This document shows, piece after piece, positions 1-64,000 of a stretch of 64,000 nucleotides of DNA. Every line of letters begins with the position of its first letter. The first letter of the stretch is position 1. Source of the DNA: a virus. Lineage: Duplodnaviria; Caudoviricetes. The notes under the pieces are model-generated. The model was not told where the DNA came from. It saw only the letters and a list, made by a program, of their open reading frames with translations, and searched no databases. The stretch lies in the IMG/VR virus record IMGVR_UViG_3300035208_002098, positions 128,001 through 192,000 of that record. The stretch is one strand, 5' to 3'. Both the position numbers and the translations under genes were made by a program.

Positions 1-317
1 ATAATATAAACTGGGTAAGATTCAAACTCAACGCTAATTGGTTCTTTTATACAATCTAACAGTCTATTTTTAGTTTCGTTATCAATTGATATTGATTGAA
101 TATCAACTAATACCTTATAATATTCAAACTTATTATGTTTAACATCGAAAAATGTTATAGTATCGGTGCCTTTACTTACAGATAAATTAATTATTTCAGT
201 GCATAAGTAAGTATAAACACTATCATTATTTTCGTATGTTTTTTTTCTATTATATGTTTGAGAATAACAAGAAAATGACAATATTACAATTATTAATATA
301 TTAAATACTTTTTTCAT
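1..317 (-). CDS. Hypothetical secreted protein (partial, runs off window)
   Basis: ATG at 317; MKKVFNILIIVILSFSCYSQ signal-peptide-like start. Confidence 0.55.
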   Translation of the reverse strand, partial: MKKVFNILIIVILSFSCYSQTYNRKKTYENNDSVYTYLCTEIINLSVSKGTDTITFFDVKHNKFEYYKVLVDIQSISIDNETKNRLLDCIKEPISVEFESYPVYI

Positions 318-341
318 ATTATTTTGTTTTTTTATTAAAAA

Positions 342-374
342 TTAAATGGTAGGTTTTTAGGCCTACCATTTAAA
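342..374 (-). terminator. Intrinsic terminator-like hairpin
   Basis: TTAAATGGTAGG...CCTACCATTTAA inverted repeat just after the 379-639 stop. Confidence 0.6.
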
Positions 375-378
375 AATA

Positions 379-639
379 TTATTCAGATACTTTTTTTGGC
401 TTCCATACTAAGTAGATGAAATATAATCCTAATATTCCAATACCCGTTTTAATTAACCATAAATATTGTAAAATAAATGGTTTAGTTTTTAAAGCGTAAT
501 ATGCACTATCATCATTTACTTGGTCTGCAGCAACTTGTGTATAGTTTTGAGTAATTGCGTAATGTCCAAAGCTAAAAAACATGTTAATAGCTATTAGGGC
601 TACGACTATAACTAAGGTTAGAATTATATTCTTTTTCAT
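379..639 (-). CDS. Small membrane protein (2 TM), likely partner of the SPFH protein
   Basis: Two hydrophobic segments; 2 nt after the SPFH ORF. Confidence 0.65.
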   Translation of the reverse strand: MKKNIILTLVIVVALIAINMFFSFGHYAITQNYTQVAADQVNDDSAYYALKTKPFILQYLWLIKTGIGILGLYFIYLVWKPKKVSE

Positions 640-641
640 AC

Positions 642-1606
642 TTATTTTATTGTTGATAAACCTTTAAGACCATACAAATCTAACAACGATACTGAACCAC
701 CAGCAGTTGTAAACGAACTTGGTACTGGTAATTTTCCTGTTCTAATACCTTCAGCTAAAGCTTGTTTAATTTCTATATCAGCATCTAAGTTCTTTTGAGC
801 TGCGATAGCTTCTTTAGCTTGCATAAATTTATTAGCTGCTTTAACCTCATTTTCAGCGGTAGTAAATTTCATTTCAGATGCGAATTTCTCATTAATAGAT
901 GTTTGGATAGATTTGTCTATATAATTAAATCCACCGGCAGCACCAATATTCATTATTTTGATACCAAATTCAGCAAAATGTTCAGTTGTTTTCTTACGCA
1001 TAATTTCAAATACTTCTTTACGTTGAGCTTGGCAAGTAGATAAATTTAATACACCAAATTCGGCAGTTAAGATATTTTGAATAAAACCACGTACATCATT
1101 ATCCATAACAGCTTCTAACGTTCTACCATTATACATATATAAAAACTTTGATGCCCATTCTTCTGGGATGGATGATGTGGCTGTTATACCAATACCAAAA
1201 CCAATAGATTCTTTAGACTCAACTTCAATATCTTCTTTTTTATTACCGGATGTACCACTACCATTAGCAACAGTCCATTCACGAGTAATTGGTGTTCTAT
1301 CAACTTTAATTACACGAACTGAAGGAATCCATTGACCTGTTGAACCTATACGACCAGTTTGATGCCATTGAGTTGGTGTCATTGAGTTGGTGTATAAATA
1401 CGTTTCGCAACAACTTTGTTTTTCTCAAGATAATCTTCAGATTTTAATTTTGTTTGACCATCTTTAGTTCCTTCTTCTAATGGAATTACATAGGCTGTTT
1501 CATTTGGAGCCACTTCCACGTAAATTTCCTCTTGATAAGGTTTCATACATGATGTCATTGATACTGCTAGAGCGATAACGCTCAAAATTAATGTTACTTT
1601 TTTCAT
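642..1606 (-). pseudogene. SPFH/Band-7 family lipoprotein split by a 14-bp tandem duplication
   Basis: Lipoprotein signal (MTSC) in 1379-1606, SPFH-like body in 642-1382; CATTGAGTTGGTGT duplicated at 1366-1379/1380-1393, and removing one copy fuses the ORFs. Confidence 0.7.
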
Positions 1607-1659
1607 TGTTTTTTAAATTTAAATTAATACTATTTGTTAAAATTGTTTATTATTGAGTC

Positions 1660-1691
1660 GCAAAGATAAATATAATTTTTGATATACGCAA
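1660..1691 (-). promoter_or_regulatory. Bacteroidota-type sigma-A promoter (-7 TATCTTTG, -33 TTG)
   Basis: Minus strand TTGCG-N-TATCTTTGCG; same element recurs about 20 times before minus-strand operons. Confidence 0.7.
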
Positions 1692-1717
1692 ATTTTTTCG
1701 TATATATTCTTAAAAAA

Positions 1718-1933
1718 TTATTTAAATCTTCTCATATCTTCTTTAAATAACTTGATATTCTTCATGTTAGCTACTAACCAATCATAAATTATTTTTTGTA
1801 AATTTTGTGATACTGGGTATCCACCCATATATATAACATCGGCTACTATTTCAAACTCAGTACCTTTTGGGAACTTTAAACCATGAGTTAATTCTGCATC
1901 CTGTAATAGGATTAAAATTTTTTGTGTAATCAT
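1718..1933 (-). CDS. Hypothetical protein
   Basis: ORF in tightly packed operon. Confidence 0.6.
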   Translation of the reverse strand: MITQKILILLQDAELTHGLKFPKGTEFEIVADVIYMGGYPVSQNLQKIIYDWLVANMKNIKLFKEDMRRFK

Positions 1934-1944
1934 TTTTAATTTAT

Positions 1945-2580
1945 TTATAATTTATTATTTATTTCTTTACCACAAAGATGAATTACCATCGATGATTCAT
2001 ATTGCATTTTTTTACCTAGTATATAATCAAAACCCTCTCTACGTGATGGTGCCGAGTATATAAACACATCAAAATTGTTATGGTTAATTTTTAGACCGTT
2101 TTTAGTCTTTTTTAAACCTTTTTTACAATGTGGTAAATCTATATCTTGGTAAAAATATTCTGTTGGTCTCCAATAACCTTCAGCTTTTAATTGTTTAGCG
2201 AAATCTAAATCAACTGGTGATTCAGAACCATTTAATGGTGGTGTTATTAATATACGTTCAACTAATTTAGCACTATCTTGTTTAATAACCCAATGGTTTT
2301 CATATACCTTATAATCATTTGATTCAAATATTGATATGTAATAACCATATTCTTCTAATTTAATTATATCATCTTTAGTAAACCAATTGAATAAATCTTC
2401 AAGTTTATCAGTCGTTGATAGATAACCAATAATATTTTCATCGTAAGGTATAGGTAATTTAGTATTAAGACAAAATGTAAATTTATCATGTATTAACCCC
2501 GTAAAATTACCATTAATATCATACCACAAACCTTGATTTGTTTCAGTATTAGCAACTCTATAAAATCTTTTTGTTTCCAT
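1945..2580 (-). CDS. Hypothetical protein (probable two-domain fusion)
   Basis: 211-aa ORF. Confidence 0.65.
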   Translation of the reverse strand: METKRFYRVANTETNQGLWYDINGNFTGLIHDKFTFCLNTKLPIPYDENIIGYLSTTDKLEDLFNWFTKDDIIKLEEYGYYISIFESNDYKVYENHWVIKQDSAKLVERILITPPLNGSESPVDLDFAKQLKAEGYWRPTEYFYQDIDLPHCKKGLKKTKNGLKINHNNFDVFIYSAPSRREGFDYILGKKMQYESSMVIHLCGKEINNKL

Positions 2581-2582
2581 TG

Positions 2583-2765
2583 TTAAAATCTTGTAACTAA
2601 TTTATCAATATCTTTATTTAATACGTTTTTAATCATAGCGTGAGCTTGTATAATATCTCTATCAACGCTGGTTTCCTTTTTTTGTGAATCAAGAATTCTA
2701 GATACCAAGCGAAGAGTGTCTTCTATATGTTTCGCTTGGTATTCGTAAATTGTTAGTTCTTCCAT
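2583..2765 (-). CDS. Hypothetical protein
   Basis: Start overlaps upstream stop (TAATG). Confidence 0.6.
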   Translation of the reverse strand: MEELTIYEYQAKHIEDTLRLVSRILDSQKKETSVDRDIIQAHAMIKNVLNKDIDKLVTRF

Positions 2766-3328
2766 TATATACCAGCTTGTTCGTTTAACTTATCCATAAA
2801 CCATTTTCTAGCTTTATTTGAAATATTACCACTAATATCTTTAGGTTCAAATCCATTTTTAACGATAGTATCCAATTCTTCTTTTATTACGTCATTGTAC
2901 ACCCATTTTATATAAGTACCAAGACTTTTAATATCGAATGGTATGTTTTCTTGTCTTAAATAATCTAGTCCTTGCACTAACCTACCTTCTGCGACAATGG
3001 TATTAACTAATTCATTAATTGAATTAACTCGTTCAACATCAACTGGTACTTTTTCTTTAGTTGAACTACCTTTATGTTCTTCACCTTTAGCTTTGAATGC
3101 AAATCTATAGTTTTCCCATCCGGGTGTAATACAATTAAATACAATACCTTCACCGATACCTTCTATATCAAATGATTTTGATACTGGACATTCTTTTTCA
3201 ACTTCGCTAACCATAGAACCAATCTTATCCGCAGCTTCTTGTGGGTTATTAAAATCGATTATTATTTCGAACATTTTATAATCTTCAATATTGAAGATAC
3301 CATTTTCATGTGAACTTAAATTTTTCAT
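2765..3328 (-). CDS. Rnl2-like RNA ligase, C-terminal fragment
   Basis: Nucleotidyltransferase motifs IV (EGIGEGIVF) and V (FKAKG). Confidence 0.75.
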   Translation of the reverse strand: MKNLSSHENGIFNIEDYKMFEIIIDFNNPQEAADKIGSMVSEVEKECPVSKSFDIEGIGEGIVFNCITPGWENYRFAFKAKGEEHKGSSTKEKVPVDVERVNSINELVNTIVAEGRLVQGLDYLRQENIPFDIKSLGTYIKWVYNDVIKEELDTIVKNGFEPKDISGNISNKARKWFMDKLNEQAGI

Positions 3329-3335
3329 AATTTAT

Positions 3336-4232
3336 TTATTTTATTTTTATACAATACCAATTAACATATTTTATTAAATCATTTTTTTCTAATCTACTTC
3401 TATTAGACCCAACATTTTGATATATTTTACGACCATTATTACTATAAGATTTTTTTAATGCCCCATAAGGTAACTTATTTTTCTTACAAAACTCGATAAA
3501 ATTTTCGTTTATTATATTATAAATCAAGTTATCGTTACAATCGTATATATAATATTCAGATTTTAAATTATTATCTCCTTTTGTTATACCTACCAACTCA
3601 CCAGATAATAATCGTTCATCAAAAATAGATACTCTCATAGTATTACCTAAACAGTCTTTAACTGTGGTAGTATTTTTATATATCGACACTAAATTACTAT
3701 TTTCATTAAACTCATCTTTAGTAACCCTAATTTTTTCACCATTTAGTGGATTTATAACACTAACTAAACCATTTTTTTCAAACGTCCTTTTTAATTCACC
3801 AGTTGTAAGTCTTATATCGTCACTATTCACTTGAAATGTCTCACCATTTTTATCGTATACAGGTACTTTATTTTTACAAACACCAAATAGAGAATCATTG
3901 TTATTGAAAACTTCTTTTGGTATTTGACAACCATTTAATGAAACATACCCACTTCTAAATCCACCAAACCCACCAACCTTAAGATTATAAACATCTGCTC
4001 GTTTAATAAAATCACTATTAACAAGTTTAGCCTCCATTTCTCTCATTTCAACTTCATTTTCGCATAAATGTAAAATTCTTTTCTCGAAATTTTCAATACC
4101 ATATTTTTTAATGACCCGTTTTATACGTAAACCAGAACCCATATACCCATCATCTAAATTTTTAGTTTTGTGGTACCCAATGTAAATTTTATTATTTATC
4201 TTATTTTTAATTTCGTAAATGGTGTAATACAT
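3336..4232 (-). mobile_element. GIY-YIG (Seg-like) homing endonuclease inserted in the RNA ligase gene
   Basis: [19 protein letters not shown]...YMGSG...YNL. Confidence 0.85.
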
Positions 4233-4292
4233 AATAATAGTTTATTATAAAAATATAACAATATTAGAATAACACAACCACACCATTAAATA

Positions 4293-4799
4293 TTACGATA
4301 TTTTAGTTTTAACCCAATATGGTGACATATTCTCATCAAATGGAACTACTTTAGCGTTAGAAAATATAAAAACACTTTTATCCATTTTTGATATACCAAC
4401 CTTTGATTGTATACCTTTACCAACCCACTCACAAAATACTATAATCGTATTAGAATCTAAATCAACATCGTATTCTTTAGCTAATTGTTTTATTAAATCA
4501 ACCCAAACCATTCTTTTACTATAAACAAAGGTTGCAAATCCAGCGTTATCCTTTTGAGGTGTGATAATATTTTCTCTAGATTGAACATTTAACCCACGTA
4601 TATTATCATATGACACACCACCATTTGTACCATGTAATTTAACAGTACCACGATAATTTAATATCGGTAATGGTAACGTTTCATCTTGGATTGGGTCACC
4701 ATTTTCGTCTTTACCAGCATATTGTGCTCTATATTTAACGTTATAAATTGCGTTCCTGAATTGTTCAATGTCTGGGAACTTATGCATTTTAATTTCCAT
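4293..4799 (-). CDS. Rnl2-like RNA ligase, N-terminal fragment
   Basis: Motif I KLHGTN, QSR, motif III FCEWVG. Confidence 0.75.
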   Translation of the reverse strand: MEIKMHKFPDIEQFRNAIYNVKYRAQYAGKDENGDPIQDETLPLPILNYRGTVKLHGTNGGVSYDNIRGLNVQSRENIITPQKDNAGFATFVYSKRMVWVDLIKQLAKEYDVDLDSNTIIVFCEWVGKGIQSKVGISKMDKSVFIFSNAKVVPFDENMSPYWVKTKIS

Positions 4800-4894
4800 A
4801 TTTATTTTAGTTTTAATTATTAATATACAAAAATAGGTATTATTTATCAGAAAAACAAATAATACCTATTAAATTTTTATAAAAAATCGAAAAA

Positions 4895-5374
4895 TTATAT
4901 TTTAACCATAATATAATCACTTTTATTTTCAATAACATCAAACTTTTTAATCTGAGTTATTGAAGTAACCGTTATTTCATCAGGTAAATTACATCTAAGT
5001 GACCAATCACCACACCATTCAGCCGAACAATGCACTTTAAGTTTAAATAATTTATCACCAACCATTACAAAATCATCAACACTTACCCCTTCATCTGGTA
5101 AGTCATCACCATAAAATCCGTCTTTGTAACCACTTTCTTCTTTAAAATATCTTTCAATCCTTGTTCTAATATCTTCACCGTCAACTAAATTCTCTAAAAC
5201 TATCTCAACGCATATTTTTGAGTCTTCTTCGTCTTGAATCCTTTTAGCTTCTAATTTTTCTATTTCAAGTTCTTTATTCATTGCTTCAATGAATTCATCA
5301 ACGTTTACAATTAGACCAATATCACTTAATACTTTTCTAATGATTGATTCTTTGTATTTATTTTCTTTACCCAT
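4895..5374 (-). CDS. Hypothetical acidic protein
   Basis: 159-aa ORF. Confidence 0.6.
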   Translation of the reverse strand: MGKENKYKESIIRKVLSDIGLIVNVDEFIEAMNKELEIEKLEAKRIQDEEDSKICVEIVLENLVDGEDIRTRIERYFKEESGYKDGFYGDDLPDEGVSVDDFVMVGDKLFKLKVHCSAEWCGDWSLRCNLPDEITVTSITQIKKFDVIENKSDYIMVKI

Positions 5375-5377
5375 AAT

Positions 5378-5809
5378 TTATGAATTTAACATCTTTTCAA
5401 TTTCTTCAAGTTCAAGTTGTCTTTTCATTTCAGGACTAACTAGTTGGTCAAGACGTTTCTCTAAATTAGCCAATTCTGATTGTTTAGATTTAATTTGAAG
5501 TTTATCAAATCTAGTCTTTAAGTCACTTTTCCATTCTTCAACTGTATAACCAGCAATTTTGAAATTGTAATTACACCCTAAATCTTTTGATGCTTCAGCA
5601 AAAGCTTTATCATCTGATATAATTGAAGCGTAAACTTCAACTATTTTCTCAAGGTCAGTAATAGTATGAAGATTCATATTACCACCACTTTTAAGAGGGA
5701 AAGAACAATTTGTTATCCAACTTGGTTTATCAAGTTTTTCTATTTCAGCTTTTTTCACCTGAATTACGTTAAACAATTTTTTTATTGTTTCATCTGCTTT
5801 ATCTGCCAT
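5378..5809 (-). CDS. Hypothetical coiled-coil protein
   Basis: 143-aa ORF, WITNCSF motif. Confidence 0.65.
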   Translation of the reverse strand: MADKADETIKKLFNVIQVKKAEIEKLDKPSWITNCSFPLKSGGNMNLHTITDLEKIVEVYASIISDDKAFAEASKDLGCNYNFKIAGYTVEEWKSDLKTRFDKLQIKSKQSELANLEKRLDQLVSPEMKRQLELEEIEKMLNS

Positions 5810-5843
5810 AATCTATTATTTGTTTATTTATTATTTACTTATT

Positions 5844-7022
5844 TTAATTAAAATACTCATCTATATTCATTTCAACACCATTACTTAATATAGCGTATAA
5901 ATCGATAAAAATCAAGTTTTTAAGTTCAGAAAATAAATATATTTTATCATCACTAACTCTAGAATATGAACGATAGTCGTATCTTGATATGTAATTAATT
6001 TTATTACCGTCAATATCAACTCTATATCGTTTTTCAACTTTAAAACCTTTAAGTTTTGGCGGATTTTGATGGTTATACCCATTATATTCATATTCTGGGC
6101 AAATAGTAACTTGATAATATGTATTATCTTCAACTAAATAAGCGTATGTTGAATTCCAACTTCTCTTACCTATAAGTTTATCTTCATCTAAATTAAATGG
6201 TTTAGTTGTATAACCACTCAAAGTTGAGAAATTTTTACTTTTTTGAAATTCTTCTAGAATATCTGAATAATTTTCAGCTACATCAAGTGTTAATCTTTCA
6301 CCTAAACTAGTAAAACCCTTTTCTGGATAACATTCTTTATCTTCAATATTATAAAAAATGTGAGCTGGATATATATCAATTTTTTTACTATATGGTGAAA
6401 TTTCAACCCAATTAAATCTACCCAAATACATTACCTCAACCTGTTTTTTTGTTTTATATAAACAACCCGGCAACATATCAGTTTTAGTAATTTTTTTACT
6501 TTGTAATTCGGTAAAATTAGTCGAAGTTTTATATTCATTACAACCCACAGGTAATAATATTAATTCTGGCCCACTCCAACCATATACAAATTCACCTTCT
6601 AACCCCTTACCTTTAATAGCTGAAGTTTCTTGTAAAATAAAGAGTAAATTAGGTATACTAATTTCAAATTCGAAATTTCTTGGGTCATAAACTCGAACTT
6701 TTTCAATCCTAGTATCCCAACCATAACTACGTCTAGCACCACCAACATCTTTATTTAATACAAAACCTTCTGTTGGTACATTTTCAAACGCTTGTGGGGC
6801 ATATTCTGGTCCACATATTGTATCTTCCCATTCTTCAGTTTGTTCGTTATAAATTCGCTCTTTTTGACCTTCTTTCCATCGCCAACTTTCCCATGAACCT
6901 TCTTTACGCAATTTACCCTTGTTATCCCAATAGATAACATAACCTAACTTACCTGTGTAAGTATCGTCTCTCCCTTGTAACCCAACATTTATTTTAGTTG
7001 GTATAAATAATTGATTTTCCAT
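5844..7022 (-). CDS. Phage protein of unknown function
   Basis: 392-aa ORF; RVYDPRNFEFEI / GEFVYGW motifs. Confidence 0.7.
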   Translation of the reverse strand: MENQLFIPTKINVGLQGRDDTYTGKLGYVIYWDNKGKLRKEGSWESWRWKEGQKERIYNEQTEEWEDTICGPEYAPQAFENVPTEGFVLNKDVGGARRSYGWDTRIEKVRVYDPRNFEFEISIPNLLFILQETSAIKGKGLEGEFVYGWSGPELILLPVGCNEYKTSTNFTELQSKKITKTDMLPGCLYKTKKQVEVMYLGRFNWVEISPYSKKIDIYPAHIFYNIEDKECYPEKGFTSLGERLTLDVAENYSDILEEFQKSKNFSTLSGYTTKPFNLDEDKLIGKRSWNSTYAYLVEDNTYYQVTICPEYEYNGYNHQNPPKLKGFKVEKRYRVDIDGNKINYISRYDYRSYSRVSDDKIYLFSELKNLIFIDLYAILSNGVEMNIDEYFN

Positions 7023-7024
7023 AT

Positions 7025-7279
7025 TTAATTTATTTTTATTATATTATTTGCACTCACCTCATGTAAAGTAATGTTCGTATTTCTAGCTATTAAACCTTTG
7101 ATTCTAGGTTCTATTGGGTGGATACATTTCCCATCAATATATTCTGATTTTACATTAAACCCATTATCTGTTAACGCCTTATCTATTATTTCTTGAATAG
7201 TTGTTTTACCCGATGCTGAACGTCCAATGATACGAATTACAATATCATTAGCCTCTAAATTAATACTTTCTGTTCTCAT
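7025..7279 (-). CDS. Small P-loop protein
   Basis: GRSASGKTT Walker A. Confidence 0.6.
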   Translation of the reverse strand: MRTESINLEANDIVIRIIGRSASGKTTIQEIIDKALTDNGFNVKSEYIDGKCIHPIEPRIKGLIARNTNITLHEVSANNIIKIN

Positions 7280-7280
7280 A

Positions 7281-8681
7281 TTATTTTGTTAAACCTTTAG
7301 CCATATTTTCAATATCCAAAATTTCTTGATATGAGTCAGCAACCTTTTTATCAGTTCTAAATTTGTTTTTACCAACTCTTGGGTGCATTAGAGAATGTTT
7401 ACCCTTACTATGTGTGATACCACAAGATTTAGTATCAACAATACTATGTAATAAGGTATCCATATTATCAGTAACATATCTCATAGTTTCTTCATCCATT
7501 CCACCGGGGTCTGCAGTTAATAATCCATCACTAGATTGACATTGTAATGATGAAATTACAAATTCATTTTTAGTGCCTTTATTTCCGTAATTAAACCCAA
7601 TTATTTCCAAATCAACATCCATATCTAATTTCATCTTAATTTGATACGATGGTTTGCTATCAACCCACTTACCATTAACCGATTTTATAATACAACCCTC
7701 TAATCCACGGTCTAAACATTCTTGGAAGAATTTTAATGCTTCTTCAAATGAATTTAAATATACCGTTTCAACTATTTTAACCATTGTTAAACCGTATTCT
7801 TTAATTAAATCAGCTGCTCTAGATAAACGTTCATTATATGGTGTATCTGATGCCTTATTATAATATTCGTAAGGTGTTATAGTATCCCATACTGTAAAAA
7901 TAATACGATTTAATGCTTCATCATATGTGCACCCATGTTTCTTTTGGAACTCAACTTTTTTCTTAGCTGTTTCTTCATCAGTTCTTTCATCAATTTTTTT
8001 AGCAATATCAATTAATGAACTCATAATACCATTAGCCGTTAAACGATTTGGTTCACCATCAATAGTAAACTCACCATTTAAAACACAATCAGGTAATTTA
8101 CCTAATTCATCTAAAAATATAGCACCGGTTAATATAGTTGGTTCACCTTGACGTGATTCACAATCAACATCACCACCACGAATAATAGCATTACCGTATT
8201 GCCCATCCATTTTAACTTGGCCATAACAAGTCTGACCACCCTTAAATAAATCTTGTACACTTTTAGCTTTATAAGGTTTACAACCCATATAAGGGGTTTC
8301 TTCGAATAAATCAGGTATTACTTTATTAATATTACCACCCATTTTTATTTTAAGGTCTTTAGCTATAATTCGCTCAATAACATATGCATCATCGGCTGAT
8401 AACCCAGATAATATTGTCTGTAAATGATTTGAAGCTGCTTGACCAGTATACACACGAGATGATAAGTCCTCTAACATTACAAATGCATTTTCTAATGTTA
8501 AATGTGGTACATCAGTTTTGTATTGTGGTATTTGTTTAATGAAAAACTTAATTCGACCCGAATTAGCTAGATATAAAACTCGTTGTAATGTTTTATTATC
8601 TTTATATTTTCTAAGAATTTCCATTTTATTCTTAGTACCACCCTCATTTGAGATTTCTGTTAAAATTGATTTTATATTCAT
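7281..8681 (-). CDS. ATP-dependent DNA ligase (T4 gp30-like)
   Basis: KMDG motif I, LNGE, EGCIIK, IKMK, OB-fold tail. Confidence 0.9.
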   Translation of the reverse strand: MNIKSILTEISNEGGTKNKMEILRKYKDNKTLQRVLYLANSGRIKFFIKQIPQYKTDVPHLTLENAFVMLEDLSSRVYTGQAASNHLQTILSGLSADDAYVIERIIAKDLKIKMGGNINKVIPDLFEETPYMGCKPYKAKSVQDLFKGGQTCYGQVKMDGQYGNAIIRGGDVDCESRQGEPTILTGAIFLDELGKLPDCVLNGEFTIDGEPNRLTANGIMSSLIDIAKKIDERTDEETAKKKVEFQKKHGCTYDEALNRIIFTVWDTITPYEYYNKASDTPYNERLSRAADLIKEYGLTMVKIVETVYLNSFEEALKFFQECLDRGLEGCIIKSVNGKWVDSKPSYQIKMKLDMDVDLEIIGFNYGNKGTKNEFVISSLQCQSSDGLLTADPGGMDEETMRYVTDNMDTLLHSIVDTKSCGITHSKGKHSLMHPRVGKNKFRTDKKVADSYQEILDIENMAKGLTK

Positions 8682-8968
8682 AATTTTACTTCTTTTTGAA
8701 TTTCTTCTATATATTGTTTAATTTTATCATTAACTTCATCAATGGAATTCATTTTTGAAAACTCATCTAAGAATGCTACTAGTTGAATAGCTGTTAAATT
8801 AACAGCGTTATCTATAAAGTCACCGATTTTAAACCCTTGTTCTGGTCTAGCCATTTCATCAAAGGTTTCCCAATGTTTATTTGCTATTTCAGCTAATACA
8901 TCACTATCATATATTGTTTGAACACCAAACTTAAGTGGTTTTTTATAAAATTTACTTCTATCTGTCAT
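8678..8968 (-). CDS. Hypothetical protein
   Basis: ORF overlapping ligase start (ATGA). Confidence 0.6.
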   Translation of the reverse strand: MTDRSKFYKKPLKFGVQTIYDSDVLAEIANKHWETFDEMARPEQGFKIGDFIDNAVNLTAIQLVAFLDEFSKMNSIDEVNDKIKQYIEEIQKEVKL

Positions 8969-8972
8969 ATTT

Positions 8973-9875
8973 TTATTTATTATTATTTTTCATCCATTCT
9001 TGTACGTACCAAAGCTGCCCACATCCACCGCCAATATCATCTTGACCAGCTGGGTCAAATACTCTTACATTATACCCATCTCCCATAAATGTATTTGTTA
9101 CGTTATTTATGATATCGTGATTACGAAATCCAGCTGTTTTCATCGTTTCATCAGCCGAACATATAACACTAAAAGTAAAATGGAAAACCAATGGGTTAAA
9201 TAGGTCTTTTAAGCGATTTATTTCACCATCTGATATGTTTGTACCATCTATACAATAATTAAGGTATACGGGTCTTTTAGTTGCGTTATTCCAAAGAATA
9301 CCATAATCTCTTATTTCTCTAAGAGTTAATTTATTTTTAAATGGTATTAATTCATTACGTTTTTCATCATAAGCTTGGTGAATACTAAATTGCAAACCAA
9401 CTTGACGTATTGATTTACTTAAATTTAATAAATGATTTAAAGATATTTCATTATTAATACCAACAGTTGATATTAATAACTGTGCTTTAGGATATTTTAA
9501 ATGTAATTTAGTAATAGCCGTATCAAGTTCATTAAGATTAAGCATAGGTTCACCCATTGACATAAACATTATTTGAAATTTATCACAATCAAACATGCTT
9601 CTCATATCATCAGATTCATTTAAAACATTATCAATTATAGTATTTACTTGATAGAATATTTCTTCTGATGTTAAATTTCTTATAAATTTTTTACCGGTAC
9701 CACAAAACTTACACCCAACTGGGCAACCACTTTGTACAGAACAACAAATCACTGTTCGTTTACTAAATTTATCGTACTTGTATAGGACAGCTTCAGCTAT
9801 AGCATTTTCAAATTCATATACGTATTTCCATACGTTACCCTCTGAACTAGGGAATATTTTAACACTATTAATCAT
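8973..9875 (-). CDS. RlmN/Cfr-family radical SAM RNA methyltransferase
   Basis: CSVQSGCPVGCKFC, MSMGEP, DIGGGCGQL. Confidence 0.85.
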   Translation of the reverse strand: MINSVKIFPSSEGNVWKYVYEFENAIAEAVLYKYDKFSKRTVICCSVQSGCPVGCKFCGTGKKFIRNLTSEEIFYQVNTIIDNVLNESDDMRSMFDCDKFQIMFMSMGEPMLNLNELDTAITKLHLKYPKAQLLISTVGINNEISLNHLLNLSKSIRQVGLQFSIHQAYDEKRNELIPFKNKLTLREIRDYGILWNNATKRPVYLNYCIDGTNISDGEINRLKDLFNPLVFHFTFSVICSADETMKTAGFRNHDIINNVTNTFMGDGYNVRVFDPAGQDDIGGGCGQLWYVQEWMKNNNK

Positions 9876-9876
9876 A

Positions 9877-10254
9877 TTATTCTTTTATTAAATTAGAGTA
9901 TACCCACTTAAAATTACCTTGTATAACACCATTGATTATTGTATTTTCATTAACAATTTTTAAGAAATTTTGTAAATATATCTCAACTGTAAAACCTAGT
10001 GGGTGCATCAATTTAGCCCAATTCATGCTCATCCCAAATCTCCAACTAACTAATTTCCAACCAAACATATAGGTTTCTTCAATAACGTATGTAGGTAATT
10101 CATCTTTACTACCATACGATACACCAAAACTTTTAAAATCTTTGGGGATTGTACCATTTTTATTAAGTTTAGTCATAAACCCAGTTGAATCATCTCTAAT
10201 TTTTAAAAGATATTCATCATCTTTTAATTCATAACCATCAATATATTCTTTCAT
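9877..10254 (-). CDS. Hypothetical protein
   Basis: HPLGFTVEI resembles DPRNFEFEI of 5844-7022. Confidence 0.6.
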   Translation of the reverse strand: MKEYIDGYELKDDEYLLKIRDDSTGFMTKLNKNGTIPKDFKSFGVSYGSKDELPTYVIEETYMFGWKLVSWRFGMSMNWAKLMHPLGFTVEIYLQNFLKIVNENTIINGVIQGNFKWVYSNLIKE

Positions 10255-10260
10255 ATTTAA

Positions 10261-11169
10261 TTATTTTAAATTTCTAAACCAAGTATATAGATTTTTTCTG
10301 GTTGATTCATTACCACACATACCTTGTAATTTTTTAAAAAACTTTTTATCTTCTTTTAATAGTGATATATATGTATCAAATTTATGTTCATTTTCATCTT
10401 TTAAGTTAGTTCTACGATAAGAAAGGTACATAATATAACTTGATAAAAACATATCGAAATTTTTGAATGGTGGTTCTTTATATTTATTTGATTGTATAAT
10501 ATCTTTAATATCATTTATAAAATTAACATGTGTTAATATTAACTTAATACCATAATAAGTATAATAAAAATCACCACTGAAATCTGACTCATTTTTAAAG
10601 TAAAAATCAATTACATTAATATCATCTTTATCATATTTTCTATTATAATAATCACGTTTATAATCTTTTTTTTCCTTATCAGCTTCTTTTTCGTTATAAT
10701 AAAATTCAATACCGAATTTTACATATAAGAAAAGTTTAAAACCCCTATCAAGAAAGGAGTCAAGAAAATGATAACGATAACCAGTGGTGTCACTACTATA
10801 TAATTTCCAATTATTTAATTTAAACATGACACCCATTAACTTATCATCTGGTAATTTATCGATTATAATTTTAATATAAACATTTAGATTAATATCTACC
10901 ATACAATAGTTAGTTAATAACCTATTAAAACCGTCTAACAAATAAAATTTATCATCTTCTTTATACGCAAAAAATAGATTACAAACTAAACCAGATTGTT
11001 TAGATTCTAATATTGAATTCTCATCCCTTATATATTTTTCATCAAATTCCCTAAAATTAATATTTGGGTACCAAGATTTAACCATTTCTTGTAAATCCTT
11101 ATATTTAACACTATATAGCTCATAATTAGAGCTAAGTAATTCATCATATCCAGTATCAATTAATTTCAT
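10261..11169 (-). CDS. ParB/DUF262-like domain protein
   Basis: LLDGFNRL motif; start moved to ATG 11169 because the TTG start overlaps a promoter. Confidence 0.55.
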   Translation of the reverse strand: MKLIDTGYDELLSSNYELYSVKYKDLQEMVKSWYPNINFREFDEKYIRDENSILESKQSGLVCNLFFAYKEDDKFYLLDGFNRLLTNYCMVDINLNVYIKIIIDKLPDDKLMGVMFKLNNWKLYSSDTTGYRYHFLDSFLDRGFKLFLYVKFGIEFYYNEKEADKEKKDYKRDYYNRKYDKDDINVIDFYFKNESDFSGDFYYTYYGIKLILTHVNFINDIKDIIQSNKYKEPPFKNFDMFLSSYIMYLSYRRTNLKDENEHKFDTYISLLKEDKKFFKKLQGMCGNESTRKNLYTWFRNLK

Positions 11170-11219
11170 ATAAATTATATTAGTTTGCAAATATACATAT
11201 AATATTCAACATATGCAAA

Positions 11220-11227
11220 TATTTATA
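11220..11227 (+). promoter_or_regulatory. Putative late promoter TATTTATA
   Basis: Motif recurs a short distance upstream of endolysin, HEG and virion-cargo genes. Confidence 0.6.
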
Positions 11228-11256
11228 TAGAAATAATACTAATTAAATTAAAAAAT

Positions 11257-11715
11257 ATGAGTAAGATAGATACATTACACCCAAAAATTAGAGCTGAGGT
11301 TCAAGAGTTAGTTAATACTATTAATAATACTATTTTAACATCAAATGTTAAAATGATTGTAACACAAGGTTTACGAACATTTGCCGAACAAGATGCTTTA
11401 TATAAACAAGTACCTAAAGTAACAAATGCTAAAGGTGGTCAAAGTATACATAATTATGGTTTAGCATTTGATTTTTGTTTAAAAAAAGATAAAACCGCAA
11501 TCTGGGATACAATGAAAGATTTTGATGGTGATAAACACTCTGATTGGATGGAAATAGTTGATTTATTTAAATCTAAAGGTTATGTTTGGGGTGGTGATTT
11601 TAAATCAATTAAAGATGCACCCCATTTTGAAAAATCATTTGGTAATACATGGAAACAATTATTAGCTATGAAGAATGCTGGTAAAGTGGATAAAGATGGT
11701 TATATAACTTTATAA
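11257..11715 (+). CDS. M15 L-Ala-D-Glu peptidase endolysin
   Basis: RTFAEQDALY, SIHNYGLAFD, WGGDF..KDAPHFE. Confidence 0.9.
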   Translation: MSKIDTLHPKIRAEVQELVNTINNTILTSNVKMIVTQGLRTFAEQDALYKQVPKVTNAKGGQSIHNYGLAFDFCLKKDKTAIWDTMKDFDGDKHSDWMEIVDLFKSKGYVWGGDFKSIKDAPHFEKSFGNTWKQLLAMKNAGKVDKDGYITL

Positions 11716-11897
11716 TGGAAGTTAAAATTATTAGTATTATAAATGATATAGAAAAAAATATTATTTATGTTAAAAAAAGTGATGGTTCATTAAATCAAAT
11801 AATAAAAGATGAATTATTATATAATGAAAAAAAACTATTAGAAAAGTATATTAGTTTAATAACTAAAGTAGATAAAATAGAAAATGATACTGAATAA
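11715..11897 (+). CDS. Hypothetical protein
   Basis: TAATG coupling to endolysin. Confidence 0.5.
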   Translation: MEVKIISIINDIEKNIIYVKKSDGSLNQIIKDELLYNEKKLLEKYISLITKVDKIENDTE

Positions 11898-11923
11898 AAA
11901 AGGGGCTTTTAGCCCATTTTTTT
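11895..11923 (+). terminator. Intrinsic terminator
   Basis: GGGC-TTTTA-GCCC hairpin plus T-tract. Confidence 0.6.
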
Positions 11924-12014
11924 ATAACATTTTGTAAAAAATAATTTATTTATTTATCCGGTAAAGGTAAAATACCGTTTATTTTCATAAAATTTATTTT
12001 ATATTTATAATCAT

Positions 12015-12146
12015 ATGAAAGATACTACCAAAATTAATATCACGTTACCAACAAACCTATTAACCAAAATAGAAACCGGTAATTACAATCGTAATAAACT
12101 TATTGTTGACTTATTTAAAAAATATATCGATAATAAACAAAAATAA
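12015..12146 (+). CDS. Ribbon-helix-helix (CopG-like) protein, 43 aa; not in ORF track
   Basis: MKDTTKINITLPTNLLTKIETGNYNRNKLIVDLFKKY; TATTTATA at 12002. Confidence 0.6.
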   Translation: MKDTTKINITLPTNLLTKIETGNYNRNKLIVDLFKKYIDNKQK

Positions 12147-12207
12147 TTACGGTTTTTTGACCGTTTTTATATTTTCTAGATATTTATAATAAAGAAACAA
12201 ATTTATT

Positions 12208-12351
12208 ATGGGAAGAAAGAAATTAATAGAAAAGAAACAAACGGTAAGTATCCGTATACCAAATGACTTATTACATCACCTAGATGGTATAGAAAATAAG
12301 TCAAAATTCTTCGAATGGTTATTACAAGAACATTTTAACACAGTTAAGTAA
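12208..12351 (+). CDS. Ribbon-helix-helix protein, 47 aa; not in ORF track
   Basis: MGRKKLIEKKQTVSIRIPNDLLHHLDGIENKSKFFEWLL; TAATG-coupled to the HNH gene. Confidence 0.65.
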   Translation: MGRKKLIEKKQTVSIRIPNDLLHHLDGIENKSKFFEWLLQEHFNTVK

Positions 12352-12962
12352 TGGGTATGACACCAGAAGAATTAAAACGTAAGCGAAAAGAACGTTATGA
12401 CGCTAACGCTGAAGAATTAAGACGTAAAAGACGTGAATATTACTATAATAACAAAGAGAAATCAGCTGAATATAGTAAACAGTACCACGAAGTTAATCGT
12501 GATAAAAATCTAGAAGTTAAGAAAAAATATCGTGAAGCTAATAAAGAAAAAATAGCTGAAAGTAAAAAGATATGGGACACTAATAATCGTGATAGGATTA
12601 ATGAATACGTTACAAATAGGAAAAAATACGATAAATTATTTAAACTATCTGAAAACTATAGATGTGCTATAAATAAAGCTATTAATAGATTTGGTTACAC
12701 CAAAAAATCTAAAACCACTGAAATACTTGGTTGTACATTTGAGGAATTTAAAGCTTATATCGAATCTAAATTTGAATCATGGATGAATTGGTCCAACCAC
12801 GGATTGTATAATGGTGATTTTAATTATGGTTGGGATATTGACCATATAATACCACTTGCAACTGCAAAGACCGAAGATGATATAATAATGTTGAATCACT
12901 ATACCAATCTTCAGCCTTTATGTAGTCATATTAATAGAGATATTAAGAAAGATAATCTATAA
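12351..12962 (+). mobile_element. HNH homing endonuclease
   Basis: WDIDHIIPL...NHYTNLQPLC..IN; basic N-terminal repeats. Confidence 0.85.
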
Positions 12963-14088
12963 CTCGTTTATATAATTGTTTGTTATTGTATGTAACCATA
13001 TACTCTTTAATAGAATTATGTTTACCGTCATATAACCCAAAAAATAAACCGGTAAAATCACTAAACCCATTTTGTTTTGATATAGATAATACTATATTAG
13101 CTATTACTTTACGTTCAACAATAGTAGTAGATTGTGGTATATAATTAACTATATCTACCCAAGTATTTTCTAAATCATTAATGAAAACATCGTATTTACC
13201 TTTCAGTTCTAGCATTTCATCTTTTCTCTCAGGTACATAAACAAGGTATTCCTCAATTTCATTGGTTTTAATAACTTGCATTATTTCATATTGAGAAGAT
13301 TTAGATTTTAAATGATGTAAAGCGACATATGATGGAGTCTTCATTTTAACTCTATTAAAATTATCATCAACAATAACATAACCTTCAAAAAATGGGTCTG
13401 GCATATTCTCAAATGTTCTTCTAATAGCACCAATATCCATTGCATTTATATCAAATTGTTTAACCACTGGTACACGTAACGCCCAAATAATTTCATGTAA
13501 GTCATCGTATGACAACTCTTCTAAAGTTTCAAGGTTCCTAACACCTAATAATGTAAGTGAAGAAGTTTCATGTGGTTTAACAACTATATTATATGGGGTA
13601 GTTAACTCAAACGCATATGTAAAACCTTTTGTTAATACAGCTTCATGAAAATTAGGTACCATATTTTTAAGTGTAGTCCAAAATAATTTAGCGAATGTTG
13701 TACCAAATTTATTGTTTACTTCGCCATCAGCTTCTGGTGTACCTGTTGTACCAACTAACCATTGATTTTTATGCCAATCCCAATATAATTGAATTAAACT
13801 ACCATCAACTTTTTCTAAAATCTTCGCTGTATTCCAGTCTATTTTAGCTGCATGACCTTCTTCATGATTGAAGAATTTACGGAATGCCAATGACATAACT
13901 TTCCAAGTATCTCTTTCAAGGATAAGACCTCTACAGTCTTGAGTTTCTTCAAAAGCCATTGGTGATTCTAGTTGATTATATTTCAACAGAATCTTATTTT
14001 CACATACATTAGTTTTAAGCTTAAAAGTTTCAATTGCTTTCGCTAAACCATGTAATTTTATATATTTTACTATTGCTAATTCTTTCAT
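12943..14088 (-). CDS. RNA ligase 1 (T4 Rnl1-like)
   Basis: CRGLIL, FRKFFN, EKVDGS, EGYVI, RVKMK. Confidence 0.85.
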   Translation of the reverse strand: MKELAIVKYIKLHGLAKAIETFKLKTNVCENKILLKYNQLESPMAFEETQDCRGLILERDTWKVMSLAFRKFFNHEEGHAAKIDWNTAKILEKVDGSLIQLYWDWHKNQWLVGTTGTPEADGEVNNKFGTTFAKLFWTTLKNMVPNFHEAVLTKGFTYAFELTTPYNIVVKPHETSSLTLLGVRNLETLEELSYDDLHEIIWALRVPVVKQFDINAMDIGAIRRTFENMPDPFFEGYVIVDDNFNRVKMKTPSYVALHHLKSKSSQYEIMQVIKTNEIEEYLVYVPERKDEMLELKGKYDVFINDLENTWVDIVNYIPQSTTIVERKVIANIVLSISKQNGFSDFTGLFFGLYDGKHNSIKEYMVTYNNKQLYKRVIDYLS

Positions 14089-14091
14089 TTT

Positions 14092-14424
14092 TTATAATTC
14101 TATATTATTTAAATTTCCAATTTTTTCGTCTACACCTAAAATAGCTTTTTTATATTCAATCTCTATTTTGCTCTTATAATGGATAAGTTCTGCTTTTCGA
14201 TAAGCTATATATTCTTCAACAGCTTGTTTAGTACTTAATACCATCTCATTGGTAACAGAGTCACCATCACGACTTACTGTTGTTTCTTTAAAATCATCAT
14301 ATGTAACAATTGTTACCTGACCTTTAGATATTTTAAGAACTTTACCATAAGTATTCCAAGCTTTAAACATTCTATCAGCGTCCCATTTAACGTAACACCC
14401 AGCTTTTAATTTTTTACCATCCAT
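14092..14424 (-). CDS. Hypothetical protein
   Basis: ORF behind a TAnnTTTG promoter. Confidence 0.6.
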   Translation of the reverse strand: MDGKKLKAGCYVKWDADRMFKAWNTYGKVLKISKGQVTIVTYDDFKETTVSRDGDSVTNEMVLSTKQAVEEYIAYRKAELIHYKSKIEIEYKKAILGVDEKIGNLNNIEL

Positions 14425-14493
14425 AATTAATAATCTTTAATTAAATTTATGCAAATATACAATATTATTTTGTAACCACCAAATAATTTATTA

Positions 14494-15528
14494 TTATTTT
14501 ATATATTCGTTAAGAATATCTTCATTATCAACCCAACTACCATTTAAATTACCATTTGGATGTAATACCATTTCATACACCGTATCAGGGTGTTTTTCCT
14601 TTTCATCATATAATTTAACTAGGTTAGCACCTTCCGAACACATATCAATATTTTGAAATTTATATACTTCAACATAATAATAGTATCCTAATAAATTTCT
14701 AATTGGTGTAAATCTATTATCATTATCAACTTTCGACCAAATATCATTTAATAAGATTTTATTATCTATATTATAATCCATTTTTTCTTGGTTAATCATT
14801 TTTGTTGTATCAAAATCCATTAATTCACGAAATATGATATTATCCATACCTAAATTTTGATAAAATTCCATATATTTAACCATTTCTTCTAATGAGTCGA
14901 TACCATCTTGTAACAATATACAACTCATACGTGGTCTTAACCCATTTGCTAATGATATTGTAGCTATTGTCTCAAGCATTTCGTTAGAACAATATCCAAT
15001 ATCATAACGCATAATATCTTTATTAATGGTTTCATCGTAATGTGATTTGCTTATATTCAAATGGTCAAATTTATTATCTATAATATGTTGTAATACTGTT
15101 TTACCTTCCATTATATCAAATAACCCACTACCATTAGTAGTTAAAGTCCTTTTACGATACCCATGTTTATTTATAATACGTAATATTTCCGGTAATCTTT
15201 TACTTTTAGTTGGTTCACCACCAGTAATTGAAATACTTGGGTTAATAGGTTTTAAGTATTCTAAAATAGCGTCAATTCTTTGAAAATATTCTTCATCATT
15301 TGTTATTTTTCCCTTTTTAAATGTTTGACTTCTATTTTCAAATCTTAATTGTGCTACACAAAACTTACAATCAGCATTACAATAATCATCAACAAAAATG
15401 GATAAATTTACATTACTATATACCTTTTTTTCCACACCATTAAAATTAAATGGGTATAAATTAAAATCTTCTACGTTGTAAAGTTCTTGTCTTTTTTCTC
15501 TAATCGGAGCAAATTTCATACATTTCAT
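14494..15528 (-). CDS. Radical SAM protein
   Basis: CNADCKFC, ITGGEPT, TTNG. Confidence 0.85.
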   Translation of the reverse strand: MKCMKFAPIREKRQELYNVEDFNLYPFNFNGVEKKVYSNVNLSIFVDDYCNADCKFCVAQLRFENRSQTFKKGKITNDEEYFQRIDAILEYLKPINPSISITGGEPTKSKRLPEILRIINKHGYRKRTLTTNGSGLFDIMEGKTVLQHIIDNKFDHLNISKSHYDETINKDIMRYDIGYCSNEMLETIATISLANGLRPRMSCILLQDGIDSLEEMVKYMEFYQNLGMDNIIFRELMDFDTTKMINQEKMDYNIDNKILLNDIWSKVDNDNRFTPIRNLLGYYYYVEVYKFQNIDMCSEGANLVKLYDEKEKHPDTVYEMVLHPNGNLNGSWVDNEDILNEYIK

Positions 15529-16202
15529 TATTTTAAATTTTTTTCGTATTCACTTCTACTAATCAAATCGATTCCAAAACATGTTCCATCTGAAGCATAT
15601 AGATTAAATTCTTCAATGTTTTGCACTATAAATGGTTTAACATACGTATTATCATCCATTCTCCCATAGTTCTGTAATTCATACACTATTGATTGTTCAA
15701 TTATCTTATATTCAGTTAGTTTATCAACTAACCAATCATCATCTTTACGTATTCTAACATTAAATTCAACCTTAAAATTAGGTATAAATTCGGTTGCTAA
15801 ATATAAATCACGACATTTCTTGAATATATCGTTATCCAAAATATAAAGATAATAATTTATACTTCTTTTAATAACCATAAAGATATTTGAACTATCACAA
15901 AAATCAGTTAAACGTTGAAGGTGTTTTGTCAAAATAATACCATTCGTTGAAATTGTTATCTTCTTACATCTACCAGAATATCTAGCATATTCTAAGAATA
16001 AATAAAAATCATCATGTAAAAATGGTTCCCCACCTTCTAATTGTAATTCAAAAAATTCATCAGACCCATCAATAATTTCTTTAAATTTTTCAAATTGAAG
16101 AAATGTAGTTTTATTAGGTTCACTAAACATACAACAGAAATCACATTTAACATTGCATTTATTAGTTAAATTCAAATATATTCGTCTTTTAGCAATACAC
16201 AT
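15528..16202 (-). CDS. Radical SAM protein
   Basis: CNVKCDFC, GGEPFL, STNG. Confidence 0.85.
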   Translation of the reverse strand: MCIAKRRIYLNLTNKCNVKCDFCCMFSEPNKTTFLQFEKFKEIIDGSDEFFELQLEGGEPFLHDDFYLFLEYARYSGRCKKITISTNGIILTKHLQRLTDFCDSSNIFMVIKRSINYYLYILDNDIFKKCRDLYLATEFIPNFKVEFNVRIRKDDDWLVDKLTEYKIIEQSIVYELQNYGRMDDNTYVKPFIVQNIEEFNLYASDGTCFGIDLISRSEYEKNLK

Positions 16203-16328
16203 AATTAATATTTTAAATTAAACATATGCAAATATACAACATTAATTCGTAACCACAAAATATTTTCAAAAAAAAGTGTTAACTTATTAAAATTAACACC
16301 CATTTTTAATTATTTATATTAAAAAATC

Positions 16329-17072
16329 TTAATATACACCTCTTTCAACTAAAATATTAGTTATTATCATTCTATGAATGTGACCAATGTGTTTAACATT
16401 AGCTAGTATATTTTGTAAGTGCTCAGTTTCACACTCGATTAATTTAACATACTTTAACGGGTCATTACCATCTTTACCATAAGTACCCCAAATAAGTTTA
16501 TTTTTAATTACTTCTAAATCATCAGTATCCATTAATTGTAATGATTCCGATGTGTTATTTTCACCAAAACTACATCTAAAATACTCACCACCTCCATCAA
16601 CCATTACATGATTATCACAACCACATTCTTTATAGTCATGTACATCCCTAGATGTTATAATATTACCACATTTTTTACAAAGCATGGCGTTTTGTATGAT
16701 TTTACCATTTTCTTTATAATCTGATTCTTGTTCAACCTCATTATCAGTTGTAGTTGGTAATAAACCCTTAGTTTGTAAGACTTTCTCCCAATCATTTAAT
16801 TTTTCAGACATCTTAGCGGTTATTTGTTCTTCAGTATAACCTTGTTTGAATAAATTATCATAAACCATAATTAAACTATCAGCACCTTCTTCTAATACAT
16901 GGTCATCTAATTCTTCCGGGGTTTTAGGTGTCTTAGCAACCTTAAATTCAATTTTTTCTAAGTAAGCTGCTGACCACTCACCTATTTCTTCAATAAGTTT
17001 CATAAAACGTGTTGGAACTTCAGCAATTTCTTTATCACTAAATGATTTTATCCTTTCAATAACTTCTTTCAT
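16329..17072 (-). CDS. MazG-like NTP pyrophosphatase fused to a Cys/His zinc-ribbon domain
   Basis: KLIEEIGE...EEGAD; CKKC...HDYKECGC..VDGG. Confidence 0.7.
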   Translation of the reverse strand: MKEVIERIKSFSDKEIAEVPTRFMKLIEEIGEWSAAYLEKIEFKVAKTPKTPEELDDHVLEEGADSLIMVYDNLFKQGYTEEQITAKMSEKLNDWEKVLQTKGLLPTTTDNEVEQESDYKENGKIIQNAMLCKKCGNIITSRDVHDYKECGCDNHVMVDGGGEYFRCSFGENNTSESLQLMDTDDLEVIKNKLIWGTYGKDGNDPLKYVKLIECETEHLQNILANVKHIGHIHRMIITNILVERGVY

Positions 17073-17147
17073 ATTAAATATTTTTAATTATGAGACAAAG
17101 ATACAAATAAATTTTGATATATGCAACAATATTGGTAAATTAATTTG

Positions 17148-17184
17148 TGACCCATGAGGAATTCGAATCCCCAACCTCTTGGTT
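17148..17184 (-). pseudogene. 3' half of a disrupted canonical tRNA (probably Arg)
   Basis: AACCAAG-AGGTT-GGGGA TTCGAAT TCCTC-ATGGGTC-A; acceptor strand pairs with the 5' half at 18014-18043. Confidence 0.75.
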
Positions 17185-17191
17185 ATTATTG

Positions 17192-17271
17192 AACGAGTGG
17201 AGGGATTCGAACCCACATTTACAACTCCGTTTACGTTTATATAGTTCGTAGCTATACTCGGTTACACTCGC
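17192..17271 (-). tRNA. D-arm-less tRNA-like RNA, anticodon ACG (Arg)
   Basis: GCGAGTG/CACTCGT acceptor, TATAG-CTACGAA-CTATA arm, TTCGAAT T-loop; overlaps the HNH stop. Confidence 0.7.
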
Positions 17272-17917
17272 TTATGATATTATATCTTTTAACCCATTTT
17301 CTGACCGTATTATCACTAACACCATATTTTCTACCTATTGCACAATACGACATATTTTTAATCATATCATTAAGTTCTAATTCTGTTGGCCATTCAACTT
17401 TCCTAAGGTCTAATCTAATTTTATTTACTGTTCTACCATCTATTTTTTTTACTTTATTTTCCGGTAAACCTTTACTTCCAAGACAATGTGTTGGTAAAGT
17501 TGAATTACAATTTGGGCATAAAAACCTTAAATTTTCTAATCTGTTATCATTATTAACACCATTAATGTGGTCTAATATTAAAGTTATTTTTTCACCTAAC
17601 CATTCACCTTTATTACCACATTTAACACATTTATACTCTAATAAATTATCATTAATAATTCTTTTTTTTATACAAGCCCGACTTATAATCGAATCCTTAG
17701 TAAAAAGCACATCATTTTCATACTTTGTTCGAACTCCAATATTTTCACGTTTTATTGTAAAATGACTAACATCTATCTCATATCGAACCAATAATTTCTT
17801 TAATATTTTATACGAACCACCAGACTCATTCCTATTTAGTTTTACCAACACTTCTCTATAACTATTACAACCAGCAACTATTATAACCAGCTCACTCTTT
17901 TCATATCTTTTATACAT
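17252..17917 (-). mobile_element. HNH homing endonuclease inside a tRNA gene
   Basis: CVKC, LDHINGVNNDNRLENLRFLCPNCN, C-terminal HTH. Confidence 0.9.
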
Positions 17918-18013
17918 ATATCGAACCTTTATATATAAATATATCGAATAATATGAAAGTTCGAATTATTTTAAATATTATTAGGTATTCAAAATCATAA
18001 AAATATAATATTT

Positions 18014-18043
18014 AGTGCTCTAATCCGATTGAGCTAATGAGCC
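18014..18043 (-). pseudogene. 5' half of the disrupted tRNA
   Basis: GGCTCAT-TA-GCTC AATCGGATTA GAGC-A-CT, then breaks off. Confidence 0.75.
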
Positions 18044-18059
18044 AAATATATAACGTTTG

Positions 18060-18143
18060 CGGAAGAAGTAGAGTCCGAGTCCAATGCCTTACGGCACACA
18101 TTGTTTAGCAAACAAGTCCACCAGCCCCAGTGGTTCATCTTCC
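18060..18143 (-). tRNA. tRNA-Ser(GCT), atypical 8/4 fold
   Basis: TTGCTAA loop, long V-arm, 8-position acceptor (one U-U), 4-bp T stem, T-loop CTCGGAC. Confidence 0.7.
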
Positions 18144-18165
18144 ATTTAATAAGTATTTGTTTATG

Positions 18166-18237
18166 TGACCTCACTGGAATTCGAATCCAGATTTAAAGTT
18201 TAGGAAACTCCCGTTCTATCCATTAAACTATGTGGCC
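18166..18237 (-). tRNA. tRNA-Arg(CCT)
   Basis: Canonical cloverleaf, TTCCTAA loop. Confidence 0.85.
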
Positions 18238-18238
18238 A

Positions 18239-18481
18239 TTAAGGATTAATTTGTTGTTGAATATCTTTAATATGTGTTACAATATTTTGAACATTAACAT
18301 GTTTAACTGCTTTAGTTAAAAAATCTATTGTGGTCTCATCATTTTGATACATATCAATAGCACCTAGAATATTATTTAATTCGTTACGTAATCGTTCAAT
18401 TGGTGTTTCATTTTCTTCATATTCACCATTTGAAAATTCCATTAAATTTTCTCTAATTTTAATTTTAGTATCTCGTTTCAT
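18239..18481 (-). CDS. Hypothetical protein
   Basis: 80-aa ORF behind TATTTA motif; KIKIRE N-terminus. Confidence 0.55.
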   Translation of the reverse strand: MKRDTKIKIRENLMEFSNGEYEENETPIERLRNELNNILGAIDMYQNDETTIDFLTKAVKHVNVQNIVTHIKDIQQQINP

Positions 18482-18511
18482 TGTATTAATATTATATACA
18501 ATAAATATCTA

Positions 18512-19114
18512 TCAATTCTTATAGTTCTTAACATACCTATCTTTTCTAGCAGAATTTTTATTCTTAGATTTATATGTTCCTAATTGCGAATCACAATTAG
18601 GGCATACACACCTTAAATTACTTCTAGTATTATTACTAGCATCACCATCAATATGGTCTAATATAAATACTATAGGTTTATTATTCCAAATATCTAACAT
18701 CCTACATATATCACATAAATTATTTTGTTCTTTTAAAATATGTGGTTTTATAGCTTTAGTATCATATAATATACCACGATATTGCTCTTGATTAATTAAA
18801 TAATTTTCATACGTTGAATTCATCTTATATTCACTAGAACATCTTATACTACAAAATTTTTGTTTATCATAACTAGTTGTAATACATTTACCACAATTTA
18901 AACAAATAATTTTTTTTATTGTACCAGTATTATATGGTTTAAAACCTTCAGGAAAAGTCTTCCTTGTAATCAATTGTATACCTAAACGTTTACATACTTT
19001 TTTTATGTAAGTATCACTAACACCATATATCTCACCTATTTTAGTATAGGGTAATTTTTCTTCAAAAATTAATTTTTCTAAATCACCCTTTTTGTATTTA
19101 TCTTCAAAATTCAT
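18512..19114 (-). mobile_element. HNH homing endonuclease
   Basis: LDHIDGDASNNTRSNLRCVCPNCD; N-terminal HTH and zinc ribbon. Confidence 0.9.
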
Positions 19115-19196
19115 AATATGTTTTATTATAAATATCTAGATAAATAATAAACGAACCAAAAGTAAATATTTTTTTAAGTTTACTTTTGGTTCGTTG

Positions 19197-19282
19197 TGAA
19201 CGAGGGGGGAGTCGAACCCACAAGTACTTTACAGTAAACGATTTAGAAGACCGTGACGCTTCCAATTACGTGCTACTCGTCC
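19197..19282 (-). tRNA. tRNA-Arg(TCT) with long variable arm
   Basis: ACGGT-CTTCTAA-ATCGT arm, 16-nt V region. Confidence 0.8.
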
Positions 19283-19303
19283 ATTACACCATGAAGGCAT
19301 TTT

Positions 19304-19447
19304 TTAATGTTTATATAATTTGAATATAGTTTCTTCTATTTCATCACGAATATCTTCATCCGTTAATTTAATATCCTTCATCTCATCTTCTATCATAATA
19401 TCCTCATTAATAATAGTCATTTCTATTTTATCATCTATGTTTTTCAT
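19304..19447 (-). CDS. Small acidic protein, 47 aa; not in ORF track
   Basis: MKNIDDKIEMTIINEDIMIEDEMKDIKLTDEDIRDEIEET; promoter at 19474. Confidence 0.5.
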   Translation of the reverse strand: MKNIDDKIEMTIINEDIMIEDEMKDIKLTDEDIRDEIEETIFKLYKH

Positions 19448-19532
19448 ATGTTTATCCTTTTACTATAATTATCACAAATATACTAAATAGTTAAGATAAA
19501 TTCAATATTTTCTTAACCAATTTATTAAAAAG

Positions 19533-19612
19533 AGGTCTAGGTGGGGGTCGAACCCACATTTACAATATCCATTACCCGTAACAGTTTCGAAGACTGAGGG
19601 GATTACAAGACC
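19533..19612 (-). tRNA. D-arm-less tRNA-like RNA, anticodon TCG (Arg)
   Basis: GGTCTTG/CTAGACC, CAGT-CTTCGAA-ACTG, GTGGG-TTCGACC-CCCAC. Confidence 0.7.
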
Positions 19613-19613
19613 A

Positions 19614-20015
19614 TTACCCTATTGGTGCAACATATCTAGGGTTTTCGTTTCTTAATATAGCTATTAACTTTCTAATTTCTTTAGGTTGTTCACTATACCA
19701 ATTATTGGCTTCAATAACTAAATCATTATATTCTTCCTCACTATAACAGAATATTTTACCATCAATTTCGATATCAGTACTAGCGAGTGATAATTCCGGA
19801 TAGTCAATAATAGGTTCTAAAACAATACCAGCAACGTTAACCCAAAAATTATAATCCTCATCAGATAATTCAATTCTACCGTTACTAAATAAACTATCAA
19901 TCATAATTTTAGCATCAAATATAGTACAATTAAAATATTTTTTAGCTTCACTTATAGCATTATGTCTACCAAATTTAAATATACCGTTATACGATATTAC
20001 ATAATATTTTTTCAT
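19614..20015 (-). CDS. Hypothetical protein
   Basis: Likely start MKKYY; promoter at 20037. Confidence 0.55.
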   Translation of the reverse strand: MKKYYVISYNGIFKFGRHNAISEAKKYFNCTIFDAKIMIDSLFSNGRIELSDEDYNFWVNVAGIVLEPIIDYPELSLASTDIEIDGKIFCYSEEEYNDLVIEANNWYSEQPKEIRKLIAILRNENPRYVAPIG

Positions 20016-20083
20016 AATTAAATTGTTATTAGAATACAAAGATAATACAATTAATTTAATTTACCAAATATTTTATTTTTTAG

Positions 20084-20168
20084 TACACCCGGAGGGATTC
20101 GAACCCCCAAGAACATAAAGTCACCTCTTTAGAAGAGAGGGACGCTTCCAATTACGTGCTACGGATGC
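20084..20168 (-). tRNA. tRNA-Arg(TCT) with long variable arm
   Basis: CCTCT-CTTCTAA-AGAGG; D region identical to 19197-19282. Confidence 0.8.
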
Positions 20169-20177
20169 ATTTTTAAG

Positions 20178-20264
20178 AGGGAAGGGTGGGAGTCGAACCC
20201 ACGATGGAACTTACGTTCACCAGATTAACAGTCTGGACTTTTCGACCACTAAAGCAACCGACCC
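20178..20264 (-). tRNA. tRNA-Asn(GTT) on a type II (Tyr-like) body
   Basis: CCAGA-CTGTTAA-TCTGG, V-arm GAAC-GTAA-GTTC. Confidence 0.7.
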
Positions 20265-20351
20265 ATGGCGTGATTATTTGAACTAGCGTTCTGGAACTAC
20301 TAAACCTCGTCATACTCTAATCACAATAACCAATAAGTATGCAGAACCTCG

Positions 20352-20432
20352 TATTGATGGTGGGATTCGAACCCACGTTTTCAATTTACCACTACGAATA
20401 TCCAAGATATAAGCTTGGCTCGGTACATCAAT
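20352..20432 (-). tRNA. D-arm-less tRNA-like RNA, anticodon TAT (Ile)
   Basis: ATTGATG/CATCAAT-A, CCAAG-CTTATAT-CTTGG, perfect T arm. Confidence 0.7.
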
Positions 20433-20442
20433 ATATTTAAAG

Positions 20443-20515
20443 TGGGCCTACACAGACTTGAACTGTGAATCTTCTCCTTATGAGGGAGGTGCCTTCACCA
20501 TTTGGCTATAGGCCC
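20443..20515 (-). tRNA. tRNA(CAT), probably Ile2 (lysidine)
   Basis: GGGCCTA acceptor, A73, CTCATAA loop. Confidence 0.75.
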
Positions 20516-20521
20516 AAACTT

Positions 20522-20818
20522 TTATACAATTTTAATAAATTCACCATTATCAATTGCTTTACCAATCCACCTATTTAAGAAAGATGCTTTAATTTGATTT
20601 TCAAAAGATGTTGTACCTAAATCAGCTGATAATTTAATGAATGGTAATTCAACTTCAGGTTTACCAATTACTTTAACAGTCTCAATAGTTTCGATTGGAA
20701 ATTGAAAAATACCTTCTTCTATTTCTACTGTATAATATAAATTACCAGAACAATAATGTGAAAATTTAGCACTTACTTTAGATTTTAATAATTGTTTTTG
20801 AACATTTAATTTTTCCAT
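20522..20818 (-). CDS. Hypothetical protein
   Basis: True start MEKLNV at 20818; the longer call overlaps tRNA-Ile. Confidence 0.65.
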   Translation of the reverse strand: MEKLNVQKQLLKSKVSAKFSHYCSGNLYYTVEIEEGIFQFPIETIETVKVIGKPEVELPFIKLSADLGTTSFENQIKASFLNRWIGKAIDNGEFIKIV

Positions 20819-20844
20819 TTTAATAATTGTTTTTAATTTATTTG

Positions 20845-20918
20845 TCCGCTTGATAGGACTTGAACCTATAACCTCTTCCGTATCAGGGAAGTAATCTAAC
20901 CAATTGATATACAAGCGG
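20845..20918 (-). tRNA. tRNA-Ile(GAT)
   Basis: Canonical cloverleaf. Confidence 0.85.
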
Positions 20919-20933
20919 ATTTATTATTTCTTA

Positions 20934-21010
20934 GGTACCTAAATTGGACTCGAACCAAAAACTAACTAGTATAAGGCTCCACAAGCCTCAGTGCCATCCC
21001 GGCTAGGTAC
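20934..21010 (-). tRNA. Atypical tRNA-His(GTG), reduced D arm, extended V region
   Basis: GAGGC-TTGTGGA-GCCTT, TTCGAGT T-loop, G-1:C73 possible. Confidence 0.6.
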
Positions 21011-21015
21011 ATTTG

Positions 21016-21100
21016 TCGTCTGGGTGAGATTTGAACTCACGTTGAGAATTAATCTCACAGCTTATCAGGCTGTTTTCTGCCACCACTCGAATACCAGACA
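21016..21100 (-). tRNA. tRNA-Ile(GAT) with long variable arm
   Basis: ACAGC-CTGATAA-GCTGT, V-arm GAGA-TTAAT-TCTC. Confidence 0.75.
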
Positions 21101-21146
21101 ATGTTAGACTCCGATTTTTTTCTAGGCAGAACGTTGTCTAAGTAAA

Positions 21147-21803
21147 CTACACAAGATATCGACCTTTTATCCAACCTTCATTTTCCCAGTTAGATAAGTC
21201 TTCGTTTTTAATCTTCTTATTAATATTATCTTTAGTAATCCAACAGGTACCATATTGTGAATTAGTTTCACCAACACCAGTACCACTTTTAATTTCAGAC
21301 ATTTTTAGTTTAGTTTCATTTGAATGGTTTTTATCTGTCCAATTATAAAAATATTTTCGTTCTAAAACTTCATCATCATATAATTTCTTAATAGTCTTAA
21401 CAAATTTTCCACTTCTTTTTTTAACCCAATCTGGGTTTGTTTCTCTAAGTTCTTTTTGTCTCTCATTAGATTTAAACGCATTTAATCTTTGTTCTTCTGA
21501 AGTAAAACCTCTTCCACCTTCACCACCAATCATTAGATTCATACATAAATCTTCCTTTAATAATTGTTTATTTACAAGCTCTTTTTCACGCTCTTTTAAT
21601 GATTCTCTATCTGGTAAAAATTCTAATATCTCTTTAATGAAATTTTCTTTACCATAATAATTAATTGAAAACCATAATCGTTTACCTGAACCTAGATAAC
21701 CATCTTCTAGGTTATTAGTACTATGCATTCCTATATAGTACTTATTGTTTATTACATTTGTTGTTTTATAAATGTAATGATATTGTTTTTGTCTTCTACC
21801 CAT
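21147..21803 (-). mobile_element. GIY-YIG (Seg-like) homing endonuclease
   Basis: YIYKTTNVINNKYYIGMH...YLGSG; NUMOD3-like HSNETKLKMS. Confidence 0.9.
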
Positions 21804-21855
21804 ATTTATATCGTTTATTATATAAATATAAGGTAAAGTACAAAAATGTCAAGTG

Positions 21856-21927
21856 GGTGTAAGCACGGTATCGAACCGAGTTCTCGTGATTCACAGTCAC
21901 GCACATCACCTTAATGCTTCAAACACC
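21856..21927 (-). tRNA. tRNA-His(GTG)
   Basis: G-1/C73, CTGTGAA loop. Confidence 0.85.
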
Positions 21928-21936
21928 ATATATTTG

Positions 21937-22018
21937 AGGAAGATAGAAGAATCGAACTCCATACCTACAGGTATCCCTAGGGTTCAAGCCTAGTTTGCCA
22001 CCGATGGCGGTACCTTCC
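21937..22018 (-). tRNA. tRNA-Ser(TGA), 8/4 allo-tRNA-like fold
   Basis: GGAAGGTA/TATCTTCC 8 bp, GGAG/CTTC 4 bp, D arm GCCA-TCGG-TGGC. Confidence 0.7.
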
Positions 22019-22027
22019 ATAAATTTG

Positions 22028-22112
22028 CGGAGGTAGTAGGGCTCGAACCCACACGGGTGTTACCCCGACCACGGTTTTCAAGACCGGTACAATACCATTC
22101 TGTCACACCTCC
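22028..22112 (-). tRNA. tRNA-Ser(TGA)
   Basis: Canonical type II, G73. Confidence 0.9.
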
Positions 22113-22116
22113 ATTG

Positions 22117-22187
22117 CACAGGTAGAAAGGGTCGAACTCTCACGGAAGGTTTTGGAGACCTTAATGCTACCATTACATTATACCTGT
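22117..22187 (-). tRNA. tRNA-Trp(CCA)
   Basis: Canonical, CTCCAAA loop. Confidence 0.85.
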
Positions 22188-22195
22188 ATATTTTG

Positions 22196-22284
22196 CACAT
22201 CGGTAGGGATTCGAACCCTCATCTAATCTTACGACCCTTAAGGACTGGGTTGGAGCCAGCTAGTCACGCCTAATGAGCCGATGT
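22196..22284 (-). tRNA. Atypical tRNA-Trp(CCA) with enlarged variable region
   Basis: ACATCGG/CCGATGT-G, CTGG-CTCCAAC-CCAG. Confidence 0.65.
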
Positions 22285-22292
22285 GTATTTAC

Positions 22293-22310
22293 CAATATGT
22301 CAAAGAACTT
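22293..22310 (-). promoter_or_regulatory. boxA-like antitermination element
   Basis: AAGTTCTTTGACATATTG; variants at about 33120-33130 and 34878-34886 before the other RNA operons. Confidence 0.55.
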
Positions 22311-22315
22311 TGTTG

Positions 22316-22387
22316 CGGACAAGGAGAATTTCGAAATCCCGACCCTCTGGTTAACGGCCAGACGCTCTGCCTCTGAGCTACGTGTCC
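22316..22387 (-). tRNA. tRNA-Asn(GTT)
   Basis: Canonical, TCTGG-CCGTTAA-CCAGA, G73. Confidence 0.85.
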
Positions 22388-22401
22388 AATTATTTTAAAA
22401 T

Positions 22402-22437
22402 AAAAAAGCCTGAAACGTTTTTACGAATCAGGCTTTT
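22402..22437 (-). terminator. Attenuator terminator upstream of the tRNA array
   Basis: AAAAGCCTGA...TCAGGCTTTTTT. Confidence 0.8.
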
Positions 22438-22469
22438 AAGCTTTTAATATTTTTAATATCTTATCTTGT

Positions 22470-22562
22470 TTACAAGAAATTAAACATACCTGATTCGGAA
22501 TGGATAGAACGTCTAATGTTCGACCAATTACTATGAATACTATGTATATTATTATTTCTCAT
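22470..22562 (-). CDS. Leader peptide MRNNNIHSIHSNWSNIRRSIHSESGMFNFL (30 aa)
   Basis: ATG 22562 to TAA 22470; contains antiterminator strand CGAATCAGGT (22497-22488). Confidence 0.8.
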   Translation of the reverse strand: MRNNNIHSIHSNWSNIRRSIHSESGMFNFL

Positions 22563-22600
22563 TTTTTCTATTTGTTTATTGTTTAATTCTATTGTTTGTT

Positions 22601-22644
22601 TATAAATATACTGCAAAGATATGAAAAGTTTCAATACAAGTCAA
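22601..22644 (-). promoter_or_regulatory. Promoter(s) of the leader/tRNA operon
   Basis: TTGA (22644-22641), TATCTTTG (22621-22614) and TATTTATA (22608-22601). Confidence 0.7.
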
Positions 22645-22700
22645 GTATTTTCGCAATTATTTTCAATTTATTTTTTAATTTGTTGATTATCAGACAATTA

Positions 22701-23228
22701 TTATTTTAAAAATTTAGCTGGTACGTGGTCAGTTAACCAGACACCGTTAGTTGATTGATAGAAAATAAACCCTTCGTTATACATTTCACCGGCTAATACT
22801 TCAAATATAATTGGTTTACCATGTCTACTACCGACATTTGTGGCCGTTTCAATATCATTACTTAAATGAACATAGTCTCTTTTTAATTTTAGTAATCCAT
22901 TTTCATTAATCGATTTAACACTATCAATACTAGTACCATGATATAATATATTAGGTGGTGTTTTACTTTCATATTGTAGGTCAATACCTAATGAATGGCC
23001 TTGACTAGCTCTGATTTTTGATTTATCATTATTAAACTCAAATCTTTTTTTATTATTAGTTCTAACAATAAACTCAAGTTCTTCAATGTCTATTTTTCTA
23101 CCATTTTTATTCATTTGTAATAGTAATTGGGTAACTTCTACCCAACCACTATTATCTAATTTTAAACCTATTGTTTCTGGTTTATGTCTTAATATAAGAC
23201 TTAAAAACCTACTATTATCGTTACTCAT
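22701..23228 (-). CDS. kptA: RNA 2'-phosphotransferase Tpt1/KptA
   Basis: SLILRH, KKRF, IRASQGHS, LYHGT, VHLS, NGVWL. Confidence 0.95.
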   Translation of the reverse strand: MSNDNSRFLSLILRHKPETIGLKLDNSGWVEVTQLLLQMNKNGRKIDIEELEFIVRTNNKKRFEFNNDKSKIRASQGHSLGIDLQYESKTPPNILYHGTSIDSVKSINENGLLKLKRDYVHLSNDIETATNVGSRHGKPIIFEVLAGEMYNEGFIFYQSTNGVWLTDHVPAKFLK

Positions 23229-24351
23229 TTAACATTTTATTAAAGTTTTCTAATTCAAGTTCATGTATTTTTTTACCCATTTCAGGTCCGGGTTTAATAC
23301 CTAATTTTTCTATATCTTCACCGGTAACTGTAAATTTAAAATCTAAGAATTTATCAATTAATTCGATGTCCATATTGTTTAATTCAGCGAATCTAATAAC
23401 TTCATCATTAGAAATTTTAGATAAAATTTGTGATTTTTTCGCATTATAAACTAAATTTGGTTCAAAATATAAGAATGACATTAAGAAGTATATTTTACCT
23501 ATTTCATCACTAGTATATTTTAACTCAGCTAACACTTTTTTTACGAGTGCTGGTGAATTACCTTCAAATATTATGGCCATTAAAACAATTGGACTTTTAA
23601 CTTCAATTAAATTAAAATGTCTAATGTTTAAACCGGGAAAAATAAGTTTAAACATATCATAAACAAATAAACTATTTAAAAATTGTCTAACTGATTTTGC
23701 TGTTTTAACACCTTTAATAAATTCATCTCGAATTCTTTCTGGTGACACACCAATTAAGTTATTATCTTTAGTTATAGCACCAGCTGTTTTGGAGTTCATA
23801 TTAAAACCAAATCTAGCTGAAAATCTAATAGCTCTTAATTTTCTAAGTTTATCTTCATTAAATCTATCAATTGGTTCACCAACAGTTCTAATTTCGCTAA
23901 AACGTAAATCGTAAATACCATCAACTAAGTCAACTATTTGACTTTTTTCTATATCATAGAATAAAGCATTGATTGTTAAATCTCTTCTAAGTACATCCTT
24001 TTCTATAGTTGAGAATATAACTTCATCAGGTCTTCTTGAGTCGGTATAATCACCATCTTCTCTGAATGTCGCAATTTCATATTCGTCATTACCAGTAATA
24101 ACATTAATAACACCAAATGCTTTACCGGTTTCCAAGATATTAGTAACAAATGGTTGACCTTTAAGAATTTCAATTATTTTATCTGGTATTGCATTTGTAG
24201 CTAAATCCCAATCTTTTGGTTTTAACCCTAAATATGCATCACGAACTGAACCACCGACTAGGAATAAGTCAAACCCAAATGTTTTAAAAACTTTATTGAT
24301 TTTTATAACATCTTCTGGTAAATCTATTTTAAAATCTAATCTTGTTTCCAT
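23221..24351 (-). CDS. cca: CCA-adding tRNA nucleotidyltransferase
   Basis: VGGSVRD, DWDLAT, RRDLTINAL, EDKLRKLRAIRF, SPERIRDE. Confidence 0.9.
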   Translation of the reverse strand: METRLDFKIDLPEDVIKINKVFKTFGFDLFLVGGSVRDAYLGLKPKDWDLATNAIPDKIIEILKGQPFVTNILETGKAFGVINVITGNDEYEIATFREDGDYTDSRRPDEVIFSTIEKDVLRRDLTINALFYDIEKSQIVDLVDGIYDLRFSEIRTVGEPIDRFNEDKLRKLRAIRFSARFGFNMNSKTAGAITKDNNLIGVSPERIRDEFIKGVKTAKSVRQFLNSLFVYDMFKLIFPGLNIRHFNLIEVKSPIVLMAIIFEGNSPALVKKVLAELKYTSDEIGKIYFLMSFLYFEPNLVYNAKKSQILSKISNDEVIRFAELNNMDIELIDKFLDFKFTVTGEDIEKLGIKPGPEMGKKIHELELENFNKMLNE

Positions 24352-24408
24352 TTTATTGTTCTTTTTAATTAGGATACAAAGATAACACAATAAAATGAGA
24401 AAAACAAA

Positions 24409-25110
24409 TTATTTGTTAGAAATATCTGATAAAGATGATGAACCACCCTCAATGAATAACTCTGCTAAGTCACTACGTTGATGTGCAACATCTAATATTT
24501 TATTTATCACGACAATAATTTCTTCTGGGGTAGTCTTATCATCTAATTCATGGGCTAATTTTAATAAAGGTTCTAAACCATAGTCTGACATCATATATTG
24601 ACCATTACTAAAGGTAGGTATAACATCATCAACATTTTTAACATCATGTAAAAATTCTGAAGCTGCGTAAAAATCACGATTATTAATATAATCTTTATTT
24701 TCTGGTTCTTCTTCATGTCTTTGTCTTAACCAAGCAGAAAATTCACCATTATGTTCTTCACCGGTTTCTTGATTGTAATCAAAAACATCTAAGAATTCAT
24801 CAATAGGGAAATGTGTTGTATGACCAAATATTTCAGTTGTTGCATTTAACTTAAAAATATTTGTTAAACATCTATACTTCCAAGCTTCTATATATTTAAC
24901 CGGAAAATGTTGGAATTTACCGTTACCTCTTGTAAAATCTTGTAAGGCCTTATGGTATTGTGTTTTAGGAATTAATTTAAATTCTAGTTTTTCACCAACT
25001 TTAATCATACTTAACACTTCTCTAGTCATGTTATAATATAAATCTTCTAAATCATCAGACATTTCTCTGATTAAACTTTCCCTTAATAATGTTTTAATTA
25101 ACTGTTTCAT
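24409..25110 (-). CDS. Putative virion-packaged protein
   Basis: MKQLIKTLLRESLIRE leader. Confidence 0.6.
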   Translation of the reverse strand: MKQLIKTLLRESLIREMSDDLEDLYYNMTREVLSMIKVGEKLEFKLIPKTQYHKALQDFTRGNGKFQHFPVKYIEAWKYRCLTNIFKLNATTEIFGHTTHFPIDEFLDVFDYNQETGEEHNGEFSAWLRQRHEEEPENKDYINNRDFYAASEFLHDVKNVDDVIPTFSNGQYMMSDYGLEPLLKLAHELDDKTTPEEIIVVINKILDVAHQRSDLAELFIEGGSSSLSDISNK

Positions 25111-25444
25111 CTACTATTTGAGTGGTTTCTTGCGTTACATCATTATTTTTTGGTTCAACACCAGCAACCTTTTGTTTTGTTTCATGGTATTTATTAATAC
25201 CCAATAAAGTTAATTGATGTGTTAATAACATACCTAAAATAATAACGATTTCATTAGGAATTACTTTAGTTGATATTGCAATATATATACCAGCACCTAA
25301 AGATAATATTGTTATTATTATAACTAATACTGTTATTATATAAGCTATTATTCTAGTTGAACTAACACTATTATTTTTTTCACATGATATTTTAATTATA
25401 TTTAATATTTTATTAAGATAATTAAATTTTATAAAATTTAACAT
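25094..25444 (-). CDS. Holin-like 2-TM protein
   Basis: SSTRI motif then two TM helices, LGINK. Confidence 0.55.
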   Translation of the reverse strand: MLNFIKFNYLNKILNIIKISCEKNNSVSSTRIIAYIITVLVIIITILSLGAGIYIAISTKVIPNEIVIILGMLLTHQLTLLGINKYHETKQKVAGVEPKNNDVTQETTQIVDETVN

Positions 25445-25465
25445 TTTTTTTATTTTTTAAATTTG

Positions 25466-26145
25466 TTATTTACGTCTATAATATGTTGTTAAAACATCAT
25501 CTGTGGCACCAAAATCAATTACAACGACTGTTGGTTCGCCATTTCTTAATACTTCACCATAAGTAGATATTTTGGCAAAATCACCCGGTACTGGGTAATT
25601 AAAATCATTAACAAAATCAGATAAACTCCTAGGCCACCCATCTTCATTGTTAATATAATAATCAAACCTTTCTTGTGTTAATAAATAAAATATTGGTTTT
25701 AAACTTCTACTCATACGTAAAAAATCGGTTAATTCTTTAAACCACATACCAGATAATTGTTCAAATCTTTTAGGTGATATTTTTTTAGCTAATTCCATTT
25801 CAACCCACATGTAATCATCATCAACATCAAATACTTTAGCGATAACATCATAATTTTGTTTATAACCCTGAGCTTCAGCTTCATTTTGTGCTATACCTTT
25901 ATTATTTAACGCTACTTTAAGTACTTTTTCATCATCTATTTTAAATACAGCTCTTGATGAACCAGACCCAAGTTTACCTAGCAATTTATCTTTAGCATAT
26001 TTAATTTTACTAGAATATGATGTTAAATTCTTAAATTCTTCAGGGTTAAATTCTGATGGGTACGCCATTTCATCAATCAATTCTTCATCAATTTTCAAAT
26101 GATAACCTTCATTTAATAACCCATTCCTTAATAACCCTTTATCAT
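25466..26145 (-). CDS. Protein-kinase-fold virion cargo protein; natural start appears frameshifted
   Basis: GSGSSRAVF..VLKVA, IDFG; ATG 26145 is 1 nt out of frame. Confidence 0.6.
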
Positions 26146-26147
26146 TT

Positions 26148-26555
26148 TTATTCAACACTTTGTAATTTAAATACCATATCAATTACATGTAATAGTTTAT
26201 TCTTTTCTATTGGTTTTAATATATACGCTATGGCACCAGCCGAATATACTTTATCTTTGAATTCGGTATTACCAGTACACATAATAACATCAATGTTGGA
26301 ATTTATTTCTTTTAATTTAACTAACGTTTCAAAACCATTCATATTTGGCATATTAACATCTAAAATAATTAAATCTATCTTATTAGTTATGAATTTTGTA
26401 ATACCATCACAACCACTTTTAGCTGAAATTAAATTACTTTTAGACCCTTCTAAATAAAGTTTTAATAATGTATGAACATTATCATCATCATCAATTAGTA
26501 ATATATTTTTTTTATTAAAATTTTTTATCATTTTCTTCAGTATTAAATTCGACAT
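26148..26555 (-). CDS. Stand-alone response-regulator receiver (CheY-like)
   Basis: ILLIDDD, LDVNMPNMNG, CTG, YILKP. Confidence 0.9.
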   Translation of the reverse strand: MSNLILKKMIKNFNKKNILLIDDDDNVHTLLKLYLEGSKSNLISAKSGCDGITKFITNKIDLIILDVNMPNMNGFETLVKLKEINSNIDVIMCTGNTEFKDKVYSAGAIAYILKPIEKNKLLHVIDMVFKLQSVE

Positions 26556-27138
26556 CTCTTACCTCAATAATTGATGGGTTATATATTATAATATGTTTAC
26601 AATTTTTAAAACCTTCAAATCTTTCAAAATCCTTCTTATCCACCAAAACACCATCAATACCTAACGTTACCATATCTCTAATATATGATATACCGTTTGA
26701 ATACCCGTAAAAATCAACCCAAACTTGTAGAAAGACATCTTTTTCATTATCATTATATTCAATAAATGATTTAATCGCCATATCTAAACCAATGTTAGGG
26801 TTCATATGCCAATTTTGTGCAGTTAATTCCCACCCATCTATCATCTTAATAAGTTTTTTTAATACAGATGATATATTATATGTTAATTTATTGATTGGAG
26901 CTTCAGTTAGTAATTTTCTTGGGGATAATTTTAAGGTATATATATTATTACCATATTGTCTGGCATCATTATATATATTTGTTGTGTAGATGCCCGGACC
27001 TTCAGCATCATTAGATTTTTCACCACTAACAAATTCATCACTAAATTTAGCAATTTTTGTTGGTGAACCATGATAAACCAAAAAACCTTGATTTTCAATA
27101 TATTCTTTTAAATATTTTCTTAGTAAACCATTAATCAT
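26515..27138 (-). CDS. ADP-ribosyltransferase-like (YHGS...GPGIY) cargo protein
   Basis: VYHGS, EGPGIYTT, ARQYG; MINGLLRKYLKE leader. Confidence 0.6.
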   Translation of the reverse strand: MINGLLRKYLKEYIENQGFLVYHGSPTKIAKFSDEFVSGEKSNDAEGPGIYTTNIYNDARQYGNNIYTLKLSPRKLLTEAPINKLTYNISSVLKKLIKMIDGWELTAQNWHMNPNIGLDMAIKSFIEYNDNEKDVFLQVWVDFYGYSNGISYIRDMVTLGIDGVLVDKKDFERFEGFKNCKHIIIYNPSIIEVRDVEFNTEENDKKF

Positions 27139-27175
27139 TATAAATAACTATTTACTATAAATATATTTAAAAATC

Positions 27176-27204
27176 AAAAAAAAAGCCCTAAAATTTAGGG
27201 CTTT
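27176..27204 (-). terminator. Intrinsic terminator
   Basis: AAAGCCCTAAA/TTTAGGGCTTT plus T-tract. Confidence 0.7.
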
Positions 27205-27208
27205 ATAT

Positions 27209-27715
27209 TTATTTTAATATAATTTTACCAATTCGCTTAACTTTTTCTTCTAAGTCAGATAATGTACCATTATTATCTATTATAATATCAGCACATGATA
27301 TATCTATATTAAACGAATCCGGACTTTCTGGTGGTAATCTTTTTGAAGAATCAACCCATATTATCAAATCAAATAAATTTTGTTTAATACATTCATTAAT
27401 TTCATCACGGTCTCGCATACCAACATAACAATCAGAATTTTCAAGAATACTTTTAGCTAATCTAGCTCTATCGTATTTATTATATTCACAAATCATATTA
27501 TACCATTCAGCTCTATGATTCATTCTATCTTCAAAACATTCTTCAGGTGTTTTATAGCCATATTTACCTTTAAGTTCATCATAAATAAAAATATTTGATG
27601 CTTCTAATGATGATGATTTAAATTTTAAACTGTAATGTTTTTCTAGTAACTCAGCAAACGTGTCTTTTCCCCATCTCTTATGGGAAATAATTAATAATTT
27701 AGGTGATTTTTTCAT
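27209..27715 (-). CDS. Deoxynucleoside-monophosphate-kinase-like P-loop protein
   Basis: HKRWGKDT, GMRDRDE, DIIIDNNGT. Confidence 0.7.
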   Translation of the reverse strand: MKKSPKLLIISHKRWGKDTFAELLEKHYSLKFKSSSLEASNIFIYDELKGKYGYKTPEECFEDRMNHRAEWYNMICEYNKYDRARLAKSILENSDCYVGMRDRDEINECIKQNLFDLIIWVDSSKRLPPESPDSFNIDISCADIIIDNNGTLSDLEEKVKRIGKIILK

Positions 27716-27716
27716 T

Positions 27717-28490
27717 TTATTTATATTTAAATTTATTATTTCTACATTTATTATTTATAGATTTTGTACAAGCATACTGAATAGCACCACCTGTAACACC
27801 TATATAGTTAGCAGCTTCCTTAGCTGATTTAAATTCCGTTATAAAATTCCAATTATCATCATACATTAAAACTTGTTTACTTCTAATACCAACACAATTT
27901 TTAGTGAATGACCCACTATTAGGTTTATATGTTATTTTAAAACGTTCAGATATCTTATTATTTATTTCAATTTTATCTAATTTAGAAATATCATCATAAT
28001 AAAACCAAGCAAACCCAAAACTTGTTTTACGTTTACCTAAAGCACAATTTGGTATTGTACTTCTATGTAATTTAAAAAATTTTGTTGCATCATCAGCACA
28101 TTCAAAGTCATGTACTAAATTATATTCTTTATCGTAACCAATAACTCGTTTACATTTATGACCTTTTTTAAAACTGGTTTGATTTCCAAATGTAGCACCA
28201 TCACCACCATTTGTATAATTAATAAGGTTAAAACCCCATGTTTTCATTTGACTAATCCAATATGTTTCCCAAAATTGCCAATCATTTATCAATACTATAT
28301 CAACTATACTTATTATAGGTTTTAAACCTTTTTTTCTTAACGATTCAATCCAATTTTTTTTATGTATTTGATGTTTCCTAGCTCTATTTAGATGAGCCTT
28401 ATATCGTTCATCAATTCTATTTGCCTTACCAACATATCTAATCTCATTTGTTATTGGGTCAGTTAATGTGTAAATATTTGTTGTTTTCAT
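27717..28490 (-). mobile_element. GIY-YIG homing endonuclease with NUMOD1 repeats
   Basis: IYTLTDP..IRYVGKA..RYKAH; FKSAKEAANYIG. Confidence 0.85.
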
Positions 28491-28520
28491 ATTATTCTTT
28501 ATTATAAATATCACAAGTAT

Positions 28521-28577
28521 TTAAAAAATTACAACCCCATGTCTACCGTGCCCTAATAATAAAATTCTTTTTTTCAT
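28521..28577 (-). pseudogene. Orphaned original N-terminus of the kinase (MKKRILLLGHGRHG)
   Basis: Follows promoter at 28594; breaks just before KDT of the P-loop. Confidence 0.7.
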
Positions 28578-28641
28578 AATATTTATATTTTTACAAAGAT
28601 ATATCAAGAAACTTTAGATTTCAAGTTAATATTTATATAAT

Positions 28642-29685
28642 ATGAAAAAAGACATTAAAAACCTATTAAATGAAGGTATAATTAACCTTTATGAAACCAA
28701 ACTTACCAAATCAGTTGGTGAAGGTCCTAATACCCTAGTAAAATTATTTAGAGAATATAATAAATTAACGTTAGATTTAATCGAGGATACATTATATATT
28801 GAAGAATTCTACAATCTATTAAAGGAAGATGATTTTGACCCATTTAGTCATTTACAAGGTACTGGTAAAATAGATGATGAAAATGATTGTGTTTTAAGTA
28901 TATCAAAACCTAATGATAAATTAGGTCAAATAAATGCTGCATCATTAGCATTACCGGCTGGTTATACATGCCCTTTTGCTGATAAATGTAAATCATTAGT
29001 TAATAGAAGTGGTGAAAAATTTAAACATGGAACTAATATTAAAGATTTTGGTGATACTAGGTGTTTTGCAGCTAGTGGTGAAAGTAGATTACCAAATGTA
29101 AGAAATAGTCGTTGGAGGAATTTTGATTTATTAAAAGACACCTATACCGACAAAGGTATTAATGGTATGACAGATTTATTAGTTAAATCAATTAGATATT
29201 ATGAATCAAATGAAGGTAAACTAAGATTATTTCGAATTCATGATTCTGGTGACTTTTATTCTCAAGAATATTTTGATGCTTGGATTTCTGCAGCTAAAGC
29301 AATGCCAGATATATTATTTTATGCTTACACAAAATCATTACCTTTTTGGGGTGATAGAAAAAATGAAATTCCTAGAAATTTAAGGTTAATCGCATCTGAA
29401 GGTGGTAAAGCAGATGAAATGATTAGTAAAGAAGGTTTTAGGAAAGCTGTGATAGTTAAAGATACTGGTGAGGCTATAAAACGTAAATTAAATATTGATG
29501 TTAACGATTTCTTAGCAGCATTTGGTGAAAATGATTTTGCTTTATTATTACATGGTATCCAATCTAAATCAGGTGGTAATAATTCACAAGCTATTAAAAA
29601 TAGTAAAATAATAAAATTTGTGGCTAGTAAATTTAATACTACACCACAAGAAATTGATAGATTATTATCTTATTATACTAACTAA
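28642..29685 (+). CDS. GP88-family protein with cargo leader
   Basis: LPAGYTCPFA..C, RIHDSGDFYS, YAYTKS. Confidence 0.7.
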   Translation: MKKDIKNLLNEGIINLYETKLTKSVGEGPNTLVKLFREYNKLTLDLIEDTLYIEEFYNLLKEDDFDPFSHLQGTGKIDDENDCVLSISKPNDKLGQINAASLALPAGYTCPFADKCKSLVNRSGEKFKHGTNIKDFGDTRCFAASGESRLPNVRNSRWRNFDLLKDTYTDKGINGMTDLLVKSIRYYESNEGKLRLFRIHDSGDFYSQEYFDAWISAAKAMPDILFYAYTKSLPFWGDRKNEIPRNLRLIASEGGKADEMISKEGFRKAVIVKDTGEAIKRKLNIDVNDFLAAFGENDFALLLHGIQSKSGGNNSQAIKNSKIIKFVASKFNTTPQEIDRLLSYYTN

Positions 29686-30140
29686 TGAAAAACTCAATTA
29701 AAATATTATTACGAGAAGGTTTAATGCGAGAAGACATTGAAACTTTAATAGTTGATGACATAGATGATGATGATACATATAATAGTTTGATAAAACAATC
29801 TAAAGAATTATTAAAATCTGGTGAAATAAGCTTTGGGCAAGCAGATTTATTTGGTGCGTTAGTTGATGGTTCTATATTAATTGGTGCTACTTGGGCCGAT
29901 GTTTCAGGTACATTTAGTTTCCATATTCAAATTAAACCAGAATACCGAAACAAAGGGTATAGTAAATTGTTATTAGACGATTTATTTACTAAATATAAAC
30001 AAATGTTATCGTATCGTGGTGAAGATTTTAAAATGAGAGTTAATGTTGTTAATGATAATCTAGCTAAATCACTATCTAAACATTATGGACTTAAAGTAAT
30101 TGAAGATAATGGTTCTCATGGTGTTATAATGGGTAATTAA
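29685..30140 (+). CDS. GNAT acetyltransferase with cargo leader
   Basis: IKPEYRNKGYSKLLL. Confidence 0.7.
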   Translation: MKNSIKILLREGLMREDIETLIVDDIDDDDTYNSLIKQSKELLKSGEISFGQADLFGALVDGSILIGATWADVSGTFSFHIQIKPEYRNKGYSKLLLDDLFTKYKQMLSYRGEDFKMRVNVVNDNLAKSLSKHYGLKVIEDNGSHGVIMGN

Positions 30141-30141
30141 T

Positions 30142-30576
30142 ATGAGAAAGATTATAAAACAGTTATTACGTGAAGGTTATGAAGATATTGGTATTGAATA
30201 TACTAAGACTAAAACACCTAAATTAGATTCATACCCAAATAATTTAGAAAAAGTTGAATTTGGTAATTTTATCATGATAAACGTACCGTATGATGAAAAG
30301 ACAATAAAATTATATGATTTATTAGGTTCTGTTAAAGTATTTGATAAATATGATGGTACTGAAGTTGGTAATTCATCATATACCGTAGTACATGGATTAC
30401 TTAAAGCTAGTGTTGATGTTAGACCAGATATGCGTAGAAATGGTATTGCCAGTGCTATGTATAAATTTATTGAACAACTTAATAAACAAACTATATACCC
30501 CGATTATCCACATACTGATAAAGCTGAAAAATTTTGGAGACAACCTAATAGAAATTTCGGCCCAAAAGAAATATAG
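30142..30576 (+). CDS. GNAT acetyltransferase with cargo leader
   Basis: VRPDMRRNGIASAMY, AEKFW. Confidence 0.7.
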   Translation: MRKIIKQLLREGYEDIGIEYTKTKTPKLDSYPNNLEKVEFGNFIMINVPYDEKTIKLYDLLGSVKVFDKYDGTEVGNSSYTVVHGLLKASVDVRPDMRRNGIASAMYKFIEQLNKQTIYPDYPHTDKAEKFWRQPNRNFGPKEI

Positions 30577-30578
30577 TG

Positions 30579-30598
30579 TCCGGCCAACTGGATTCGAA
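30579..30598 (-). pseudogene. Orphan tRNA 3' end
   Basis: TTCGAAT-CCAGT-TGGCCGG-A; can pair with the CCGGCTA 5' end of the tRNA at 31388-31470. Confidence 0.6.
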
Positions 30599-30642
30599 AA
30601 TGGGTTTTTAATATTTTAAGATATTTACATATAAATAATATC

Positions 30643-31329
30643 ATGAAACCATTATATACTGAAGAAGAATTTAATAATAGTAAATCTATGGATTTATTAC
30701 CATTAGAGTGTTATACTTGCGGTAATACTTTTTATAAATATAAAAAGAAAATAACTTTTGTATATAAACATAATATTGGTGAAAATAGATTTTGTTCACA
30801 TAAATGTCATAATGATTTTAGAGTTAAAACTAATAATATTATATTAAACTGTACTAATTGTAATAAAGAATTTAGTAAAATAATTTCCGTAGTTAATAAA
30901 TCTAATACAGGTAATCATTTCTATTCTAAATCTTGTTCAGCTTCTTATAATAATAAACATAAAACTACTGGTAATAGACGCTCTAAACTTGAAATATACT
31001 TAGAGCAACAACTTGCTTTATTATACCCTAATTTAACTATTATTTATAATGATAAATTTATAATAGGTTCTGAATTAGATATCTATATACCATCCTTAAA
31101 CCTAGCATTTGAACTTAATGGTATCTTTCATTATGAACCAATATTTGGTATTGATAAGTTAGGGCAGATACAAAACAATGATATAAGTAAATCAAAAGCT
31201 TGTATAGATAATAAGATTGATTTATGTATAATAGATACATCTAATCAAACTTATGTAAAGGAAAGTACATCTAAGAAGTATCTTGATATAATAATCAAGA
31301 TACTAGATGGGCGTTTGTTAATTTCTTAG
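30643..31329 (+). mobile_element. Zinc-ribbon plus PD-(D/E)xK/Vsr-like homing endonuclease
   Basis: CYTC, FCSHKC, ELDIYIPSLNLAFELNGIFHY. Confidence 0.8.
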
Positions 31330-31387
31330 TCACCAATAAATTTGTGTGCAGTAACCACTACGTGCAAGTGAATTAACTTTGGTTACC

Positions 31388-31470
31388 TCCGGCTAGTAGG
31401 ATTCGAACCTACGGGTTCCTAAGAACGTGGGATATGAGCCCAGTGCGATTGTCCACTCTGCCATAGCCGG
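31388..31470 (-). tRNA. tRNA(CAT) with long variable arm
   Basis: TGGG-CTCATAT-CCCA, V-arm GTTC-TTAG-GAAC. Confidence 0.75.
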
Positions 31471-31477
31471 TGATATT

Positions 31478-32156
31478 TTAGTGTAATAATTGAATATTAC
31501 CTCTTAGTATATCTTTTAATTTAGCTCTTTTATTAGTAATATGGTCGATAACTAAATCATCTTTAACTCTATATGTTCTTCTTTTGTCAGAACGAGCACC
31601 ATTACCAATTTGTTGTTTTCTAAATTCTATTTCTTCGTCATTTATCTTATTAAAATAAATATCTCTAATTCTTTTTTCTATTTCTTCCCAAGCTAATTCT
31701 TCATTTCTATGTCTTTCTCGATTATTACCAATTCTAACCATGATACCTGTAGGTATATGAGTTAATACAACACAAGTTTCAACCTTATTTCTATGTTGAC
31801 CACCTTTACCACTACTACGAGTGTATTTGCGATTAACCTCATCACGGTTTAATTTAAAATTATATTCTTCTTCTGGAATTAAAGCAACGGTTATACAACT
31901 AGTTTGAATCCTACCCCTCTTTTCAGTTGGTGGTATTCTTTGCCATCTATGTGACCCGATTTCTTCTTGGAAATACTTTTCTACATCTTTACCGCTAAAG
32001 GCAAAGCATGACAAATCCACTTCTTTCTTCAACTGTTGAACAATCAAAGTTATTAATACTGGCTGCTTTTGTGTAGATATTTTTCATTTCACCTACAAGC
32101 AGTTTTGCATCGGCACCGCCTTCAGCATCTCTAAGTTCTAAAAATAGTTTTTTCAT
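31478..32156 (-). CDS. Class I peptide-chain release factor (RF1-type, lacking domain 1), 225 aa via +1 frameshift
   Basis: ELRDAEGG in frame 0; CTT TAG C at 32000-31994; HRWQRIPPTE and SSGKGGQH in the +1 frame. Confidence 0.85.
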
Positions 32157-32190
32157 TTGGTGAAATTTTAATTAATTATTAATACAGTTA

Positions 32191-32277
32191 TTATTGTCTA
32201 GAATTTATTATCAATATTGTAAATGCAATAACATATGGTGCTGCAATACATATTCCCGTTATAATAGCTGGTGTCAT
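32191..32277 (-). CDS. Small hydrophobic peptide (28 aa)
   Basis: MTPAIITGICIAAPYVIAFTILIINSRQ. Confidence 0.35.
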   Translation of the reverse strand: MTPAIITGICIAAPYVIAFTILIINSRQ

Positions 32278-32294
32278 ATTTTTATTTTAAAAAA

Positions 32295-32347
32295 CAGGAA
32301 GAACTTTTTTTTCTTAACCATAGAATTTAATTGCTGAACTCTTCCTT
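32295..32347 (-). ncRNA. Y-RNA-like motif RNA, copy 1
   Basis: GGAAGAG-TTCAGCAA...TTCTTCC-TG. Confidence 0.5.
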
Positions 32348-32354
32348 TATTTTG

Positions 32355-32405
32355 TGGAAGTGATTGGTATTGCTCCAATATTACGTACTCTCTACGTACA
32401 CTTCC
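32355..32405 (-). ncRNA. Mini tRNA-like RNA (acceptor, single hairpin, T-like arm)
   Basis: GGAAGTG/CACTTCC-A; TACGTA-GAGAG-TACGTA; ATTGG-AGCAATA-CCAAT. Confidence 0.55.
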
Positions 32406-32410
32406 ATTTG

Positions 32411-32494
32411 TTGCGGAGACAGGATTCGAACCTATACTAGCATTAACTGTCTCTTGGTTATGAGCCAAGAATGTTACCCTTACACCACCCCACG
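32411..32494 (-). tRNA. Initiator-like tRNA-Met(CAT) with long variable region
   Basis: C1.A72 mismatch, CTTGG-CTCATAA-CCAAG. Confidence 0.75.
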
Positions 32495-32554
32495 ATATAT
32501 TTTATAAGCTCCCCAAAGTGTGCTTCCAAAGGATAGGCATGGGGAGGATTGTTG

Positions 32555-32628
32555 TAGCGAAGAGTGGACTCGAACCACTGACCTTTAGGTTATGAGCCTA
32601 ACGAGCTACCAACTGCTACCACCTCGCA
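32555..32628 (-). tRNA. tRNA-fMet(CAT)
   Basis: 1:72 mismatch, fMet-like D arm GTAGCAGTTGGTAGCTCG. Confidence 0.85.
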
Positions 32629-32695
32629 AATTTTTACCTACTGTGTGAACATAAGTTAATAACTTATATCCAGTGAACCAGTTAGGATTTATATG

Positions 32696-32760
32696 TGCCC
32701 TTGGGTGATAATGAATCACCAATATTATCTCGTATTGTTACATACAAATAATACAAGGGC
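32696..32760 (-). ncRNA. Mini tRNA-like RNA
   Basis: GCCCTTG/CAAGGGC-A; GGTGA-TTCATTA-TCACC; one long central hairpin. Confidence 0.55.
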
Positions 32761-32766
32761 AAAAAA

Positions 32767-32828
32767 CAGGAAGAACTTTTAAGTTAAATTTTCAATTTTA
32801 ATTTTTTTTAATTGCTGAACTCTTCCTT
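32767..32828 (-). ncRNA. Y-RNA-like motif RNA, copy 2
   Basis: Ends identical to copy 1, different interior. Confidence 0.5.
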
Positions 32829-32939
32829 TATTTATATTTTGTGACGGAATGACGGTAAACGTTACGATTTAAGTTCTCATATACCTAGTACTGGGATTAA
32901 CTCTATCTGAATACCAAACTATTTAACCAATGTTTTAAA

Positions 32940-33103
32940 CTGGGAATATTTAGCCACTTTCATAGTGAGATTACCTTTTTTTTTCTTCATATTAAGGAGA
33001 AGTTTTTAACCTTCTTGTTTCTTAATAGTTAAGAGGACTATAATCAAACCTCTCATTTGCTTTTCATATTTGTGTAATTTTTAATTTGCGGTAATCATTC
33101 CTT
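32940..33103 (-). ncRNA. Y-RNA-like motif RNA, copy 3 (long)
   Basis: GGAATG-ATTACCGCAA...TATTCC-CAG. Confidence 0.4.
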
Positions 33104-33227
33104 ACACCTTTTTTATTAATCAATGAACTTTTTGTACTTTATAAATATAACATTAATCGTTAAAATCTAAGTACACTGCAAAATTACTAAAAATTTTTTA
33201 ACTTGTCAAGGTTTTTAGTAATTATTT

Positions 33228-33473
33228 TTAAATTATTTTTTCAACTGAAACCCAAATAACATGAAATGTATTGATATTATGTGTAATACCAGTGACTTTA
33301 TAAAAAGGACCATTAACATCAAAGTATATTTTATCATCTATTACCGGTGATACTTTAAATTTAACATATTCTTTTACAATGATAGGTTTACTATCTTCAT
33401 TTGGTATTATAAGATGAAATATTGGTTTATTACCAGTTAATAATTTATATATTTTATATAAAAATAGTTTCAT
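33228..33473 (-). CDS. Hypothetical protein
   Basis: Likely start MKLFLY directly after the peptidase stop. Confidence 0.55.
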   Translation of the reverse strand: MKLFLYKIYKLLTGNKPIFHLIIPNEDSKPIIVKEYVKFKVSPVIDDKIYFDVNGPFYKVTGITHNINTFHVIWVSVEKII

Positions 33474-33474
33474 A

Positions 33475-34278
33475 TTATCTTTTAGCTCTTTCAAAGAACA
33501 TTTTATTATTTCCAACGGTTGTTAATAATTCATAACCCATATCAATTGATTTTTCAACATCTTCAATGAAAATAAATTCACGTTTATTAGAGTGTTGGTT
33601 ATAATAACCAGCAAATACGTTTAAACAACATACATCAAAATTACATCTTAATATTGCAACATCTGTATAAGGGTCGTTACTAAAATTATCTACATTATAT
33701 TTTTGAAACACCGGTTTAACTAAATCAAACATTTCATCATTATATAGTTTAATACCGGAACAAAATTCACTACACCAATTATCTGTTGGTGCATCAAATT
33801 CTATGAAATACCCTACCTTATCTAATATAGTTTTATCAGCATTTTTAGAACCTTTACAACCAAACTCTTCTTCAACGAAAAATGCGGCAATTAATTTATC
33901 ACATTTTAATATTAATTCTAAACATATAGCAATACCACATTTATCATCACCACCAATACCATTATTTTCTGCATATAATATAGTTTTAATAGTGTTATCA
34001 AATGTATTTGGTATTTGCGATTCCATAATAACCAATCTATTATTAGTTTCAATCAATGGAAGATGATGTTGGTACACAGTGTCCATATGTGCTGCAATAC
34101 ATGGATAATATTCACCCTCATCTAATGTTCCTTTTATTAGATATACATTACCTATATCATCAACATGGACCACAATGTTATTATCGAATCCAAAGTTTAC
34201 TATAAACTCTCTTATTAATTGTTCACTACCAGTATAAGACGGTAATGACAATAATTCTTTAAATCTATCTTTATTCAT
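33475..34278 (-). CDS. M20/M28-family metallopeptidase
   Basis: AHMDTV, GGDDKCG, EEEFGCKGS, YYNQH. Confidence 0.85.
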   Translation of the reverse strand: MNKDRFKELLSLPSYTGSEQLIREFIVNFGFDNNIVVHVDDIGNVYLIKGTLDEGEYYPCIAAHMDTVYQHHLPLIETNNRLVIMESQIPNTFDNTIKTILYAENNGIGGDDKCGIAICLELILKCDKLIAAFFVEEEFGCKGSKNADKTILDKVGYFIEFDAPTDNWCSEFCSGIKLYNDEMFDLVKPVFQKYNVDNFSNDPYTDVAILRCNFDVCCLNVFAGYYNQHSNKREFIFIEDVEKSIDMGYELLTTVGNNKMFFERAKR

Positions 34279-34384
34279 TTGACAAAGATATAACAAAAAA
34301 ATAAGAAATGCAAATTTACTTTAAATTAATTTGTGATATATTTATATATAACAGATAATAACAATCATTTAAAAATATAAAACT

Positions 34385-34441
34385 ATGTGTGGATGTAAAG
34401 GTGGTAATGGTAAACCAAATGTAAAAGTGGTTAAAAAATAA
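34385..34441 (+). CDS. Tiny late peptide MCGCKGGNGKPNVKVVKK (18 aa)
   Basis: Own TATTTATA motif (34339) and downstream hairpin terminator. Confidence 0.45.
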   Translation: MCGCKGGNGKPNVKVVKK

Positions 34442-34466
34442 TTAAATTATTTATCATTAAAAACTA

Positions 34467-34492
34467 AAAAGGGGTCATAAAACCCCTTTTTT
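34467..34492. terminator. Bidirectional terminator
   Basis: AAAAGGGGT...ACCCCTTTTTT between the tmRNA 3' end and the small peptide. Confidence 0.7.
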
Positions 34493-34504
34493 CGTTTATT
34501 CTAG

Positions 34505-34870
34505 TGGAGCATCGGGAATTCGAACCCCGGTCTTTCATATTCTTCAATACCTTTCTACATGTTTAGGATAAAGATTTCTATCTTTCCAATATATTCAGTT
34601 TAATATAGCTTCAACTGATACCTACGCTATTGACCCTAGATTAACCACTTGGAACAATTTTAAAGTGGGTTCTTGGTTGTATGCTTCGTATACTTAGGCA
34701 GCTACAGCCTCTCCAGCAAGCACTTCAAAAGAAGCCTCAGCAAGGAAGTTTTCGGAAATATTTAACATATTGCCATTTGAACTTTTAACTACTCGTTTAA
34801 AGTGAATTTAGTTATTTCACTACATGCTTACCACTTACGATTATACAAAATCTAAAGCCAGTTATGCCCC
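34505..34870 (-). ncRNA. ssrA: tmRNA; tag (A)GNMLNISENFLAEASFEVLAGEAVAA
   Basis: GGGGCAT/ATGCTCC-A with G3.U70, T arm, tag ORF 34774-34694 ending AA-stop, smpB nearby. Confidence 0.92.
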
Positions 34871-34933
34871 ATAAATTAATGAACTCTTTTATAAATACAA
34901 AGATACTATTAAAAAATTAAAAAATCAAGTATT

Positions 34934-35146
34934 TTAATCAATTTTATATACGTAAACTGAATCAATTTTATTATTTTTTTCAATAACTAATTCAACTCGA
35001 ATTGGTTTAAGTGGTTCTTTTACTTTTATTTCGTCTGATGAAAATAACCATATACCTAACCAGATAAAACCACATATAATTATTGTTATAACAACACCAA
35101 TACCAATCAAACCTTCAACTAATCCATTCATATTATAATCACTCAT
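34934..35146 (-). CDS. Small membrane protein
   Basis: Single TM. Confidence 0.6.
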   Translation of the reverse strand: MSDYNMNGLVEGLIGIGVVITIIICGFIWLGIWLFSSDEIKVKEPLKPIRVELVIEKNNKIDSVYVYKID

Positions 35147-35583
35147 TATAATACCCTCTCCATTTCTCGTTTAGCATCTTTAAGTTTCAAATCTTCACGT
35201 TTATCGTAACTTTTTTTACCTTTAGCTAAAGCAATTTCTAATTTTAATAAACCCTTATCCGTTGTGAATAAACGTACAGGTACTATTGTTAACCCAGATT
35301 GTTTTACATTATATGAAAGTTTAGATAATTCTTTCTTTGTTAATAATAGTTTCCTATGACGTTTTTCTTCGTGTGCATCACCAAATTTATATTGTGAAAT
35401 ATGTAGTCCGGTGAGCCATAATTCATTATCAATGAATACACAGTAACTATCAACAAAACTAACATTACCATCCCTAATAGCTTTAACTTCGGTACCTATT
35501 AACATTATACCAGCAACATATTTATCTAAGAATTGATAATTAAAAGAACCTTTTTTATTTTGAAGATTTACTGTCGTTTTCAT
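35146..35583 (-). CDS. smpB: SsrA-binding protein
   Basis: AGIMLIGTEVKAIR, RKLLL, GKKSYDKRE. Confidence 0.95.
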   Translation of the reverse strand: MKTTVNLQNKKGSFNYQFLDKYVAGIMLIGTEVKAIRDGNVSFVDSYCVFIDNELWLTGLHISQYKFGDAHEEKRHRKLLLTKKELSKLSYNVKQSGLTIVPVRLFTTDKGLLKLEIALAKGKKSYDKREDLKLKDAKREMERVL

Positions 35584-35584
35584 A

Positions 35585-36289
35585 TTATTTACGTTTTGTA
35601 ATAACCGAATCAATTATACCATAAGTAACTGCTTCTTGACTGGTTAACCATTTATCTCTTTCTGTATCTAACATAACTTCTTCAACTGATTTACCACAAT
35701 ACGATGCAAGTTTTGAAAAAAGTTCTAAGTTAATTTTTTCAGTTTCAATCATAGATATTCTCATATCTTGTATATTTCCTTCACTACCAGAAGACACTTG
35801 ATGTAACATAACTCTACTTGATGGTAAACTAGAACGTTTACCTTTAGTTCCAGCACCTAATAATACAGACCCCATTGATGCTGCCATACCAGTATTAATG
35901 GTTGCAATATCTGATTTAATATAATCCATAACATCAACCATTGATAATCCAGATTTAACACTTCCTCCGGGTGTATCTATATGCATTGTAATATCTTCAT
36001 TATTTACGTTGTCTAGAAACATTAATTGTGCTTGTACAACAGTACTCATAGCGTCATTAACAACACCAGCAATCCATAAAATTCTATCCATCATTAAACG
36101 TGAAAAGATATCCATTTGAGTTACACGCATTTCTCTTTCTTCAAGAATATATGGTGTCATTGATGCTTGTGTATACAATCTTGTTTGAAGTTGTTCCCAA
36201 GCTCTAAATTGCATTTGAGAAACACCTAGATGTCTACAAGCGTAGTTTTTAAATTCTCCGTAATAATCTACATTACTATAATTGTCCAT
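35585..36289 (-). CDS. clpP: Clp protease proteolytic subunit
   Basis: DIFSRL, TPGGSV, GMAASMG, MLHQ. Confidence 0.95.
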   Translation of the reverse strand: MDNYSNVDYYGEFKNYACRHLGVSQMQFRAWEQLQTRLYTQASMTPYILEEREMRVTQMDIFSRLMMDRILWIAGVVNDAMSTVVQAQLMFLDNVNNEDITMHIDTPGGSVKSGLSMVDVMDYIKSDIATINTGMAASMGSVLLGAGTKGKRSSLPSSRVMLHQVSSGSEGNIQDMRISMIETEKINLELFSKLASYCGKSVEEVMLDTERDKWLTSQEAVTYGIIDSVITKRK

Positions 36290-36312
36290 TTAATTTTTAT
36301 TTAAAGTTAATA

Positions 36313-36567
36313 CTATTCTTCATCGTCCATTAAAAACATTGGGGTGTTTTCACCCATATAAGCACCTAATACGTTAAAATCGAAGTATTCCATAGCTTCT
36401 TCAAAACTCATACCGTCTCTTTCAACTAAAATAGAAAGACATTTAGCTTGACTGTATAAAGCTATTGGTCCTAAACCACATCTTTGCACTGCACCTATAA
36501 GTGCATCTTCAAACCCATCAGCCGTTAAGGCATCTGGGTTTAATTCTGCTAATGTTTCGACATCCAT
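36313..36567 (-). CDS. Conserved small phage protein
   Basis: DGFEDALIG...EAMEYFDFNVLGAYMGENTP. Confidence 0.7.
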   Translation of the reverse strand: MDVETLAELNPDALTADGFEDALIGAVQRCGLGPIALYSQAKCLSILVERDGMSFEEAMEYFDFNVLGAYMGENTPMFLMDDEE

Positions 36568-36788
36568 TATTGTTGTTGTTGTGGTTTACCATCAGGACCT
36601 AAACCTTGTGAAGCATAATATTCGTCTCTAGCTTTCAATTGTGCTAGCGTTTTTTCTTTAGCTTCAACAGCTTTAGCATACATATAATCTCTATCAGTAA
36701 TAGTTAGTGATTTAATTTCGTGCCAAGGCATACCTGTTAATACAAATATATCCCAATTTTTCTCAAAGATTGCTTTTTCGTCTTCCAT
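36567..36788 (-). CDS. Hypothetical protein
   Basis: TAATG-coupled ORF. Confidence 0.6.
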   Translation of the reverse strand: MEDEKAIFEKNWDIFVLTGMPWHEIKSLTITDRDYMYAKAVEAKEKTLAQLKARDEYYASQGLGPDGKPQQQQ

Positions 36789-36809
36789 TTTAATTTTTTT
36801 ACGGATACG

Positions 36810-37253
36810 TTATTGTTCTGCTGGTGCTTCACCAGCATTTTCTTCATTTTGTTTTTTATCGTATAGTGATTTAATTGATTCAACCGTTCTTTCATACGCC
36901 TCATAACCATATTTTTTCAATATAGTGCTAAATGTATTTACGTCAGGTTTAGCAATAACTACTCTTTCTTTATCACTATCATAACCAATATAAGTTATTA
37001 ATTCGATTGCAACCATTTCTTGCATATCTTCTGGTAATTGTTCGAATATAAGTTGATTTAATATTACAACCACATCAACATCATCACTTAAGTATTTAGT
37101 CAAATCATTTGTTTTAACTACTTTACCTATTTCTTTTTGTCTGTCGTTACCAACAATTTTAATGTTAACTTTTTGTTCTAAATCAGTACAGTTAATTACC
37201 AAATCAAAGATTTTTTCAACATCCTTTTCTAATTCATCAAATTTTTGTCCCAT
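36810..37253 (-). CDS. Putative phage metallopeptidase-like protein
   Basis: KPDVNTF..ILKKYG motif; HExxH degenerate. Confidence 0.45.
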   Translation of the reverse strand: MGQKFDELEKDVEKIFDLVINCTDLEQKVNIKIVGNDRQKEIGKVVKTNDLTKYLSDDVDVVVILNQLIFEQLPEDMQEMVAIELITYIGYDSDKERVVIAKPDVNTFSTILKKYGYEAYERTVESIKSLYDKKQNEENAGEAPAEQ

Positions 37254-37310
37254 TTTTTTCTATTTTAATTATTATTATTTACTTAGATTGCAAAAATATA
37301 TATAATATCT

Positions 37311-38324
37311 TTAATTTTCAAGTTTTTCTTGTATTTCTTTTATTTTTTCTAATAATTGACGTTCTTCTGGTGATATTTCCTTTGGCATTAATATATTAAT
37401 TTGGATTAAATAATCCCCACGTTCTGTATTATTAACTATAGTCATACCTTTACCTTTTAAACGCAATATACTTTCATTATCACTATAAGGTGGTACATCT
37501 AATTTAATTGTGGTACCTTCAATTGTTGGAATCTCAATTTTAACACCTAAAATAGCATCAGGATAACTTATTTCTTTAATATATTTTAAATCCGATAACA
37601 CCCTTAAAAACTTTTCATGTTTGAATACATTAATAACAATTATTAAATTACCGCTATCACCATTTTTACATGCATTACCTTTACTATATTTTATCATACT
37701 ATCACCATCACTAATACCAGCTGGTATATTAATAGTTACTTCATCATTGATTGGTACAACACCATTACCGTTACAGGTTTTACATTGTGTTTTATACGTT
37801 TTACCATTACCACCACAATGATTACAAGGATATACATTTTGAACAACACCAACTTGTGTATTATAAACTTCTCTAATGATACCACTACCATGACATACAT
37901 TACAAGTTACTTCATCTTCACCACCAACACCTTTACAATCATTACAACTATCATATCTATTATATTTAAAAGTTTTATTAACACCATTAAATGCTTCTTC
38001 TAAACTTAATTTAATATTTAATCTAATATTTTGGCCGACTGGTCTAGTTTGTTGATTAAATTGTTGACGGAATCGTTCACCCCATTTAACAAAATCATCA
38101 TTATAGCCACCACGATTTGTCTGATGTCCATACTTATCGTAATTAGCTTTTTTATCAGGGTCTTTTAAAACTTCGTAAGCTTCATTAATTTCTTTGAAGG
38201 CATTAGCATCACCACCTTTATCCGGGTGGTGTTCTTTAGCTAAATTACGGTATGATTTTTTAATTTCTTTATCTGAAGCACCATTTTTAAGTCCAAGCAC
38301 TTCATAATAATCTCGTTTAGACAT
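37311..38324 (-). CDS. dnaJ: Chaperone DnaJ
   Basis: HPD J-domain, four CxxCxGxG repeats. Confidence 0.95.
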   Translation of the reverse strand: MSKRDYYEVLGLKNGASDKEIKKSYRNLAKEHHPDKGGDANAFKEINEAYEVLKDPDKKANYDKYGHQTNRGGYNDDFVKWGERFRQQFNQQTRPVGQNIRLNIKLSLEEAFNGVNKTFKYNRYDSCNDCKGVGGEDEVTCNVCHGSGIIREVYNTQVGVVQNVYPCNHCGGNGKTYKTQCKTCNGNGVVPINDEVTINIPAGISDGDSMIKYSKGNACKNGDSGNLIIVINVFKHEKFLRVLSDLKYIKEISYPDAILGVKIEIPTIEGTTIKLDVPPYSDNESILRLKGKGMTIVNNTERGDYLIQINILMPKEISPEERQLLEKIKEIQEKLEN

Positions 38325-38538
38325 TATTAGTATCTTTTTTTAATAAAACACAATTAATTTTTGTATTACCAAAAAATCTATTATTTAATACACCAATAAA
38401 TTGATTATTTGGATTACTATTCTCATCGAATGGCTTTGATGGTATAGTTGGTAACCCATTACTATCATCTTCGTTTCTAGTGGTGAAATATTCTAACATT
38501 GAATAAAATTCAACACTCTCTTGCAATAATTTTTTCAT
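38317..38538 (-). CDS. Hypothetical protein
   Basis: ORF behind promoter at 38568. Confidence 0.5.
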   Translation of the reverse strand: MKKLLQESVEFYSMLEYFTTRNEDDSNGLPTIPSKPFDENSNPNNQFIGVLNNRFFGNTKINCVLLKKDTNNV

Positions 38539-38602
38539 ATTTATTTATGTTTCTATTTATTATTTTACAAAAATACATAAATTAAATGAAACTTTCAAGT
38601 TT

Positions 38603-39262
38603 ATGAGGTATAGAATTGTATTAGTTAAAAATAAAATTAAAAAGAAGGTTCTTTTAAAATCAAGTTCATTCGAATTCATTAACAATATGTTTAGAGAATT
38701 ACGAAAGGATAATAAAATTGACATGCCCCAAAAACATATTAACTATAAAGATATAATACCAGTTGAATACGAAATATTATTAATTAAAGAACGTGGTGAA
38801 ACTGATGAAAATAGAATTGTTCGTGATAAATTAGGTAAGTTAGTAGAAGAAAAAAATGATTCACCTAAATGGGTTATAATTGATTCGGCACCGTATCAAC
38901 TAGAAGAAACATTTTGGGTATATGGTTACGATAATAGATTTGAACGATTCACCGTAAGAGATATTATTAAAAAAATATTAATGAAGGGTATTAGGACCAA
39001 GAATGGTACTAAAGAAATTATTGTAGTTAAAAATAAATTAATTATTCGTGGTGATGAATTAGATTTCATTATTTGTAAATGTCCTGATGACTGTCTTAGA
39101 TTACATAATAAACTAAAAGAAATAGCAAAAGATAGTAAAACTAATAAATTACTATTTTTAGGTATAGCATCAGAAAAAACAGCCGGTGATATCTATGACT
39201 TAATCAAAGAGAAAACCGGCTGGAATATGACAAAAATATGGAGAACTACTACTCGTCCTTAA
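38603..39262 (+). CDS. Hypothetical basic protein
   Basis: 219-aa ORF. Confidence 0.65.
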   Translation: MRYRIVLVKNKIKKKVLLKSSSFEFINNMFRELRKDNKIDMPQKHINYKDIIPVEYEILLIKERGETDENRIVRDKLGKLVEEKNDSPKWVIIDSAPYQLEETFWVYGYDNRFERFTVRDIIKKILMKGIRTKNGTKEIIVVKNKLIIRGDELDFIICKCPDDCLRLHNKLKEIAKDSKTNKLLFLGIASEKTAGDIYDLIKEKTGWNMTKIWRTTTRP

Positions 39263-40187
39263 TATTACCGATATCAAATAATTTTTTAGATGTTTCTAGT
39301 ACTTCAATTACTTTTTGGTAATCTTCTTTACTGATTAATTGTGGATTAATACATTCAACATGTTCATCACCATCAGTTGGTAAGAAAAAAGCTAATGCAT
39401 TAAAATGTCTTTCATCAAATACTTTATCAACAGATTTAGCAAATTGATGTACAATTTCACGATTATTTAATATTTCTCTATCTAGATAAAATACTATCAC
39501 TTTTGGCTCGTTAATGTTTTTTACGTTATTACCTTCAATAGCAAATACTTCATTACGAATTTTATTTAATGTATCTAAATCAATTTCTTTGATTAATTCA
39601 TCTGTAGAGTCAATTAGAGCGATTCTAAGACGTTTTGACCACTCAAGGCGTGTTACGTTAACACCATGGATGAAATACTCTCTTAAATCACCTATTTCGA
39701 TTACTGGACCAGTTAAAGAATGGAATTCTAAATTATCATCGATGTCGTAAAATTTTTCAGGCTTTTCGATAAGTATTAATTCATCTTCTAATTCAATAAA
39801 CCCAAATATATTAAACATTACATCATAAAGTAAGTCAAATTGTTTATGTTTAGAATCATAAATTTCAAACATAGTTTTATTTACCTCGGTTACATCGTGA
39901 GCTAATAAATTAATGAATGTTGTGTAGAAATACACCCAATTTATGTTACCTATGGTTGTTATGATTTCAGTTTCCTCAAAAAATTCATTTTTAACATCGG
40001 TAAGTGTGTACCAAGTTATATGTGGTAATGGTTTATCCATAGCATTATATAATTCGGTAATCCGAGTAGTTATATCTGGTTTTGTAAGTATAACTGATTT
40101 ATTACTCAAATAAAGTTCCATTTCTTGTTTGTAATCACTTGAATACGTATTAAAGTAATTCCTAAAATGTTTGTCGTGTATTTTCAT
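39249..40187 (-). CDS. DUF6745-like domain fused to a conserved phage domain
   Basis: FHSLTGPVIE..YFIHGV; VECINP. Confidence 0.5.
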   Translation of the reverse strand: MKIHDKHFRNYFNTYSSDYKQEMELYLSNKSVILTKPDITTRITELYNAMDKPLPHITWYTLTDVKNEFFEETEIITTIGNINWVYFYTTFINLLAHDVTEVNKTMFEIYDSKHKQFDLLYDVMFNIFGFIELEDELILIEKPEKFYDIDDNLEFHSLTGPVIEIGDLREYFIHGVNVTRLEWSKRLRIALIDSTDELIKEIDLDTLNKIRNEVFAIEGNNVKNINEPKVIVFYLDREILNNREIVHQFAKSVDKVFDERHFNALAFFLPTDGDEHVECINPQLISKEDYQKVIEVLETSKKLFDIGNIKDE

Positions 40188-40245
40188 ATATTTTAAATTT
40201 ATTCAAAAATACTAAAAATTATTAACACTTTCAAGTTATTATAAC

Positions 40246-40270
40246 AAAAAAAGGACCGAAGTCCCTTTTT
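40246..40270 (-). terminator. Intrinsic terminator after DUF2828/ncRNA
   Basis: GGAC-TTCG-GTCC hairpin plus T-tract. Confidence 0.7.
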
Positions 40271-40284
40271 ATTTTTATTTGTAT

Positions 40285-40427
40285 CAGAATGCTGGGCCAT
40301 TTTTTGTCTTCTCTTACCATTAACGAGAGTTTTTGTTAGTTTTTTTTCAAAGGGTGTACACAATTTTTAAACCACCTGTTTCACTAATTTAATTTGCTTT
40401 TTTTTTAAGATTGCAGTATGCATCCTT
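40285..40427 (-). ncRNA. Y-RNA-like motif RNA, copy 4, directly downstream of DUF2828
   Basis: GGATGC-ATACTGCAA...GCATTC-TG. Confidence 0.5.
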
Positions 40428-40470
40428 TAGCTACAAATACGGGGGGTATCTTTCGATACCCACCTTAAAA

Positions 40471-41904
40471 TTATATCGTTACTTTTGAGTAACGTTCTGA
40501 GTTAACAACCTCTAACATCATTGATATTGGAGTAAGGTCTTTACCAGCCAATAACGATGTTAATAAACTTGGACTAAAACCAGATACTAACGCTGTATTT
40601 TGTTTATCAAATCTAACTGGTGAATCACTATTATGAGCGTTTAAATTCCAGAATACTACTTTTGGTATTTTATACCCAGCTTTAGTGTATTGAGCTTCAA
40701 TCATTTGTTGTGCAGTTGGATTCCATGAATCACTACCACATCTATCAAATTGCATATCCGAAAATATAACAATCATAGTTGGCATTTCAAGTTCTGGTAC
40801 ATTATATGTAACCGCTTTATTTAAAAGCATTTTAAATGCTGCTTCTAAGTTGGTATTCATATCCCATTGAGCTCTATGTAATTGTGCATATCTTTCAGAT
40901 AAAGTACCTTTAAGTACTTGTATCTCAGGACGAGCTGAAAATGTCATAAAAGCATCTTTAAAAGCACCTTCATTTCTTTCAGAAATATATAACCCTAAAG
41001 AAATACATACATCCAAACAACTTACATTAGGGTTTTGTCCAGCTGGACAATCCATTGACCCCGATACATCACACATAGGCATTAATCTTTCAGTATTACC
41101 AATCATATAGTTTGGTAATGCATTCCATTGTGCGTTTGCACCTTGAGCAACACCATTTTTCATTGATTTAACAACGTCATATGGGTATACAGCACCAGCA
41201 TTTATTTTAGTTTCACCTTTATCAAGTGCATCCATATATGCTTGGAATCTAATTGAGTCATTTTTACTAAATGCTTTCATATAATCTGCCATAGCTCTTG
41301 ATGGTAATTTACTATATTCAATAACTTCCCAGTTTTTAGCACACATAGCTTGTTCAACTGTGTTAGATAACTCAGATAACATTTTTCTATACTCTTTTGG
41401 AGTTAATTTTAAATGTTTTCTAACTAATTCAGCTTGAGCTTTTTTATCTCTACTGTTTACTGATGGTCTTGGCATCCATTTAGCACATAAACCATTTTTG
41501 TTAGCTAGACCAGTTGCTATTGTTTCCAACGCAGCACTTTCAAGTCCAGTACCAAGTAATGATAATACATCATCCCATCTACCAAATTCAGAAATTAATT
41601 GAATATTTTTAGCGATTGATGCTTTATGGTTTTTAGCCATATAAGATACGATATCTCTGAAAATTTGTCTTTCTCCAGCACCACCACGAATATCACGAGC
41701 CCAAAATAATAATTTCATAGCTACCAACGGATTTTCACCATATGCTTTAGTGAATGAATTAATAAGTCTAGTTTTATCTTGACCTCTCATTGCACCAATT
41801 TGGAAAAATAAATCAACACAATTATTCAACGATGTTGAGTTTGTTGTCATACCATTTTCTGTTAATACGTCTTCAGTACGTAAAGCATCTACTAATTTAG
41901 TCAT
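40471..41904 (-). CDS. DUF2828 / TROVE-VWA (Ro60-like) protein
   Basis: TENG, RDIRGGAGER, GRWDD, AKWMPR, DVSGSM, SDMQFD, VFWNL, VSGFSP. Confidence 0.85.
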   Translation of the reverse strand: MTKLVDALRTEDVLTENGMTTNSTSLNNCVDLFFQIGAMRGQDKTRLINSFTKAYGENPLVAMKLLFWARDIRGGAGERQIFRDIVSYMAKNHKASIAKNIQLISEFGRWDDVLSLLGTGLESAALETIATGLANKNGLCAKWMPRPSVNSRDKKAQAELVRKHLKLTPKEYRKMLSELSNTVEQAMCAKNWEVIEYSKLPSRAMADYMKAFSKNDSIRFQAYMDALDKGETKINAGAVYPYDVVKSMKNGVAQGANAQWNALPNYMIGNTERLMPMCDVSGSMDCPAGQNPNVSCLDVCISLGLYISERNEGAFKDAFMTFSARPEIQVLKGTLSERYAQLHRAQWDMNTNLEAAFKMLLNKAVTYNVPELEMPTMIVIFSDMQFDRCGSDSWNPTAQQMIEAQYTKAGYKIPKVVFWNLNAHNSDSPVRFDKQNTALVSGFSPSLLTSLLAGKDLTPISMMLEVVNSERYSKVTI

Positions 41905-42013
41905 AGTGTTAAATTTTAAAGTTAAATATTTTTTTTATTATTTTGACAATTTTATATCCGTTTTATCGGAAATGTTTTGCAAAGATATGAAATAATTTTT
42001 AATTTGTCAAGTA

Positions 42014-42550
42014 TTAAATGAAATTTCTTACAAATAATTTTCTATGTGCTTGTATTAAACCAACCTCTTTTATAGATTTAATATGGGCTGCGGTACCATA
42101 ACCCTTGTTTGAAAAAAAATCATATTGTGGGTGAATTTCATGTAATCGTTTCATATAATTATCTCTTTCTACCTTAGCAAGAATTGCTGCTGCTGCTATA
42201 CAAGTGTATGTATTATCACCTTTAGCTACACATGTGTGTTCAATTCCTTTGTAAGGAGAAAATACGATACCATCAACTAATATATGTTTAATATCTTGGT
42301 TTTTAGTGATTATTAGGTCATCCAGACATTTATGCATAGCTATAAATGTTGCTTCGTTTATATTATATTTATCAATTAATTTAACTGAGGATGCTTGAAC
42401 AGAATAAGCTATTGCGTTTTTTATTATGATTTCATACGCTTCATCACGTTGTTTTTCTGATAATGTTTTAGAATCTCTAATTAATTTATGATTAAAATCA
42501 TTAGGTAGGATAACAGCACCTGTAACAACAGGTCCGGCTAAACAACCTCT
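42014..42550 (-). CDS. rnhB: Ribonuclease HII, main body (separated from its DE motif)
   Basis: RGCLAGPVV, DSKTLS, LVDG, KGD, AAAILAKV, NKGYGT. Confidence 0.85.
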   Translation of the reverse strand, partial: RGCLAGPVVTGAVILPNDFNHKLIRDSKTLSEKQRDEAYEIIIKNAIAYSVQASSVKLIDKYNINEATFIAMHKCLDDLIITKNQDIKHILVDGIVFSPYKGIEHTCVAKGDNTYTCIAAAAILAKVERDNYMKRLHEIHPQYDFFSNKGYGTAAHIKSIKEVGLIQAHRKLFVRNFI

Positions 42551-42555
42551 ACTAA

Positions 42556-42639
42556 TTAGCCCACCTCGTCTATACCAACTATAAAATCTAGTTCGGATAG
42601 GCAAGGTGGACAATGTGTTAATAATTTATTATTCTTCAT
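42556..42639 (-). pseudogene. Second RNase HII N-terminus carried by the HEG cassette
   Basis: MKNNKLLTHCPPCLSELDFIVGIDEVG-stop; 8 nt TAATTAGT before AGA GGT TGT. Confidence 0.65.
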
Positions 42640-43576
42640 TTATGTAACTCTTAATAAAATTTTTACAAATATTTATATTTTCTTCGATTGGTGTATCAGA
42701 CCATATTGTCAATGTTGTGAAACCAAATTCCCTCGCTAATTTATTTTTAAATTTATCATTTTCAATAGCATCAAAATAATTAATCTTTTTAAATGGGTGT
42801 ACCCAATTTTCCTTTATTCTATCAGACCAAGATTCATTAACATGAAATTTAACACCATTAAATTCTATAATTATATTTAGTTTTTTAATTGTAAAATCAT
42901 AAAGATACGTTTTACCGTCTTTAACAATAAAAAACTCTCTACTATTATTATCACCATAGTAAATATCGTTAATATCAACGTAATTAATCAACCAATCTAC
43001 CAATGGTTTAAAAACCAATAACGATTGTTTTGATGCCTTACCAATATGTTTCTTGAAATTTTTATACTTAATCTTACCTTCAATTTCACCATATTTTGTA
43101 ATAAAAAATGTTAAATTCCTAGCACAAGTACGTTTATAATTATCATACTTAAACTTACCTTCATTTTCACCATATCGTTTAATGTATTTTTCTAATGTAT
43201 GACCACAATTATTAGATATATTATCATTTTTTTTATTATACATTAAAAGTCCGTCAATTTCACCATACATATTAATATACCATTCTTTATTTCGTATTAT
43301 TCGTTTATATGCAGCTGTTTTTTCATTCCACCCACGTTTAATCCAATACGATAATTCTTGCTTACGATATATCCTTTCTAAGTTAAATATATTTTCGGAA
43401 ATGTATTTAATAGTTCGTTTTTTAGAATATTCGTTATGGTTATTTATTGTTAACAAATACTTATATATTAATTCATCTAAAAATTTAGGTTCAAAATCAT
43501 CACCATATCGTTCAATTACCCAACATTTAACCATATTTTCAGTGGGTGGTGTAGTAATTCTACTTGTTTTTTTCAT
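42629..43576 (-). mobile_element. Vsr/DUF559-like homing endonuclease with KYGExEG repeats
   Basis: YDFTIKKLNIIIEFNG..H; D..KN..A...GF....IW. Confidence 0.8.
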
Positions 43577-43619
43577 GTTCTTTTTATTATAAATATGATA
43601 TTTATAATAAAAAGTTCAT

Positions 43620-43685
43620 CTAAACCATTAAAACTTCATCGAGGCCGACTTCTAATACACCTATATTTTTATATTCTTTTAACAT
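43620..43685 (-). pseudogene. Original RNase HII N-terminus (MLKEYKNIGVLEVGLDEV)
   Basis: Follows promoter at 43690; ends at the DEV motif. Confidence 0.7.
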
Positions 43686-43714
43686 AGGGCAAAGGTAATC
43701 AAAAAATTTTAGAA

Positions 43715-43951
43715 TTACAACTCTTTTTGAATAAATTTAATTACAAAATCATCAAATGGTATTTCGAAAACATCTGTATGATTAAACTTAATACCCGGAA
43801 TATCCTTATTTGACCTATAAAATAAATCTTCATCTAATTTTCTATGGTTTTCCTCGTCTAATTCATATACTATAACAAGACCATCTTTAGGTATTAATTT
43901 ATTATTCGCTATTTCAGTAGCAATTTCTATAATTGTATTATATGTCATCAT
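43715..43951 (-). CDS. Hypothetical protein
   Basis: Operon ORF. Confidence 0.6.
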   Translation of the reverse strand: MMTYNTIIEIATEIANNKLIPKDGLVIVYELDEENHRKLDEDLFYRSNKDIPGIKFNHTDVFEIPFDDFVIKFIQKEL

Positions 43952-43952
43952 A

Positions 43953-44174
43953 TTAAAACTTTGTAAATAAATTTTTAAAGAAATTACTTAATTTCTTTTT
44001 AGTTTGTTTTTCTATTTTAACCTTATTAGGGTTTTTTTTGATATCATCACCTAAACCACATTTTATTTCATTAATAAAGGCTCTCTTTTTTAAGTTAGTT
44101 AATTCCATATCAGCTAACATAGCTTTCCTTTCTAAATCAACTTCTCTACTTAAACCATCTCTAAACTCATTCAT
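43953..44174 (-). CDS. Hypothetical protein
   Basis: Operon ORF. Confidence 0.6.
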   Translation of the reverse strand: MNEFRDGLSREVDLERKAMLADMELTNLKKRAFINEIKCGLGDDIKKNPNKVKIEKQTKKKLSNFFKNLFTKF

Positions 44175-44179
44175 AATAA

Positions 44180-44500
44180 TTATTTTTCAAAATGTTCTTG
44201 TATTGTATGTATTAACCAAACCACACCAGATGTTAAACACCCATCGAGGAATGTCCTTAACCATATTATTTCAACCCCTATTGACCCAAATGGTGTTATA
44301 CTTACATACCCTAAATAAGTTAATGTAAGTGATAATATAAACCCCACCCATGTTGGTAAACATATCATACACGTGAATAATTGTCCTAAGAACTTTGGAT
44401 TCCATTTTTGGAAGAAAGTTCTCATACCATCAAATATTGACCCGAAAACTATTATATTCGATATACCATAACTAACTAATAAAAATAATAGTATACTCAT
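44180..44500 (-). CDS. DUF1360-like membrane protein
   Basis: LFTCMICLPTWVG. Confidence 0.6.
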   Translation of the reverse strand: MSILLFLLVSYGISNIIVFGSIFDGMRTFFQKWNPKFLGQLFTCMICLPTWVGFILSLTLTYLGYVSITPFGSIGVEIIWLRTFLDGCLTSGVVWLIHTIQEHFEK

Positions 44501-45178
44501 TTACATTCCTTTTCCATCCATACATTTAGGACAATATTCGTCTGGCCCACAATTACATGGACCCGTTGTCATTTCAACCGGTAGTTCATGAATTTCAACT
44601 TCAATTTTCTTACCTTTTGGTGGTAATTCGACTATTGGTTTATTACCAATTTTTTTAGTTGTTTGAATTGGTTCTTCTATTTTATGTGTGATATCTTCAA
44701 CTTCAATTATACTTTTAATCTCAGGTTCGTTTACATTTTCAGTATCAGTTGATGGTATATTATCCACTGGTTCTATTTGATTTAAAATATCTTCCGGTTC
44801 CATGTTATCAGTTATAAAAGATTCTGACCCTAAAACAAATTTTAATGTTTTAAGTTTGTTTAATGAATTTTTAGAAAATAATATTTGTAATTCTTTAACC
44901 TTAGTTTTCAGATATTCATGTTTTTGTTCACGTTCAGTATTAATTTTAATAATACTTTCAACATAATCTAATAATTCATCAACACCAATACCTTCAGCTT
45001 GACTATAAATTACTAAATGATTACCACCTTCTTCGATAGGAGCACTTTTAATTATATTAGATGTTGGAGTTACCCACTCTGCTTTAAATACTGCTTCCAC
45101 CACCAAAATATCTTCAGCATATCTAATACCTACGACATATGGTTTTAATTTATTTAATTTATCTTGTATTGTTGACAT
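44501..45178 (-). CDS. Hypothetical protein with C-terminal Cys cluster
   Basis: CNCGPDEYCPKC. Confidence 0.6.
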   Translation of the reverse strand: MSTIQDKLNKLKPYVVGIRYAEDILVVEAVFKAEWVTPTSNIIKSAPIEEGGNHLVIYSQAEGIGVDELLDYVESIIKINTEREQKHEYLKTKVKELQILFSKNSLNKLKTLKFVLGSESFITDNMEPEDILNQIEPVDNIPSTDTENVNEPEIKSIIEVEDITHKIEEPIQTTKKIGNKPIVELPPKGKKIEVEIHELPVEMTTGPCNCGPDEYCPKCMDGKGM

Positions 45179-45191
45179 ATATAAAACTTTT

Positions 45192-45389
45192 TTAAATTGT
45201 TATACCCGTAAAAATACAGGCTATTGAGAATGCTAATGATATACCAAGTAAAATCAAGTCCATATTATTTAATTTATATTTTTCATCAGTGATGAATGAT
45301 TGAATTAAAAAGTAACCTCTTCTTATAATATTTAGTACAGATACGAAAAATAATACATACAATATTTTATTTAATAATAATATTAACAT
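45192..45389 (-). CDS. Small membrane protein
   Basis: Two TM segments. Confidence 0.55.
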   Translation of the reverse strand: MLILLLNKILYVLFFVSVLNIIRRGYFLIQSFITDEKYKLNNMDLILLGISLAFSIACIFTGITI

Positions 45390-45391
45390 AA

Positions 45392-45607
45392 TTATATTTT
45401 TTTAGCTTTTTTTATTTTTGTTGATTTTCTAACCACTCTTATTTCTGATATCTCATCACGCACAGCTTGTGCAGCGGTTTTAATTTCTTGCATATTAAGT
45501 CTAATTCTAGTAGCTGCAGTATTATTATTTCTATCATAAAATTTAGTAATATCCCCACTTGAGTCGATTCTTAATAATAATTCTTTTAATTCTTCAAATT
45601 TATTCAT
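45392..45607 (-). CDS. Histone H1-like (Hc1-type) protein
   Basis: KFYDRNNNTAATRIRLNMQEIK..AQAVR. Confidence 0.7.
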   Translation of the reverse strand: MNKFEELKELLLRIDSSGDITKFYDRNNNTAATRIRLNMQEIKTAAQAVRDEISEIRVVRKSTKIKKAKKI

Positions 45608-45833
45608 TATCTTTTTTACTTTCAATATCATTATTTAAATTTGTCTGAGGATAGTAAGTCATTAATTTACTAAATATTAATTGTGAATTAATTATTTGAT
45701 TTAAATTTGTTTTAATTAAATCAATTTTTTCTTGTGTTTGAAGTCCATCTTCGTTAATTAATCTTTCAACCTCTTCTTCAGCTGTTAATATATCAATCTC
45801 AATTGATTTTGCTATTATATCTAATATTCTCAT
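45600..45833 (-). CDS. Hypothetical protein
   Basis: Operon ORF. Confidence 0.55.
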   Translation of the reverse strand: MRILDIIAKSIEIDILTAEEEVERLINEDGLQTQEKIDLIKTNLNQIINSQLIFSKLMTYYPQTNLNNDIESKKDNE

Positions 45834-45885
45834 AACTTAAAGATAATAAAACTTTTTTATAAATAAACAGTAAAATCTTACTTTT

Positions 45886-46356
45886 TTATACTTTTTTTAA
45901 GGATAATTTAAATAATTTATATATCTCAATAATTGTATCGACATCAGACCTTGATTTAGACAACCCATGGTTAAACATAAATTCCCACATTTTTAAAATA
46001 TTCCCTTGTGAATTAGTATCTTTATTATCAGAATTATAATACACCTCATATAAAAATTCCATGAAGTAATTATATAAATCTTGATTATCATTTATGGTGA
46101 TGCCCTCATTACTAAAATTAGTACGTACTTTATTCCAGCACCACTTAAAATGTTCTTTTTGTGATTTTTCATTCATAATATCATCACCTAAATACGTATT
46201 GAATATTAACATATTCAATGATATTATATAATCGTATAATAAATCACAATAATCTATATCAATATTATTCGCTTCGTATAATGTTGATATCGTACTATGA
46301 TTTAACGGTGCGTTAATGTATTTTAAAAAATCTGAAGTTCTGTATGACCTTTTCAT
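45886..46356 (-). CDS. Hypothetical phage protein
   Basis: TYLGDD...HFKWCW. Confidence 0.65.
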   Translation of the reverse strand: MKRSYRTSDFLKYINAPLNHSTISTLYEANNIDIDYCDLLYDYIISLNMLIFNTYLGDDIMNEKSQKEHFKWCWNKVRTNFSNEGITINDNQDLYNYFMEFLYEVYYNSDNKDTNSQGNILKMWEFMFNHGLSKSRSDVDTIIEIYKLFKLSLKKV

Positions 46357-46425
46357 AAAAAATTATCCCTTATATTAATAAATATAAGGGATAAAAATTA
46401 TAATTAAAGTATATTATATGAGTTT

Positions 46426-47298
46426 TTATTTTTTAGTTGTAACTTTTTCTTTACTTGAGACCATTTTAGCTAATTCTTTATGTTTATCTTTATTAGCATA
46501 AATGTTAACCTTTGCTTTTTCTTCAGTCATATCTTCATTTTTATCTGAGTCACCTTGTTTTATAGCTTTAGCTTTTAACGCTTCACCAGCTAATTTATAG
46601 ATATATGCCTCGACATTATGAGTGTTTAAACCTCTTTTTTCAGTGAAATCATGGATATCATCATCTTTAATTTCTCCAAGTTTAGCTATTAATAACTGTT
46701 CTAAAGCGGTTTTAACTTCATCAGATAATTCTACCGCACCACCTTCTTTACCCGGCTCATCAATATCAGTTTTTAATTTATCTTCACCAGAATCTTCTGA
46801 TTCACCATGAATACCATATTTTTGTGCTCTAGATTCTTTTTCATAACCTTCACCATTATTATAATCACCTTTCTTAGGCGTGTTTTCTTCAGGTGATTTA
46901 TGTTTAGGGTTATTAAGGAAATTACCAATTGCATCACCCATATTCATAGGTGCCATTTTACCGTTTTTATCTTGACCAATACCTTGGTTATTTTCAGTCA
47001 TTAATGATTTAGTTAAAATTTCATTTTCTGCTAAACGTTCTTTACCAGTAGCGGTACCTAAAGTAGTTTCTGATTTATATTTCATTAACTCTTTTAATCT
47101 ACCAAGGCTTTCGCTAACCATTGTTTTATCAGATGCCTCTAATATATGTCCTTTACCATCTGACCATGTAACACGATATGTTTCATTACCATCAGTCATT
47201 TCAAATGCGTCTATTCCATTTACTCTATAACCTTCTGGTATAAGGTTTAATACATTGCCGAAACCGTTAAATGGTTTTTTAAATTTAAGTCTTTTCAT
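46426..47298 (-). CDS. Late/virion-associated protein (paralogous domain)
   Basis: MKRLKFKxPFNG..LIPEGYRV..FEMTDGNETYRVxW shared with the next gene. Confidence 0.65.
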   Translation of the reverse strand: MKRLKFKKPFNGFGNVLNLIPEGYRVNGIDAFEMTDGNETYRVTWSDGKGHILEASDKTMVSESLGRLKELMKYKSETTLGTATGKERLAENEILTKSLMTENNQGIGQDKNGKMAPMNMGDAIGNFLNNPKHKSPEENTPKKGDYNNGEGYEKESRAQKYGIHGESEDSGEDKLKTDIDEPGKEGGAVELSDEVKTALEQLLIAKLGEIKDDDIHDFTEKRGLNTHNVEAYIYKLAGEALKAKAIKQGDSDKNEDMTEEKAKVNIYANKDKHKELAKMVSSKEKVTTKK

Positions 47299-47301
47299 TG
47301 T

Positions 47302-48393
47302 TTATTTATTTTTTAATAACCACAATGCTTCTTTAGTTGCAGCCTCTTTATTATCTATTTGTTTAGTTTCAACTAATTTTTGAGCTAAAGCATCTGAATT
47401 TAATTTTAAATCACTTTCAGTTAACCCATAGCCTTTAATAGTCTTTTCAACATCTTCTTGTAATCTAAGAGATTTTGTTTTAGACCAAACATTACCAAAT
47501 TCTTTGTTTTCATCAATTCTAGCTTGACCTTTAACAATACCTAAAGTATCATTAGATTTATAATTGAATAAATGTTTAATTTTAGCCATATCTTCGTTAA
47601 CCAATGTTTTATTTTCGCCACGTAATACAATAGCCTGACCTTCGGTTAAAGAACCTTCCCATCTAACACGATATGTCTCATTACCATCAGTCATTTCAAA
47701 TTCTTTATTATCCACTCTATAACCTTCTGGAATAAGTGTTAATGCTTTTTCCATTCCGTTAAATGGACTTTTAAATTTAAGTCTTTTCATTTTATCTTCT
47801 TTTATAGTAGTTTTATTTTCTGTATTTTCAACTGCAACTTTTTTAGTAGAGCCAATTGTTTTGCCTTTAGCAGATTCAATATCATTACCGAATTGTCTAA
47901 GAGCTGGGATATTATCTTTAAGTTCTTTTGTTTTTTTAGTTTGTTTAACTAAATTTTTACCAAAATCAGCATTAGATGCACCCCACACAGGTTCTGTATT
48001 ACCATTACCCTCACCAGTTTTAGGATTCCATTTACCAGTTTTAGTTTCATTACCCATTTTAGAATCACCCTCAATAGCCATTTCTTGTCTTTTTTTGAAT
48101 GTAGGGTTAACTTCACTATCATATTGTAAGTCTTCCATACCACCATCAAGTTCAGATGTGTTATGAATTTCTTCTTCTTTTTTACTTAATTCACGTTTAG
48201 GTGGTACAATAGCATCTTTAGCTTTACTACCAGTTGCTTTATCATATTCACCAAATTTTTTCCCAATTTCAGTTTGGGCAGCTTTATTAACTTTACCCTC
48301 TTCACCTTGTACTTTTTTAGTTACATCAATACCCGGTACACTACCTTCACTGATAAAACGATTACGTAATTGGTTCTTAATAGATTCTTGCAT
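47302..48393 (-). CDS. Late/virion-associated protein
   Basis: TATTTATA upstream; same duplicated domain internally. Confidence 0.65.
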   Translation of the reverse strand: MQESIKNQLRNRFISEGSVPGIDVTKKVQGEEGKVNKAAQTEIGKKFGEYDKATGSKAKDAIVPPKRELSKKEEEIHNTSELDGGMEDLQYDSEVNPTFKKRQEMAIEGDSKMGNETKTGKWNPKTGEGNGNTEPVWGASNADFGKNLVKQTKKTKELKDNIPALRQFGNDIESAKGKTIGSTKKVAVENTENKTTIKEDKMKRLKFKSPFNGMEKALTLIPEGYRVDNKEFEMTDGNETYRVRWEGSLTEGQAIVLRGENKTLVNEDMAKIKHLFNYKSNDTLGIVKGQARIDENKEFGNVWSKTKSLRLQEDVEKTIKGYGLTESDLKLNSDALAQKLVETKQIDNKEAATKEALWLLKNK

Positions 48394-48458
48394 AGTATAT
48401 ATTTTTACAAAAGTTTTATTCATTTATTATAAATATCAAATAAATATTATAAATTTCA

Positions 48459-50096
48459 TTATTTTAATGGTTTCTTATAGTTTGAAATTATTGAAGTAAC
48501 TTCTTCTATCGTTTTACCAGTCTTTTTAGCTATTTCATTGTAAATACCTTCTTTAGAAATTACTGAATTTTTAGAAGATTTCATTTTAACTACATTATCT
48601 ACAGAACCTTGACTACACCCACCATTTTGTGCTTCTTTATTATTATTTAATTTAGTACAATCATCTAATTTAACAAACTCACCTTTAGGGTATTGGGTAT
48701 CTGATTGTGCATCCTCGTGAATACCTTCAATCGCATTCTCCGTATCTTGTCCAACCATTTTACCATTTGGCCAAAATGATTTTCTAGCTAACTTATGGTC
48801 TTTTTTACTTTTAGCCCAAATTTTAGGTTGTATATATGGTCCAGAACTACCACCATCACCACTAGCACCAGCAACAGTTGTTTCTTTAATACCATTATTT
48901 GTACTCCATTGTTGGTCATCATTAGGATTTATACCTTTACTAACTAAATATTTTAATGTGTAAACACCTATATTTTTATCTGGGTACATTTCTTTTAACT
49001 CATTAAAATAATCAACCACATCTTCTTTATACTCATTACCACCTAAAATTTTTCTATCATCTCTATTAAGTATAAAAAATAAATACCCATCTTGATTAAT
49101 TGTAGTAGTTGTTTCTAACTCACCTAATTGTAATTTACCAACAAATGCACCAGAAGAACCAGCGGCACCAGTTGTTTCGATAACTTGTGATAATACTTCA
49201 GCTAATTTTTCGTTAGGCCAAGTACTTAAAATAGCATCTTTAACTTCTTTATCAATTTTAATGAAATCAACACCTTGTTCGAAATCATCTAAACCACTAC
49301 CCATACTCAAATGTTTAATATTATCATTTACATACCCTTGTATTGCCTCACCATCAATATCGAAATCGTAATATTCATAACCATCTCTAGTATGCTCATA
49401 CGGTACCTCAGAATAATCAATGAAGTCTTTTTCATCTATATTCTCATAATAAAAATAATATAACCCACCATTATTTTCTAATATAGCTATTTCTGGATTA
49501 TAATATATAACTTTATATGTAATTGGGACTTTCTTTCTTTGAGTGTATTCTGAATTATCATTATACGGTGCACTTGGGTCGTTCTCTGCTCCAGATGGGT
49601 AATAACCACTATCTTCATCAATATCCGTTACAGGTTTGTTATTTTGAGTCAAAGAATCGTATAAATTTTTAATTTTACGTTTTAAATTTTTTCTAATAAC
49701 TCTAAATTCTTTACCACTACCATTCTCTACAATACTAACAATACCTAAATCACGCATTAATTTATACACATCGTTTCTAGTACTACCCATTTGTTCCCAT
49801 ACTGGAGTAAAACCAGCTTCACCCGGTTTTATCATTAAACCTTTTAAAAATTCAATAATTTCTTTTGCGAAATCGTATAATTCAACAATTTGTTGATTAT
49901 ACACTAATGGTGTTTGTGCTGCTTCAACCCTAAACCCTTTGATTTGTTTACCGTATTTTTTAAAATTACTACTAACTTGTTGACCCAATGATTCTAACAC
50001 TAGATTAAGTTGTCTTTCTGTTATTTTAATATTTTTTGGTGTATCAAACATTTGAAGCATCTTTGCTTGATTCTCGGTTACTTTAATTTTTTTCAT
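48459..50096 (-). CDS. Late/virion-associated protein
   Basis: KIKVTENQ/KITERQL repeats, repeated E-TT motifs. Confidence 0.6.
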   Translation of the reverse strand: MKKIKVTENQAKMLQMFDTPKNIKITERQLNLVLESLGQQVSSNFKKYGKQIKGFRVEAAQTPLVYNQQIVELYDFAKEIIEFLKGLMIKPGEAGFTPVWEQMGSTRNDVYKLMRDLGIVSIVENGSGKEFRVIRKNLKRKIKNLYDSLTQNNKPVTDIDEDSGYYPSGAENDPSAPYNDNSEYTQRKKVPITYKVIYYNPEIAILENNGGLYYFYYENIDEKDFIDYSEVPYEHTRDGYEYYDFDIDGEAIQGYVNDNIKHLSMGSGLDDFEQGVDFIKIDKEVKDAILSTWPNEKLAEVLSQVIETTGAAGSSGAFVGKLQLGELETTTTINQDGYLFFILNRDDRKILGGNEYKEDVVDYFNELKEMYPDKNIGVYTLKYLVSKGINPNDDQQWSTNNGIKETTVAGASGDGGSSGPYIQPKIWAKSKKDHKLARKSFWPNGKMVGQDTENAIEGIHEDAQSDTQYPKGEFVKLDDCTKLNNNKEAQNGGCSQGSVDNVVKMKSSKNSVISKEGIYNEIAKKTGKTIEEVTSIISNYKKPLK

Positions 50097-50098
50097 AT

Positions 50099-50365
50099 TT
50101 ATGAAGATTTATTACTTAACATTGTTTGCCAAAAACCTTTTTTTACCCATAAAGCTTTGAATAACTGAGTTATTACGTTTCTGGTAATATCAACGGTTTG
50201 ATTCTCTAAATCCTTATTCCCTTTAATTTCTTTTGAAACTAATTTAGAAATAATGTCTTTTAAATCTGATGATTTAATGGTTTTAGTAACCTCATCTTTA
50301 ATTTGGTCCTTTTCTTCCTTAGAGAAAGTTTCACTCAATCTTTGTTTAATTAGGTTTTGATACAT
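50099..50365 (-). CDS. Late protein with cargo-like leader
   Basis: MYQNLIKQRLSE. Confidence 0.6.
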   Translation of the reverse strand: MYQNLIKQRLSETFSKEEKDQIKDEVTKTIKSSDLKDIISKLVSKEIKGNKDLENQTVDITRNVITQLFKALWVKKGFWQTMLSNKSS

Positions 50366-50409
50366 ATTTTCTTTTATAATAAATATGTAAAAAGATATAA
50401 AAAAGGTAA

Positions 50410-50654
50410 TTATATAGTCATATTAATTGTAATGTGTTCTACTGGAGTTTCTGGTTGAACTAATAAATTATAGTAATTATCGTTTAACTCTGTTAATTCA
50501 TATCGAGAGTATAATAATCTAGATGGTGTAAACCCACATCACACATAACTGGAGTAGTTTGTACTGGAATATATGGCATCCAAACTAAACCTTCCGATAA
50601 TGTTGGGTTTGTAAAACTTAATTTTCTTCGTGATTTATAACCTAACCCAAACAT
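50410..50654 (-). pseudogene. Frameshifted mini-gene of major-capsid C-terminal and sheath-like fragments
   Basis: GLVWMPYIPVQTTP | FTPSRLLYSRY..N.YY..VQPETPVEHITINMTI; shift near 50540. Confidence 0.5.
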
Positions 50655-50848
50655 TAATTATTTTTTAAATCATTAAAAGCTTTAGCAAATTCACCAGAAC
50701 ATATAATAAAATTAGCACTACCATTCCTAGTTGCGTCATGCATTATTTTACAAGCTTTTTCAATTTTTTCTTGTAATTCTGACAATAATTTCTTTTGGTC
50801 TTTAAATGTTAAATCTTTTTTAGATTTATAACCTTCACCGAATGACAT
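50654..50848 (-). CDS. Mini-gene resembling a major-capsid-protein segment
   Basis: IEKACKIMHDATRNGSANFIICS. Confidence 0.55.
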   Translation of the reverse strand: MSFGEGYKSKKDLTFKDQKKLLSELQEKIEKACKIMHDATRNGSANFIICSGEFAKAFNDLKNN

Positions 50849-50850
50849 AA

Positions 50851-51648
50851 TTAAAATCTTAAAAGCGAATAATGAATACCAATACCTATTTGTAACGATG
50901 GTTTTAAATTAGAACCAATACCAACACCTAAATAAGGACCAACACCCCATTTTTTCTGTACAACATATTTATTAAACACAGGGTTTTTTTTAGGGTCTAT
51001 AATAGCACCATCAATATTTAAAGCATTAAAACCCGGATAATCTGACCTAATAAAAATTTCTAAATTATCACCCTTTTCTCTTAAACCTGTAACTAAACTA
51101 AAATTAATTTCATCTTTTGTAATTAATGTTTGAGTTGGTATCACGGTTGAATCTTTTAATCTAAATTTACTTACACCTATAATATTTCTACTATTATTTG
51201 CACTATATATTGTATCGTGATGCCAAGCTAAACCATATTCACCATTAGGATAAATAATTACAGTATTTGTAATTTTAATGGTATCACCCGGTTTATTTTT
51301 AATACCTAATATAAATTTATTTAATTCATATACACGTCCTTTTTCTTTTTTAAGTTCTGAAGCTAAATCAGCATTAAGTTCTTTAAGACCATTTTTTTCT
51401 GTAATTAAAACATTTTTAGATGCTTCTAATTGACCAACTTTATTTTTAGATACTCTTACCGAATCAGATAACGCTTTATTATTTTGATTACTTATCTGTA
51501 AATCGTTTTTATTAGTACTACAGCTCCTAAGACTAAAAAACAATATTATACTCATACCAATTAACATAATTAATAAAGTATTACGTTGTTTATCAGTATT
51601 AAACCAACTAACAGCTTTTTTTTCAATTTCTTCTTTAATATCTGACAT
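50851..51648 (-). CDS. Membrane-anchored coiled-coil protein, possible spanin
   Basis: N-terminal TM, coiled coil, C-terminal WGVGPYLGVG..IGIGIHY beta strands. Confidence 0.5.
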   Translation of the reverse strand: MSDIKEEIEKKAVSWFNTDKQRNTLLIMLIGMSIILFFSLRSCSTNKNDLQISNQNNKALSDSVRVSKNKVGQLEASKNVLITEKNGLKELNADLASELKKEKGRVYELNKFILGIKNKPGDTIKITNTVIIYPNGEYGLAWHHDTIYSANNSRNIIGVSKFRLKDSTVIPTQTLITKDEINFSLVTGLREKGDNLEIFIRSDYPGFNALNIDGAIIDPKKNPVFNKYVVQKKWGVGPYLGVGIGSNLKPSLQIGIGIHYSLLRF

Positions 51649-51665
51649 AATAAAACTTTTTTAAT

Positions 51666-52052
51666 TTATAATTTTGGTTTATAATCGGTTGCTAACTTTT
51701 GAGCCCAATCATCATGCCAACGTTTATAGTAACCAGTTAAGTGTTGTAACACTTCCATTGAATCATCACTTAATTGCATATTATTAACATTAATATATAG
51801 GCCATTAATACCTTCTAATGTACATTGGAATTCCATATTTAAATCTGGTATTGTACCGGATAATACAGCGTTACGTGCATTAGGATATACCTTAAATACA
51901 TTAAATTGGACCGATTTTGATACAATTTGCATAAATTGTGCTTGTTCTTCTTTTAATTCAGGACCTGTAACATCAATAGCGTCATTCGTTGCGTTTTCTC
52001 TAATAATGTTTAACATTCTTTTAGTCATGTCATGTTCGTCTATATTATTCAT
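51666..52052 (-). CDS. Hypothetical protein
   Basis: KRMLNIIRE leader-like. Confidence 0.6.
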   Translation of the reverse strand: MNNIDEHDMTKRMLNIIRENATNDAIDVTGPELKEEQAQFMQIVSKSVQFNVFKVYPNARNAVLSGTIPDLNMEFQCTLEGINGLYINVNNMQLSDDSMEVLQHLTGYYKRWHDDWAQKLATDYKPKL

Positions 52053-52674
52053 AGTTTTCTAATTTATTTTTAAATAATTCGTAATTAAAAGCCGGACTTA
52101 AATCCGTGCTCTGTCTTTGATAATTGCTTTTGAAAACAATACCACGATATTCATAAATATCATCAACTTTTGTGTTGTGTCCAATTGTTTGTAACGGTAT
52201 CTTAAATTTATTTGATAAATATTTCGAAAGATATATTAATGATTCAATTTGTTTATCTGTATACCCATCCCAATATTCATGTGTTCTCCAAAGTCTTTTA
52301 AACATAGTATCAATATCATTATATTCATTACCTACCCATGTTGTTACCACACCATTTAATACATCATTAATTAACCACCCATTATTTTCCATAACTACAG
52401 GAATTATATGGTCATTAAGATTTTTATTATTTAAAAAATCTGAAGTATATTTCGGGTCATAATGCTGATATATATTACCATCTTTACTTATAGTAAACGC
52501 AGCGGTTTTTTTATATTCACCATAATATCTAGTTAACCAACCATTATAATGGTTCATACCACTAGAAAATGAATTACCTACAACTATTTGTGACTTTTTT
52601 TTAGCCGACCTACGATAATTACATTTAGGTAATTTATAACTTACATCATCTATTTTAATATCAGTTTCAACCAT
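52045..52674 (-). CDS. N-acetylmuramoyl-L-alanine amidase-like protein
   Basis: ISKDGNIYQ, ENNG, YTDKQIESL, GHN, DLSPAF. Confidence 0.7.
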   Translation of the reverse strand: MVETDIKIDDVSYKLPKCNYRRSAKKKSQIVVGNSFSSGMNHYNGWLTRYYGEYKKTAAFTISKDGNIYQHYDPKYTSDFLNNKNLNDHIIPVVMENNGWLINDVLNGVVTTWVGNEYNDIDTMFKRLWRTHEYWDGYTDKQIESLIYLSKYLSNKFKIPLQTIGHNTKVDDIYEYRGIVFKSNYQRQSTDLSPAFNYELFKNKLENYE

Positions 52675-53675
52675 TATTTATCTCTAAAAAATATAGTTTT
52701 TTTCTCATTATGTGGTCCAACTCTCATGATTTGGTTATTATTTACTGGTGTAGACTTAATATTTTGGTGTGGTGTTACACTATCAGTTACGACTTCATTA
52801 CCAGATATTACCGGTTCTTCATCTACAACATCAGTAGAAACCTCATCCACAACATCGATAACATCATCAGATATTACCGGTTCTTCAATTATTTCTTCGG
52901 TTTGTTTAACAGGGATAAAAAAATCTTCATTAACGGGTTCAACTTCTTTTATATCATTAATAAATTCTCTCGCAATTTCTTTAGCTTCATCTTCCGACAT
53001 TTTACCAACAGGAACTTTGAATATTCTTTTTCCCGTACTAGAAAACCCCGGTTCTGGTTGTAACAAATTCATAATGTTTTCATCATTAAAATAATCAATT
53101 TCTTCAATATCTGATGATACACCCTTTGGTTCATCATTTATTGGTGTTTCGGGAAATGGTATTGGGTCAGTGGTTTCTACTTTTAATTCATCACCTTCTT
53201 TATCATTAAAGTTAACTAATAAATGTAAGAATGATAGTGATATTATTGGTAATAAAGCCCCAGCAAATGCTGCTAACCACCTTCTATGTCCATCAATATC
53301 ACCAGTATCTACCATACTTAACATACTGAATAATGGGTCAACTAATATAACCCAATCTTTAAATAATTTACTTGTTACATCAACATATTGAAATACAAAA
53401 AACATATTACCTATTAATTGAATAAATGTTACTATTATAAATGGTAGGTATATTGCTTTATTATTTTTAACCGCTAATCCAGCTAAAGCACTTAAAGCCG
53501 CTATTTCAATACCAACCGATAAATATATTGCCCAGCTCATCGGATTTGTCATTGAATACCAAGTTATAACGTGTGATATCGATACAAATGCAACGAATAA
53601 TATAGGTATAATATAAGATAATCTTATGATTGTCTTATAATTATTTGTGAACCAATTTCTAATACTACTATACAT
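52674..53675 (-). CDS. Multi-TM membrane protein with acidic tail
   Basis: 4 TM helices; portal-like motif in the tail. Confidence 0.65.
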   Translation of the reverse strand: MYSSIRNWFTNNYKTIIRLSYIIPILFVAFVSISHVITWYSMTNPMSWAIYLSVGIEIAALSALAGLAVKNNKAIYLPFIIVTFIQLIGNMFFVFQYVDVTSKLFKDWVILVDPLFSMLSMVDTGDIDGHRRWLAAFAGALLPIISLSFLHLLVNFNDKEGDELKVETTDPIPFPETPINDEPKGVSSDIEEIDYFNDENIMNLLQPEPGFSSTGKRIFKVPVGKMSEDEAKEIAREFINDIKEVEPVNEDFFIPVKQTEEIIEEPVISDDVIDVVDEVSTDVVDEEPVISGNEVVTDSVTPHQNIKSTPVNNNQIMRVGPHNEKKTIFFRDK

Positions 53676-53677
53676 AA

Positions 53678-53971
53678 TTATTTATTTTCTAATTTATTTA
53701 TTTCCTTCTCATTATCACTTTGACGATTAACATCTAATAATTTTCTATCCGTTGCTTGAATAAATCTATTTTCCGTTTTAAGACCTTCTATTTTAATTGT
53801 TTTATTGATTTTTTCTATAGCTACAGCATTTGAATCAATAGCTTTCTTATTCACTACAGATAGTTGTTCTATTTTACTATTTGTTGAACATGTTCTAAAG
53901 AACATGATAAATATTAATGGTACTATAATTACCATCCCATATTCATTTAAAAAATTTCTAAGTTTTTTCAT
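53678..53971 (-). CDS. Membrane-anchored small protein
   Basis: Single TM, late promoter at 53987. Confidence 0.6.
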   Translation of the reverse strand: MKKLRNFLNEYGMVIIVPLIFIMFFRTCSTNSKIEQLSVVNKKAIDSNAVAIEKINKTIKIEGLKTENRFIQATDRKLLDVNRQSDNEKEINKLENK

Positions 53972-54033
53972 AATTTAAAGTTTTATTATAAATATATAAA
54001 CATATATTATTCTTTTGTAAAGTTTATTAACAT

Positions 54034-54057
54034 AAAAAAGGCCTCAGTTGAGGCCTT
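54034..54057 (-). terminator. Intrinsic terminator
   Basis: AAGGCCTC...GAGGCCTT plus T-tract. Confidence 0.7.
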
Positions 54058-54060
54058 AAT

Positions 54061-54894
54061 TTATTCTTTTTCATTATATATTAAATTATATAAATCGGTC
54101 ATATTATGTCTTAACTTTCTAATAGCCTTTTCTTTAATTTGACGAATTCGTTCTTTAGTTAAATTATATTTTTCACCAATACCTTCTAAAGTCATTGGCT
54201 CGTATAATTCATTTAATCCAAAATATAAAATAATGATGTCTTTTTCTCTATTAGTAAGGTCGGCCAGCATTTTATCTAACTCTTTTCTTATTAATTTATC
54301 ACTTTCTTCATCTTTTTCAGTTTCGTATGTTTCATAATTAAAAATCTCAATTAACTCATCGCCACTTTCATTTATGATAGTACTTAAAGATGTTGGACGT
54401 TCATTTAAAACTAAATCACTTAATTTTATATCAGCTAATTCACCAATACATGGACCATGCTCATGAGTTATCTCATAACGGTCAATATTCTTCTTAATTT
54501 GATTTAAACTATTAATAACGTTAGCTGGTAATCTAATTAACCTTGAATTGCAGTTTAATCCGTGTATAATAGATTGACGAACCCACCATACAGCATATGA
54601 TATAAATCTAAAACCTCTCGTATGGTCAAACTTAATCGCTGCTTTAATTAATCCTTCATTACCATCATTGATTAAATCATTAATATTTGTTCCTTGGTAT
54701 TGGTATTCCTTTGCTATGGAAATAACAAATTTAAGATTTGCTGTAACTAATTCTTCTATAGCACTAGCATCACCATCTTGTATTCTAATAGCTAACGCAA
54801 CTTCTTCTTCAGGTGTTAATAAATTAGTTTTTTTTATATCCTTAAAATACCTTGATAAAGTATCATCATTTCCATTAATAAATTTTTTTGACAT
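54061..54894 (-). CDS. RNA polymerase sigma-70 factor (RpoD/RpoS-like)
   Basis: NLKFVISIAK, DLINDGNEGL, FISYAVWWVRQ, TKERIRQI. Confidence 0.92.
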   Translation of the reverse strand: MSKKFINGNDDTLSRYFKDIKKTNLLTPEEEVALAIRIQDGDASAIEELVTANLKFVISIAKEYQYQGTNINDLINDGNEGLIKAAIKFDHTRGFRFISYAVWWVRQSIIHGLNCNSRLIRLPANVINSLNQIKKNIDRYEITHEHGPCIGELADIKLSDLVLNERPTSLSTIINESGDELIEIFNYETYETEKDEESDKLIRKELDKMLADLTNREKDIIILYFGLNELYEPMTLEGIGEKYNLTKERIRQIKEKAIRKLRHNMTDLYNLIYNEKE

Positions 54895-54986
54895 TCATAA
54901 AATCTTATAACTATTGTTATTTATACTCAATATAACATGAATATCACCCAATATACTATGTATATTGGATAAAGTCAATAGTTTTA

Positions 54987-55532
54987 CTAAGATTTTTTTG
55001 TTAAACACGATAAATATTTTTTATCATAATCAGTTAGTTTGTCTAACCCTTTATCAATCAATTTATTAATTTCAACTTGTTTTTCATTACTACTCATTTT
55101 TTTTATTGATTCCACCATAATTTTATCATCTGTGACTATAATAGCATCACTAACCGATGTACCACTATATTTAGATACGTGTTTTATATCTTTAAGTGAA
55201 GTAACTATATCTTTAAGTAATTTAACACTCATATCTTCTAGAATATCCGGGTTATTTTTAATTATCTTCTCAAAAAGTTTTTCATTCGTATCTTTACCAT
55301 CATTAATAAATGCTGCATAGGAACCACGATTCATTTCGAATAAAATAAAACTCCTATTATTCAACTTGAAATAGTCATTTAATTCATTTACCGAAACGGC
55401 ACTTGAAAATGTTGCTATTATTAAACCTTTAGCTTGTAATAGATTAACTGATGATTCTGAAATTTTTGTTATCTCATCTTTACCACCATTAATATCACCC
55501 AACATTATTAAACAATAATTTGTAAATTTCAT
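54987..55532 (-). CDS. Hypothetical protein
   Basis: INKLIDKGLDKLTDYDKKYL tail. Confidence 0.6.
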   Translation of the reverse strand: MKFTNYCLIMLGDINGGKDEITKISESSVNLLQAKGLIIATFSSAVSVNELNDYFKLNNRSFILFEMNRGSYAAFINDGKDTNEKLFEKIIKNNPDILEDMSVKLLKDIVTSLKDIKHVSKYSGTSVSDAIIVTDDKIMVESIKKMSSNEKQVEINKLIDKGLDKLTDYDKKYLSCLTKKS

Positions 55533-55577
55533 ATTCTTTTTATTTAAAAATACTAACTTTTTTACTATTTCGCAACT

Positions 55578-57929
55578 TTATTTAGTAGAAATTGTTGAAA
55601 TATTGTTAACTTTTTTAATAGTAATAATATTATCGGCCCAATCTCTTATTATTGGGTTGTGGGTTATTAATAAAACGATATCAAACATATCTCTAATTTT
55701 ATCAAATAATAATTTCATATAATCTAAATTCTCATTTGCGACCTTACCTAAGACCTCATCAAATCCGATGAAGTTTGGTTTAGGTAAATTAGAAACTCGG
55801 CTTAAAACGCATCTTAATGCTAATGAGGCAGCTGTTTTCTCTAACCCGGAACCAGATTTAAGGAACTTACGAACATCATCTTTAATTATAATGAAATCTA
55901 AGTCATTTTTAGAGTTAATTTCCAATTCAATATCAAAATCAGTTACTTCATCTAATAAACGATGTAATTCAAAGTTAATTAATGGTAATACAGTACGTAA
56001 TACTAGTTTACTAATACCTTTTTTACCAACCATATCAATATAAATCTTATAAATTTGTTCAACCTTATCTTCTTTCTTAATAACCTCAATTATTTTAGTT
56101 TTATTTTCGATTTCAACCTTATTTTGTTCAATATCAGCTTTACATTTTTGTATTTTATTTAATGTAATATCACGGTCACCTTCATTACGTTGAATTTTAC
56201 CATTAACACCCATAATTTCAACATCTAATTGACGATTAAGTTCTATCGCACTATTATTTAGATTATATTTGTTTAAATCATTCCTTTTAGCTTTTAAATC
56301 ATTCCTTAATGAATTAATAACTACATCACATCGGTCTTTTTTTAATTCTAATTTATCTTTTTCATCAGATAATTCTTTAGACTGTTTCATAACAGTTAAA
56401 ACTTCAGATAATTTACTTAATTTTTTAATATATTCACTAATATTTTTTTTAAGTGTGTCTATTTTGGTAGAATTTTCACTTATGTGGTCAGTGTGGTCAA
56501 TACCAACTAATGGTCTTTTACACATAGTGCATATTTCACTATCTCTTAATTCAATATTTAAATTTTCAAGTCGTGTTATCTCCCTCTCACTAGTTTCTTT
56601 ATCTAATTTAGAGCTTCTTTGTTGTGATAAAGTATCTTCGTATATTAATTCATCAAACACCACATCGCCTATTTCAGTTATTCTTTTACTATATGTTTCT
56701 AGATTAACAGCCTCTAATTTACCTTTTGCAATAATTTCATCTATATCACGATTTATTTTATTTGGGTCTAATTGTATTATAGCATCATCAATTTCTTGTT
56801 TACTGGTTAATAATTTTTCTTTTTGACTATTTAATACAACCAATTCTTCATTAATTCTTTTTAGATTAGTTTCATTTGTTTCTAATGCAACACCAATGGA
56901 TATAATATTTTCTCCATGTTCATCAACTTCATGTCCAAGGTCAATAATATTATAATGATTTGATTTCATTGTTTTACTAAACGCATTATACATATCTCTA
57001 GCAGCTTGTTCTTTTTGTTCTATAATCTCCAACCCAATAAATCTAGTTAATAATTTACCTCTAGCAGTCGCTTGAGTATCTATTAAATCTTCTAAATTTT
57101 TACCTGTGGCTACTATTGTGGTCATGAAATCACTTTCGGTTCCAATAGTCTCAATTATTCTTTGAGTTGTTTCAATACCATCCTTACCATCTAATAATTT
57201 TTCTTCACCATCTGGTAAAATTTCATAATAGTTTACAGTATTTTTTATTGTATACCCACTACCGTCTCTTTTAGGGCTTCTAGTCATAAGTCTTTCAATA
57301 ATGAAATCATCACCACTAATATCTACCATACCCCTAACAGATAATTCATTACTACTACTAAATTGATTAAATATATCTTCGTTTTTATCTGTTTTTGTTG
57401 TTGTACCAAAGAATAAAAATAGTAACGCATCAATACTAAACGTTGTTTTACCACCTTGATTTAATGGCTCTGATGTGATAACATTAATACCTTTTAATTT
57501 ACTAAATGGTATATTATTATCTTCACCAAAACATAAAAAATTATTAATTACTAAGTGTTTTAAACTCCATGTCCTAAAATCGAATTCATTTTGTTTAAAA
57601 TCAATTGAATCATTAACTTTCTTATCTAACGCTAGTAATCTATCAAAATCAACTATTTTATTTTCACGGGCTATCCATTCTTTAAATAACTGATGTTGAT
57701 AATTAATATCCATAATATTTTCAATCCCTACACCAGTTAATTGAATGATATTACCATCTTTGTCTTTTTTAACAGGTCTAAAAATTACATTTACCGAATT
57801 TTTTGGAACACCATATTTATTCGAAAAATAATTTCTAACTCTATTTCTATCTTCTCTTGAATACTTCTCTGGTTTATCATCCCAATATATTCTAAGTGAT
57901 GCTTTATTTGGTATATCTATTTTACTCAT
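55578..57929 (-). CDS. SbcC/Rad50/gp46-like ATPase
   Basis: NQGGKTT, CTMC zinc hook, SGLE signature, FDEV, ITH. Confidence 0.9.
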   Translation of the reverse strand: MSKIDIPNKASLRIYWDDKPEKYSREDRNRVRNYFSNKYGVPKNSVNVIFRPVKKDKDGNIIQLTGVGIENIMDINYQHQLFKEWIARENKIVDFDRLLALDKKVNDSIDFKQNEFDFRTWSLKHLVINNFLCFGEDNNIPFSKLKGINVITSEPLNQGGKTTFSIDALLFLFFGTTTKTDKNEDIFNQFSSSNELSVRGMVDISGDDFIIERLMTRSPKRDGSGYTIKNTVNYYEILPDGEEKLLDGKDGIETTQRIIETIGTESDFMTTIVATGKNLEDLIDTQATARGKLLTRFIGLEIIEQKEQAARDMYNAFSKTMKSNHYNIIDLGHEVDEHGENIISIGVALETNETNLKRINEELVVLNSQKEKLLTSKQEIDDAIIQLDPNKINRDIDEIIAKGKLEAVNLETYSKRITEIGDVVFDELIYEDTLSQQRSSKLDKETSEREITRLENLNIELRDSEICTMCKRPLVGIDHTDHISENSTKIDTLKKNISEYIKKLSKLSEVLTVMKQSKELSDEKDKLELKKDRCDVVINSLRNDLKAKRNDLNKYNLNNSAIELNRQLDVEIMGVNGKIQRNEGDRDITLNKIQKCKADIEQNKVEIENKTKIIEVIKKEDKVEQIYKIYIDMVGKKGISKLVLRTVLPLINFELHRLLDEVTDFDIELEINSKNDLDFIIIKDDVRKFLKSGSGLEKTAASLALRCVLSRVSNLPKPNFIGFDEVLGKVANENLDYMKLLFDKIRDMFDIVLLITHNPIIRDWADNIITIKKVNNISTISTK

Positions 57930-58224
57930 CGTATATATCTGTCTTTAAATTGTTTTTATCTTTTTTAATAATAATGTCCTGTTTGTCCGGATTAATGTCC
58001 GGATTAATAAGTAAATCAAGAATAGGTACTGGTGGTGATAAACTTATTACTGGTATTATTTCATTAGCTATTGTTGGGTTTGTTCTACCTTGGAACATTT
58101 CTGGTTTATACCCATATTTTTCTATTGTAAAGGCCCTTTTTAATAATTTATCTTTAAAACCTTCAATATCAGTAATATTATTCGCATTACAATATTGTAA
58201 TATTTCATCGTGTATACTAGACAT
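57922..58224 (-). CDS. Hypothetical protein
   Basis: YCNANNI..FTIEKYG. Confidence 0.6.
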   Translation of the reverse strand: MSSIHDEILQYCNANNITDIEGFKDKLLKRAFTIEKYGYKPEMFQGRTNPTIANEIIPVISLSPPVPILDLLINPDINPDKQDIIIKKDKNNLKTDIYDE

Positions 58225-58227
58225 AGT

Positions 58228-59037
58228 TTACGGGTTTAATAATTCTTCACCGTTATTTTCTATATCATCTAGTGATGATATTTTAAATTTATAGAATCCG
58301 TATTCTGATATAATATCCTTTTCTTCAGGTACCTTAGTTTCAATATCCCATAATAAGTAACCATGTTTACTAATACTTTCACCGAAATCTTGTTGTATTA
58401 AACTAGATGGATACCAAATAGGTACATTATCTTTATTTATTTGTTGCCTTTTATGAATATCACCCAACATTACAATATCACAACCATCAAAATTGTCTAC
58501 TTCTACACCATCTTCAAATTCATACCCTAAATTTGTTGTTGCACCAACCATTGGTGCATGAAGTAAACCAATAAATGTTTTATTTGGATTTTCAAGTCTT
58601 GCAGCCTCGATATCAGGTCTTTTATTCTCTTCAAAAATAGAATAATTACACCAAACAATATTATCGTCAACATAACATAAACTTTCCTTATAAAACTTAA
58701 TATCTGGGTTATCCATTAATGTTATTACTGGTGTTAAACTATCTAATCTATCTTTATTATTCTCTAATAAATCGTGATTACCGGCTATAATTATTGTAGG
58801 TGCTAACTTAGCACATCGTTTAAGAAACCAAGCTATAAAAGTTAATTGTTCATTAGATATAGTTATTTTTTGGTGAACCAAATCACCTACTATAACTATT
58901 CTAATCTCTTCCTTAGAAAAACCACTAATTTCTTTTTTAACACTTTTAAAGAATTCAACAGAAATTTCTTGGTATTCTTCGTGTCGTTTAAATGTTCGAA
59001 CATGAAGGTCCGAAATATGTATTACCTTTTTTATCAT
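58228..59037 (-). CDS. SbcD/Mre11/gp47-like nuclease
   Basis: SDLH, GDL, GNHD, GDIH. Confidence 0.9.
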   Translation of the reverse strand: MIKKVIHISDLHVRTFKRHEEYQEISVEFFKSVKKEISGFSKEEIRIVIVGDLVHQKITISNEQLTFIAWFLKRCAKLAPTIIIAGNHDLLENNKDRLDSLTPVITLMDNPDIKFYKESLCYVDDNIVWCNYSIFEENKRPDIEAARLENPNKTFIGLLHAPMVGATTNLGYEFEDGVEVDNFDGCDIVMLGDIHKRQQINKDNVPIWYPSSLIQQDFGESISKHGYLLWDIETKVPEEKDIISEYGFYKFKISSLDDIENNGEELLNP

Positions 59038-59549
59038 TATATATGTAAATAATTATTCATAAGTAGTAATGTACTCATTAGATTAGCGAAACATATCACT
59101 TCTATATTCCAAATCATATGTTCTTTATTACCGATTAAATATAATATAAGTGTTTCAATTAATATAAACCCACCTACAATTAATCCAAGATTAAAATTTA
59201 ATAATGTTATACCAATATAACACCCTAATATACCACCAATAGCACCCACCATGTGAATGATAAATTTCCATTTAGTTTGTATTCTACTAAATATACCAAC
59301 TAAAGATAATAACAAACCCGATATTAAAAATGCTGGGCTACCCCAACCAATACCACTTAATATAATGGCCGTAGCTAATATCCAAATGAAAAAACGAAAT
59401 GTGTTCCTATATCTCCATTCTAAATCATAAAATGAAATTGATATAGATTTCTGTATACCGTATCTACCCCATATATATGAGATATATTCTAAAAAATCGA
59501 CAATACCTAATAACAATGCAATATTTTTAATCAATTCTAGTGTCACCAT
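59037..59549 (-). CDS. Multi-TM membrane protein
   Basis: SISISFY, HMVGA, several TMs. Confidence 0.65.
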   Translation of the reverse strand: MVTLELIKNIALLLGIVDFLEYISYIWGRYGIQKSISISFYDLEWRYRNTFRFFIWILATAIILSGIGWGSPAFLISGLLLSLVGIFSRIQTKWKFIIHMVGAIGGILGCYIGITLLNFNLGLIVGGFILIETLILYLIGNKEHMIWNIEVICFANLMSTLLLMNNYLHI

Positions 59550-59551
59550 AC

Positions 59552-60118
59552 TTACTTAATATTATTTAATTTGTTATGACATTCTCTAATAATAAAAGCG
59601 TCCCACATTGCATTATGTTTAATTTTTTTAAATTTACGTGGTATTGTAATTTCACCAACAAATTCTTCTCTTGAAATATCTGGGTCAATACCTTTTTCTC
59701 TAAAAGATGTACAAATATCAAATGGAATATAATATACGTTCTCAGGTATGTTAAATGCATGACCAAATATTTGGTTAAATAACATCCAATCATATGTTAA
59801 ACAATCTGACCACATTTCAATTTCCCCAAATTGGTCCAACCATTTAATTAATTCAATGTGTAATGAATCTATATCTCCAAAATGTTGTATATCACCCGTT
59901 TTTTTATCTTCTATTGTAGTCCAAGGGTCTTCTTTTAGTATTAGATTTTCTATTACATTTGTTTTAATCCATTCATCTATTTGTAATTCATCATAATCAA
60001 ATAACTCAGCATAAAATGTTTTACCACACTCAGATATTAAACCAATCGATATTAATGTTGTTTTTTGATGCAAACCAGTAAATTCGGTGTCAAAAAAAAT
60101 TTTTTTCTTAATAGTCAT
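59552..60118 (-). CDS. DEDDh 3'-5' exoribonuclease
   Basis: FFDTEFTG, YDW, HNAMWDA. Confidence 0.85.
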   Translation of the reverse strand: MTIKKKIFFDTEFTGLHQKTTLISIGLISECGKTFYAELFDYDELQIDEWIKTNVIENLILKEDPWTTIEDKKTGDIQHFGDIDSLHIELIKWLDQFGEIEMWSDCLTYDWMLFNQIFGHAFNIPENVYYIPFDICTSFREKGIDPDISREEFVGEITIPRKFKKIKHNAMWDAFIIRECHNKLNNIK

Positions 60119-60488
60119 AATTTTTTATTTTAATTAGTTTTTCGTTATATATGTTATAAATTTTTATTATATTATTTTCAATATTATTTGTAAACTGTAC
60201 TTCGTAACGACCACATAATATTGATGATTCAGCATTATAATATTCAAACTCATAAAAAAGTGGAGCAAGAATATGATGAGTTAAAATATTAGTACCACCC
60301 ATTATACCACTACTCTTAAAAATTTTAGCTGATTGTTGATTTATTTTAGTTAATAAAGTTTTATTCCAATTCATTTGATTGTATAAATTATTACCAACCC
60401 ATTGTTTATAATCCCATGAATTTGAATCAAATAGAATATAATCATATTTAAAACTAAAATTTTTGGTTTTATAATCAATAAAATCCAT
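60108..60488 (-). CDS. Major-capsid-protein-fragment-like protein
   Basis: WNKTLLTKINQQSAKIFKSS..GG..EYY..GRYEV. Confidence 0.55.
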   Translation of the reverse strand: MDFIDYKTKNFSFKYDYILFDSNSWDYKQWVGNNLYNQMNWNKTLLTKINQQSAKIFKSSGIMGGTNILTHHILAPLFYEFEYYNAESSILCGRYEVQFTNNIENNIIKIYNIYNEKLIKIKNYDY

Positions 60489-60489
60489 G

Positions 60490-61248
60490 TTATTTACCAG
60501 CTAATTCCATTTGATATTTATGATGTTTTAATAACTTTTCAGCCTCATGTTTCATATACATCAAATTTATTTTAGAGAATTTCTCAGTCTTTTTATCGAA
60601 ATATAAAGCATATAATTGTCTACATTTTCTACCAGTTGAAACCTCATACATATAAGCATATACACTTAATTGTAGTGTATATACCACAAATTGACAATCC
60701 TGTAAATGTGAAAATGGTTGTTTTAATGTTTGTTTGTATTGTGAATAAAAGTTAAAAACTTTATTTGTTTTAAAATCACCAACATCAAAAAATACATCAT
60801 CTATGTCTATAACTAAATCCGATGTACCAGCTAATTTATACTCTTCTGAAAATAAAGCTAGTTCTGGGTGTACTTGAATACCTTCATCTAATTCTAATTC
60901 ATCAAATGCACGACAAACCCTAACATCAAAATCATTATCCGGGAAAAACCATTTTTTAGCTAATAAATATTTTTCGAGTACTTCGTGTACGTGTGTACCA
61001 TAAGCATTTGCAGTATCATTAATTTCTTGCCAATAAGCTATTAACCTATCTTTAGACATACCAATATAATCCTTATTTTTCTTTGGGTCTAAATCAGATT
61101 GTTTTGATATTGCAGTTGCTACAGCTTCTGTATCAAATTCGTGTTCTATACTTGATATTACAGTAGTAACTGATGTAAAAATTTCACCAGTTTCAATATG
61201 ATGATATTTATGAGCTATTGGTTCTAATACTACCTTTGATTTATACAT
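60490..61248 (-). CDS. PD-(D/E)xK exonuclease (Cas4/RecB-like)
   Basis: SVTT, GTHVH, AGTSDL, DFKT, QLSVY. Confidence 0.85.
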   Translation of the reverse strand: MYKSKVVLEPIAHKYHHIETGEIFTSVTTVISSIEHEFDTEAVATAISKQSDLDPKKNKDYIGMSKDRLIAYWQEINDTANAYGTHVHEVLEKYLLAKKWFFPDNDFDVRVCRAFDELELDEGIQVHPELALFSEEYKLAGTSDLVIDIDDVFFDVGDFKTNKVFNFYSQYKQTLKQPFSHLQDCQFVVYTLQLSVYAYMYEVSTGRKCRQLYALYFDKKTEKFSKINLMYMKHEAEKLLKHHKYQMELAGK

Positions 61249-61321
61249 ATTTCTATTTAATTAATAACAAAGATATATAATATTTTATATTATTTCAAGA
61301 TATTTATGTAAAAAGAACTTA

Positions 61322-61858
61322 ATGGATAACTATATTAAAAAATTACTTAGAGAATACTATGATGACTACAACGATATAGATATTAGCTCATTCACAGATG
61401 CTGATATGGATAATATGGCATACCAAACAGTTAAACAACTTAAAATAGATAATAAAACTAAAGAGTTACTTAAAAATATTAATTGGACTGAAATTAAAGT
61501 TTCTAGAAAAAGTAATGACTTTTTACGTATTATTTTACCGTATGGTAAATTTTCTGAAGGTATATACGTGATGATTTCAGTTGATTCTGATGGGTTAAAT
61601 CATATGCATATAGAATTAGCTAAATCATTACAAAGTTTAGGCTTAGGTTATAAGATTCATAAAGCAGTTATAAATTATATAGGTCATATTTATTCACCAG
61701 TAGCTGATAGGAAAAATAAATTAATTAATAATGTATATAATCGTCTATCTAACGACCCAGATTTAGAATGTTTTAGAAATAAAGCTAATAGTGATATTTG
61801 TTTTATGAAAAATAAGGTAAATAAGATTTTATTAAGTAAATTCTCTAAGTTAACTTAA
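61322..61858 (+). CDS. GNAT-like cargo protein
   Basis: MDNYIKKLLRE leader; LQSLGLGYKI. Confidence 0.55.
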   Translation: MDNYIKKLLREYYDDYNDIDISSFTDADMDNMAYQTVKQLKIDNKTKELLKNINWTEIKVSRKSNDFLRIILPYGKFSEGIYVMISVDSDGLNHMHIELAKSLQSLGLGYKIHKAVINYIGHIYSPVADRKNKLINNVYNRLSNDPDLECFRNKANSDICFMKNKVNKILLSKFSKLT

Positions 61859-62808
61859 TATTTAAACCGGGTTAACCTCTTAGCTGTTCGTAATACTTTA
61901 ATTACTTCCTTCCTACCAAAATCTTGGTGAATTTTAGCGATATCGTAATCACGTGGTAATATAACTATCTTAACTAAATGACCTATTGGTGTATAAAATA
62001 ATTGTTTATATAAATTTTCAGCATCTTTCTCGGCATCAGCATCTAATACAATGACTATATTACCCTTTGCTTTAGTAATTAATGTTTCTAATAATAAATC
62101 TGATATATATTTTCCTAATAACGGTATTGAGTTAGGTGTTACAATGTGGTCAAATGGTCCTTCAACTAAATAAATTGTCGCATCCCATTTTATTTTATTT
62201 TCGTTAAATATTATAAAACTTTTATCACTTTCATCATTCATGTATTTTGGTTTAACCCAAGAAAATGCTCTGCCAACAAAATAATTTAATTCTTCACAAC
62301 TATCATACGATGGTATTACAACACGTAAAAAATGTTTACCACTACTTGTATACCCAATGTTATAATAATCTATTATATCTTGTGTAATACGCCTTCCTTT
62401 TAAATACTTCATAGCTTCTTGGTATCTGCTATCGTAAATGTATTTATCTTTAAGTGATAAAAAAGTTTCTGGTAATTTAACCTCAACTAATTGCTTTTCT
62501 TCAGAACCATATTTATCTATTTTGGAATCTGGTTTTATTATAAGGTATTGTTTTAGATGTTTTTTCTGACCATATTTCCTAATTAACGATGGTATATACC
62601 CACTCATATGGTTGGTGTCCTTACAAGACCAACATTTATAAACACCCTTTTCGTAATTTACTTCTAAGTTACCCTTACCGTCACCACCAATTAAATCTTT
62701 ATCTGCAGCACAGGCTGGACAGTCAAAAGAAATTTGTCCTTTTTCTTCTGTATGTTTCCTAGGTTCACCTAAAAAATCGGATAATATATCTACTATAAAC
62801 GAGCTCAT
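61855..62808 (-). CDS. DNA primase
   Basis: CPAC..CWSC zinc finger, VEGPFD, LDAD TOPRIM. Confidence 0.88.
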   Translation of the reverse strand: MSSFIVDILSDFLGEPRKHTEEKGQISFDCPACAADKDLIGGDGKGNLEVNYEKGVYKCWSCKDTNHMSGYIPSLIRKYGQKKHLKQYLIIKPDSKIDKYGSEEKQLVEVKLPETFLSLKDKYIYDSRYQEAMKYLKGRRITQDIIDYYNIGYTSSGKHFLRVVIPSYDSCEELNYFVGRAFSWVKPKYMNDESDKSFIIFNENKIKWDATIYLVEGPFDHIVTPNSIPLLGKYISDLLLETLITKAKGNIVIVLDADAEKDAENLYKQLFYTPIGHLVKIVILPRDYDIAKIHQDFGRKEVIKVLRTAKRLTRFKY

Positions 62809-62875
62809 TATCTGCAAAGATACTAAAAAAAAATAAAAGTAACAATATTTTTAGATATTTATATAAAAATTAAAT

Positions 62876-63289
62876 ATGAATTTAAGTAAATTACTTCGTG
62901 AACGATTATTAGAATATGATAATAATATATTAACTGTATATCATGGTACTAATTCAAAACATTTAAATAATATTTTGAATAATGGTTTAGTTGATAAAAC
63001 TAGTAATTATAATAGTGCTTCGTGGTATATGGTTTCAACTGATTTAAATAGTGCTTTATTTCACGCAACCCCACAAGATGAAGACGATGTTGTATATGTA
63101 ATTGAATTTAATATACCGGTAACCGATAATGATAGGTGGTTTGGGTTTCCATATTTATGGAAAGGTTATGTTAGAAATGATAAATCGACTTGGTTTGCGT
63201 TAAAACAACCATTAACTAAAAATATGATTAATAAGGTACATAAAATAGGTAAAGATATTTGGTTAAAACAGAAAAACGATAAGTATTAA
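62876..63289 (+). CDS. ADP-ribosyltransferase-like cargo protein
   Basis: MNLSKLLRERLLE leader; VYHGT..ILNNGL. Confidence 0.55.
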   Translation: MNLSKLLRERLLEYDNNILTVYHGTNSKHLNNILNNGLVDKTSNYNSASWYMVSTDLNSALFHATPQDEDDVVYVIEFNIPVTDNDRWFGFPYLWKGYVRNDKSTWFALKQPLTKNMINKVHKIGKDIWLKQKNDKY

Positions 63290-63759
63290 AAAGTTAATAT
63301 ACAGTTTAATGGTTCAACGACTATCTTTATGGTTTGTATATCATCATTTTCATAAGATAATTCACCAAAATCTATCAATTTAATCCTTTTAACATTAATT
63401 AACCAATCTTCAATTACAACACCAGTCACATCCAAACTTTTAATATTAAAAGAAAATAAAGGTCCTCTAGTAAAAATACTCCTTTTTTTAGGTAATGAAT
63501 TATATAAATATTGTGACATAGATGGATGTATAGGGTCATACAATTCAATAATAATATCTTCCCATTTTTCACTATATTTAGGTTTACTTATACTAGATAT
63601 AAAAAATTCGTCAATATTCCTGAAATTAATTAGAAATCTACTAGTTCTTTTCGGTTCATACATTGGTTGTAATGGTATACCAGAAAATTTTGTCGTTGTA
63701 TCTCTAAAGAAACTAAATACTTTTGTAAACTTATATCCGGAACCAAATATTAGTCCCAT
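63286..63759 (-). CDS. Tail-tube (gp19)-like protein, divergent paralog
   Basis: YEPKRTSRF, WEDIIIELYDPIHPS, LDVTGVVIEDW, DFGELSY. Confidence 0.65.
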   Translation of the reverse strand: MGLIFGSGYKFTKVFSFFRDTTTKFSGIPLQPMYEPKRTSRFLINFRNIDEFFISSISKPKYSEKWEDIIIELYDPIHPSMSQYLYNSLPKKRSIFTRGPLFSFNIKSLDVTGVVIEDWLINVKRIKLIDFGELSYENDDIQTIKIVVEPLNCILTF

Positions 63760-64000
63760 AAACCGTCTTTTCTCATTTTACCCATAACTGCAGCATATGC
63801 ATCAGTCATATCGTAATTTTCCTTCATTAAGACTTTGTTTTTATCGTATAACCAAATTATTTGTGGTTCCAAATCAAATACTTTTTTCCAAATAACCTCT
63901 TTTTTATCAATATCATAAGCATAACCACCAAATAAAACCGGGTCTTTCTTAGCAATAGCAGCTGGAGTGAATCTATTACCTTTTTTATCTTCAGTTCTTT
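63750..64000 (-). CDS. RuvC-like resolvase, C-terminal part (partial)
   Basis: DKKEVIW...ENYDMTDAY. Confidence 0.55.
   Translation of the reverse strand, partial: RTEDKKGNRFTPAAIAKKDPVLFGGYAYDIDKKEVIWKKVFDLEPQIIWLYDKNKVLMKENYDMTDAYAAVMGKMRKDGLWD

What the first reader, a model, noticed from the sequence alone, without database searches (positions are those of the whole stretch)
17192..20432. Family of three D-arm-less tRNAs with a D-loop-like motif relocated 3' of the anticodon arm
Seen: 17192-17271 (ACG), 19533-19612 (TCG) and 20352-20432 (TAT) each have a 7-position acceptor stem, a normal T arm and a 7-nt anticodon loop with U33, but only 7-8 nt between acceptor and anticodon stems. Each has a 23-25 nt segment after the anticodon arm with conserved GTA(A/G)(T/AC)GG...TTG(T/A)AAA(T/C). 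Stem sequences differ among the three but keep pairing, which argues for selection. Inference: the D-loop GG has moved into the variable region and may rebuild the elbow from the other side. These could be nuclease-resistant tRNAs or decoys. A UAU-Ile would also bypass the need for TilS.
Basis: partly seen in the sequence, partly recalled or inferred. Interest (0 to 1): 0.85.

Follow-up and report, generated by a model that had tools for sequence, protein, structure and literature searches.

The report
Phage tRNAs with re-threaded D-arm
Three genes in this giant phage's tRNA cluster very probably encode working arginine and isoleucine tRNAs whose D-arm pieces are strung in a different order from the universal cloverleaf, a design shared by many phages that I found described in no paper.

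Summary
On the minus strand, 17192-17271 (ACG), 19533-19612 (UCG) and 20352-20432 (UAU) have normal acceptor, anticodon and T arms, no D hairpin, and 23-25 nt after the anticodon arm. ARAGORN misses all three; Rfam's tRNA model reaches its cut-off for two.

They are not truly D-armless. A model built on relatives found 78 distinct family members, nearly all in viral contigs, plus an unannotated one in Salmonella phage Felix O1. Across these, 3 nt after U8-A9 pair with 3 nt behind the anticodon arm, with many two-sided changes. Then come U-A-R..G-G, matching D-loop positions A14, R15, G18 and G19. R covaries with the pyrimidine before the T stem (A:U 47, G:C 30, other 1), like the R15:Y48 pair. 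The base after GG is A in 28/28 arginine types, the A20 arginyl-tRNA synthetase determinant, against 2/50 others.

In this contig they carry the only ACG, UCG and UAU anticodons among tRNAs called by ARAGORN; ATA is 38 per 1000 codons. Gene 1 sits with an HNH endonuclease gene in an 831-bp insert that splits an ordinary arginine-like tRNA gene.

Expression, charging and decoding are untested. This scan has noted the same class on other DNA more than 20 times.

The parts
17192..17271 (-). Re-threaded tRNA-Arg(ACG), 80 nt. Acceptor 17271-17265 with 17199-17193. Helix X 5' strand 17260-17258 (CGA) with 3' strand 17236-17234 (ACG; 2 pairs plus A.A). Anticodon 17249-17247. D-loop-like U-A-A-AC-GG-A at 17233-17226. 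TTGTAAAT, then the T arm. Discriminator U at 17192.
   Evidence: RF00005 29.9 bits; R1 45.5 bits.
19533..19612 (-). Re-threaded tRNA-Arg(UCG), 80 nt. Helix X 19601-19599 (CCC) with 19577-19575 (GGG). Anticodon 19590-19588. D-loop-like U-A-A-U-GG-A at 19574-19568. TTGTAAAT, then the T arm. Discriminator U at 19533.
   Evidence: RF00005 26.8 bits, below the cut-off of 29; R1 48.7 bits.
20352..20432 (-). Re-threaded tRNA-Ile(UAU), 81 nt. Helix X 20422-20420 (CGA) with 20397-20395 (TCG). Anticodon 20411-20409. D-loop-like U-A-G-U-GG-U-A at 20394-20387. TTGAAAAC at 20384-20377. T arm 20376-20360. Discriminator A at 20352.
   Evidence: RF00005 39.5 bits; R1 99.9 bits.
17252..17917 (-). HNH homing-endonuclease gene (221 aa, C-terminal helix-turn-helix) directly upstream of gene 1, overlapping its 5' end by 20 nt. 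Together with gene 1 it fills the 831-bp insert 17183-18013.
   Evidence: PF01844 HNH, PF13384; phrog_10822, 1.7e-45.
18014..18043 (-). 5' fragment of an ordinary tRNA gene: acceptor strand, U8-A9, D arm GCTC/GAGC with loop AATCGGATTA (A after GG, arginine-like), and the first 2 nt of the anticodon stem.
17148..17182 (-). 3' fragment of the same ordinary tRNA gene: anticodon-stem 3' strand CCAAG, variable loop AGGTT, T arm, acceptor 3' strand and discriminator A. It is the only orphan T arm in the window.
   Evidence: acceptor 7/7, D stem 4/4, T stem 5/5, anticodon stem 2/2 standard pairs between and within the two fragments.
23221..24390 (-). Phage CCA-adding enzyme (tRNA nucleotidyltransferase) upstream of the tRNA array. 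It is relevant because none of the three genes encodes CCA.
   Evidence: PF01743, 9.8e-37; phrog_2244, 3.8e-51.

Best explanation
The three genes encode working elongator tRNAs: Arg-ACG, Arg-UCG and Ile-UAU. They belong to a large, essentially phage-borne family with a permuted core.

Chain order in the family: acceptor strand, U8-A9, 1-2 nt, one strand of a 3-bp helix (helix X), one nt, the whole anticodon arm, a 3-4 nt linker, the other strand of helix X, then U-A14-R15-N(1-2)-G18-G19-N20, then UUG(A/U)AAA-Y48, the T arm and the acceptor strand.

Inferred fold: helix X stacks on the anticodon stem as a D stem does. The strand behind the anticodon arm runs up into the core and lays out A14, R15, G18 and G19 in the usual order. 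The usual tertiary contacts (U8.A14, R15:Y48, G18/G19 with the T loop) and the L shape are thereby rebuilt without a D hairpin.

Inferred life cycle: the RNAs are cut out of the minus-strand tRNA operon and receive CCA from the phage or host enzyme. Host ArgRS and IleRS charge them through the anticodon, the discriminator and the relocated position 20 (A in Arg, mostly U in Ile). They then read CGN and AUA codons of this AT-rich phage.

Shown here: the sequence anatomy, the family, the covariation, the identity-element pattern, the anticodon complement and the codon use. Inferred: the 3D fold, processing, charging and decoding.
For: 1. Family. One 18-nt pattern gave 92 viral loci, and 51 of the 59 distinct sequences share the layout. 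Model R1 finds 78 distinct members at E<=1e-7. One lies in the published 642-kb phage LR756502.1 and one, unannotated, in Felix O1.

2. Helix X.
- On the model-fitted alignment A4 it is 91% paired. The middle pair reads GC 41, AU 18, CG 18, UA 1 with none unpaired.
- On the plain MAFFT alignment A2 it is 97% paired, and all 3 pairs change on both sides.
- For the whole structure, 96% of cells pair against 61% in shuffles and 35-47% in slid controls.
- About ten perfectly complementary triplet pairings occur, among 21 combinations seen.

3. R15:Y48-like pair. It was not part of the model. Counts are A:U 47, G:C 30, other 1, and 24/24 on A2. Both states occur within the GAU, UAU and UCG classes. 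A pair of sequences 93% identical elsewhere switches both sides together.

4. Invariant bases. U8-A9 78/78, U-A before R 78/78, GG 77/78.

5. Identity elements.
- The base after GG is A in 28/28 Arg types against 2/50 others (Fisher 3.6e-19; the sequences are related, so this is an upper bound on significance). It is U in 35/45 Ile types.
- The discriminator is A in 45/45 Ile types and U, A or G in Arg types.
- This matches the published bacterial identity sets: Arg has A20, C35, U/G36 and A/G/U73; Ile has A73, U20 and the anticodon (PMC9976931).

6. Need. No ARAGORN-called tRNA of the 248-kb contig has a TAT, ACG or TCG anticodon. ATA is 38 per 1000 codons (42% of Ile), CGT 6.6 and CGA 3.0.

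7. Context. The genes lie in a same-strand tRNA array next to a CCA-adding enzyme and a Tpt1 gene.

8. Precedent. E. coli HisRS, EF-Tu and the ribosome accept an engineered tRNA with no D arm at all (PMC11551756).
Against: - There is no evidence of expression, processing, aminoacylation or decoding for any member.
- Helix X is only 3 bp. In gene 1 it has an A.A mismatch, and in the short 77-78-nt subtype only CC/GG is left.
- Gene 2 has U.U mismatches in the acceptor and anticodon stems, and gene 1 has one in the T stem.
- A4 was fitted to the model, which favours the modelled pairs. The MAFFT alignment and the unmodelled R:Y pair answer this only in part.
- The sequences are related, so cell counts overstate the number of independent events.
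- The 3D fold is reasoned from canonical tRNA geometry and was not modelled.
I could not find which part.
Confidence: 0.8

Rival explanations
1. Working tRNAs whose odd wiring was selected because it escapes a nuclease or defence system that recognises the D-arm or core of ordinary tRNA-Arg and tRNA-Ile. This could be a host anti-phage tRNase or a phage weapon against host tRNAs. It concerns why the design exists and is compatible with the best explanation.
For: The design is almost confined to viral DNA. The same pattern gives at least 46 viral loci with members, against 4 loci in 3 MAGs among 185,579 species genomes. Defence systems that cut tRNA bodies, and phage tRNAs that counter them, are published (for example Septu cutting the variable loop of tRNA-Tyr, PMC13096335). 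The contig carries a near-complete private tRNA set.
Against: The anticodon stem-loop is ordinary, so anticodon nucleases would still cut. I identified no nuclease specific for Arg and Ile tRNA cores here. The same contig also keeps ordinary Arg(CCU) and Ile(GAU) tRNAs.
Confidence: 0.2
2. Selfish-cassette reading. The re-threaded gene travels with a homing endonuclease as a cleavage-immune replacement for the ordinary tRNA gene that the endonuclease targets and destroys. The new wiring would then be favoured at the DNA level. This is also compatible with the best explanation.
For: Here an 831-bp insert (HNH gene plus gene 1) splits an ordinary, arginine-like tRNA gene whose two fragments still give 18 of 18 standard pairs. 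Homologs of the window's HNH and GIY-YIG genes lie in 19 of 46 family loci, often within about 1 kb of a member. SegB of T4 is a homing endonuclease acting in a tRNA gene cluster (PMC2330249).
Against: Homing endonuclease genes are common in phage tRNA islands anyway, and I ran no control against ordinary tRNAs. Genes 2 and 3 show no split remnant beside them. No relative with the uninterrupted gene was found. The anticodon of the split gene is lost.
Confidence: 0.2
3. tRNA-like decoys or sponges that bind a host factor and are not used in translation.
For: The core is unusual, and gene finders miss the genes or score them low.
Against: A decoy has no need for seven different class-matched anticodons, A20 only with Arg anticodons, A73 with Ile anticodons, or U33 and a purine at 37 (A in 76 of 78). 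Nor need it fill exactly the anticodon gaps of the contig's tRNA set.
Confidence: 0.05
4. A truly D-armless tRNA whose extra 23-25 nt form their own hairpin, like a long variable arm, rather than pairing across the anticodon arm.
For: In gene 3, TTC and GAA could pair. RNAfold finds other local pairings in genes 1 and 3.
Against: Across the family that hairpin is 54% paired, with no change on both sides. Its 3' strand lies in the invariant TTGAAAA while the 5' strand varies freely. Helix X shows the opposite pattern.
Confidence: 0.04
5. Decayed tRNA pseudogenes or chance tRNA-like sequence.
For: Rfam scores are low (26.8-39.5 bits), and there are some mismatches in the stems.
Against: There are 78 distinct conserved relatives with compensatory changes in every helix. 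A genuinely broken tRNA gene lies next door for comparison.
Confidence: 0.01

Closest known systems
Ordinary bacterial and phage class I tRNA-Arg and tRNA-Ile (Rfam RF00005)
   Same: 7-bp acceptor stem. 5-bp anticodon stem with a 7-nt loop, U33 and a purine at 37 (A in 76 of 78). T arm with a TTCGAnn loop. U8, A14, R15:Y48 and G18-G19. A20 in Arg, U20 and A73 in Ile. The same anticodons.
   Different: There is no D hairpin between position 9 and the anticodon arm. The D-stem equivalent closes around the anticodon arm, and the D-loop bases follow it, so the secondary structure is not a cloverleaf.
Mitochondrial D-armless tRNAs (mammalian mt-tRNA-Ser(AGY), nematode mt-tRNAs; PMC7609411)
   Same: No D hairpin, and a short connector between the acceptor and anticodon stems.
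   Different: The mitochondrial RNAs have lost the D-loop bases and the D/T-loop contact, and they are flexible or Y-shaped (PMC11551756, PMC7609411). This family keeps A14, R15, G18, G19 and position 20, plus a D-stem substitute. It is 76-90 nt long and is viral rather than organellar.
Engineered D-arm-less 'mini HisT' in E. coli (PMC11551756)
   Same: It shows that the bacterial synthetase, EF-Tu and ribosome can use a tRNA without a D hairpin.
   Different: It is artificial, made by deleting positions 11-25, and it is unstable and limited by PNPase. The phage family is natural and relocates the D elements rather than deleting them.
allo-tRNAs with 8/4 or 9/3 acceptor/T-stem layouts (PMC5389517)
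   Same: Natural non-standard tRNA architectures found in metagenomes, some of them in phages.
   Different: They remain cloverleaves with a D hairpin, and only the stem lengths differ. The present genes keep the 7/5 layout.
Circularly permuted tRNA genes of the red alga Cyanidioschyzon merolae (from my own knowledge: Soma et al. 2007, not checked here)
   Same: The order of tRNA segments along the gene is changed.
   Different: In the alga the gene is permuted and processing restores a normal cloverleaf RNA. Here the gene's ends are the normal acceptor ends, and the mature RNA itself would be permuted inside its core.
tRNA-Ile(UAU) of Mycoplasma mobile (PMC3575796). Phage T4 tRNA-Ile is a further example, from my own knowledge
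   Same: A UAU-type anticodon for AUA that needs no lysidine synthase.
   Different: Those are ordinary cloverleaf tRNAs.

Membership tests
Canonical tRNA (cloverleaf, Rfam RF00005) | Acceptor stem of 7 pairs with an unpaired discriminator | tested here: met
   Family-wide the stem is 98% paired with all 7 pairs changing on both sides. Gene 2 has one U.U.
Canonical tRNA (cloverleaf, Rfam RF00005) | Anticodon arm with a 5-bp stem and a 7-nt loop with U33 and a purine at 37 | tested here: met
   U33 in 78/78; position 37 is A in 76/78 and G in 2.
Canonical tRNA (cloverleaf, Rfam RF00005) | T arm with a 5-bp stem and a T-Psi-C-R-A type loop | tested here: met
   TTCGAnn in 71 of the 75 members whose loop type was listed. 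The stem is 95% paired.
Canonical tRNA (cloverleaf, Rfam RF00005) | D hairpin (stem 10-13/22-25 enclosing loop 14-21) between position 9 and the anticodon arm | tested here: not met
   Only 5-6 nt lie between U8-A9 and the anticodon stem. Infernal deletes the 15 D-arm positions.
Canonical tRNA (cloverleaf, Rfam RF00005) | Core bases U8, A14, R15:Y48, G18-G19 | tested here: met
   All are present, but A14 to G19 lie 3' of the anticodon arm. The R:Y pair reads A:U 47, G:C 30, other 1.
Canonical tRNA (cloverleaf, Rfam RF00005) | Score at or above the Rfam gathering cut-off (29 bits) | tested here: inconclusive
   39.5 and 29.9 bits pass; 26.8 bits fails.
Canonical tRNA (cloverleaf, Rfam RF00005) | Aminoacylated and used by the ribosome | not testable with these tools
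   No expression or charging data.
Re-threaded (permuted-core) phage tRNA-Arg/Ile class, known only from this scan's own notes | A covarying helix formed by the strands on either side of the anticodon arm | tested here: met
   Gene 2 CCC/GGG, gene 3 CGA/TCG, gene 1 CGA/ACG (2 pairs plus A.A).
Re-threaded (permuted-core) phage tRNA-Arg/Ile class, known only from this scan's own notes | U-A-R-N(1-2)-G-G directly after that helix, with R covarying with the base before the T stem | tested here: met
Re-threaded (permuted-core) phage tRNA-Arg/Ile class, known only from this scan's own notes | Arg or Ile-type anticodon with the matching position-20 base and discriminator | tested here: met
   Genes 1 and 2 have GG-A and U73. 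Gene 3 has GG-U and A73.
Mitochondrial-type D-armless tRNA | D arm replaced by a short connector, with the D-loop bases and the D/T-loop contact lost | tested here: not met
   The D-loop bases are retained and covary with Y48.
Class II tRNA (long variable arm) | The extra nucleotides after the anticodon arm form their own stem-loop | tested here: not met
   The candidate hairpin is 54% paired with no change on both sides.

The most novel reading that the evidence does not exclude
A natural tRNA that is not a cloverleaf works on bacterial ribosomes. Its re-threaded core spread among phages because it is immune to something that targets ordinary tRNA-Arg and tRNA-Ile or their genes. That something could be a homing endonuclease at the DNA level, as the HNH-plus-tRNA cassette that overwrote an ordinary arginine-like tRNA gene here suggests. 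It could also be a tRNA-directed nuclease at the RNA level.
Probability: 0.3. Interest if true: 0.9.

Novelty: new variant of a known kind. Interest (0 to 1): 0.8.

Why it matters
Recent papers state that all known bacterial tRNAs are cloverleaves and that natural arm-less tRNAs exist only in mitochondria (PMC11551756). A 2020 review of non-canonical tRNAs mentions no phage case (PMC7609411).

If these RNAs are charged and decode, several things follow:
- The cloverleaf would not be the only wiring that builds an L-shaped adaptor for bacterial ribosomes.
- Phage tRNA sets are being under-counted. ARAGORN misses all three genes here, and the Felix O1 gene is unannotated.
- The scaffold could serve tRNA engineering.
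- It would give a concrete case for asking how synthetases read A20 or U20 when the base is presented from a different strand.
- The link with homing endonucleases offers a testable route by which a new tRNA architecture could spread.

Felix O1 on Salmonella gives an ordinary laboratory system for the tests.

Tried and rejected
- Variable-region hairpin (TTC/GAA type). It is 54% paired with no compensatory change, so I rejected it.
- Pairing of U8-A9-C-C with G-G-U-A, which RNAfold prefers for gene 3. It is 86% paired in Ile types but has no two-sided change, and it cannot form in Arg types. It is not a family feature.
- eval_structure energies for my model. They are unreliable where I forced U.U pairs. 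For genes 1 and 3 the model lies 0.4 and 2.4 kcal/mol above the minimum free energy.
- BLAST of the genes against GenBank phages. It found only LR756502.1, so BLAST is too insensitive for this family.
- Exact-pattern scans for an uninterrupted relative of the split tRNA gene. They found nothing.
- A group I intron reading of the 831-bp insert. There is no Rfam intron hit, and a tRNA inside the insert would be cut out. I read it as an insertion that broke the gene.
- ArgRS, Ile/Val/Leu-type synthetase and TilS searches in the contig. There were no hits, but the contig is only about 70% complete.
- PHROG check of the four MAG loci that carry members. It hints at phage origin for two and is unclear for one, so it is inconclusive.
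- Promoter and terminator scan. It is uninformative in this AT-rich DNA.
- I could not find out which part of the same claim 'fell' in the scan's later check.


Full report
**What is there**

The window is bases 128001-192000 of a 248,412-bp viral contig with 27.7% G+C, estimated at about 70% complete. ARAGORN finds 48 tRNA genes and a tmRNA in the contig, all on the minus strand. In the window it tRNAs and the tmRNA, but none at the three flagged places.

Read on the minus strand, 17271->17192, 19612->19533 and 20432->20352 each show the following:
- a 7-position acceptor stem and U8-A9;
- 5-6 further nt before a 5-position anticodon stem;
- a C-U-NNN-A-A/U loop with anticodon ACG, TCG or TAT;
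- 23-25 nt containing GTA(A/G)..GG and TTG(T/A)AAA(T/C);
- a GTGGG/TTCGAnn/CCCnC T arm, the acceptor 3' strand and a discriminator.

Rfam's tRNA model hits exactly these coordinates at 29.9, 26.8 and 39.5 bits (cut-off 29). It aligns them by skipping the whole D arm and inserting 20-22 nt in the variable region.

**A family, not three oddities**

The pattern TTGWAAAYGTGGGTTCGA gave 92 loci in IMG/VR, and 51 of the 59 distinct sequences around it have the same layout. I built a covariance model (R1) from 24 Ile-type members.

R1 then found 78 distinct members at E<=1e-7 in 47 sources, many of them lacking the original pattern. Two adjacent genes lie in the published 642-kb phage LR756502.1. In the window's own contig only the three genes score (99.9, 48.7 and 45.5 bits); the best ordinary tRNA reaches 28.9 bits.

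The anticodons are GAT 23, TAT 22, TCG 12, TCT 11, ACG 4, CAT 4, CCT 1 and CTT 1. That is every Arg anticodon type except CCG, every Ile type, and almost nothing else.

The same pattern scanned over one genome for each of 185,579 prokaryote species gave 34 loci. Only 4 of them, in 3 MAGs and no isolate, hold members. Two of those loci carry phage-family genes; the check is otherwise inconclusive.

Following a lead from earlier notes of this scan, I looked in Salmonella phage Felix O1 (AF320576). It has a member at 25951-26029: anticodon TCT, helix CTC/GAG, TAA..GGA, R1 39.8 bits, E 9e-10. It is not annotated, although 22 other tRNAs are.

**The wiring**

Three nt shortly after U8-A9 pair with three nt that lie 3-4 nt behind the anticodon stem. 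I call this helix X.

On the model-fitted alignment A4 helix X is 91% paired:
- first pair: CG 72, UA 5, AU 1;
- middle pair: GC 41, AU 18, CG 18, UA 1, none unpaired;
- third pair: 57 of 78 paired, in four pair types.

On the plain MAFFT alignment A2, which no structure shaped, it is 97% paired and all three pairs change on both sides. Triplet types include CGA/TCG, CAG/CTG, CGT/ACG, CGG/CCG, CCC/GGG, CAT/ATG, CGC/GCG, AGA/TCT and CTC/GAG. For the whole structure, 96% of cells pair, against 61% in shuffles (0 of 500 reach it) and 35-47% when partners are slid.

Directly after helix X comes U-A-R, then 1-2 nt, then G-G.
- U8-A9 and this U-A are invariant (78/78), and GG is present in 77/78.
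- R covaries with the pyrimidine just before the T stem: A:U 47, G:C 30, other 1. On A2 it is 24 of 24.
- That pair was not in the model. Both states occur within the GAU, UAU and UCG classes, and two sequences 93% identical elsewhere differ at both positions together.

This is the behaviour of the R15:Y48 Levitt pair, which makes the relocated bases A14, R15, G18 and G19.

**Identity elements**

The base after GG is A in 28 of 28 Arg types and in 2 of 50 others. It is U in 35 of 45 Ile types. The discriminator is A in all 45 Ile types and U, A or G in Arg types.

The published bacterial sets are A20, C35, U/G36 and A/G/U73 for arginine. For isoleucine they include A73, U20, U21 and the anticodon (PMC9976931). 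So the relocated segment carries the isotype-specific D-loop determinants. That is hard to explain unless synthetases read it.

**How it most likely folds (inferred)**

In an ordinary tRNA the D stem stacks on the anticodon stem. The chain goes 10-13 up into the core, through the loop 14-21, and back down through 22-25 and 26 into the anticodon stem.

Here the strand after U8-A9 runs straight down into the anticodon stem, in the place of 22-25. The strand behind the anticodon arm runs up into the core, in the place of 10-13, and continues as A14, R15 .. G18, G19, N20 in the usual order. The conserved UUG(A/U)AAA-Y48 then leads into the T stem.

All three new junctions join positions that are neighbours in the canonical structure. 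An L shape with the usual U8.A14, 15:48 and G18/G19-T-loop contacts is therefore plausible. I could not model it.

Alternative folds fail. A hairpin within the 25-nt segment is 54% paired with no compensation. A U8-A9-C-C pairing with G-G-U-A has no two-sided change and cannot form in Arg types.

**Why I think they decode**

- No ARAGORN-called tRNA of the contig carries TAT, ACG or TCG. The ordinary ones cover Arg CCT and TCT and Ile GAT.
- In 115 long ORFs, ATA is 38 per 1000 codons (42% of Ile), CGT 6.6 and CGA 3.0.
- The genes sit in a same-strand array whose short leading ORF uses ATA and CGT among its Ile and Arg codons. This is a weak point, taken up from another note of this scan.
- A CCA-adding enzyme and a Tpt1/KptA gene lie directly upstream. 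None of the three genes encodes CCA.
- No ArgRS, Ile-type synthetase or TilS was found in the contig, so host enzymes would have to charge them. The contig is incomplete.
- E. coli's HisRS, EF-Tu and ribosome accept an engineered tRNA with no D arm at all (PMC11551756).

**A cassette**

Gene 1 and the HNH endonuclease gene at 17252-17917 fill an 831-bp insert, 17183-18013. On either side lie two fragments of an ordinary tRNA gene.
- 18043->18014 holds the acceptor strand, a D arm with loop AATCGGATTA (A after GG, so arginine-like) and the first two bases of the anticodon stem.
- 17182->17148 holds the rest of the anticodon stem, the variable loop, the T arm and the acceptor strand.

Between and within them, 18 of 18 expected pairs are standard, and this is the only orphan T arm in the window. 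So an endonuclease-plus-re-threaded-tRNA unit has overwritten an ordinary tRNA gene.

Homologs of the window's endonucleases occur in 19 of 46 family loci, but I ran no control against ordinary tRNA genes. SegB of T4 is a published homing endonuclease acting in a tRNA cluster (PMC2330249). This supports, but does not prove, a selfish-spread component.

**Comparison with what is known**

Seven of my eight full-text searches were aimed at any description of such a layout in phages or bacteria and found none; the eighth concerned UAU decoding. [quoted passage not shown] A 2020 review of non-canonical tRNAs contains neither 'phage' nor 'permuted' (PMC7609411).

Mitochondrial D-armless tRNAs differ because they have lost the D-loop bases and the elbow contact. 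allo-tRNAs remain cloverleaves (PMC5389517).

UAU-anticodon tRNA-Ile that needs no TilS is known in Mycoplasma mobile (PMC3575796).

**Earlier notes of this scan**

More than 20 earlier AI notes describe the same class on other DNA. I reached my reading before opening them and tested the claims above myself. One note says that part of the same claim fell in a later check, and I could not learn which part. Blanket statements such as 'phage-only' or 'always missed by gene finders' should be avoided. Here Rfam reaches its cut-off for two of the three genes, and three MAGs carry members.

**Verdict**

The genes are most likely working tRNA-Arg(ACG), tRNA-Arg(UCG) and tRNA-Ile(UAU) with a permuted D-arm (confidence 0.8). 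This is a new variant of a known kind of molecule, with no experimental evidence yet.

Noticed in passing
window 17148-18043 (-): An ordinary, arginine-like tRNA gene is split by an 831-bp insert carrying an HNH endonuclease gene and the re-threaded tRNA-Arg(ACG). The two fragments still give 18 of 18 standard pairs.
   Followed up: yes
window about 18060-18143 (-): An uncalled tRNA-like gene of about 84 nt. It has a possible GCU (Ser AGY) anticodon loop, a long variable arm (GUGCC-GUAA-GGCAU), a 5-bp D stem and an irregular T arm without TTCGA. AGT is 35% of Ser codons, and no tRNA-Ser(GCU) is called in the contig.
   Followed up: partly
window 19196-19282, 20083-20168, 20177-20264, 21015-21100, 22195-22284, 31388-31470, 32410-32494 (-): Many non-class-II isotypes (Arg-UCU, Asn, Ile-GAU, Trp, Met) have an 83-90-nt copy with a long variable arm, in most cases beside a normal 72-75-nt copy of the same anticodon. 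The same holds elsewhere in the contig for Lys, Glu, Gln and Thr; Val and Cys have only a long copy.
   Followed up: no
window 19614-20039 (-): A 141-aa ORF with no Pfam or PHROG match ends 2 nt before the re-threaded tRNA-Arg(UCG). The arrangement is the same as the HNH gene before gene 1.
   Followed up: partly
window 22470-22560 (-): A short ORF (MRNNNIHSIHSNWSNIRRSIHSESGMFNFL) ahead of the array is spelled almost only in amino acids of the downstream tRNAs. It uses ATA and CGT, and a hairpin with a T tract follows. Other notes of this scan read it as an attenuator.
   Followed up: partly
window 22701-23228, 23221-24390 and 34504-34870 (-): Tpt1/KptA RNA 2'-phosphotransferase, CCA-adding enzyme and a tmRNA gene lie beside the tRNA array.
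   Followed up: partly
L042:3904-5165 (+): One viral locus carries seven family members within 1.3 kb (GAT, CAT twice, TAT, TCG twice, ACG): an array made almost wholly of re-threaded tRNAs.
   Followed up: no
L002:2478-2574 (-) and more than 25 other loci: A 95-97-nt tRNA-like gene recurs nearly unchanged in many small viral contigs. It has a normal D arm and shares TTGTAAAY plus the T arm with the family, but its middle (..GGGAGTGCGCACCCC..) has no ordinary anticodon arm.
   Followed up: no
L128 (Felix O1, AF320576) 25951-26029 (+): An unannotated re-threaded tRNA-Arg(UCU). The record's ORF100 (26003-26395) overlaps its 3' end.
   Followed up: yes
own contig G000:C1:109673-109740, 52918-53050, 109382-109476 (-), outside the window: Further irregular tRNA-like genes: a 68-nt CAT element without a D stem, and 133-nt and 95-nt elements with large inserts.
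   Followed up: no

Follow-up and report, generated by a model that had tools for sequence, protein, structure and literature searches.

A probable multivalent ribosome-sensing attenuator of phage tRNA genes and its two paralogues

The phage tRNA operon analyzed here is very likely controlled by a multivalent, ribosome-sensing transcription attenuator of the ilvGMEDA/thr type, one of three that, judging from sequence and folding models, would divide the 19 non-Met amino acids among them. The operon lies in a stretch of 64,000 nt (the window), which sits in a 248,412-nt virus record (27.7% GC, ~70% complete). The initial annotation had proposed trp/his-type attenuation logic. Paralogous cassettes B and C elsewhere in the genome, co-variation of leaders with arrays and compensatory helix changes support this proposal. 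The layout is that of a classical attenuator, with a short ORF between promoter and operon, a leader rich in cognate codons and a terminator before the first gene. The system is real and very probably functional. It works like a classical multivalent attenuator yet falls outside the described leader families and controls tRNA genes.

Leader, terminator and tRNA array of cassette A

The features of cassette A and its surroundings are, in window coordinates:

23221..24390, minus strand: CCA-adding enzyme-like nucleotidyltransferase, upstream context
22701..23228, minus strand: Tpt1/KptA RNA 2'-phosphotransferase, directly upstream (PF01885, E 4e-48)
22614..22644, minus strand: host-type promoter (-33/-7), 55-57 of 58 nt identical to the cassette B and C promoters
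22602..22609, minus strand: 8-nt AT-rich motif, also found 5' of leaders B and C
22470..22562, minus strand: leader ORF of 30 codons; an open frame of 30-33 codons is kept in 12 homologous loci
22497..22559, minus strand: sensing zone, codons 2-22, all Arg/Asn/Ile/His/Ser/Trp
22541..22550, minus strand: segment 1, a near-invariant block and possible protector, with complementarity to the bases that directly follow segment 2
22488..22497, minus strand: segment 2, 5' strand of the antiterminator, codons 22-25, with compensatory changes
22424..22433, minus strand: segment 3, 5' arm of the terminator, common to antiterminator and terminator
22402..22437, minus strand: intrinsic terminator hairpin and U tract (stem 22437-22404, U tract 22407-22402)
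21855..22387, minus strand: proximal tRNA block with Asn, Trp (long V arm), Trp, Ser, Ser and His
22299..22308, minus strand: boxA-like word, presumably with a boxA/Nus role, 3' of the first tRNA and near array starts in most relatives
17148..21100, minus strand: distal tRNAs, with GIY-YIG-like genes, HNH genes and internal promoter-like sites between them
12943..14088, minus strand: T4 Rnl1-type RNA ligase, downstream of the array (PF09511, E 5e-19)

The leader ORF annotated at 22562-22470 was recovered at these coordinates on the minus strand. Codons 2-22, described as encoding only R, N, I, H, S and W, do so at 21/21 positions, and for Ser, Arg and Ile the sensing zone includes both codon families. 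These six amino acids make up 30% of the residues of the phage proteome, for which the full match has a binomial P of 1e-11. Among 2,732 ATG-started windows of the whole genome, the leader alone reached 21/21. Base shuffling never reached this value (0/100,000; maximum 16). The idea that leaders maximize the number of distinct codons was unsupported (33 vs 30 expected, P 0.16). The leaders contain more rare codons than expected (12 vs 4.4, P 0.0008), and RNA structure could be an alternative cause of this enrichment.

The reported 10-nt complementarity between 22497-22488 and 22433-22424 consists of nine Watson-Crick pairs and one G-U pair. The antiterminator duplex of cassette A has an energy of -16.6 kcal/mol, equalled by none of 2,000 codon shuffles. 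The terminator stem reaches -17.6 kcal/mol (z -6.6), and the terminator does end 15 nt before tRNA-Asn as claimed. Antiterminator and terminator are mutually exclusive, as segment 3 can pair with segment 2 or with the terminator 3' arm. Segment 1 lies in codons 5-8, and the 1:2 helix that it may form as a protector or pause hairpin is weak and outcompeted by the 2:3 helix at equilibrium.

All 11 aligned loci preserve six core pairs of the 2:3 helix. Five of these loci carry the helix version of the window, four of the five being required to by the search pattern. Two-sided changes occur at three positions of the helix (two A-U to G-C, one U-A to A-U) and derive from loci retrieved via an endonuclease gene. 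The terminator 3' arm mostly changes along at these positions. The 11 loci belong to few related groups, and the compensatory changes therefore count as few events. In homologue L042, segment 2 lies in another reading frame, which argues that the RNA rather than the peptide is conserved at this position. The antiterminator of another locus, L094, is within chance by the duplex test, yet it formed in masked folds.

The array at 22387-17148 contains only Asn, Trp, Ser, His, Ile, CAU and Arg anticodons and thus matches the leader as the initial annotation had stated. The first part of the distal tRNAs comprises two Ile-GAU, an atypical His, the Ile2-like CAU, an atypical UAU and an Asn tRNA. The rest consists of two Arg-UCU, atypical Arg-UCG and Arg-ACG, Arg-CCU and Ser-GCU. 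Atypical genes that ARAGORN did not call (His, Ile-UAU, Arg-UCG, Arg-ACG and Ser-GCU) also fall within the leader's set. It is reasonable to read the CAU tRNA as Ile2 because it carries C4-G69 and C5-G68, which we take to be Ile2/TilS-type determinants, and because an Ile-UAU tRNA occupies the same place in relative L102. A search of the genome for synthetases of the GluRS/GlnRS family found none.

A genome-wide promoter scan located many -33/-7 promoters across the record. We take these to be of the Bacteroidota sigma70-like type, and the phage host is therefore probably a Bacteroidota bacterium. The 8-nt AT-rich motif stands 20-30 nt before phage genes in 35 of 91 minus-strand copies (~6 expected), a placement that suggests a probable phage-specific promoter. 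Further copies of this motif are found at 21829, 19135, 18508 and 17942. Neither the host-type pattern nor the 8-nt motif occurs within the proximal block (21855..22387). Promoter-like sites inside the array are located at 21829, 20067, 19505, 19135, 18508 and 17942. They could allow the distal Ile and Arg tRNAs to be made independently of the switch.

Paralogous cassettes and related phages

The promoter scan also recovered two further copies of the cassette A promoter, both outside the window. These mark cassettes B and C, with the following leaders:

genome 117770-117663 (L097:5164-5271, minus strand): leader B, before a Cys/Val/Leu/Asp/Phe/Ala array, 17/23 codons matching
genome 102201-102115 (L098:7616-7702, minus strand): leader C, before a Pro/Gln/Tyr/Glu/Lys/Gly/Thr array, 17/17 matching

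In all three cassettes, every amino acid of the array is present in its own leader. The three leader sets are disjoint and jointly cover 19 amino acids, all except Met; the Met cluster (31388-32628) is without a comparable leader. Across the three leaders, 55/61 codons match their own arrays, a level reached by 0/1,000,000 random partitions. Each leader is also the top ATG-started window genome-wide for its own amino-acid set, and the next-best matches of a model built from cassette A are C and B. Each leader forms its best duplex with its own terminator arm (-16.6, -12.5 and -16.5 kcal/mol for A, B and C, respectively), and leader C also pairs with arm A (-14.3 kcal/mol). A tRNA of array C called as Trp by ARAGORN re-parses as Lys-UUU and was counted as Lys. 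A fourth RNA cluster (L099, genome 108500-110995) has a promoter and a boxA-like word and no leader; alongside a single normal Phe tRNA, it contains several tRNA-like elements. Amber (CUA) tRNAs are located near the arrays of L102, L104, L105, L107, L109 and L110, and at 93270-93343 of this genome.

The co-variation of leader and array proposed as a check on related phages was borne out, as arrays of the same set had matching leaders and regrouped arrays came with regrouped leaders. All 12 homologues of cassette A retain the leader, the amino-acid set and the terminator; L001 was retrieved via the neighboring Tpt1 protein and several others via a helix-only pattern. Same-set arrays retrieved via an endonuclease gene inside the array (L102-L105, L107, L112) had matching leaders in 6/6 cases. 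A pattern blind to both sensing codons and tRNAs produced 54 metagenome and genome matches. Six of these were followed by tRNAs, all with this type of leader. In the regrouped arrays of L108, His now sits with Pro/Gln and Trp with Asp/Glu/Val/Leu/Ala, and the respective leaders contain His and Trp. L109 has two cassettes (Lys/Val/Ile/His and Tyr/Ala/Pro/Ser/Trp/Cys) with leaders following, L094 has a Ser/Phe/Tyr/Leu cassette with a leader match of 13/13, and L106 has a single array of 18 amino acids with a mixed leader. Eight leaders matched with their true arrays scored 85/104, the best of 40,320 permutations (fixed window, codons 6-18), with leaders chosen from short ORFs before the terminator in protein-fetched loci and a statistic that ignores kinship. 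L110 and L111 had no multi-tRNA array within range.

Beyond these relatives, exact-pattern scans of viral contigs with the promoter and with cassettes B and C yielded no match or chance matches without tRNAs. The cassette A pattern had 20 matches in bacterial genomes, none followed by tRNAs. The cassette A model gave weak matches only (best E 8e-4) on 151 genomes from the phylum of a Chitinophaga metagenome-assembled genome. The 10 loci examined among these matches were without tRNAs, with few candidates scored per genome. The genomes searched showed no sign of a host copy of the cassette, and the search found no cultured phage with a similar leader. In L001, a structured RNA with a tRNA-like 3' end lies between the Tpt1 gene and the attenuator (L001:7880-8350) and is possibly a tmRNA. 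L031 (5308-6800) and L041 have near-identical arrays, in which one atypical tRNA reads UCA (opal) in L031 and UCG in L041.

Ribosome position, proposed mechanism and alternatives

To model the effect of ribosome position, we folded RNA ending at the terminator loop and masked 15 nt behind and 12 nt ahead of the A-site start as the assumed ribosome footprint. The model treats a kinetic process as if it were at equilibrium. The antiterminator was intact with the A site at codons 2-18, weakened at codons ~19-29, and intact again at the stop codon. Segment 2 is thus free while a ribosome is stalled on the sensing codons and covered during passage. The claim that a ribosome completing the leader masks the antiterminator stands for the crossing of codons ~19-29 and fails at the stop codon, where masking is lost. 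The stop codon lies 15 nt past segment 2 in cassette A and 15-24 nt across cassettes. With a ribosome at the stop codon, the terminator arm stays sequestered in A, B and C (P about 1.0, 0.7 and 1.0), whereas ilvL and thrL release it in the same model (0.3 and 0.0). The trp-type geometry, where a ribosome at the stop codon favors the terminator, was not found in the phage cassettes. Shut-off must therefore rest on ribosome transit or on the weak 1:2 helix.

We suggest the following mechanism. The leader would be translated by ribosomes. With an ample supply of all six kinds of aminoacyl-tRNA, ribosomes would cross codons ~19-29 and cover or unwind segment 2, the local terminator would form, and transcription would end 15 nt before the first tRNA. 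Scarcity, cleavage or lack of charging of even a single cognate tRNA would make the ribosome dwell on codons 2-18. Segment 2 could then bind the terminator arm and polymerase would enter the array. The leader would act as an OR gate over its six amino acids. The output tRNAs would decode the same codons and remove the signal, creating a negative feedback on tRNA supply. Such a switch would answer any slow decoding of the sensed codons and could not distinguish cut from uncharged tRNA.

The likeliest purpose is the replacement of tRNAs lost during infection, through defense nucleases or general decay, because extra tRNA would presumably not cure amino-acid starvation. We infer this purpose from the output being tRNAs, from the adjoining Tpt1, CCA enzyme and RNA ligase genes, and from published rescue by phage tRNAs. 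A broader reading, which we consider about an even bet, is a code-wide surveillance by jumbo phages. A few leaders, between them spelling the genetic code, would sense when anti-phage nucleases damage a host tRNA of any kind and would turn on the matching block alone, with leaders and arrays co-evolving upon reshuffling. The replacement blocks would then include long-variable-arm or other odd-shaped tRNAs.

The strongest alternative contests the stated purpose only. The switch might be a general homeostat of tRNA supply that follows charging, host tRNA decay late in infection or starvation of a slowly growing host and has no special link to anti-phage nucleases. We give this a substantial chance, somewhat below even. 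The leaders span 19 amino acids rather than the few known nuclease targets, the mechanism is blind to the state of the missing tRNA, and host tRNA is generally depleted in infection according to work cited in PMC10264068. Pointing back to nuclease damage are the repair enzymes next to the array, the rescue by phage tRNAs from PARIS and retrons (PMC11464382, PMC11555353) and our reasoning that added tRNA is no remedy for a lack of amino acids.

A second alternative concerns the mechanism. The antiterminator could be the default state, such that any block of translation, be it failed initiation or damaged ribosomes, opens the array and the codon match only tunes the response. In the ribosome-free decision intermediate of A and C, the antiterminator does prevail (P 0.99), and the weakness of the 1:2 helix also fits this view. 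However, the same calculation returned 0.71 for ilvL and 0.56 for thrL and thus discriminates poorly. L094 has a strong protector, and the strict partition of codons points to codon-specific sensing. We regard such a translation-off detector as unlikely.

More doubtful still is a set of real hairpins flipped by a protein, either of the boxA/Nus type or a phage antiterminator, with a vestigial or modulating leader. The conserved boxA-like word near array starts and the failure of a stop-codon ribosome to mask segment 2 are consistent with such a protein, and there is a precedent in Streptomyces ilvB, where an attenuator-like leader failed codon-swap tests (PMC1262725). However, the boxA-like word lies downstream of the terminator, and the leaders track the reshuffling of arrays between phages, which a vestigial ORF would not. 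A coincidental match between a short AT-rich ORF and an ordinary terminator is hardly conceivable and was ruled out by the shuffles, the use of other amino-acid sets in B and C, the co-variation and the compensatory changes, even though Asn and Ile codons are favored in AT-rich DNA.

Known systems and further elements near the arrays

The attenuator-based reading places the phage leaders closest to E. coli ilvL (Ile/Leu/Val) and thrL (Thr/Ile) in layout. Shared are a multivalent sensing zone of ~20 codons, a non-sensing tail and an intrinsic terminator 23-36 nt past the stop. In ilvL, segment 2 lies inside the ORF tail at codons 22-25 as it does here (nt 66-73 in ilvL, 66-75 here), and it ends 23 nt before the stop compared to 15 nt in cassette A. 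Unlike ilvL and thrL, the phage leaders precede tRNA genes rather than biosynthetic enzymes, sense six or seven amino acids each, tile the code with three paralogues, are phage-borne and, in the model, keep the terminator arm sequestered with a ribosome at the stop codon. T-box riboswitches likewise sense tRNA status and act via antitermination. They bind uncharged tRNA directly, read one codon each and are translation-independent, and loss of tRNA would not induce them. The T-box covariance model had no match at the cassette. No Rfam family matched at its gathering score, the best leader family being Phe_leader with 18 bits vs 55. The operons of described leader families (trp, his, leu, phe, thr and ilv) carry biosynthetic or synthetase genes; here, the operon carries tRNA genes. 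The Anabaena trn operon is a cryptic tRNA array induced by translational stress, with TrcR as repressor. The array is on when translation is impaired, as proposed here, but control is by a protein repressor, is not codon-specific and involves no leader peptide.

Leader-peptide control of a translation component by charged tRNA is also found in pheST and in the predicted trpS and leuS attenuators (PMC1262725). These are chromosomal, sense one amino acid and have synthetases as output, whereas the phage cassettes have tRNAs. Replacement of lost host tRNAs by phage tRNA arrays is known from T5 against PARIS (PMC11464382), from T5-like phages against retrons and PrrC (PMC11555353) and from PMC10264068. 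All three papers ascribe array expression to strong promoters, and the words leader and attenuation are absent. The initial annotation knew of no description of such a switch for a phage tRNA array. Our search of the open literature, with most subscription journals outside its reach, likewise found no leader-peptide control of tRNA genes.

The role of phage tRNA arrays has been argued for 50 years, between codon bias and the replacement of destroyed tRNAs. If the switch is inducible and codon-specific, tRNAs would be made on demand upon decoding failure, and the question of purpose becomes testable with a 250-nt reporter. Attenuation, so far tied to the supply of amino acids, would then also provide feedback on tRNA supply, and where one to three amino acids were sensed before, the code would be partitioned. 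As sensors, the leaders could moreover report which tRNA a defense nuclease or toxin attacks.

Several tRNAs and neighboring elements are unusual. The first tRNA-Asn (22315-22387) has C, not U, at position 33 of the anticodon loop. Many anticodons are doubled, with one normal tRNA and one twin with a long variable arm. Such twins exist for Trp, Ile, Asn, Arg and Met in the window (22195-22284, 21015-21100, 20177-20264, 20083-20168, 19196-19282, 31388-31470 and 32410-32494) and for Lys, Glu, Gln, Thr, Val and Cys elsewhere, including arrays B and C. Several twins have the three-nucleotide spacer of Tyr-type bodies, and the Arg twins retain A20. The twins could be nuclease-evading or mis-charging tRNAs. 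Three tRNA-like genes (20348-20432, 17188-17277 and 19532-19622) lack a normal D arm, although they have the acceptor, anticodon and T arms, and contain an extra region of ~24 nt. Their anticodons are UAU (Ile), ACG and UCG (both Arg), and the UAU gene is kept in L030 and L031. At 17148-18043, a tRNA gene is apparently split into a 5' half (~18043-18012) and a 3' half (~17185-17148) by an insertion with an HNH gene and the atypical Arg-ACG gene, a possible homing cassette that replaces its own target. The window further contains a phage tmRNA (34504-34870) and a minus-strand gene from ~41904 with an N-terminus resembling TROVE/Ro60 as judged by eye. Outside the window, on the minus strand of genome C1 (~27100-27600), a promoter with the boxA-like word is followed by ~30-nt repeats with varying spacers, resembling a CRISPR array.

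Follow-up and report, generated by a model that had tools for sequence, protein, structure and literature searches.

Within the window, by which we mean the whole stretch of 64,000 nucleotides that was analysed, a minus-strand gene at positions 31478-32156 probably encodes one class-I release factor of the RF1 type, 225 aa long and consisting of domains 2-4 only, that is made by a programmed +1 frameshift. The gene is split between two reading frames, the split is conserved among relatives, both frames are under purifying selection, and the fold and motifs of the joined protein are those of an RF1-type factor. On the minus strand, ATG 32156-32154 starts 53 sense codons (MKKLFLELRDAEGG...GFVMLCL) that run into CTT TAG C, the 0-frame tail before the shift site reading ...GTC ATG CTT TGC CTT TAG C. 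The +1 frame is open from AGC 31996-31994 as far as TAA 31480-31478, and the fusion of Leu53 (CTT) to Ser54 (AGC) yields the 225-aa protein. Simple readthrough of UAG was rejected as a route of expression because the 0 frame meets a second stop, TAA, two codons past TAG 31997-31995. An earlier reading of this DNA from its letters alone had described the 53-codon ORF, CTT TAG C, the +1 frame and a 225-aa product, and had called the arrangement a prfB-style CUU-stop-C +1 site with UAG; on re-reading the sequence we find the same coordinates and the same layout, with CTT TAG C followed by the +1 frame for residues 54-225. The elements of the gene are as follows.

31998-32156, minus strand: ORF1, 0 frame, codons 1-53, from ATG 32156 to CTT 32000-31998; encodes the N-terminal strand and helix of release-factor domain 2, including EGGxD (PCRF profile positions 100-143).
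32001-32003, minus strand: TGC, the codon 5' of CUU (E-site position).
31994-32000, minus strand: shift heptamer CTT TAG C, with the P-site CUU at 32000-31998, the A-site UAG at 31997-31995 and the 3' C at 31994.
31478-31996, minus strand: ORF2, +1 frame, 172 codons, from AGC (Ser54) to TAA 31480-31478; encodes the remainder of domain 2, domain 3 (GGQ) and domain 4, by profile and structure alignments.
31925-31933, minus strand: PPT tripeptide, residues 75-77, at the position of the RF1 PxT 'anticodon' motif, in the context HRWQRIPPTE.
31796-31804, minus strand: GGQ catalytic motif, residues 118-120, in the RF-1/GGQ domain.

The joined protein is recognised as a release factor across the junction. 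A match to Pfam PCRF (PF03462) spans it, covering profile positions 100-194, and the RF-1/GGQ domain (PF00472) comes next. Among NCBIfam profiles prfA ranked first (183 bits), followed by prfB (104), prfH (74) and ArfB (28). The scores stay below the equivalog cut-offs for prfA (183.1 bits vs 400 for NF001859; 172.6 vs 423 for TIGR00019), below that for PrfH (74 bits vs 166.65 for TIGR03072, with PPT present) and below that for ArfB (27.7 bits vs 100 for NF006718, the GGQ region alone being matched). Solved RF1 chains align to residues 3-224 (E ~1e-34) and are gap-free at residues 53/54; PPT falls on PVT of Thermotoga maritima RF1, and the Gln of QRxP is retained. The prfA ranking and this alignment across the junction bear out the assignment that had been read from PPT and GGQ. 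In the GRxHTS element the window copy has Gln for His, and because GRIQTS replaces GRIHTS the exact codon specificity of the factor is less certain.

The closest single-frame homolog, P0008, is 58% identical and gap-free over residues 1-98; judging by the DNA of the near-identical L194, its W39 and W52 are probably in-frame TGA codons. A structure model of P0008 (pLDDT 89) superimposes on ribosome-bound RF1 with a TM score of 0.93 and an rmsd of 1.5 Å, a better fit than to RF2 and a far better one than to PrfH (TM 0.67), and residues 53/54 fall within a domain-2 beta strand (48-55) of this model. Domain 1 had been reported absent, and PCRF positions 1-96 were indeed found neither in the gene nor in the entire 248-kb virus record of which the window is part (27.7% GC, estimated to be ~70% complete). 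The protein is about 135 N-terminal residues shorter than bacterial RF1, and neither a second release-factor gene nor a separate domain-1 gene was found in the 248-kb record. A PrfH-RtcB2 module was considered and rejected, there being no RtcB in that record. By profile, motif and modelled fold, the window gene is an RF1-type factor (PxT, GGQ), nearer to prfA than to prfB or prfH.

The sequence-only reading had proposed looking for CTT-TAG in homologs. We find CTT TAG C kept at the same codon in 12 non-redundant sequences from independent assemblies, from ~44% identity upward, and in all 12 the heptamer lies exactly 47 codons past a conserved EIR motif; two protein-based scans, independent of the shift site, added CTT TAG C cases beyond the closest relatives. 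Relatives of at least 68% identity in a 5.8-billion-protein collection had all been called as C-terminal fragments of 152-189 aa, and every one of them that we examined shares the split (P0005, P0006, P0007, P0011 and L096). The contigs of the first four represent six assemblies made independently (Logan, JGI and ENA), and all carry an upstream ORF of 53 or 54 codons whose end is CTT TAG C. When the 12 sequences were aligned over 121 columns, the heptamer was the sole invariant run of at least four columns, and an invariant run of at least seven columns appeared in 163 of 100,000 shuffles. Of the third codon positions, none of the 15 upstream and one of the 23 downstream were invariant, while both of those within the heptamer are fixed. 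The codons of the heptamer region are rare in this phage, CTT making up 12% of Leu, AGC 3% of Ser and TGC 9% of Cys codons. By these comparisons the split arrangement exceeds chance.

No Shine-Dalgarno (SD)-like element is found upstream of CUU, where the sequence GTCATGCTTTGC contains neither GGAG nor GGGG, in agreement with the earlier description; this sets the window gene apart from relatives with a shift site at codon 37 (below), which do carry GGAG or GGAGG. Across this phage, SD-like motifs precede 4 of 175 long ORFs vs 11 of 175 random in-gene 17-mers, and the sequence ahead of gene starts is A-rich. Since SD motifs are scarcer at gene starts than in the background, the absence of an SD stimulator fits an SD-independent system, and the simplest reading is that the codon-53 version of the site works in a translation system making little use of SD pairing. 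The conserved AAATTTCACC ahead of the start codon is not a general motif of this phage, and a sigma-70 promoter and terminator scan near the gene gave fewer promoter-like matches than shuffled sequence. RNAalifold on the 12 sequences returned no conserved pairs around the shift site. The codon before CUU is UGC, UGU or UAC in every codon-53 sequence (12/12); E. coli prfB has UAU before CUU, and the identity of the E-site codon modulates the shift.

CTTTAGC occurs 27 times in the window vs 4.1 times expected from shuffles, with 20 of the 27 on the plus strand, opposite most genes. As this excess is mostly antisense to genes, we put it down to Ala-Lys codon pairs (GCT-AAA-G) and do not count these copies as further shift sites. 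Elsewhere, CTT TAG C ends no gene of at least 150 aa. The sole other CTT-stop candidate in the genome lies outside the window at G000:C1:12527 (minus strand), where CTT TAA T has 87 open codons upstream and a +1 frame of 108 codons.

Bacterial prfB shifts frame at CUU-UGA-C, and Curran and Yarus are said to have found in 1988 that UAG placed at the prfB site still shifted and that amber suppressors competed. From prfB and these experiments we infer, for the window gene, the slip itself, its efficiency without an SD element and the regulatory logic that it would serve. After 53 codons the ribosome would pause, its A site over UAG and its peptidyl-tRNA-Leu paired with CUU. Fast decoding of UAG, by RF1 of the host or by the phage factor itself, would release the peptide and end synthesis, while a phage tRNA(CUA) reading UAG would lead to termination at the UAA two codons on. 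If UAG were decoded slowly, the tRNA could re-pair on UUU, AGC would be read as Ser54 and the full factor would be made. Output of the factor would then rise as UAG-decoding capacity falls, giving a prfB-like feedback or sensor loop tuned to the RF1 codon. The sequence-only reading had conjectured that the factor is made only when UAG termination is weak, that it would thereby sense RF1 inactivation and that it belongs with a tRNA attenuator. The tRNA that reads CUU, tRNA-Leu(AAG), is encoded by the phage at G000:C1:116721-116807 (minus strand) and also by G001 and G004, two complete relatives that have the codon-53 site. After a +1 slip, its pairing with UUU could consist of two Watson-Crick pairs plus a G-U pair.

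The phage also encodes a well-formed amber-suppressor tRNA(CUA) of 74 nt (G000:C1:93270-93343, minus strand), ~34.7 kb before the window start, which is 57% GC within a 28% GC genome. This tRNA(CUA) would be a second competitor for UAG, so the site would report overall UAG decoding and not RF1 alone. ARAGORN found two tRNA(CUA) genes and a tRNA(UUA) in G004 and detected no suppressor tRNA in the whole genome of G001; with one complete relative having suppressors and the other lacking them, a suppressor link is possible but not general. A homology search for the amber tRNA in relatives returned shared arm segments only.

The 248-kb record holds 48 tRNA genes and a tmRNA, many of the tRNAs being of unusual length, and the release-factor gene sits inside a same-strand run of tRNA(CAU) genes. 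Around it we find the following.

31388-31470, minus strand: tRNA(CAU) by tRNA scan, 7 nt past the stop codon of the release-factor gene.
32410-32494 and 32554-32628, minus strand: two further tRNA(CAU) genes by tRNA scan.
34504-34870, minus strand: tmRNA, 2.3 kb upstream of the release-factor gene.
35146-35613, minus strand: SmpB (177 bits).
35585-36289, minus strand: ClpP (190 bits).

An M42-like peptidase ORF lies between the release-factor gene and the tmRNA, SmpB and ClpP genes, and such an ORF is also found upstream of the release-factor gene in relatives (L090). At window positions 18165-22387 and in G000:C1:95000-118000, many tRNAs occur as adjacent pairs with the same anticodon, one member being 72-75 nt and the other 82-90 nt long (for example Arg-TCT, Ile-GAT, Ser-TGA, Trp-CCA and Asn-GTT). 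A search of prokaryote genomes gave ordinary cellular RF1 genes as best matches, at 37-44% identity, and no prophage copy; as these are ordinary RF1 genes only, they give no clue to the host.

Stop codons of ORFs of at least 150 aa (counted from stop to stop across the 248 kb) are TAA in 162 cases, TAG in 20 and TGA in 11. Genes split by TAG or TGA are not overrepresented in the record. Genome-wide recoding was considered as the explanation of the TAG and rejected, three pairs of ORFs adjacent at a TAG being read as separate genes. From these stop-codon counts, the phage is taken to use the standard code within the available 248 kb.

The window gene is one of a large family of ~225-aa phage release factors, which occur mainly on contigs of 100-600 kb; in 141 of the 148 non-redundant full-length members a stop codon interrupts roughly the first 55 codons. 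These gates take several forms: an SD followed by CTT TGA C, CTT TAG C at two positions at least, and an in-frame TGA. A clade with a mean GC of 54% carries GGAG or GGAGG, a short spacer and CTT TGA C/G/A at codon ~37. Among the 43 members with this SD cassette L027 is an exception, with the cassette at codon ~22, and variants within the codon-37 clade comprise CTT TAG C in 9 members, TTT TAG C in 1 and CTT TAA C in 1. The codon-37 cassette, SD-N3-CTT TGA C or CTT TAG C with an SD, lies 16 codons upstream of the codon-53 site. In the AT-rich clade that includes the window gene, CTT TAG C at codon 53 alternates with in-frame TGA at conserved Trp positions, one of which is the codon immediately before CTT. 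Across the family, the base after TAG is C at all 23 TAG shift sites. The 12 codon-53 carriers are not monophyletic (AU test, p = 0.0018), with at least two changes across well-supported branches; the site has therefore been gained or lost more than once.

In most relatives that lack a frameshift, one or two of the conserved Trp positions are occupied by an in-frame TGA, as in L081-L083, L261 and L262 (LR756504, LR745206 and LR756502) and in IMG/VR loci such as L006-L019 and L184-L204. The 50-kb surroundings of the gene in two in-frame-TGA phages fit the standard code, with TGA serving as a terminator. These TGAs may be gene-specific UGA readthrough gates and not a sign of genome-wide code 4. 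A small clade (L015, L133, L135 and L138) requires a +1 shift at AAC TGA A instead of a CTT-stop, and another group (L201, L203, L205, L230 and L235) has an in-frame TAG, at the Trp position before a Leu codon or elsewhere, sometimes paired with an in-frame TGA.

Whatever the gate codon, every group of the family has RF1-like residues at the decoding positions (PxT, the Gln of QRxP, and (H/Q)T). The sequence-only reading had pointed out that the stop at the site, UAG, matches the PPT motif. The match fits the predicted specificity of the window factor and stands to that extent, but it is no rule of the family: the gates of PxT relatives include CTT TGA C and in-frame TGA, and the gate codon therefore does not track factor specificity. 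Since UGA gates are found on factors that, being of the RF1 type, should not read UGA themselves, a gate may report host factors and not its own product.

This uncoupling of gate codon from decoding residues bears on the alternative that we take most seriously, in which the shift is real but does not serve RF1 autoregulation. The UAG gate would instead mainly read the state of amber suppression, with the phage tRNA(CUA) set against termination, or would simply fix a low yield, and the factor would be part of a phage programme for managing stop-codon meaning and not a backup for lost RF1. The well-formed tRNA(CUA) of the phage, together with the two tRNA(CUA) genes and the tRNA(UUA) of G004, would suit such a programme, as would the placing of phage release factors in code-change modules by Borges et al. 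The 248-kb record, however, shows no TAG or TGA recoding of genes, G001 combines the codon-53 site with no detected suppressor tRNA, and RF1 is still the obvious decoder of UAG in a standard-code cell. We consider this alternative unlikely, though it keeps an appreciable share of our expectation.

A second alternative dispenses with the frameshift: the locus would make two polypeptides, a 53-aa ORF1 product and an ORF2 product begun at an internal TTG or GTG, which would act apart or assemble, or else ORF2 alone would be made. Gene callers do annotate two overlapping ORFs here, and the +1 frame extends without a stop over the 29 codons ahead of the site, with TTG and GTG among them. ORF2, however, has no conserved start of its own, its called starts varying among relatives (V, M, or M elsewhere), and within the overlap of ORF1 and ORF2 purifying selection falls on the 0 frame. 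Among relatives dN/dS is 0.15-0.48 for ORF1 and 0.08-0.21 for ORF2, at pS of 0.3-0.7, and by this measure both reading frames are under purifying selection. The break would also interrupt a domain-2 beta strand midway and leave the start of the EGGxD helix, which in RF1 contacts the first base of the stop codon, in ORF1. A split gene leaves unexplained an invariant CTT TAG C made of rare codons, and we regard it as quite improbable.

Decoding of a quadruplet (CUUU or UAGC) by a phage tRNA with an 8-nt anticodon loop, with no slip of peptidyl-tRNA, might be suggested by the many tRNAs of unusual length among the 48 of this phage, but ARAGORN found no four-base anticodon among the tRNAs of the window phage, the site has the exact geometry of prfB and SD-bearing relatives share the heptamer, so that we give this idea hardly any weight. 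Just as hard to credit is the idea that the gene is a recent pseudogene, or that one T too many was introduced in sequencing or assembly: deleting one T of CTTT does restore a single ORF, but 12 non-redundant sequences, obtained from unrelated samples with unrelated assemblers, share the additional T at pS values reaching 0.7, and it therefore is no indel error, and dN/dS is far below 1 on either side of the site, so that an indel has, on comparative grounds, effectively been refuted by conservation already.

A programmed +1 frameshift in an RF1-type factor would be of some consequence. For about forty years prfB has been the textbook termination factor that controls itself by a frameshift at its own stop, and the same device appears to have been fitted, in the window phage and its relatives, to an RF1-type factor with an RF1-specific codon. 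More tentatively, and with doubts of our own, we raise the possibility that large phages hold a dedicated class of RF1-type factors without domain 1, almost always gated by an internal stop, whose gates sense the termination capacity of the cell, and that in phages like this one the UAG gate, host RF1 and phage tRNA(CUA) form a three-way circuit. Were this the case, the circuit would set how UAG is read during infection, and the gates of the class would comprise UGA readthrough and frameshifting at UGA or UAG. It would also give prfB autoregulation its first RF1-type parallel, and large phages a tunable means of controlling what a stop codon means. The family lends itself to asking how little a +1 shift signal requires where translation is SD-independent, what a release factor without domain 1 is for, and how large phages monitor or reset host termination and possibly amber suppression. 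It matters for annotation as well, because such genes are routinely called as two fragments.

Compared with known systems, the factor resembles PrfH in its similar size, its lack of domain 1 and its GGQ. It differs from PrfH in having PxT, in scoring 74 bits vs 166.65, in the lack of RtcB and in the weaker fold match of the P0008 model (TM 0.67 vs 0.93 for RF1). With bacterial prfA it shares the PCRF and RF-1 domains, PxT, the conserved Gln, the (H/Q)T decoding residues, GGQ and the fold of ribosome-bound RF1 (TM 0.93 for the model of the homolog P0008), whereas the missing domain 1, scores far under the equivalog cut-offs, the Gln of GRIQTS and the proposed frameshift are not features of bacterial prfA.

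A full-text literature search turned up no phage release factor described as frameshifted. Among viruses, the closest precedent is the eRF1-type gene of Mimivirus and Megavirus, which requires a frameshift as well as readthrough (Jeudy et al. 2012, PMC3521657). That factor is of the eukaryotic/archaeal eRF1 type and belongs to amoeba viruses, and its sequence and sites are unrelated to those of the window gene. Borges et al. described RF1 and RF2 genes in TGA- or TAG-recoded phages as ordinary ORFs in code-change modules and did not mention a frameshift for phage release factors. The window phage resembles those phages in combining a release factor with suppressor tRNAs in a large phage and differs from the recoded ones in keeping the standard code in the available 248 kb.

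The closest parallel remains prfB. As there, a class-I release-factor gene has CUU before an in-frame stop, a 3' C and the remainder of its coding sequence in the +1 frame, and a short 0-frame product would result whenever termination wins. The E. coli prfB shift site is at about codon 26, in domain 1. Prince et al. 2025, who surveyed more than 12,000 bacterial genomes, place the prfB site near the start of the ORF, report TAG in 0 of 8,164 prfB motifs, saw no prfA with a programmed shift, and conclude that only RF2 needs such control (PMC12421855); Atkins et al. 2016 knew of no UAG counterpart in release factor 1 genes. Unlike prfB, with its UGA, the window gene and all 12 codon-53 sequences have UAG as the stop, and the window factor is RF1-type (PxT), phage-encoded, without domain 1 and without an SD stimulator, its shift site falling at codon 53/54 within a strand of domain 2.

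What the first reader, a model, noticed from the sequence alone, without database searches (positions are those of the whole stretch)
32295..40427. Four copies of a Y-RNA-like motif, one directly downstream of a Ro60-like DUF2828 gene
Seen (minus strand): AAGG-initiated closing stems followed by an unpaired T(T/A)CNGCAA at 32347-32295, 32828-32767, 33103-32940 and 40427-40285. The stems co-vary (GGAAGAG/TTCTTCC, GGAATG/TATTCC, GGATGC/GCATTC) and the interiors are A-rich and variable; copies 3 and 4 share AAAAGCAAAT. Copy 4 sits between the DUF2828 stop and its terminator; the others are interleaved with tRNAs. Established: Ro60/TROVE proteins bind Y RNAs at a terminal stem and occur near RNA-repair genes. 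Inference: these are the cognate ncRNAs of DUF2828, forming an uncharacterised phage RNP.
Basis: partly seen in the sequence, partly recalled or inferred. Interest (0 to 1): 0.72.

Follow-up and report, generated by a model that had tools for sequence, protein, structure and literature searches.

The report
Ro60-like phage protein with handle RNAs
This large phage encodes a ring-shaped protein predicted to fold like the RNA-surveillance protein Ro60. It also carries a family of small RNAs that share one conserved "handle" and sit beside this gene in many phages and bacteria, so this is probably an undescribed Ro60/Y-RNA-type particle.

Summary
The four copies are real. They belong to a nine-member RNA family in this 248-kb phage, all on the minus strand. 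Each has a 7-8 bp terminal stem, an unpaired T(T/A)CNGCAA beside its 5' strand, a variable interior ("cargo") and an invariant G after the 3' strand. Copy 3 more likely ends at 32846 than at 32940.

The 477-aa DUF2828/DUF7788 protein is predicted with high confidence to have the full Ro60 fold (Z 23.9 to Xenopus Ro60).

In 56 viral loci holding its homologues, strict handles lie 87:1 on the gene's strand, and more than half are within 600 nt of the gene. The same holds in 72 of 80 prokaryotic-assembly loci. In the reverse test, 22 of 40 mostly fragmentary viral contigs with a full handle encode the protein.

Two family members outside the window carry circularly permuted tRNA bodies, as bacterial YrlA Y RNAs do. 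The family still fails YrlA's defining tests. Rfam has no family for it, and I found no paper.

The handle closely matches the published pattern of Dictyostelium Class I RNAs. Binding and expression are untested. This scan has reported the same pairing before on other DNA.

The parts
41980..42010 (-). Promoter-like site (TTG-N21-TAnnTTTG) upstream of the DUF2828 gene
   Evidence: The motif has 22 sites on the minus strand of the window, 7 on the plus strand and a mean of 3.8 in shuffles. Reading it as a Bacteroidota-type -7 box is from my own knowledge.
40471..41904 (-). Gene for a 477-aa DUF2828 + DUF7788 protein with a predicted Ro60 fold (helical-repeat ring plus vWA domain with a DxSxS MIDAS motif)
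   Evidence: Pfam E 1e-37 and 9e-51. PHROG phrog_850 'RNA-binding protein', E 5e-156. Model pLDDT 92. Ro60 matches. D279, S281 and S283 are invariant in 61 homologues.
40441..40464 (-). GC-rich hairpin with a GAAA loop just after the stop codon, with no U-run. Its role is unknown and it is not conserved in relatives.
40286..40426 (-). 5' stem 40426-40420, spacer A, motif TACTGCAA 40418-40411, 3' stem 40292-40286, G at 40285. The 3' module is a hairpin at 40329-40311 (CTCT/AGAG) whose loop GGU can pair with GCC at 40297-40295, a possible pseudoknot.
   Evidence: The orthologous RNA lies directly downstream of the gene in L003, L005, L007, L009, L010, L013, L024 and L025. Its hairpin co-varies (CTTC/GAAG, TTCC/GGAA, CTCT/AGAG), and so does its loop pairing (GGGT/RCCC, GAGT/RCTC).
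40246..40270 (-). Intrinsic terminator (AAAAAGGGAC-TTCG-GTCCTTTTTTT) that closes the unit promoter-gene-RNA
   Evidence: The next promoter-like site is at 40234-40204.
33179..33209 (-). Promoter-like site heading the unit copy 3, copy 2, tRNA, tRNA, copy 1
32846..33101 (-). Stem GGAATGAT / GTCATTCC, motif TACCGCAA, G at 32845.
   Evidence: It matches in position L003:16744-16940, L005:17946-18111, L011:18396-18553 and L023:16766-16937, and shares with them a 4-bp hairpin with a 7-nt loop that begins TRTG.
32768..32827 (-). Short handle RNA (copy 2), 60 nt, with an A-rich interior
   Evidence: Covariance model R1 gives 61.9 bits, but this copy is a training member.
32410..32628 (-). Two genes called tRNA-Met (CAT anticodon) at 32554-32628 and 32410-32494, interleaved with the handle RNAs
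32289..32346 (-). Short handle RNA (copy 1), 51 nt at 32346-32296, then G at 32295 and a U6 run at 32294-32289. It may also end the unit.

Best explanation
The four elements are genes for small non-coding RNAs of one family, here called 'handle RNAs'. The handle is a terminal stem that joins the 5' and 3' ends, a single-stranded U(U/A)CNGCAA on the inner side of the 5' strand, and a G after the 3' strand. I propose that this handle is the binding site for the DUF2828/DUF7788 protein, a distant structural relative of Ro60. The protein ring would hold the handle much as Ro60 holds the terminal stem and 5'-strand motif of Y RNAs. The variable interior would then be a cargo that is displayed or tethered. 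The cargos seen are A-rich loops, a pseudoknotted module, a T arm, or a whole tRNA body without an anticodon loop.

In this phage the protein and its type A RNA form one promoter-to-terminator unit. Three further RNAs are made with two tRNAs from a second promoter 7 kb downstream. The likely role is in handling tRNA or other structured RNA during infection, for example quality control, or recruiting or decoying tRNA-binding factors.

Shown here: the RNA family, its stem covariation, its strand bias, its linkage to the gene, and the predicted Ro60 fold. Inferred: direct binding, processing into discrete RNAs, and the biological role.
For: 1. The family is real. There are 9 members in the genome, all on the minus strand, with 8 different stem sequences.
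2. RNAalifold on 25 short members predicts only the terminal 7-bp stem. Six of its 7 pairs keep pairing through changes on both sides, and the motif stays unpaired. On my 8-pair structure, 94.5% of cells are paired against 67% in shuffles and about 44% in slid controls.
3. Covariance model R1 finds two members it was not trained on (E 9e-6 and 6e-5). All 40 hits at E <= 0.01 in 41 loci are on the gene's strand.
4. Linkage from the protein side. In 56 viral loci (37-68% identity) there are 87 strict handles on the gene's strand and 1 on the other. 47 of the 87 lie within 600 nt of the gene, and 31 loci have an adjacent one. Most of the apparently empty loci carry motif variants such as AACAGCAA, TTCAGCAC or TTCAGCAT next to the gene.
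5. In 80 prokaryotic-assembly loci, 218 relaxed hits lie on the gene's strand against 67, 42 and 47 in controls. Most are tandem arrays just upstream, and 72 of 80 loci have at least one.
6. Linkage from the RNA side. 22 of 40 viral contigs with a full handle encode the protein, against 1 of 10 contigs where the pattern matched without a stem. All four contigs that are at least 60% complete and carry a clear handle have the protein.
7. Ro60 fold. The best profile hits among PDB sequences are TROVE/Ro60 proteins, at the MIDAS site only (E 0.05-0.17).
8. Y-RNA-like architecture. Members at genome 100389-100258 and 110134-110014 carry T arm, acceptor stem and D arm in permuted order. They give the only weak Rfam YrlA matches (24.9 and 30.4 bits). 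This is the layout Chen et al. 2014 describe for YrlA (PMC4201824).
9. A canonical phage Ro60 binds Y-like RNAs encoded next to its gene (PMC12135203).
Against: No binding, expression or RNA-end data exist for this system. The single-strand motif (CNGCAA) differs from the Ro60-binding GNCGAA/GGUCCGA motif, so the binding mode cannot be carried over from Ro60.

Single-sequence folds are not more stable than shuffles.

Many handle RNAs lie in the 5' or 3' UTR of the gene, which also fits a cis-regulatory role. About half of the handle-bearing contigs show no DUF2828, although most of them are fragments under 30% complete. Gene-RNA linkage within related phages partly reflects shared ancestry.

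In Dictyostelium, the look-alike Class I RNA DdR-21 is reported to bind the RRM protein Rnp1A directly (PMC7919456). A different reader of the handle is therefore possible.
Confidence: 0.65

Rival explanations
1. The handle acts in cis as a regulatory or processing signal and is not the core of a stable particle. For example, the protein or a nuclease could recognise it in the gene's own UTR for feedback control, or it could mark cleavage sites that release tRNAs and neighbouring RNAs from long transcripts.
For: Many copies lie in the 5' UTR just before the ribosome-binding site (L027, L028) or in the 3' UTR (copy 4). Others sit between tRNAs in one transcription unit.
Against: Tandem arrays of up to 6 copies with different cargos occur. 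Some copies lie 5-9 kb from the gene, and five lie 55-68 kb from it in this genome. Cargos include complete tRNA-like bodies and a conserved pseudoknot module. These features point to RNAs with functions of their own. The handle also encloses its cargo rather than flanking the tRNAs.
Confidence: 0.15
2. The RNAs are real trans-acting RNAs, but another factor reads the handle, such as a host protein or an RRM-type protein as reported for Dictyostelium Class I RNA. DUF2828 would then act in the same pathway without binding the handle itself.
For: [quoted passage not shown] The handle motif is unlike known Ro60 sites.
Against: Tight, strand-specific adjacency to this one gene persists down to 35-40% protein identity and across viral and cellular assemblies. 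The protein has the fold of a protein whose known job is to bind the terminal stem of small RNAs. No other gene was seen to travel with the pair, although I did not tabulate neighbours systematically.
Confidence: 0.15
3. The elements are transcription terminators, or chance inverted repeats in AT-rich DNA.
For: Copies 1 and 2 are followed by GUUUUUU. Random 6-7 bp stems are common in this 28% GC genome: without the extra criteria, 22 of 35 motif sites in reversed sequence also found a stem.
Against: The loops are 35-240 nt and the stems are AT-rich, unlike intrinsic terminators. The U-run is absent from copies 3 and 4 and from most relatives. Copy 4 is followed by a separate canonical terminator. 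With the strict signature the strand ratio is 87:1, and reversed controls give 0-5.
Confidence: 0.03

Closest known systems
Ro60 (Rsr, TROVE + vWA) with Y RNAs: bacterial and phage YrlA/YrlB (Rfam RF02553; Chen et al. 2014, PMC4201824) and Thermus phage phiLo Ro60 with Yrl1/Yrl2 (PMC12135203; PDB 9KOP, 9L5Y)
   Same: The protein is a ring of helical repeats plus a vWA domain with a MIDAS motif. The small RNAs are encoded next to its gene, often in several copies. [quoted passage not shown] Some cargos are permuted tRNA bodies (T arm, acceptor stem, D arm) or a lone T arm. The RNAs sit near tRNA genes.
   Different: The protein belongs to other Pfam families (DUF2828/DUF7788). It has no TROVE match and only 10-18% identity to solved Ro60 structures. 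The RNA motif is U(U/A)CNGCAA, not GNCGAA or CGAA. The Rfam YrlA scores are far below threshold. The four window copies have no tRNA-like domain. No binding data exist.
Class I RNAs of dictyostelid social amoebae (Aspegren 2004; search pattern in Mosig et al. 2006, PMC5054030; Kjellin et al. 2021, PMC7919456)
   Same: The published pattern is GTTGRCCTTACAGCAA ... GTCAACTG. That is a 6-bp terminal stem, then the motif, a variable interior, the 3' strand, and then TG. The phage form is AGRATNN(N)-T(T/A)CNGCAA ... (N)NNATYCT-G. Lengths of 42-65 nt match copies 1 and 2 (51 and 60 nt). The positions reported as near-invariant in Class I RNAs (C6, C9, A10, A11) are invariant here too.
   Different: Class I RNAs are eukaryotic, have their own DUSE promoter, and are described as unique to Dictyostelia. 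Their only named direct binder is the RRM protein Rnp1A. No long or tRNA-like cargos are reported for them. Homology as opposed to convergence was not tested here, because no amoeba genome is available in these tools.
Circularly permuted or tRNA-mimicking RNAs in phage tRNA clusters (tmRNA, YrlA)
   Same: These are tRNA parts re-used inside another RNA scaffold and encoded in tRNA arrays.
   Different: Here the anticodon loop is replaced by the handle. The same handle also carries cargos that have nothing to do with tRNA.

Membership tests
YrlA Y RNA (Rfam RF02553) | Score at or above the curated Rfam threshold (69 bits) | tested here: not met
   No match in window 31300-41000 even at E <= 10. 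Two family members outside the window reach 30.4 and 24.9 bits, mostly through their T and D arms.
YrlA Y RNA (Rfam RF02553) | GNCGAAN0-1G motif near the 5' end (the proposed Rsr-binding site; Chen 2014) | tested here: not met
   The conserved motif is T(T/A)CNGCAA. C, G, C, A, A are invariant in 25 aligned members, and T, C, G, C, A, A in the 33-member alignment.
YrlA Y RNA (Rfam RF02553) | tRNA-like domain in the order T arm, acceptor-like stem, D arm | tested here: not met
   Absent from the four window copies. Present in two members at genome 100389-100258 and 110134-110014. A T arm alone is present at 113447-113358.
YrlA Y RNA (Rfam RF02553) | Encoded next to a TROVE-domain Ro60 gene | tested here: not met
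   There is no PF05731 match in the protein or anywhere in the 248-kb contig. The neighbour is a DUF2828 protein with a Ro60-like fold.
Ro60 / TROVE proteins | Sequence membership (Pfam TROVE PF05731) | tested here: not met
   The profile search against PDB sequences gives only E 0.05-0.17 to TROVE/Ro60, confined to the MIDAS region.
Ro60 / TROVE proteins | Fold: helical-repeat ring closed by a C-terminal vWA domain | tested here: met
   Predicted model pLDDT 92, pTM 0.91. Foldseek E 7.6e-10 to 6e-6 to 12 Ro60/TROVE chains, TM 0.5-0.64. VIA-align Z 23.9, rmsd 3.8 A over 410 residues to 1yvr, against Z 11 or less for vWA-only hits. This compares a prediction with solved structures.
Ro60 / TROVE proteins | MIDAS motif (DxSxS) in the vWA domain | tested here: met
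   D279, S281 and S283 are invariant in 61 homologues (consensus DVSGSM).
Ro60 / TROVE proteins | Binds the terminal stem of small RNAs encoded nearby | not testable with these tools
   Only genomic linkage could be shown.
Dictyostelid Class I RNAs | Short stem joining the 5' and 3' ends, with its structure conserved but not its sequence | tested here: met
   Feature as described in PMC7919456.
Dictyostelid Class I RNAs | 11-nt motif CCTTACAGCAA next to the 5' strand of the stem | tested here: inconclusive
   The last 8 of the 11 positions match (T[TA]CNGCAA against TTACAGCAA in the pattern of PMC5054030). The first three positions fall in the variable stem or spacer here.
Dictyostelid Class I RNAs | Length 42-65 nt | tested here: inconclusive
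   Copies 1 and 2 are 51 and 60 nt. Copies 3 and 4 are 256 and 141 nt.
Dictyostelid Class I RNAs | DUSE promoter about 60 nt upstream; occurrence in Dictyostelia | not testable with these tools
   This is a eukaryotic promoter element and no amoeba genome is available here. The phage copies lie in multi-gene units behind bacterial-type promoter-like sites.
Intrinsic terminators | GC-rich stem, short loop, U-run | tested here: not met
   The terminator scan reported none of the four. Their loops are 35-240 nt. A U-run follows only copies 1 and 2.

The most novel reading that the evidence does not exclude
DUF2828/DUF7788 proteins and handle RNAs form a second, widespread branch of the Ro60/Y-RNA world. 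On this reading it runs from phages and prokaryotic assemblies (tested here) to giant viruses and eukaryotes (not tested here). The orphan Class I RNAs of Dictyostelium, thought unique to social amoebae since 2004, would be its eukaryotic members, with a DUF2828-type protein as their missing partner. In phages the interchangeable cargos would let one ring protein present tRNA look-alikes and other modules to host or phage RNA enzymes.
Probability: 0.3. Interest if true: 0.9.

Novelty: new variant of a known kind. Interest (0 to 1): 0.8.

Why it matters
DUF2828/DUF7788 is a very large family with no assigned function. It has 6,788 cluster representatives at E <= 0.001, and about 8,000 close relatives were scored in the word-based search. 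Pairing it with a defined RNA partner would give it a testable function. It would also extend the Ro60/Y-RNA principle to a second protein family and a second RNA handle.

The pairing would add a compact protein-plus-RNA module to the biology of tRNA-rich phages. The module could bear on tRNA quality control or on conflicts with host RNA-targeting defences.

If the resemblance to Dictyostelium Class I RNAs reflects common descent, a twenty-year-old orphan RNA class gains a candidate partner and relatives outside amoebae. The handle is also a simple, portable tag, which is useful for finding new structured RNAs by their flanks.

Tried and rejected
- Rfam: no Y RNA, YrlA or other family over the four copies, either at gathering thresholds or at E <= 10.
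- Single-sequence folding: z-scores are not significant.
- Tiny-ORF reading, in which AAGGA acts as a ribosome-binding site: the possible peptides differ in frame and length between copies and lack start codons in copies 1 and 2 (read). Rejected.
- Terminator reading: rejected.
- Loose stem search without the 3' G and GC criteria: uninformative in this AT-rich DNA, because 22 of 35 control sites also found stems.
- Relaxed motif NNCNGCAN in the phage's own genome: only noise beyond the 9 members.
- Covariance model R1 cannot span long cargos, so it does not recover copies 3 and 4. Only a partial hit at 33040-33099 appears, at E 2.7.
- R1 candidate at 54673-54758: it lies inside what reads as continuous coding sequence and is taken as chance.
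- Pfam TROVE and RtcB searches of the genome: no match.
- Single-protein search of PDB sequences: nothing relevant.
- Sequencing runs: no RNA holder was listed.
- Protein atlas: returned only the same family.
- Literature: no paper links DUF2828 or DUF7788 to Ro60 or to an RNA. The one paper holding Ro60, Dictyostelium and 'class I' together is unrelated.
- MAFFT registers for the type A 3' module were off by one in some rows, so I tabulated that pseudoknot by pattern and by eye rather than with the count of structure pairs.

Full report
CONTEXT. The window is bases 128001-192000 of a single 248,412-bp viral contig with 27.7% GC. It holds 16 tRNA calls and a tmRNA. It also encodes a release-factor-like protein, ClpP, DnaJ and RNase HII. 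Nothing close is in the deposited-phage collection.

THE OBSERVATION. All four sites are present on the minus strand. Each has a terminal stem, followed directly or after one base by T(T/A)CNGCAA, then a variable interior, then the complementary strand. A scan of the whole contig found five more members, also on the minus strand. They lie in the tRNA-rich region at genome coordinates 113447-113358, 110672-110395, 110134-110014, 100954-100900 and 100389-100258.

The nine members have eight different stem sequences: AGGATGC, GGAATGAT, AGGAAGAG (twice), AGGTTAGT, AGATTCAT, AATATTG, AGGATTGG and AGGTTTG. In every member a G follows the 3' strand.

The AAAAGCAAAT shared by copies 3 and 4 is not significant: 13% of shuffled pairs share a run of 10 or more. 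Folding energies of single copies are no better than shuffles, so all the support for structure is comparative.

THE PROTEIN. ORF 41904-40471 matches Pfam DUF2828 and DUF7788 and PHROG phrog_850, which is labelled 'RNA-binding protein'. The family is very large: 6,788 cluster representatives at E <= 0.001, and about 8,000 close relatives scored.

An AlphaFold2 model built on 61 homologues has pLDDT 92 and pTM 0.91. Its 12 best Foldseek matches are all Ro60/TROVE structures aligned over the full length (E 7.6e-10 to 6e-6). After them come vWA-only hits at E >= 2e-3.

VIA-align gives Z 23.9 (rmsd 3.8 A, 410 residues, model residues 8-456) to Xenopus Ro60. It gives Z 13.6-17.5 to the Deinococcus and Thermus-phage proteins and Z 11 or less to everything else. 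The vWA MIDAS residues are invariant.

By sequence the protein is not a TROVE member. A profile search of PDB sequences puts TROVE/Ro60 chains in four of the top five places, but only weakly and only at the MIDAS site. So the protein works-like and folds-like Ro60 (predicted), and membership of the TROVE family by sequence is not met.

LINKAGE, FROM THE PROTEIN SIDE. I fetched 56 viral loci encoding homologues at 37-68% identity, oriented with the gene on the plus strand. I used a strict signature: the motif, a stem of at least 7 bp with at most one G-U pair and at least two stem positions whose 5'-strand base is G or C, a spacer of 0-1 nt, and the 3' G. It gives 87 hits on the gene's strand and 1 on the other strand. 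Reversed sequence gives 0 and 5.

As a test that does not depend on how hits were selected, the motif has such a stem in 87 of 231 occurrences on the gene's strand. The figure is 1 of 189 on the opposite strand.

47 of the 87 lie within 600 nt of the gene, which is about 6% of the sequence searched. 31 loci have an adjacent copy. Reading the flanks of the 'empty' loci shows handles with variant motifs (AACAGCAA, TGCAGCAA, TTCAGCAC, TTCAGCAT) or imperfect stems next to the gene. Some sit just before the ribosome-binding site.

In 80 loci from prokaryotic assemblies (35-59% identity; several are cultured isolates, many may be prophage or phage DNA), a relaxed signature gives 218 hits on the gene's strand. 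Controls give 67, 42 and 47. Most hits are tandem arrays of 1-6 copies ending just before the start codon, and 72 of 80 loci have at least one.

LINKAGE, FROM THE RNA SIDE. I tested 50 of these contigs, most estimated under 30% complete, and 23 encode the protein.

I then split them by whether the three free stem bases actually pair. 22 of 40 contigs with a stem have the protein, against 1 of 10 without a stem. Among contigs at least 60% complete, the four with a clear handle all have the gene, and the six without the gene have only stemless or coding-like matches.

STRUCTURE OF THE HANDLE. An alignment of 25 short members gives 94.5% paired cells on my 8-pair structure. Shuffles give 67% and slid registers about 44%. 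Seven of the 8 pairs show changes on both sides. These sequences were picked by a pairing criterion, so that number is partly circular. RNAalifold independently returns only the 7-bp terminal stem and leaves the motif unpaired.

A covariance model built from that alignment finds two members of this genome that it was not trained on (E 9e-6 and 6e-5). It also gives 40 hits at E <= 0.01 in 41 loci, about half of them untrained, and all 40 are on the gene's strand. It cannot bridge long cargos, so copies 3 and 4 rest on the pattern-plus-stem evidence and on orthology.

CARGOS AND ORTHOLOGY. Copy 4 belongs to a conserved 'type A' RNA that follows the gene directly in L003, L005, L007, L009, L010, L013, L024 and L025. 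Its 3' module is a small hairpin whose loop can pair with the bases just before the closing strand. Both pairings co-vary: CTTC/GAAG, TTCC/GGAA and CTCT/AGAG for the hairpin, and GGGT/RCCC and GAGT/RCTC for the loop pairing. The sample is small and was tabulated by pattern and by eye, so I treat the pseudoknot as a lead.

Copy 3 is the counterpart in position of a 'type B' RNA lying 5-9 kb downstream of the gene in relatives. In each case a short member follows after 14-20 nt, and here copy 2 follows after 18 nt.

Elsewhere in the genome, the member at 100389-100258 encloses a complete tRNA body in permuted order: anticodon-stem 3' strand, T arm, acceptor 3' strand with discriminator A, a 14-nt linker, acceptor 5' strand, D arm, anticodon-stem 5' strand. 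The member at 110134-110014 has a T arm, a closed acceptor-like hairpin and a D arm. The member at 113447-113358 has a T arm only. That is the YrlA/YrlB layout of Chen et al. 2014. They also report that a YrlA with a 7-bp acceptor stem is cut by RNase P and receives CCA, which could apply to the first of these members.

TRANSCRIPTION UNITS. A site TTG-N18-21-TAnnTTTG occurs 22 times on the minus strand, 7 times on the plus strand, and 3.8 times on average in shuffles. Sites lie at 42010-41980 before the DUF2828 gene, at 40234-40204 just after the terminator that follows copy 4, and at 33209-33179 before copy 3.

From this I infer two units. One is promoter, DUF2828, type A RNA, terminator. The other is promoter, copy 3, copy 2, tRNA, tRNA, copy 1, U-run. 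Reading the site as a Bacteroidota-type promoter rests on my own knowledge of the -7 TAnnTTTG consensus.

COMPARISON WITH WHAT IS KNOWN. The closest system is Ro60 with Y RNAs, including a phage Ro60 that binds Y-like RNAs encoded next to its gene and can assemble with host PNPase (PMC12135203). This system has the same logic but a different protein family and a different handle. It fails all four YrlA membership features for the window copies.

The handle closely matches the published search pattern for Dictyostelium Class I RNAs, GTTGRCCTTACAGCAA ... GTCAACTG (PMC5054030). Kjellin et al. 2021 describe those RNAs as unique to dictyostelids and as having no known mechanism. I took that lead from earlier notes of this scan and checked only the published pattern and description. 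Homology is untested.

I found no paper linking DUF2828 or DUF7788 to Ro60 or to an RNA, and Rfam 15 has no such family. This scan has reported the same pairing many times on other DNA. One such report was later re-checked: what was seen held up, but its bold reading was given low odds. My figures rest on the tests above.

VERDICT. I rate it a new variant of a known kind (a Ro60/Y-RNA-type particle) and of high interest.

Noticed in passing
window 32352-32401 and 32695-32760 (minus strand): Two tRNA-sized spacers between the tRNAs and the handle RNAs each have a 7-bp acceptor-like closing stem (GGAAGTG/CACTTCC and GCCCTTG/CAAGGGC), an A after the stem, and two internal hairpins. They may be a second family of structured RNAs or reduced tRNA-like RNAs.
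   Followed up: no
genome 110672-110395 (L001:14395-14672, minus strand), outside the window: This handle RNA has a 278-nt, GC-richer, strongly structured cargo (MFE -62.8 kcal/mol). It contains CTAAGGTAGCGAAG, which resembles a conserved 23S rRNA segment as I recall it. There is no Rfam match at E <= 5.
   Followed up: partly
window 17192-22387 and L001 (genome 96001-116000): Many amino acids have paired tRNA genes, one of normal length (72-77 nt) and one 82-90 nt long (Arg, Asn, Ile, Ser, Trp, Thr, Lys, Glu, Gln). The nature of the extra 10-15 nt was not examined.
   Followed up: no
window, minus strand; 22 sites, e.g. 41980, 40204, 38568, 37291, 34898, 34283, 33179: The motif TTG-N18-21-TAnnTTTG is strongly enriched on the coding strand (22 sites, against 7 on the other strand and 3.8 in shuffles). 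It sits before most transcription units, including the tmRNA gene, and is probably the phage's promoter type.
   Followed up: partly
window 4080-4649 (minus strand): There is a match to the Rnl2-type RNA ligase family PF09414 (E 3e-11) with three TAA codons inside the matched stretch. It may be a broken, split or mis-framed RNA-repair gene. No RtcB was found in the contig.
   Followed up: no
window 42014-42613 (minus strand) and loci L012, L025: An RNase HII gene lies directly upstream of the DUF2828 gene here. Judging by the translated flanks, the same is true in at least two relatives. It may simply be conserved gene order.
   Followed up: no
window 32274-32190 (minus strand): A small ORF for a hydrophobic peptide of about 28 aa (MTPAIITGICIAAPYVIAFTILIINSRQ) starts right after the U-run of copy 1.
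   Followed up: no
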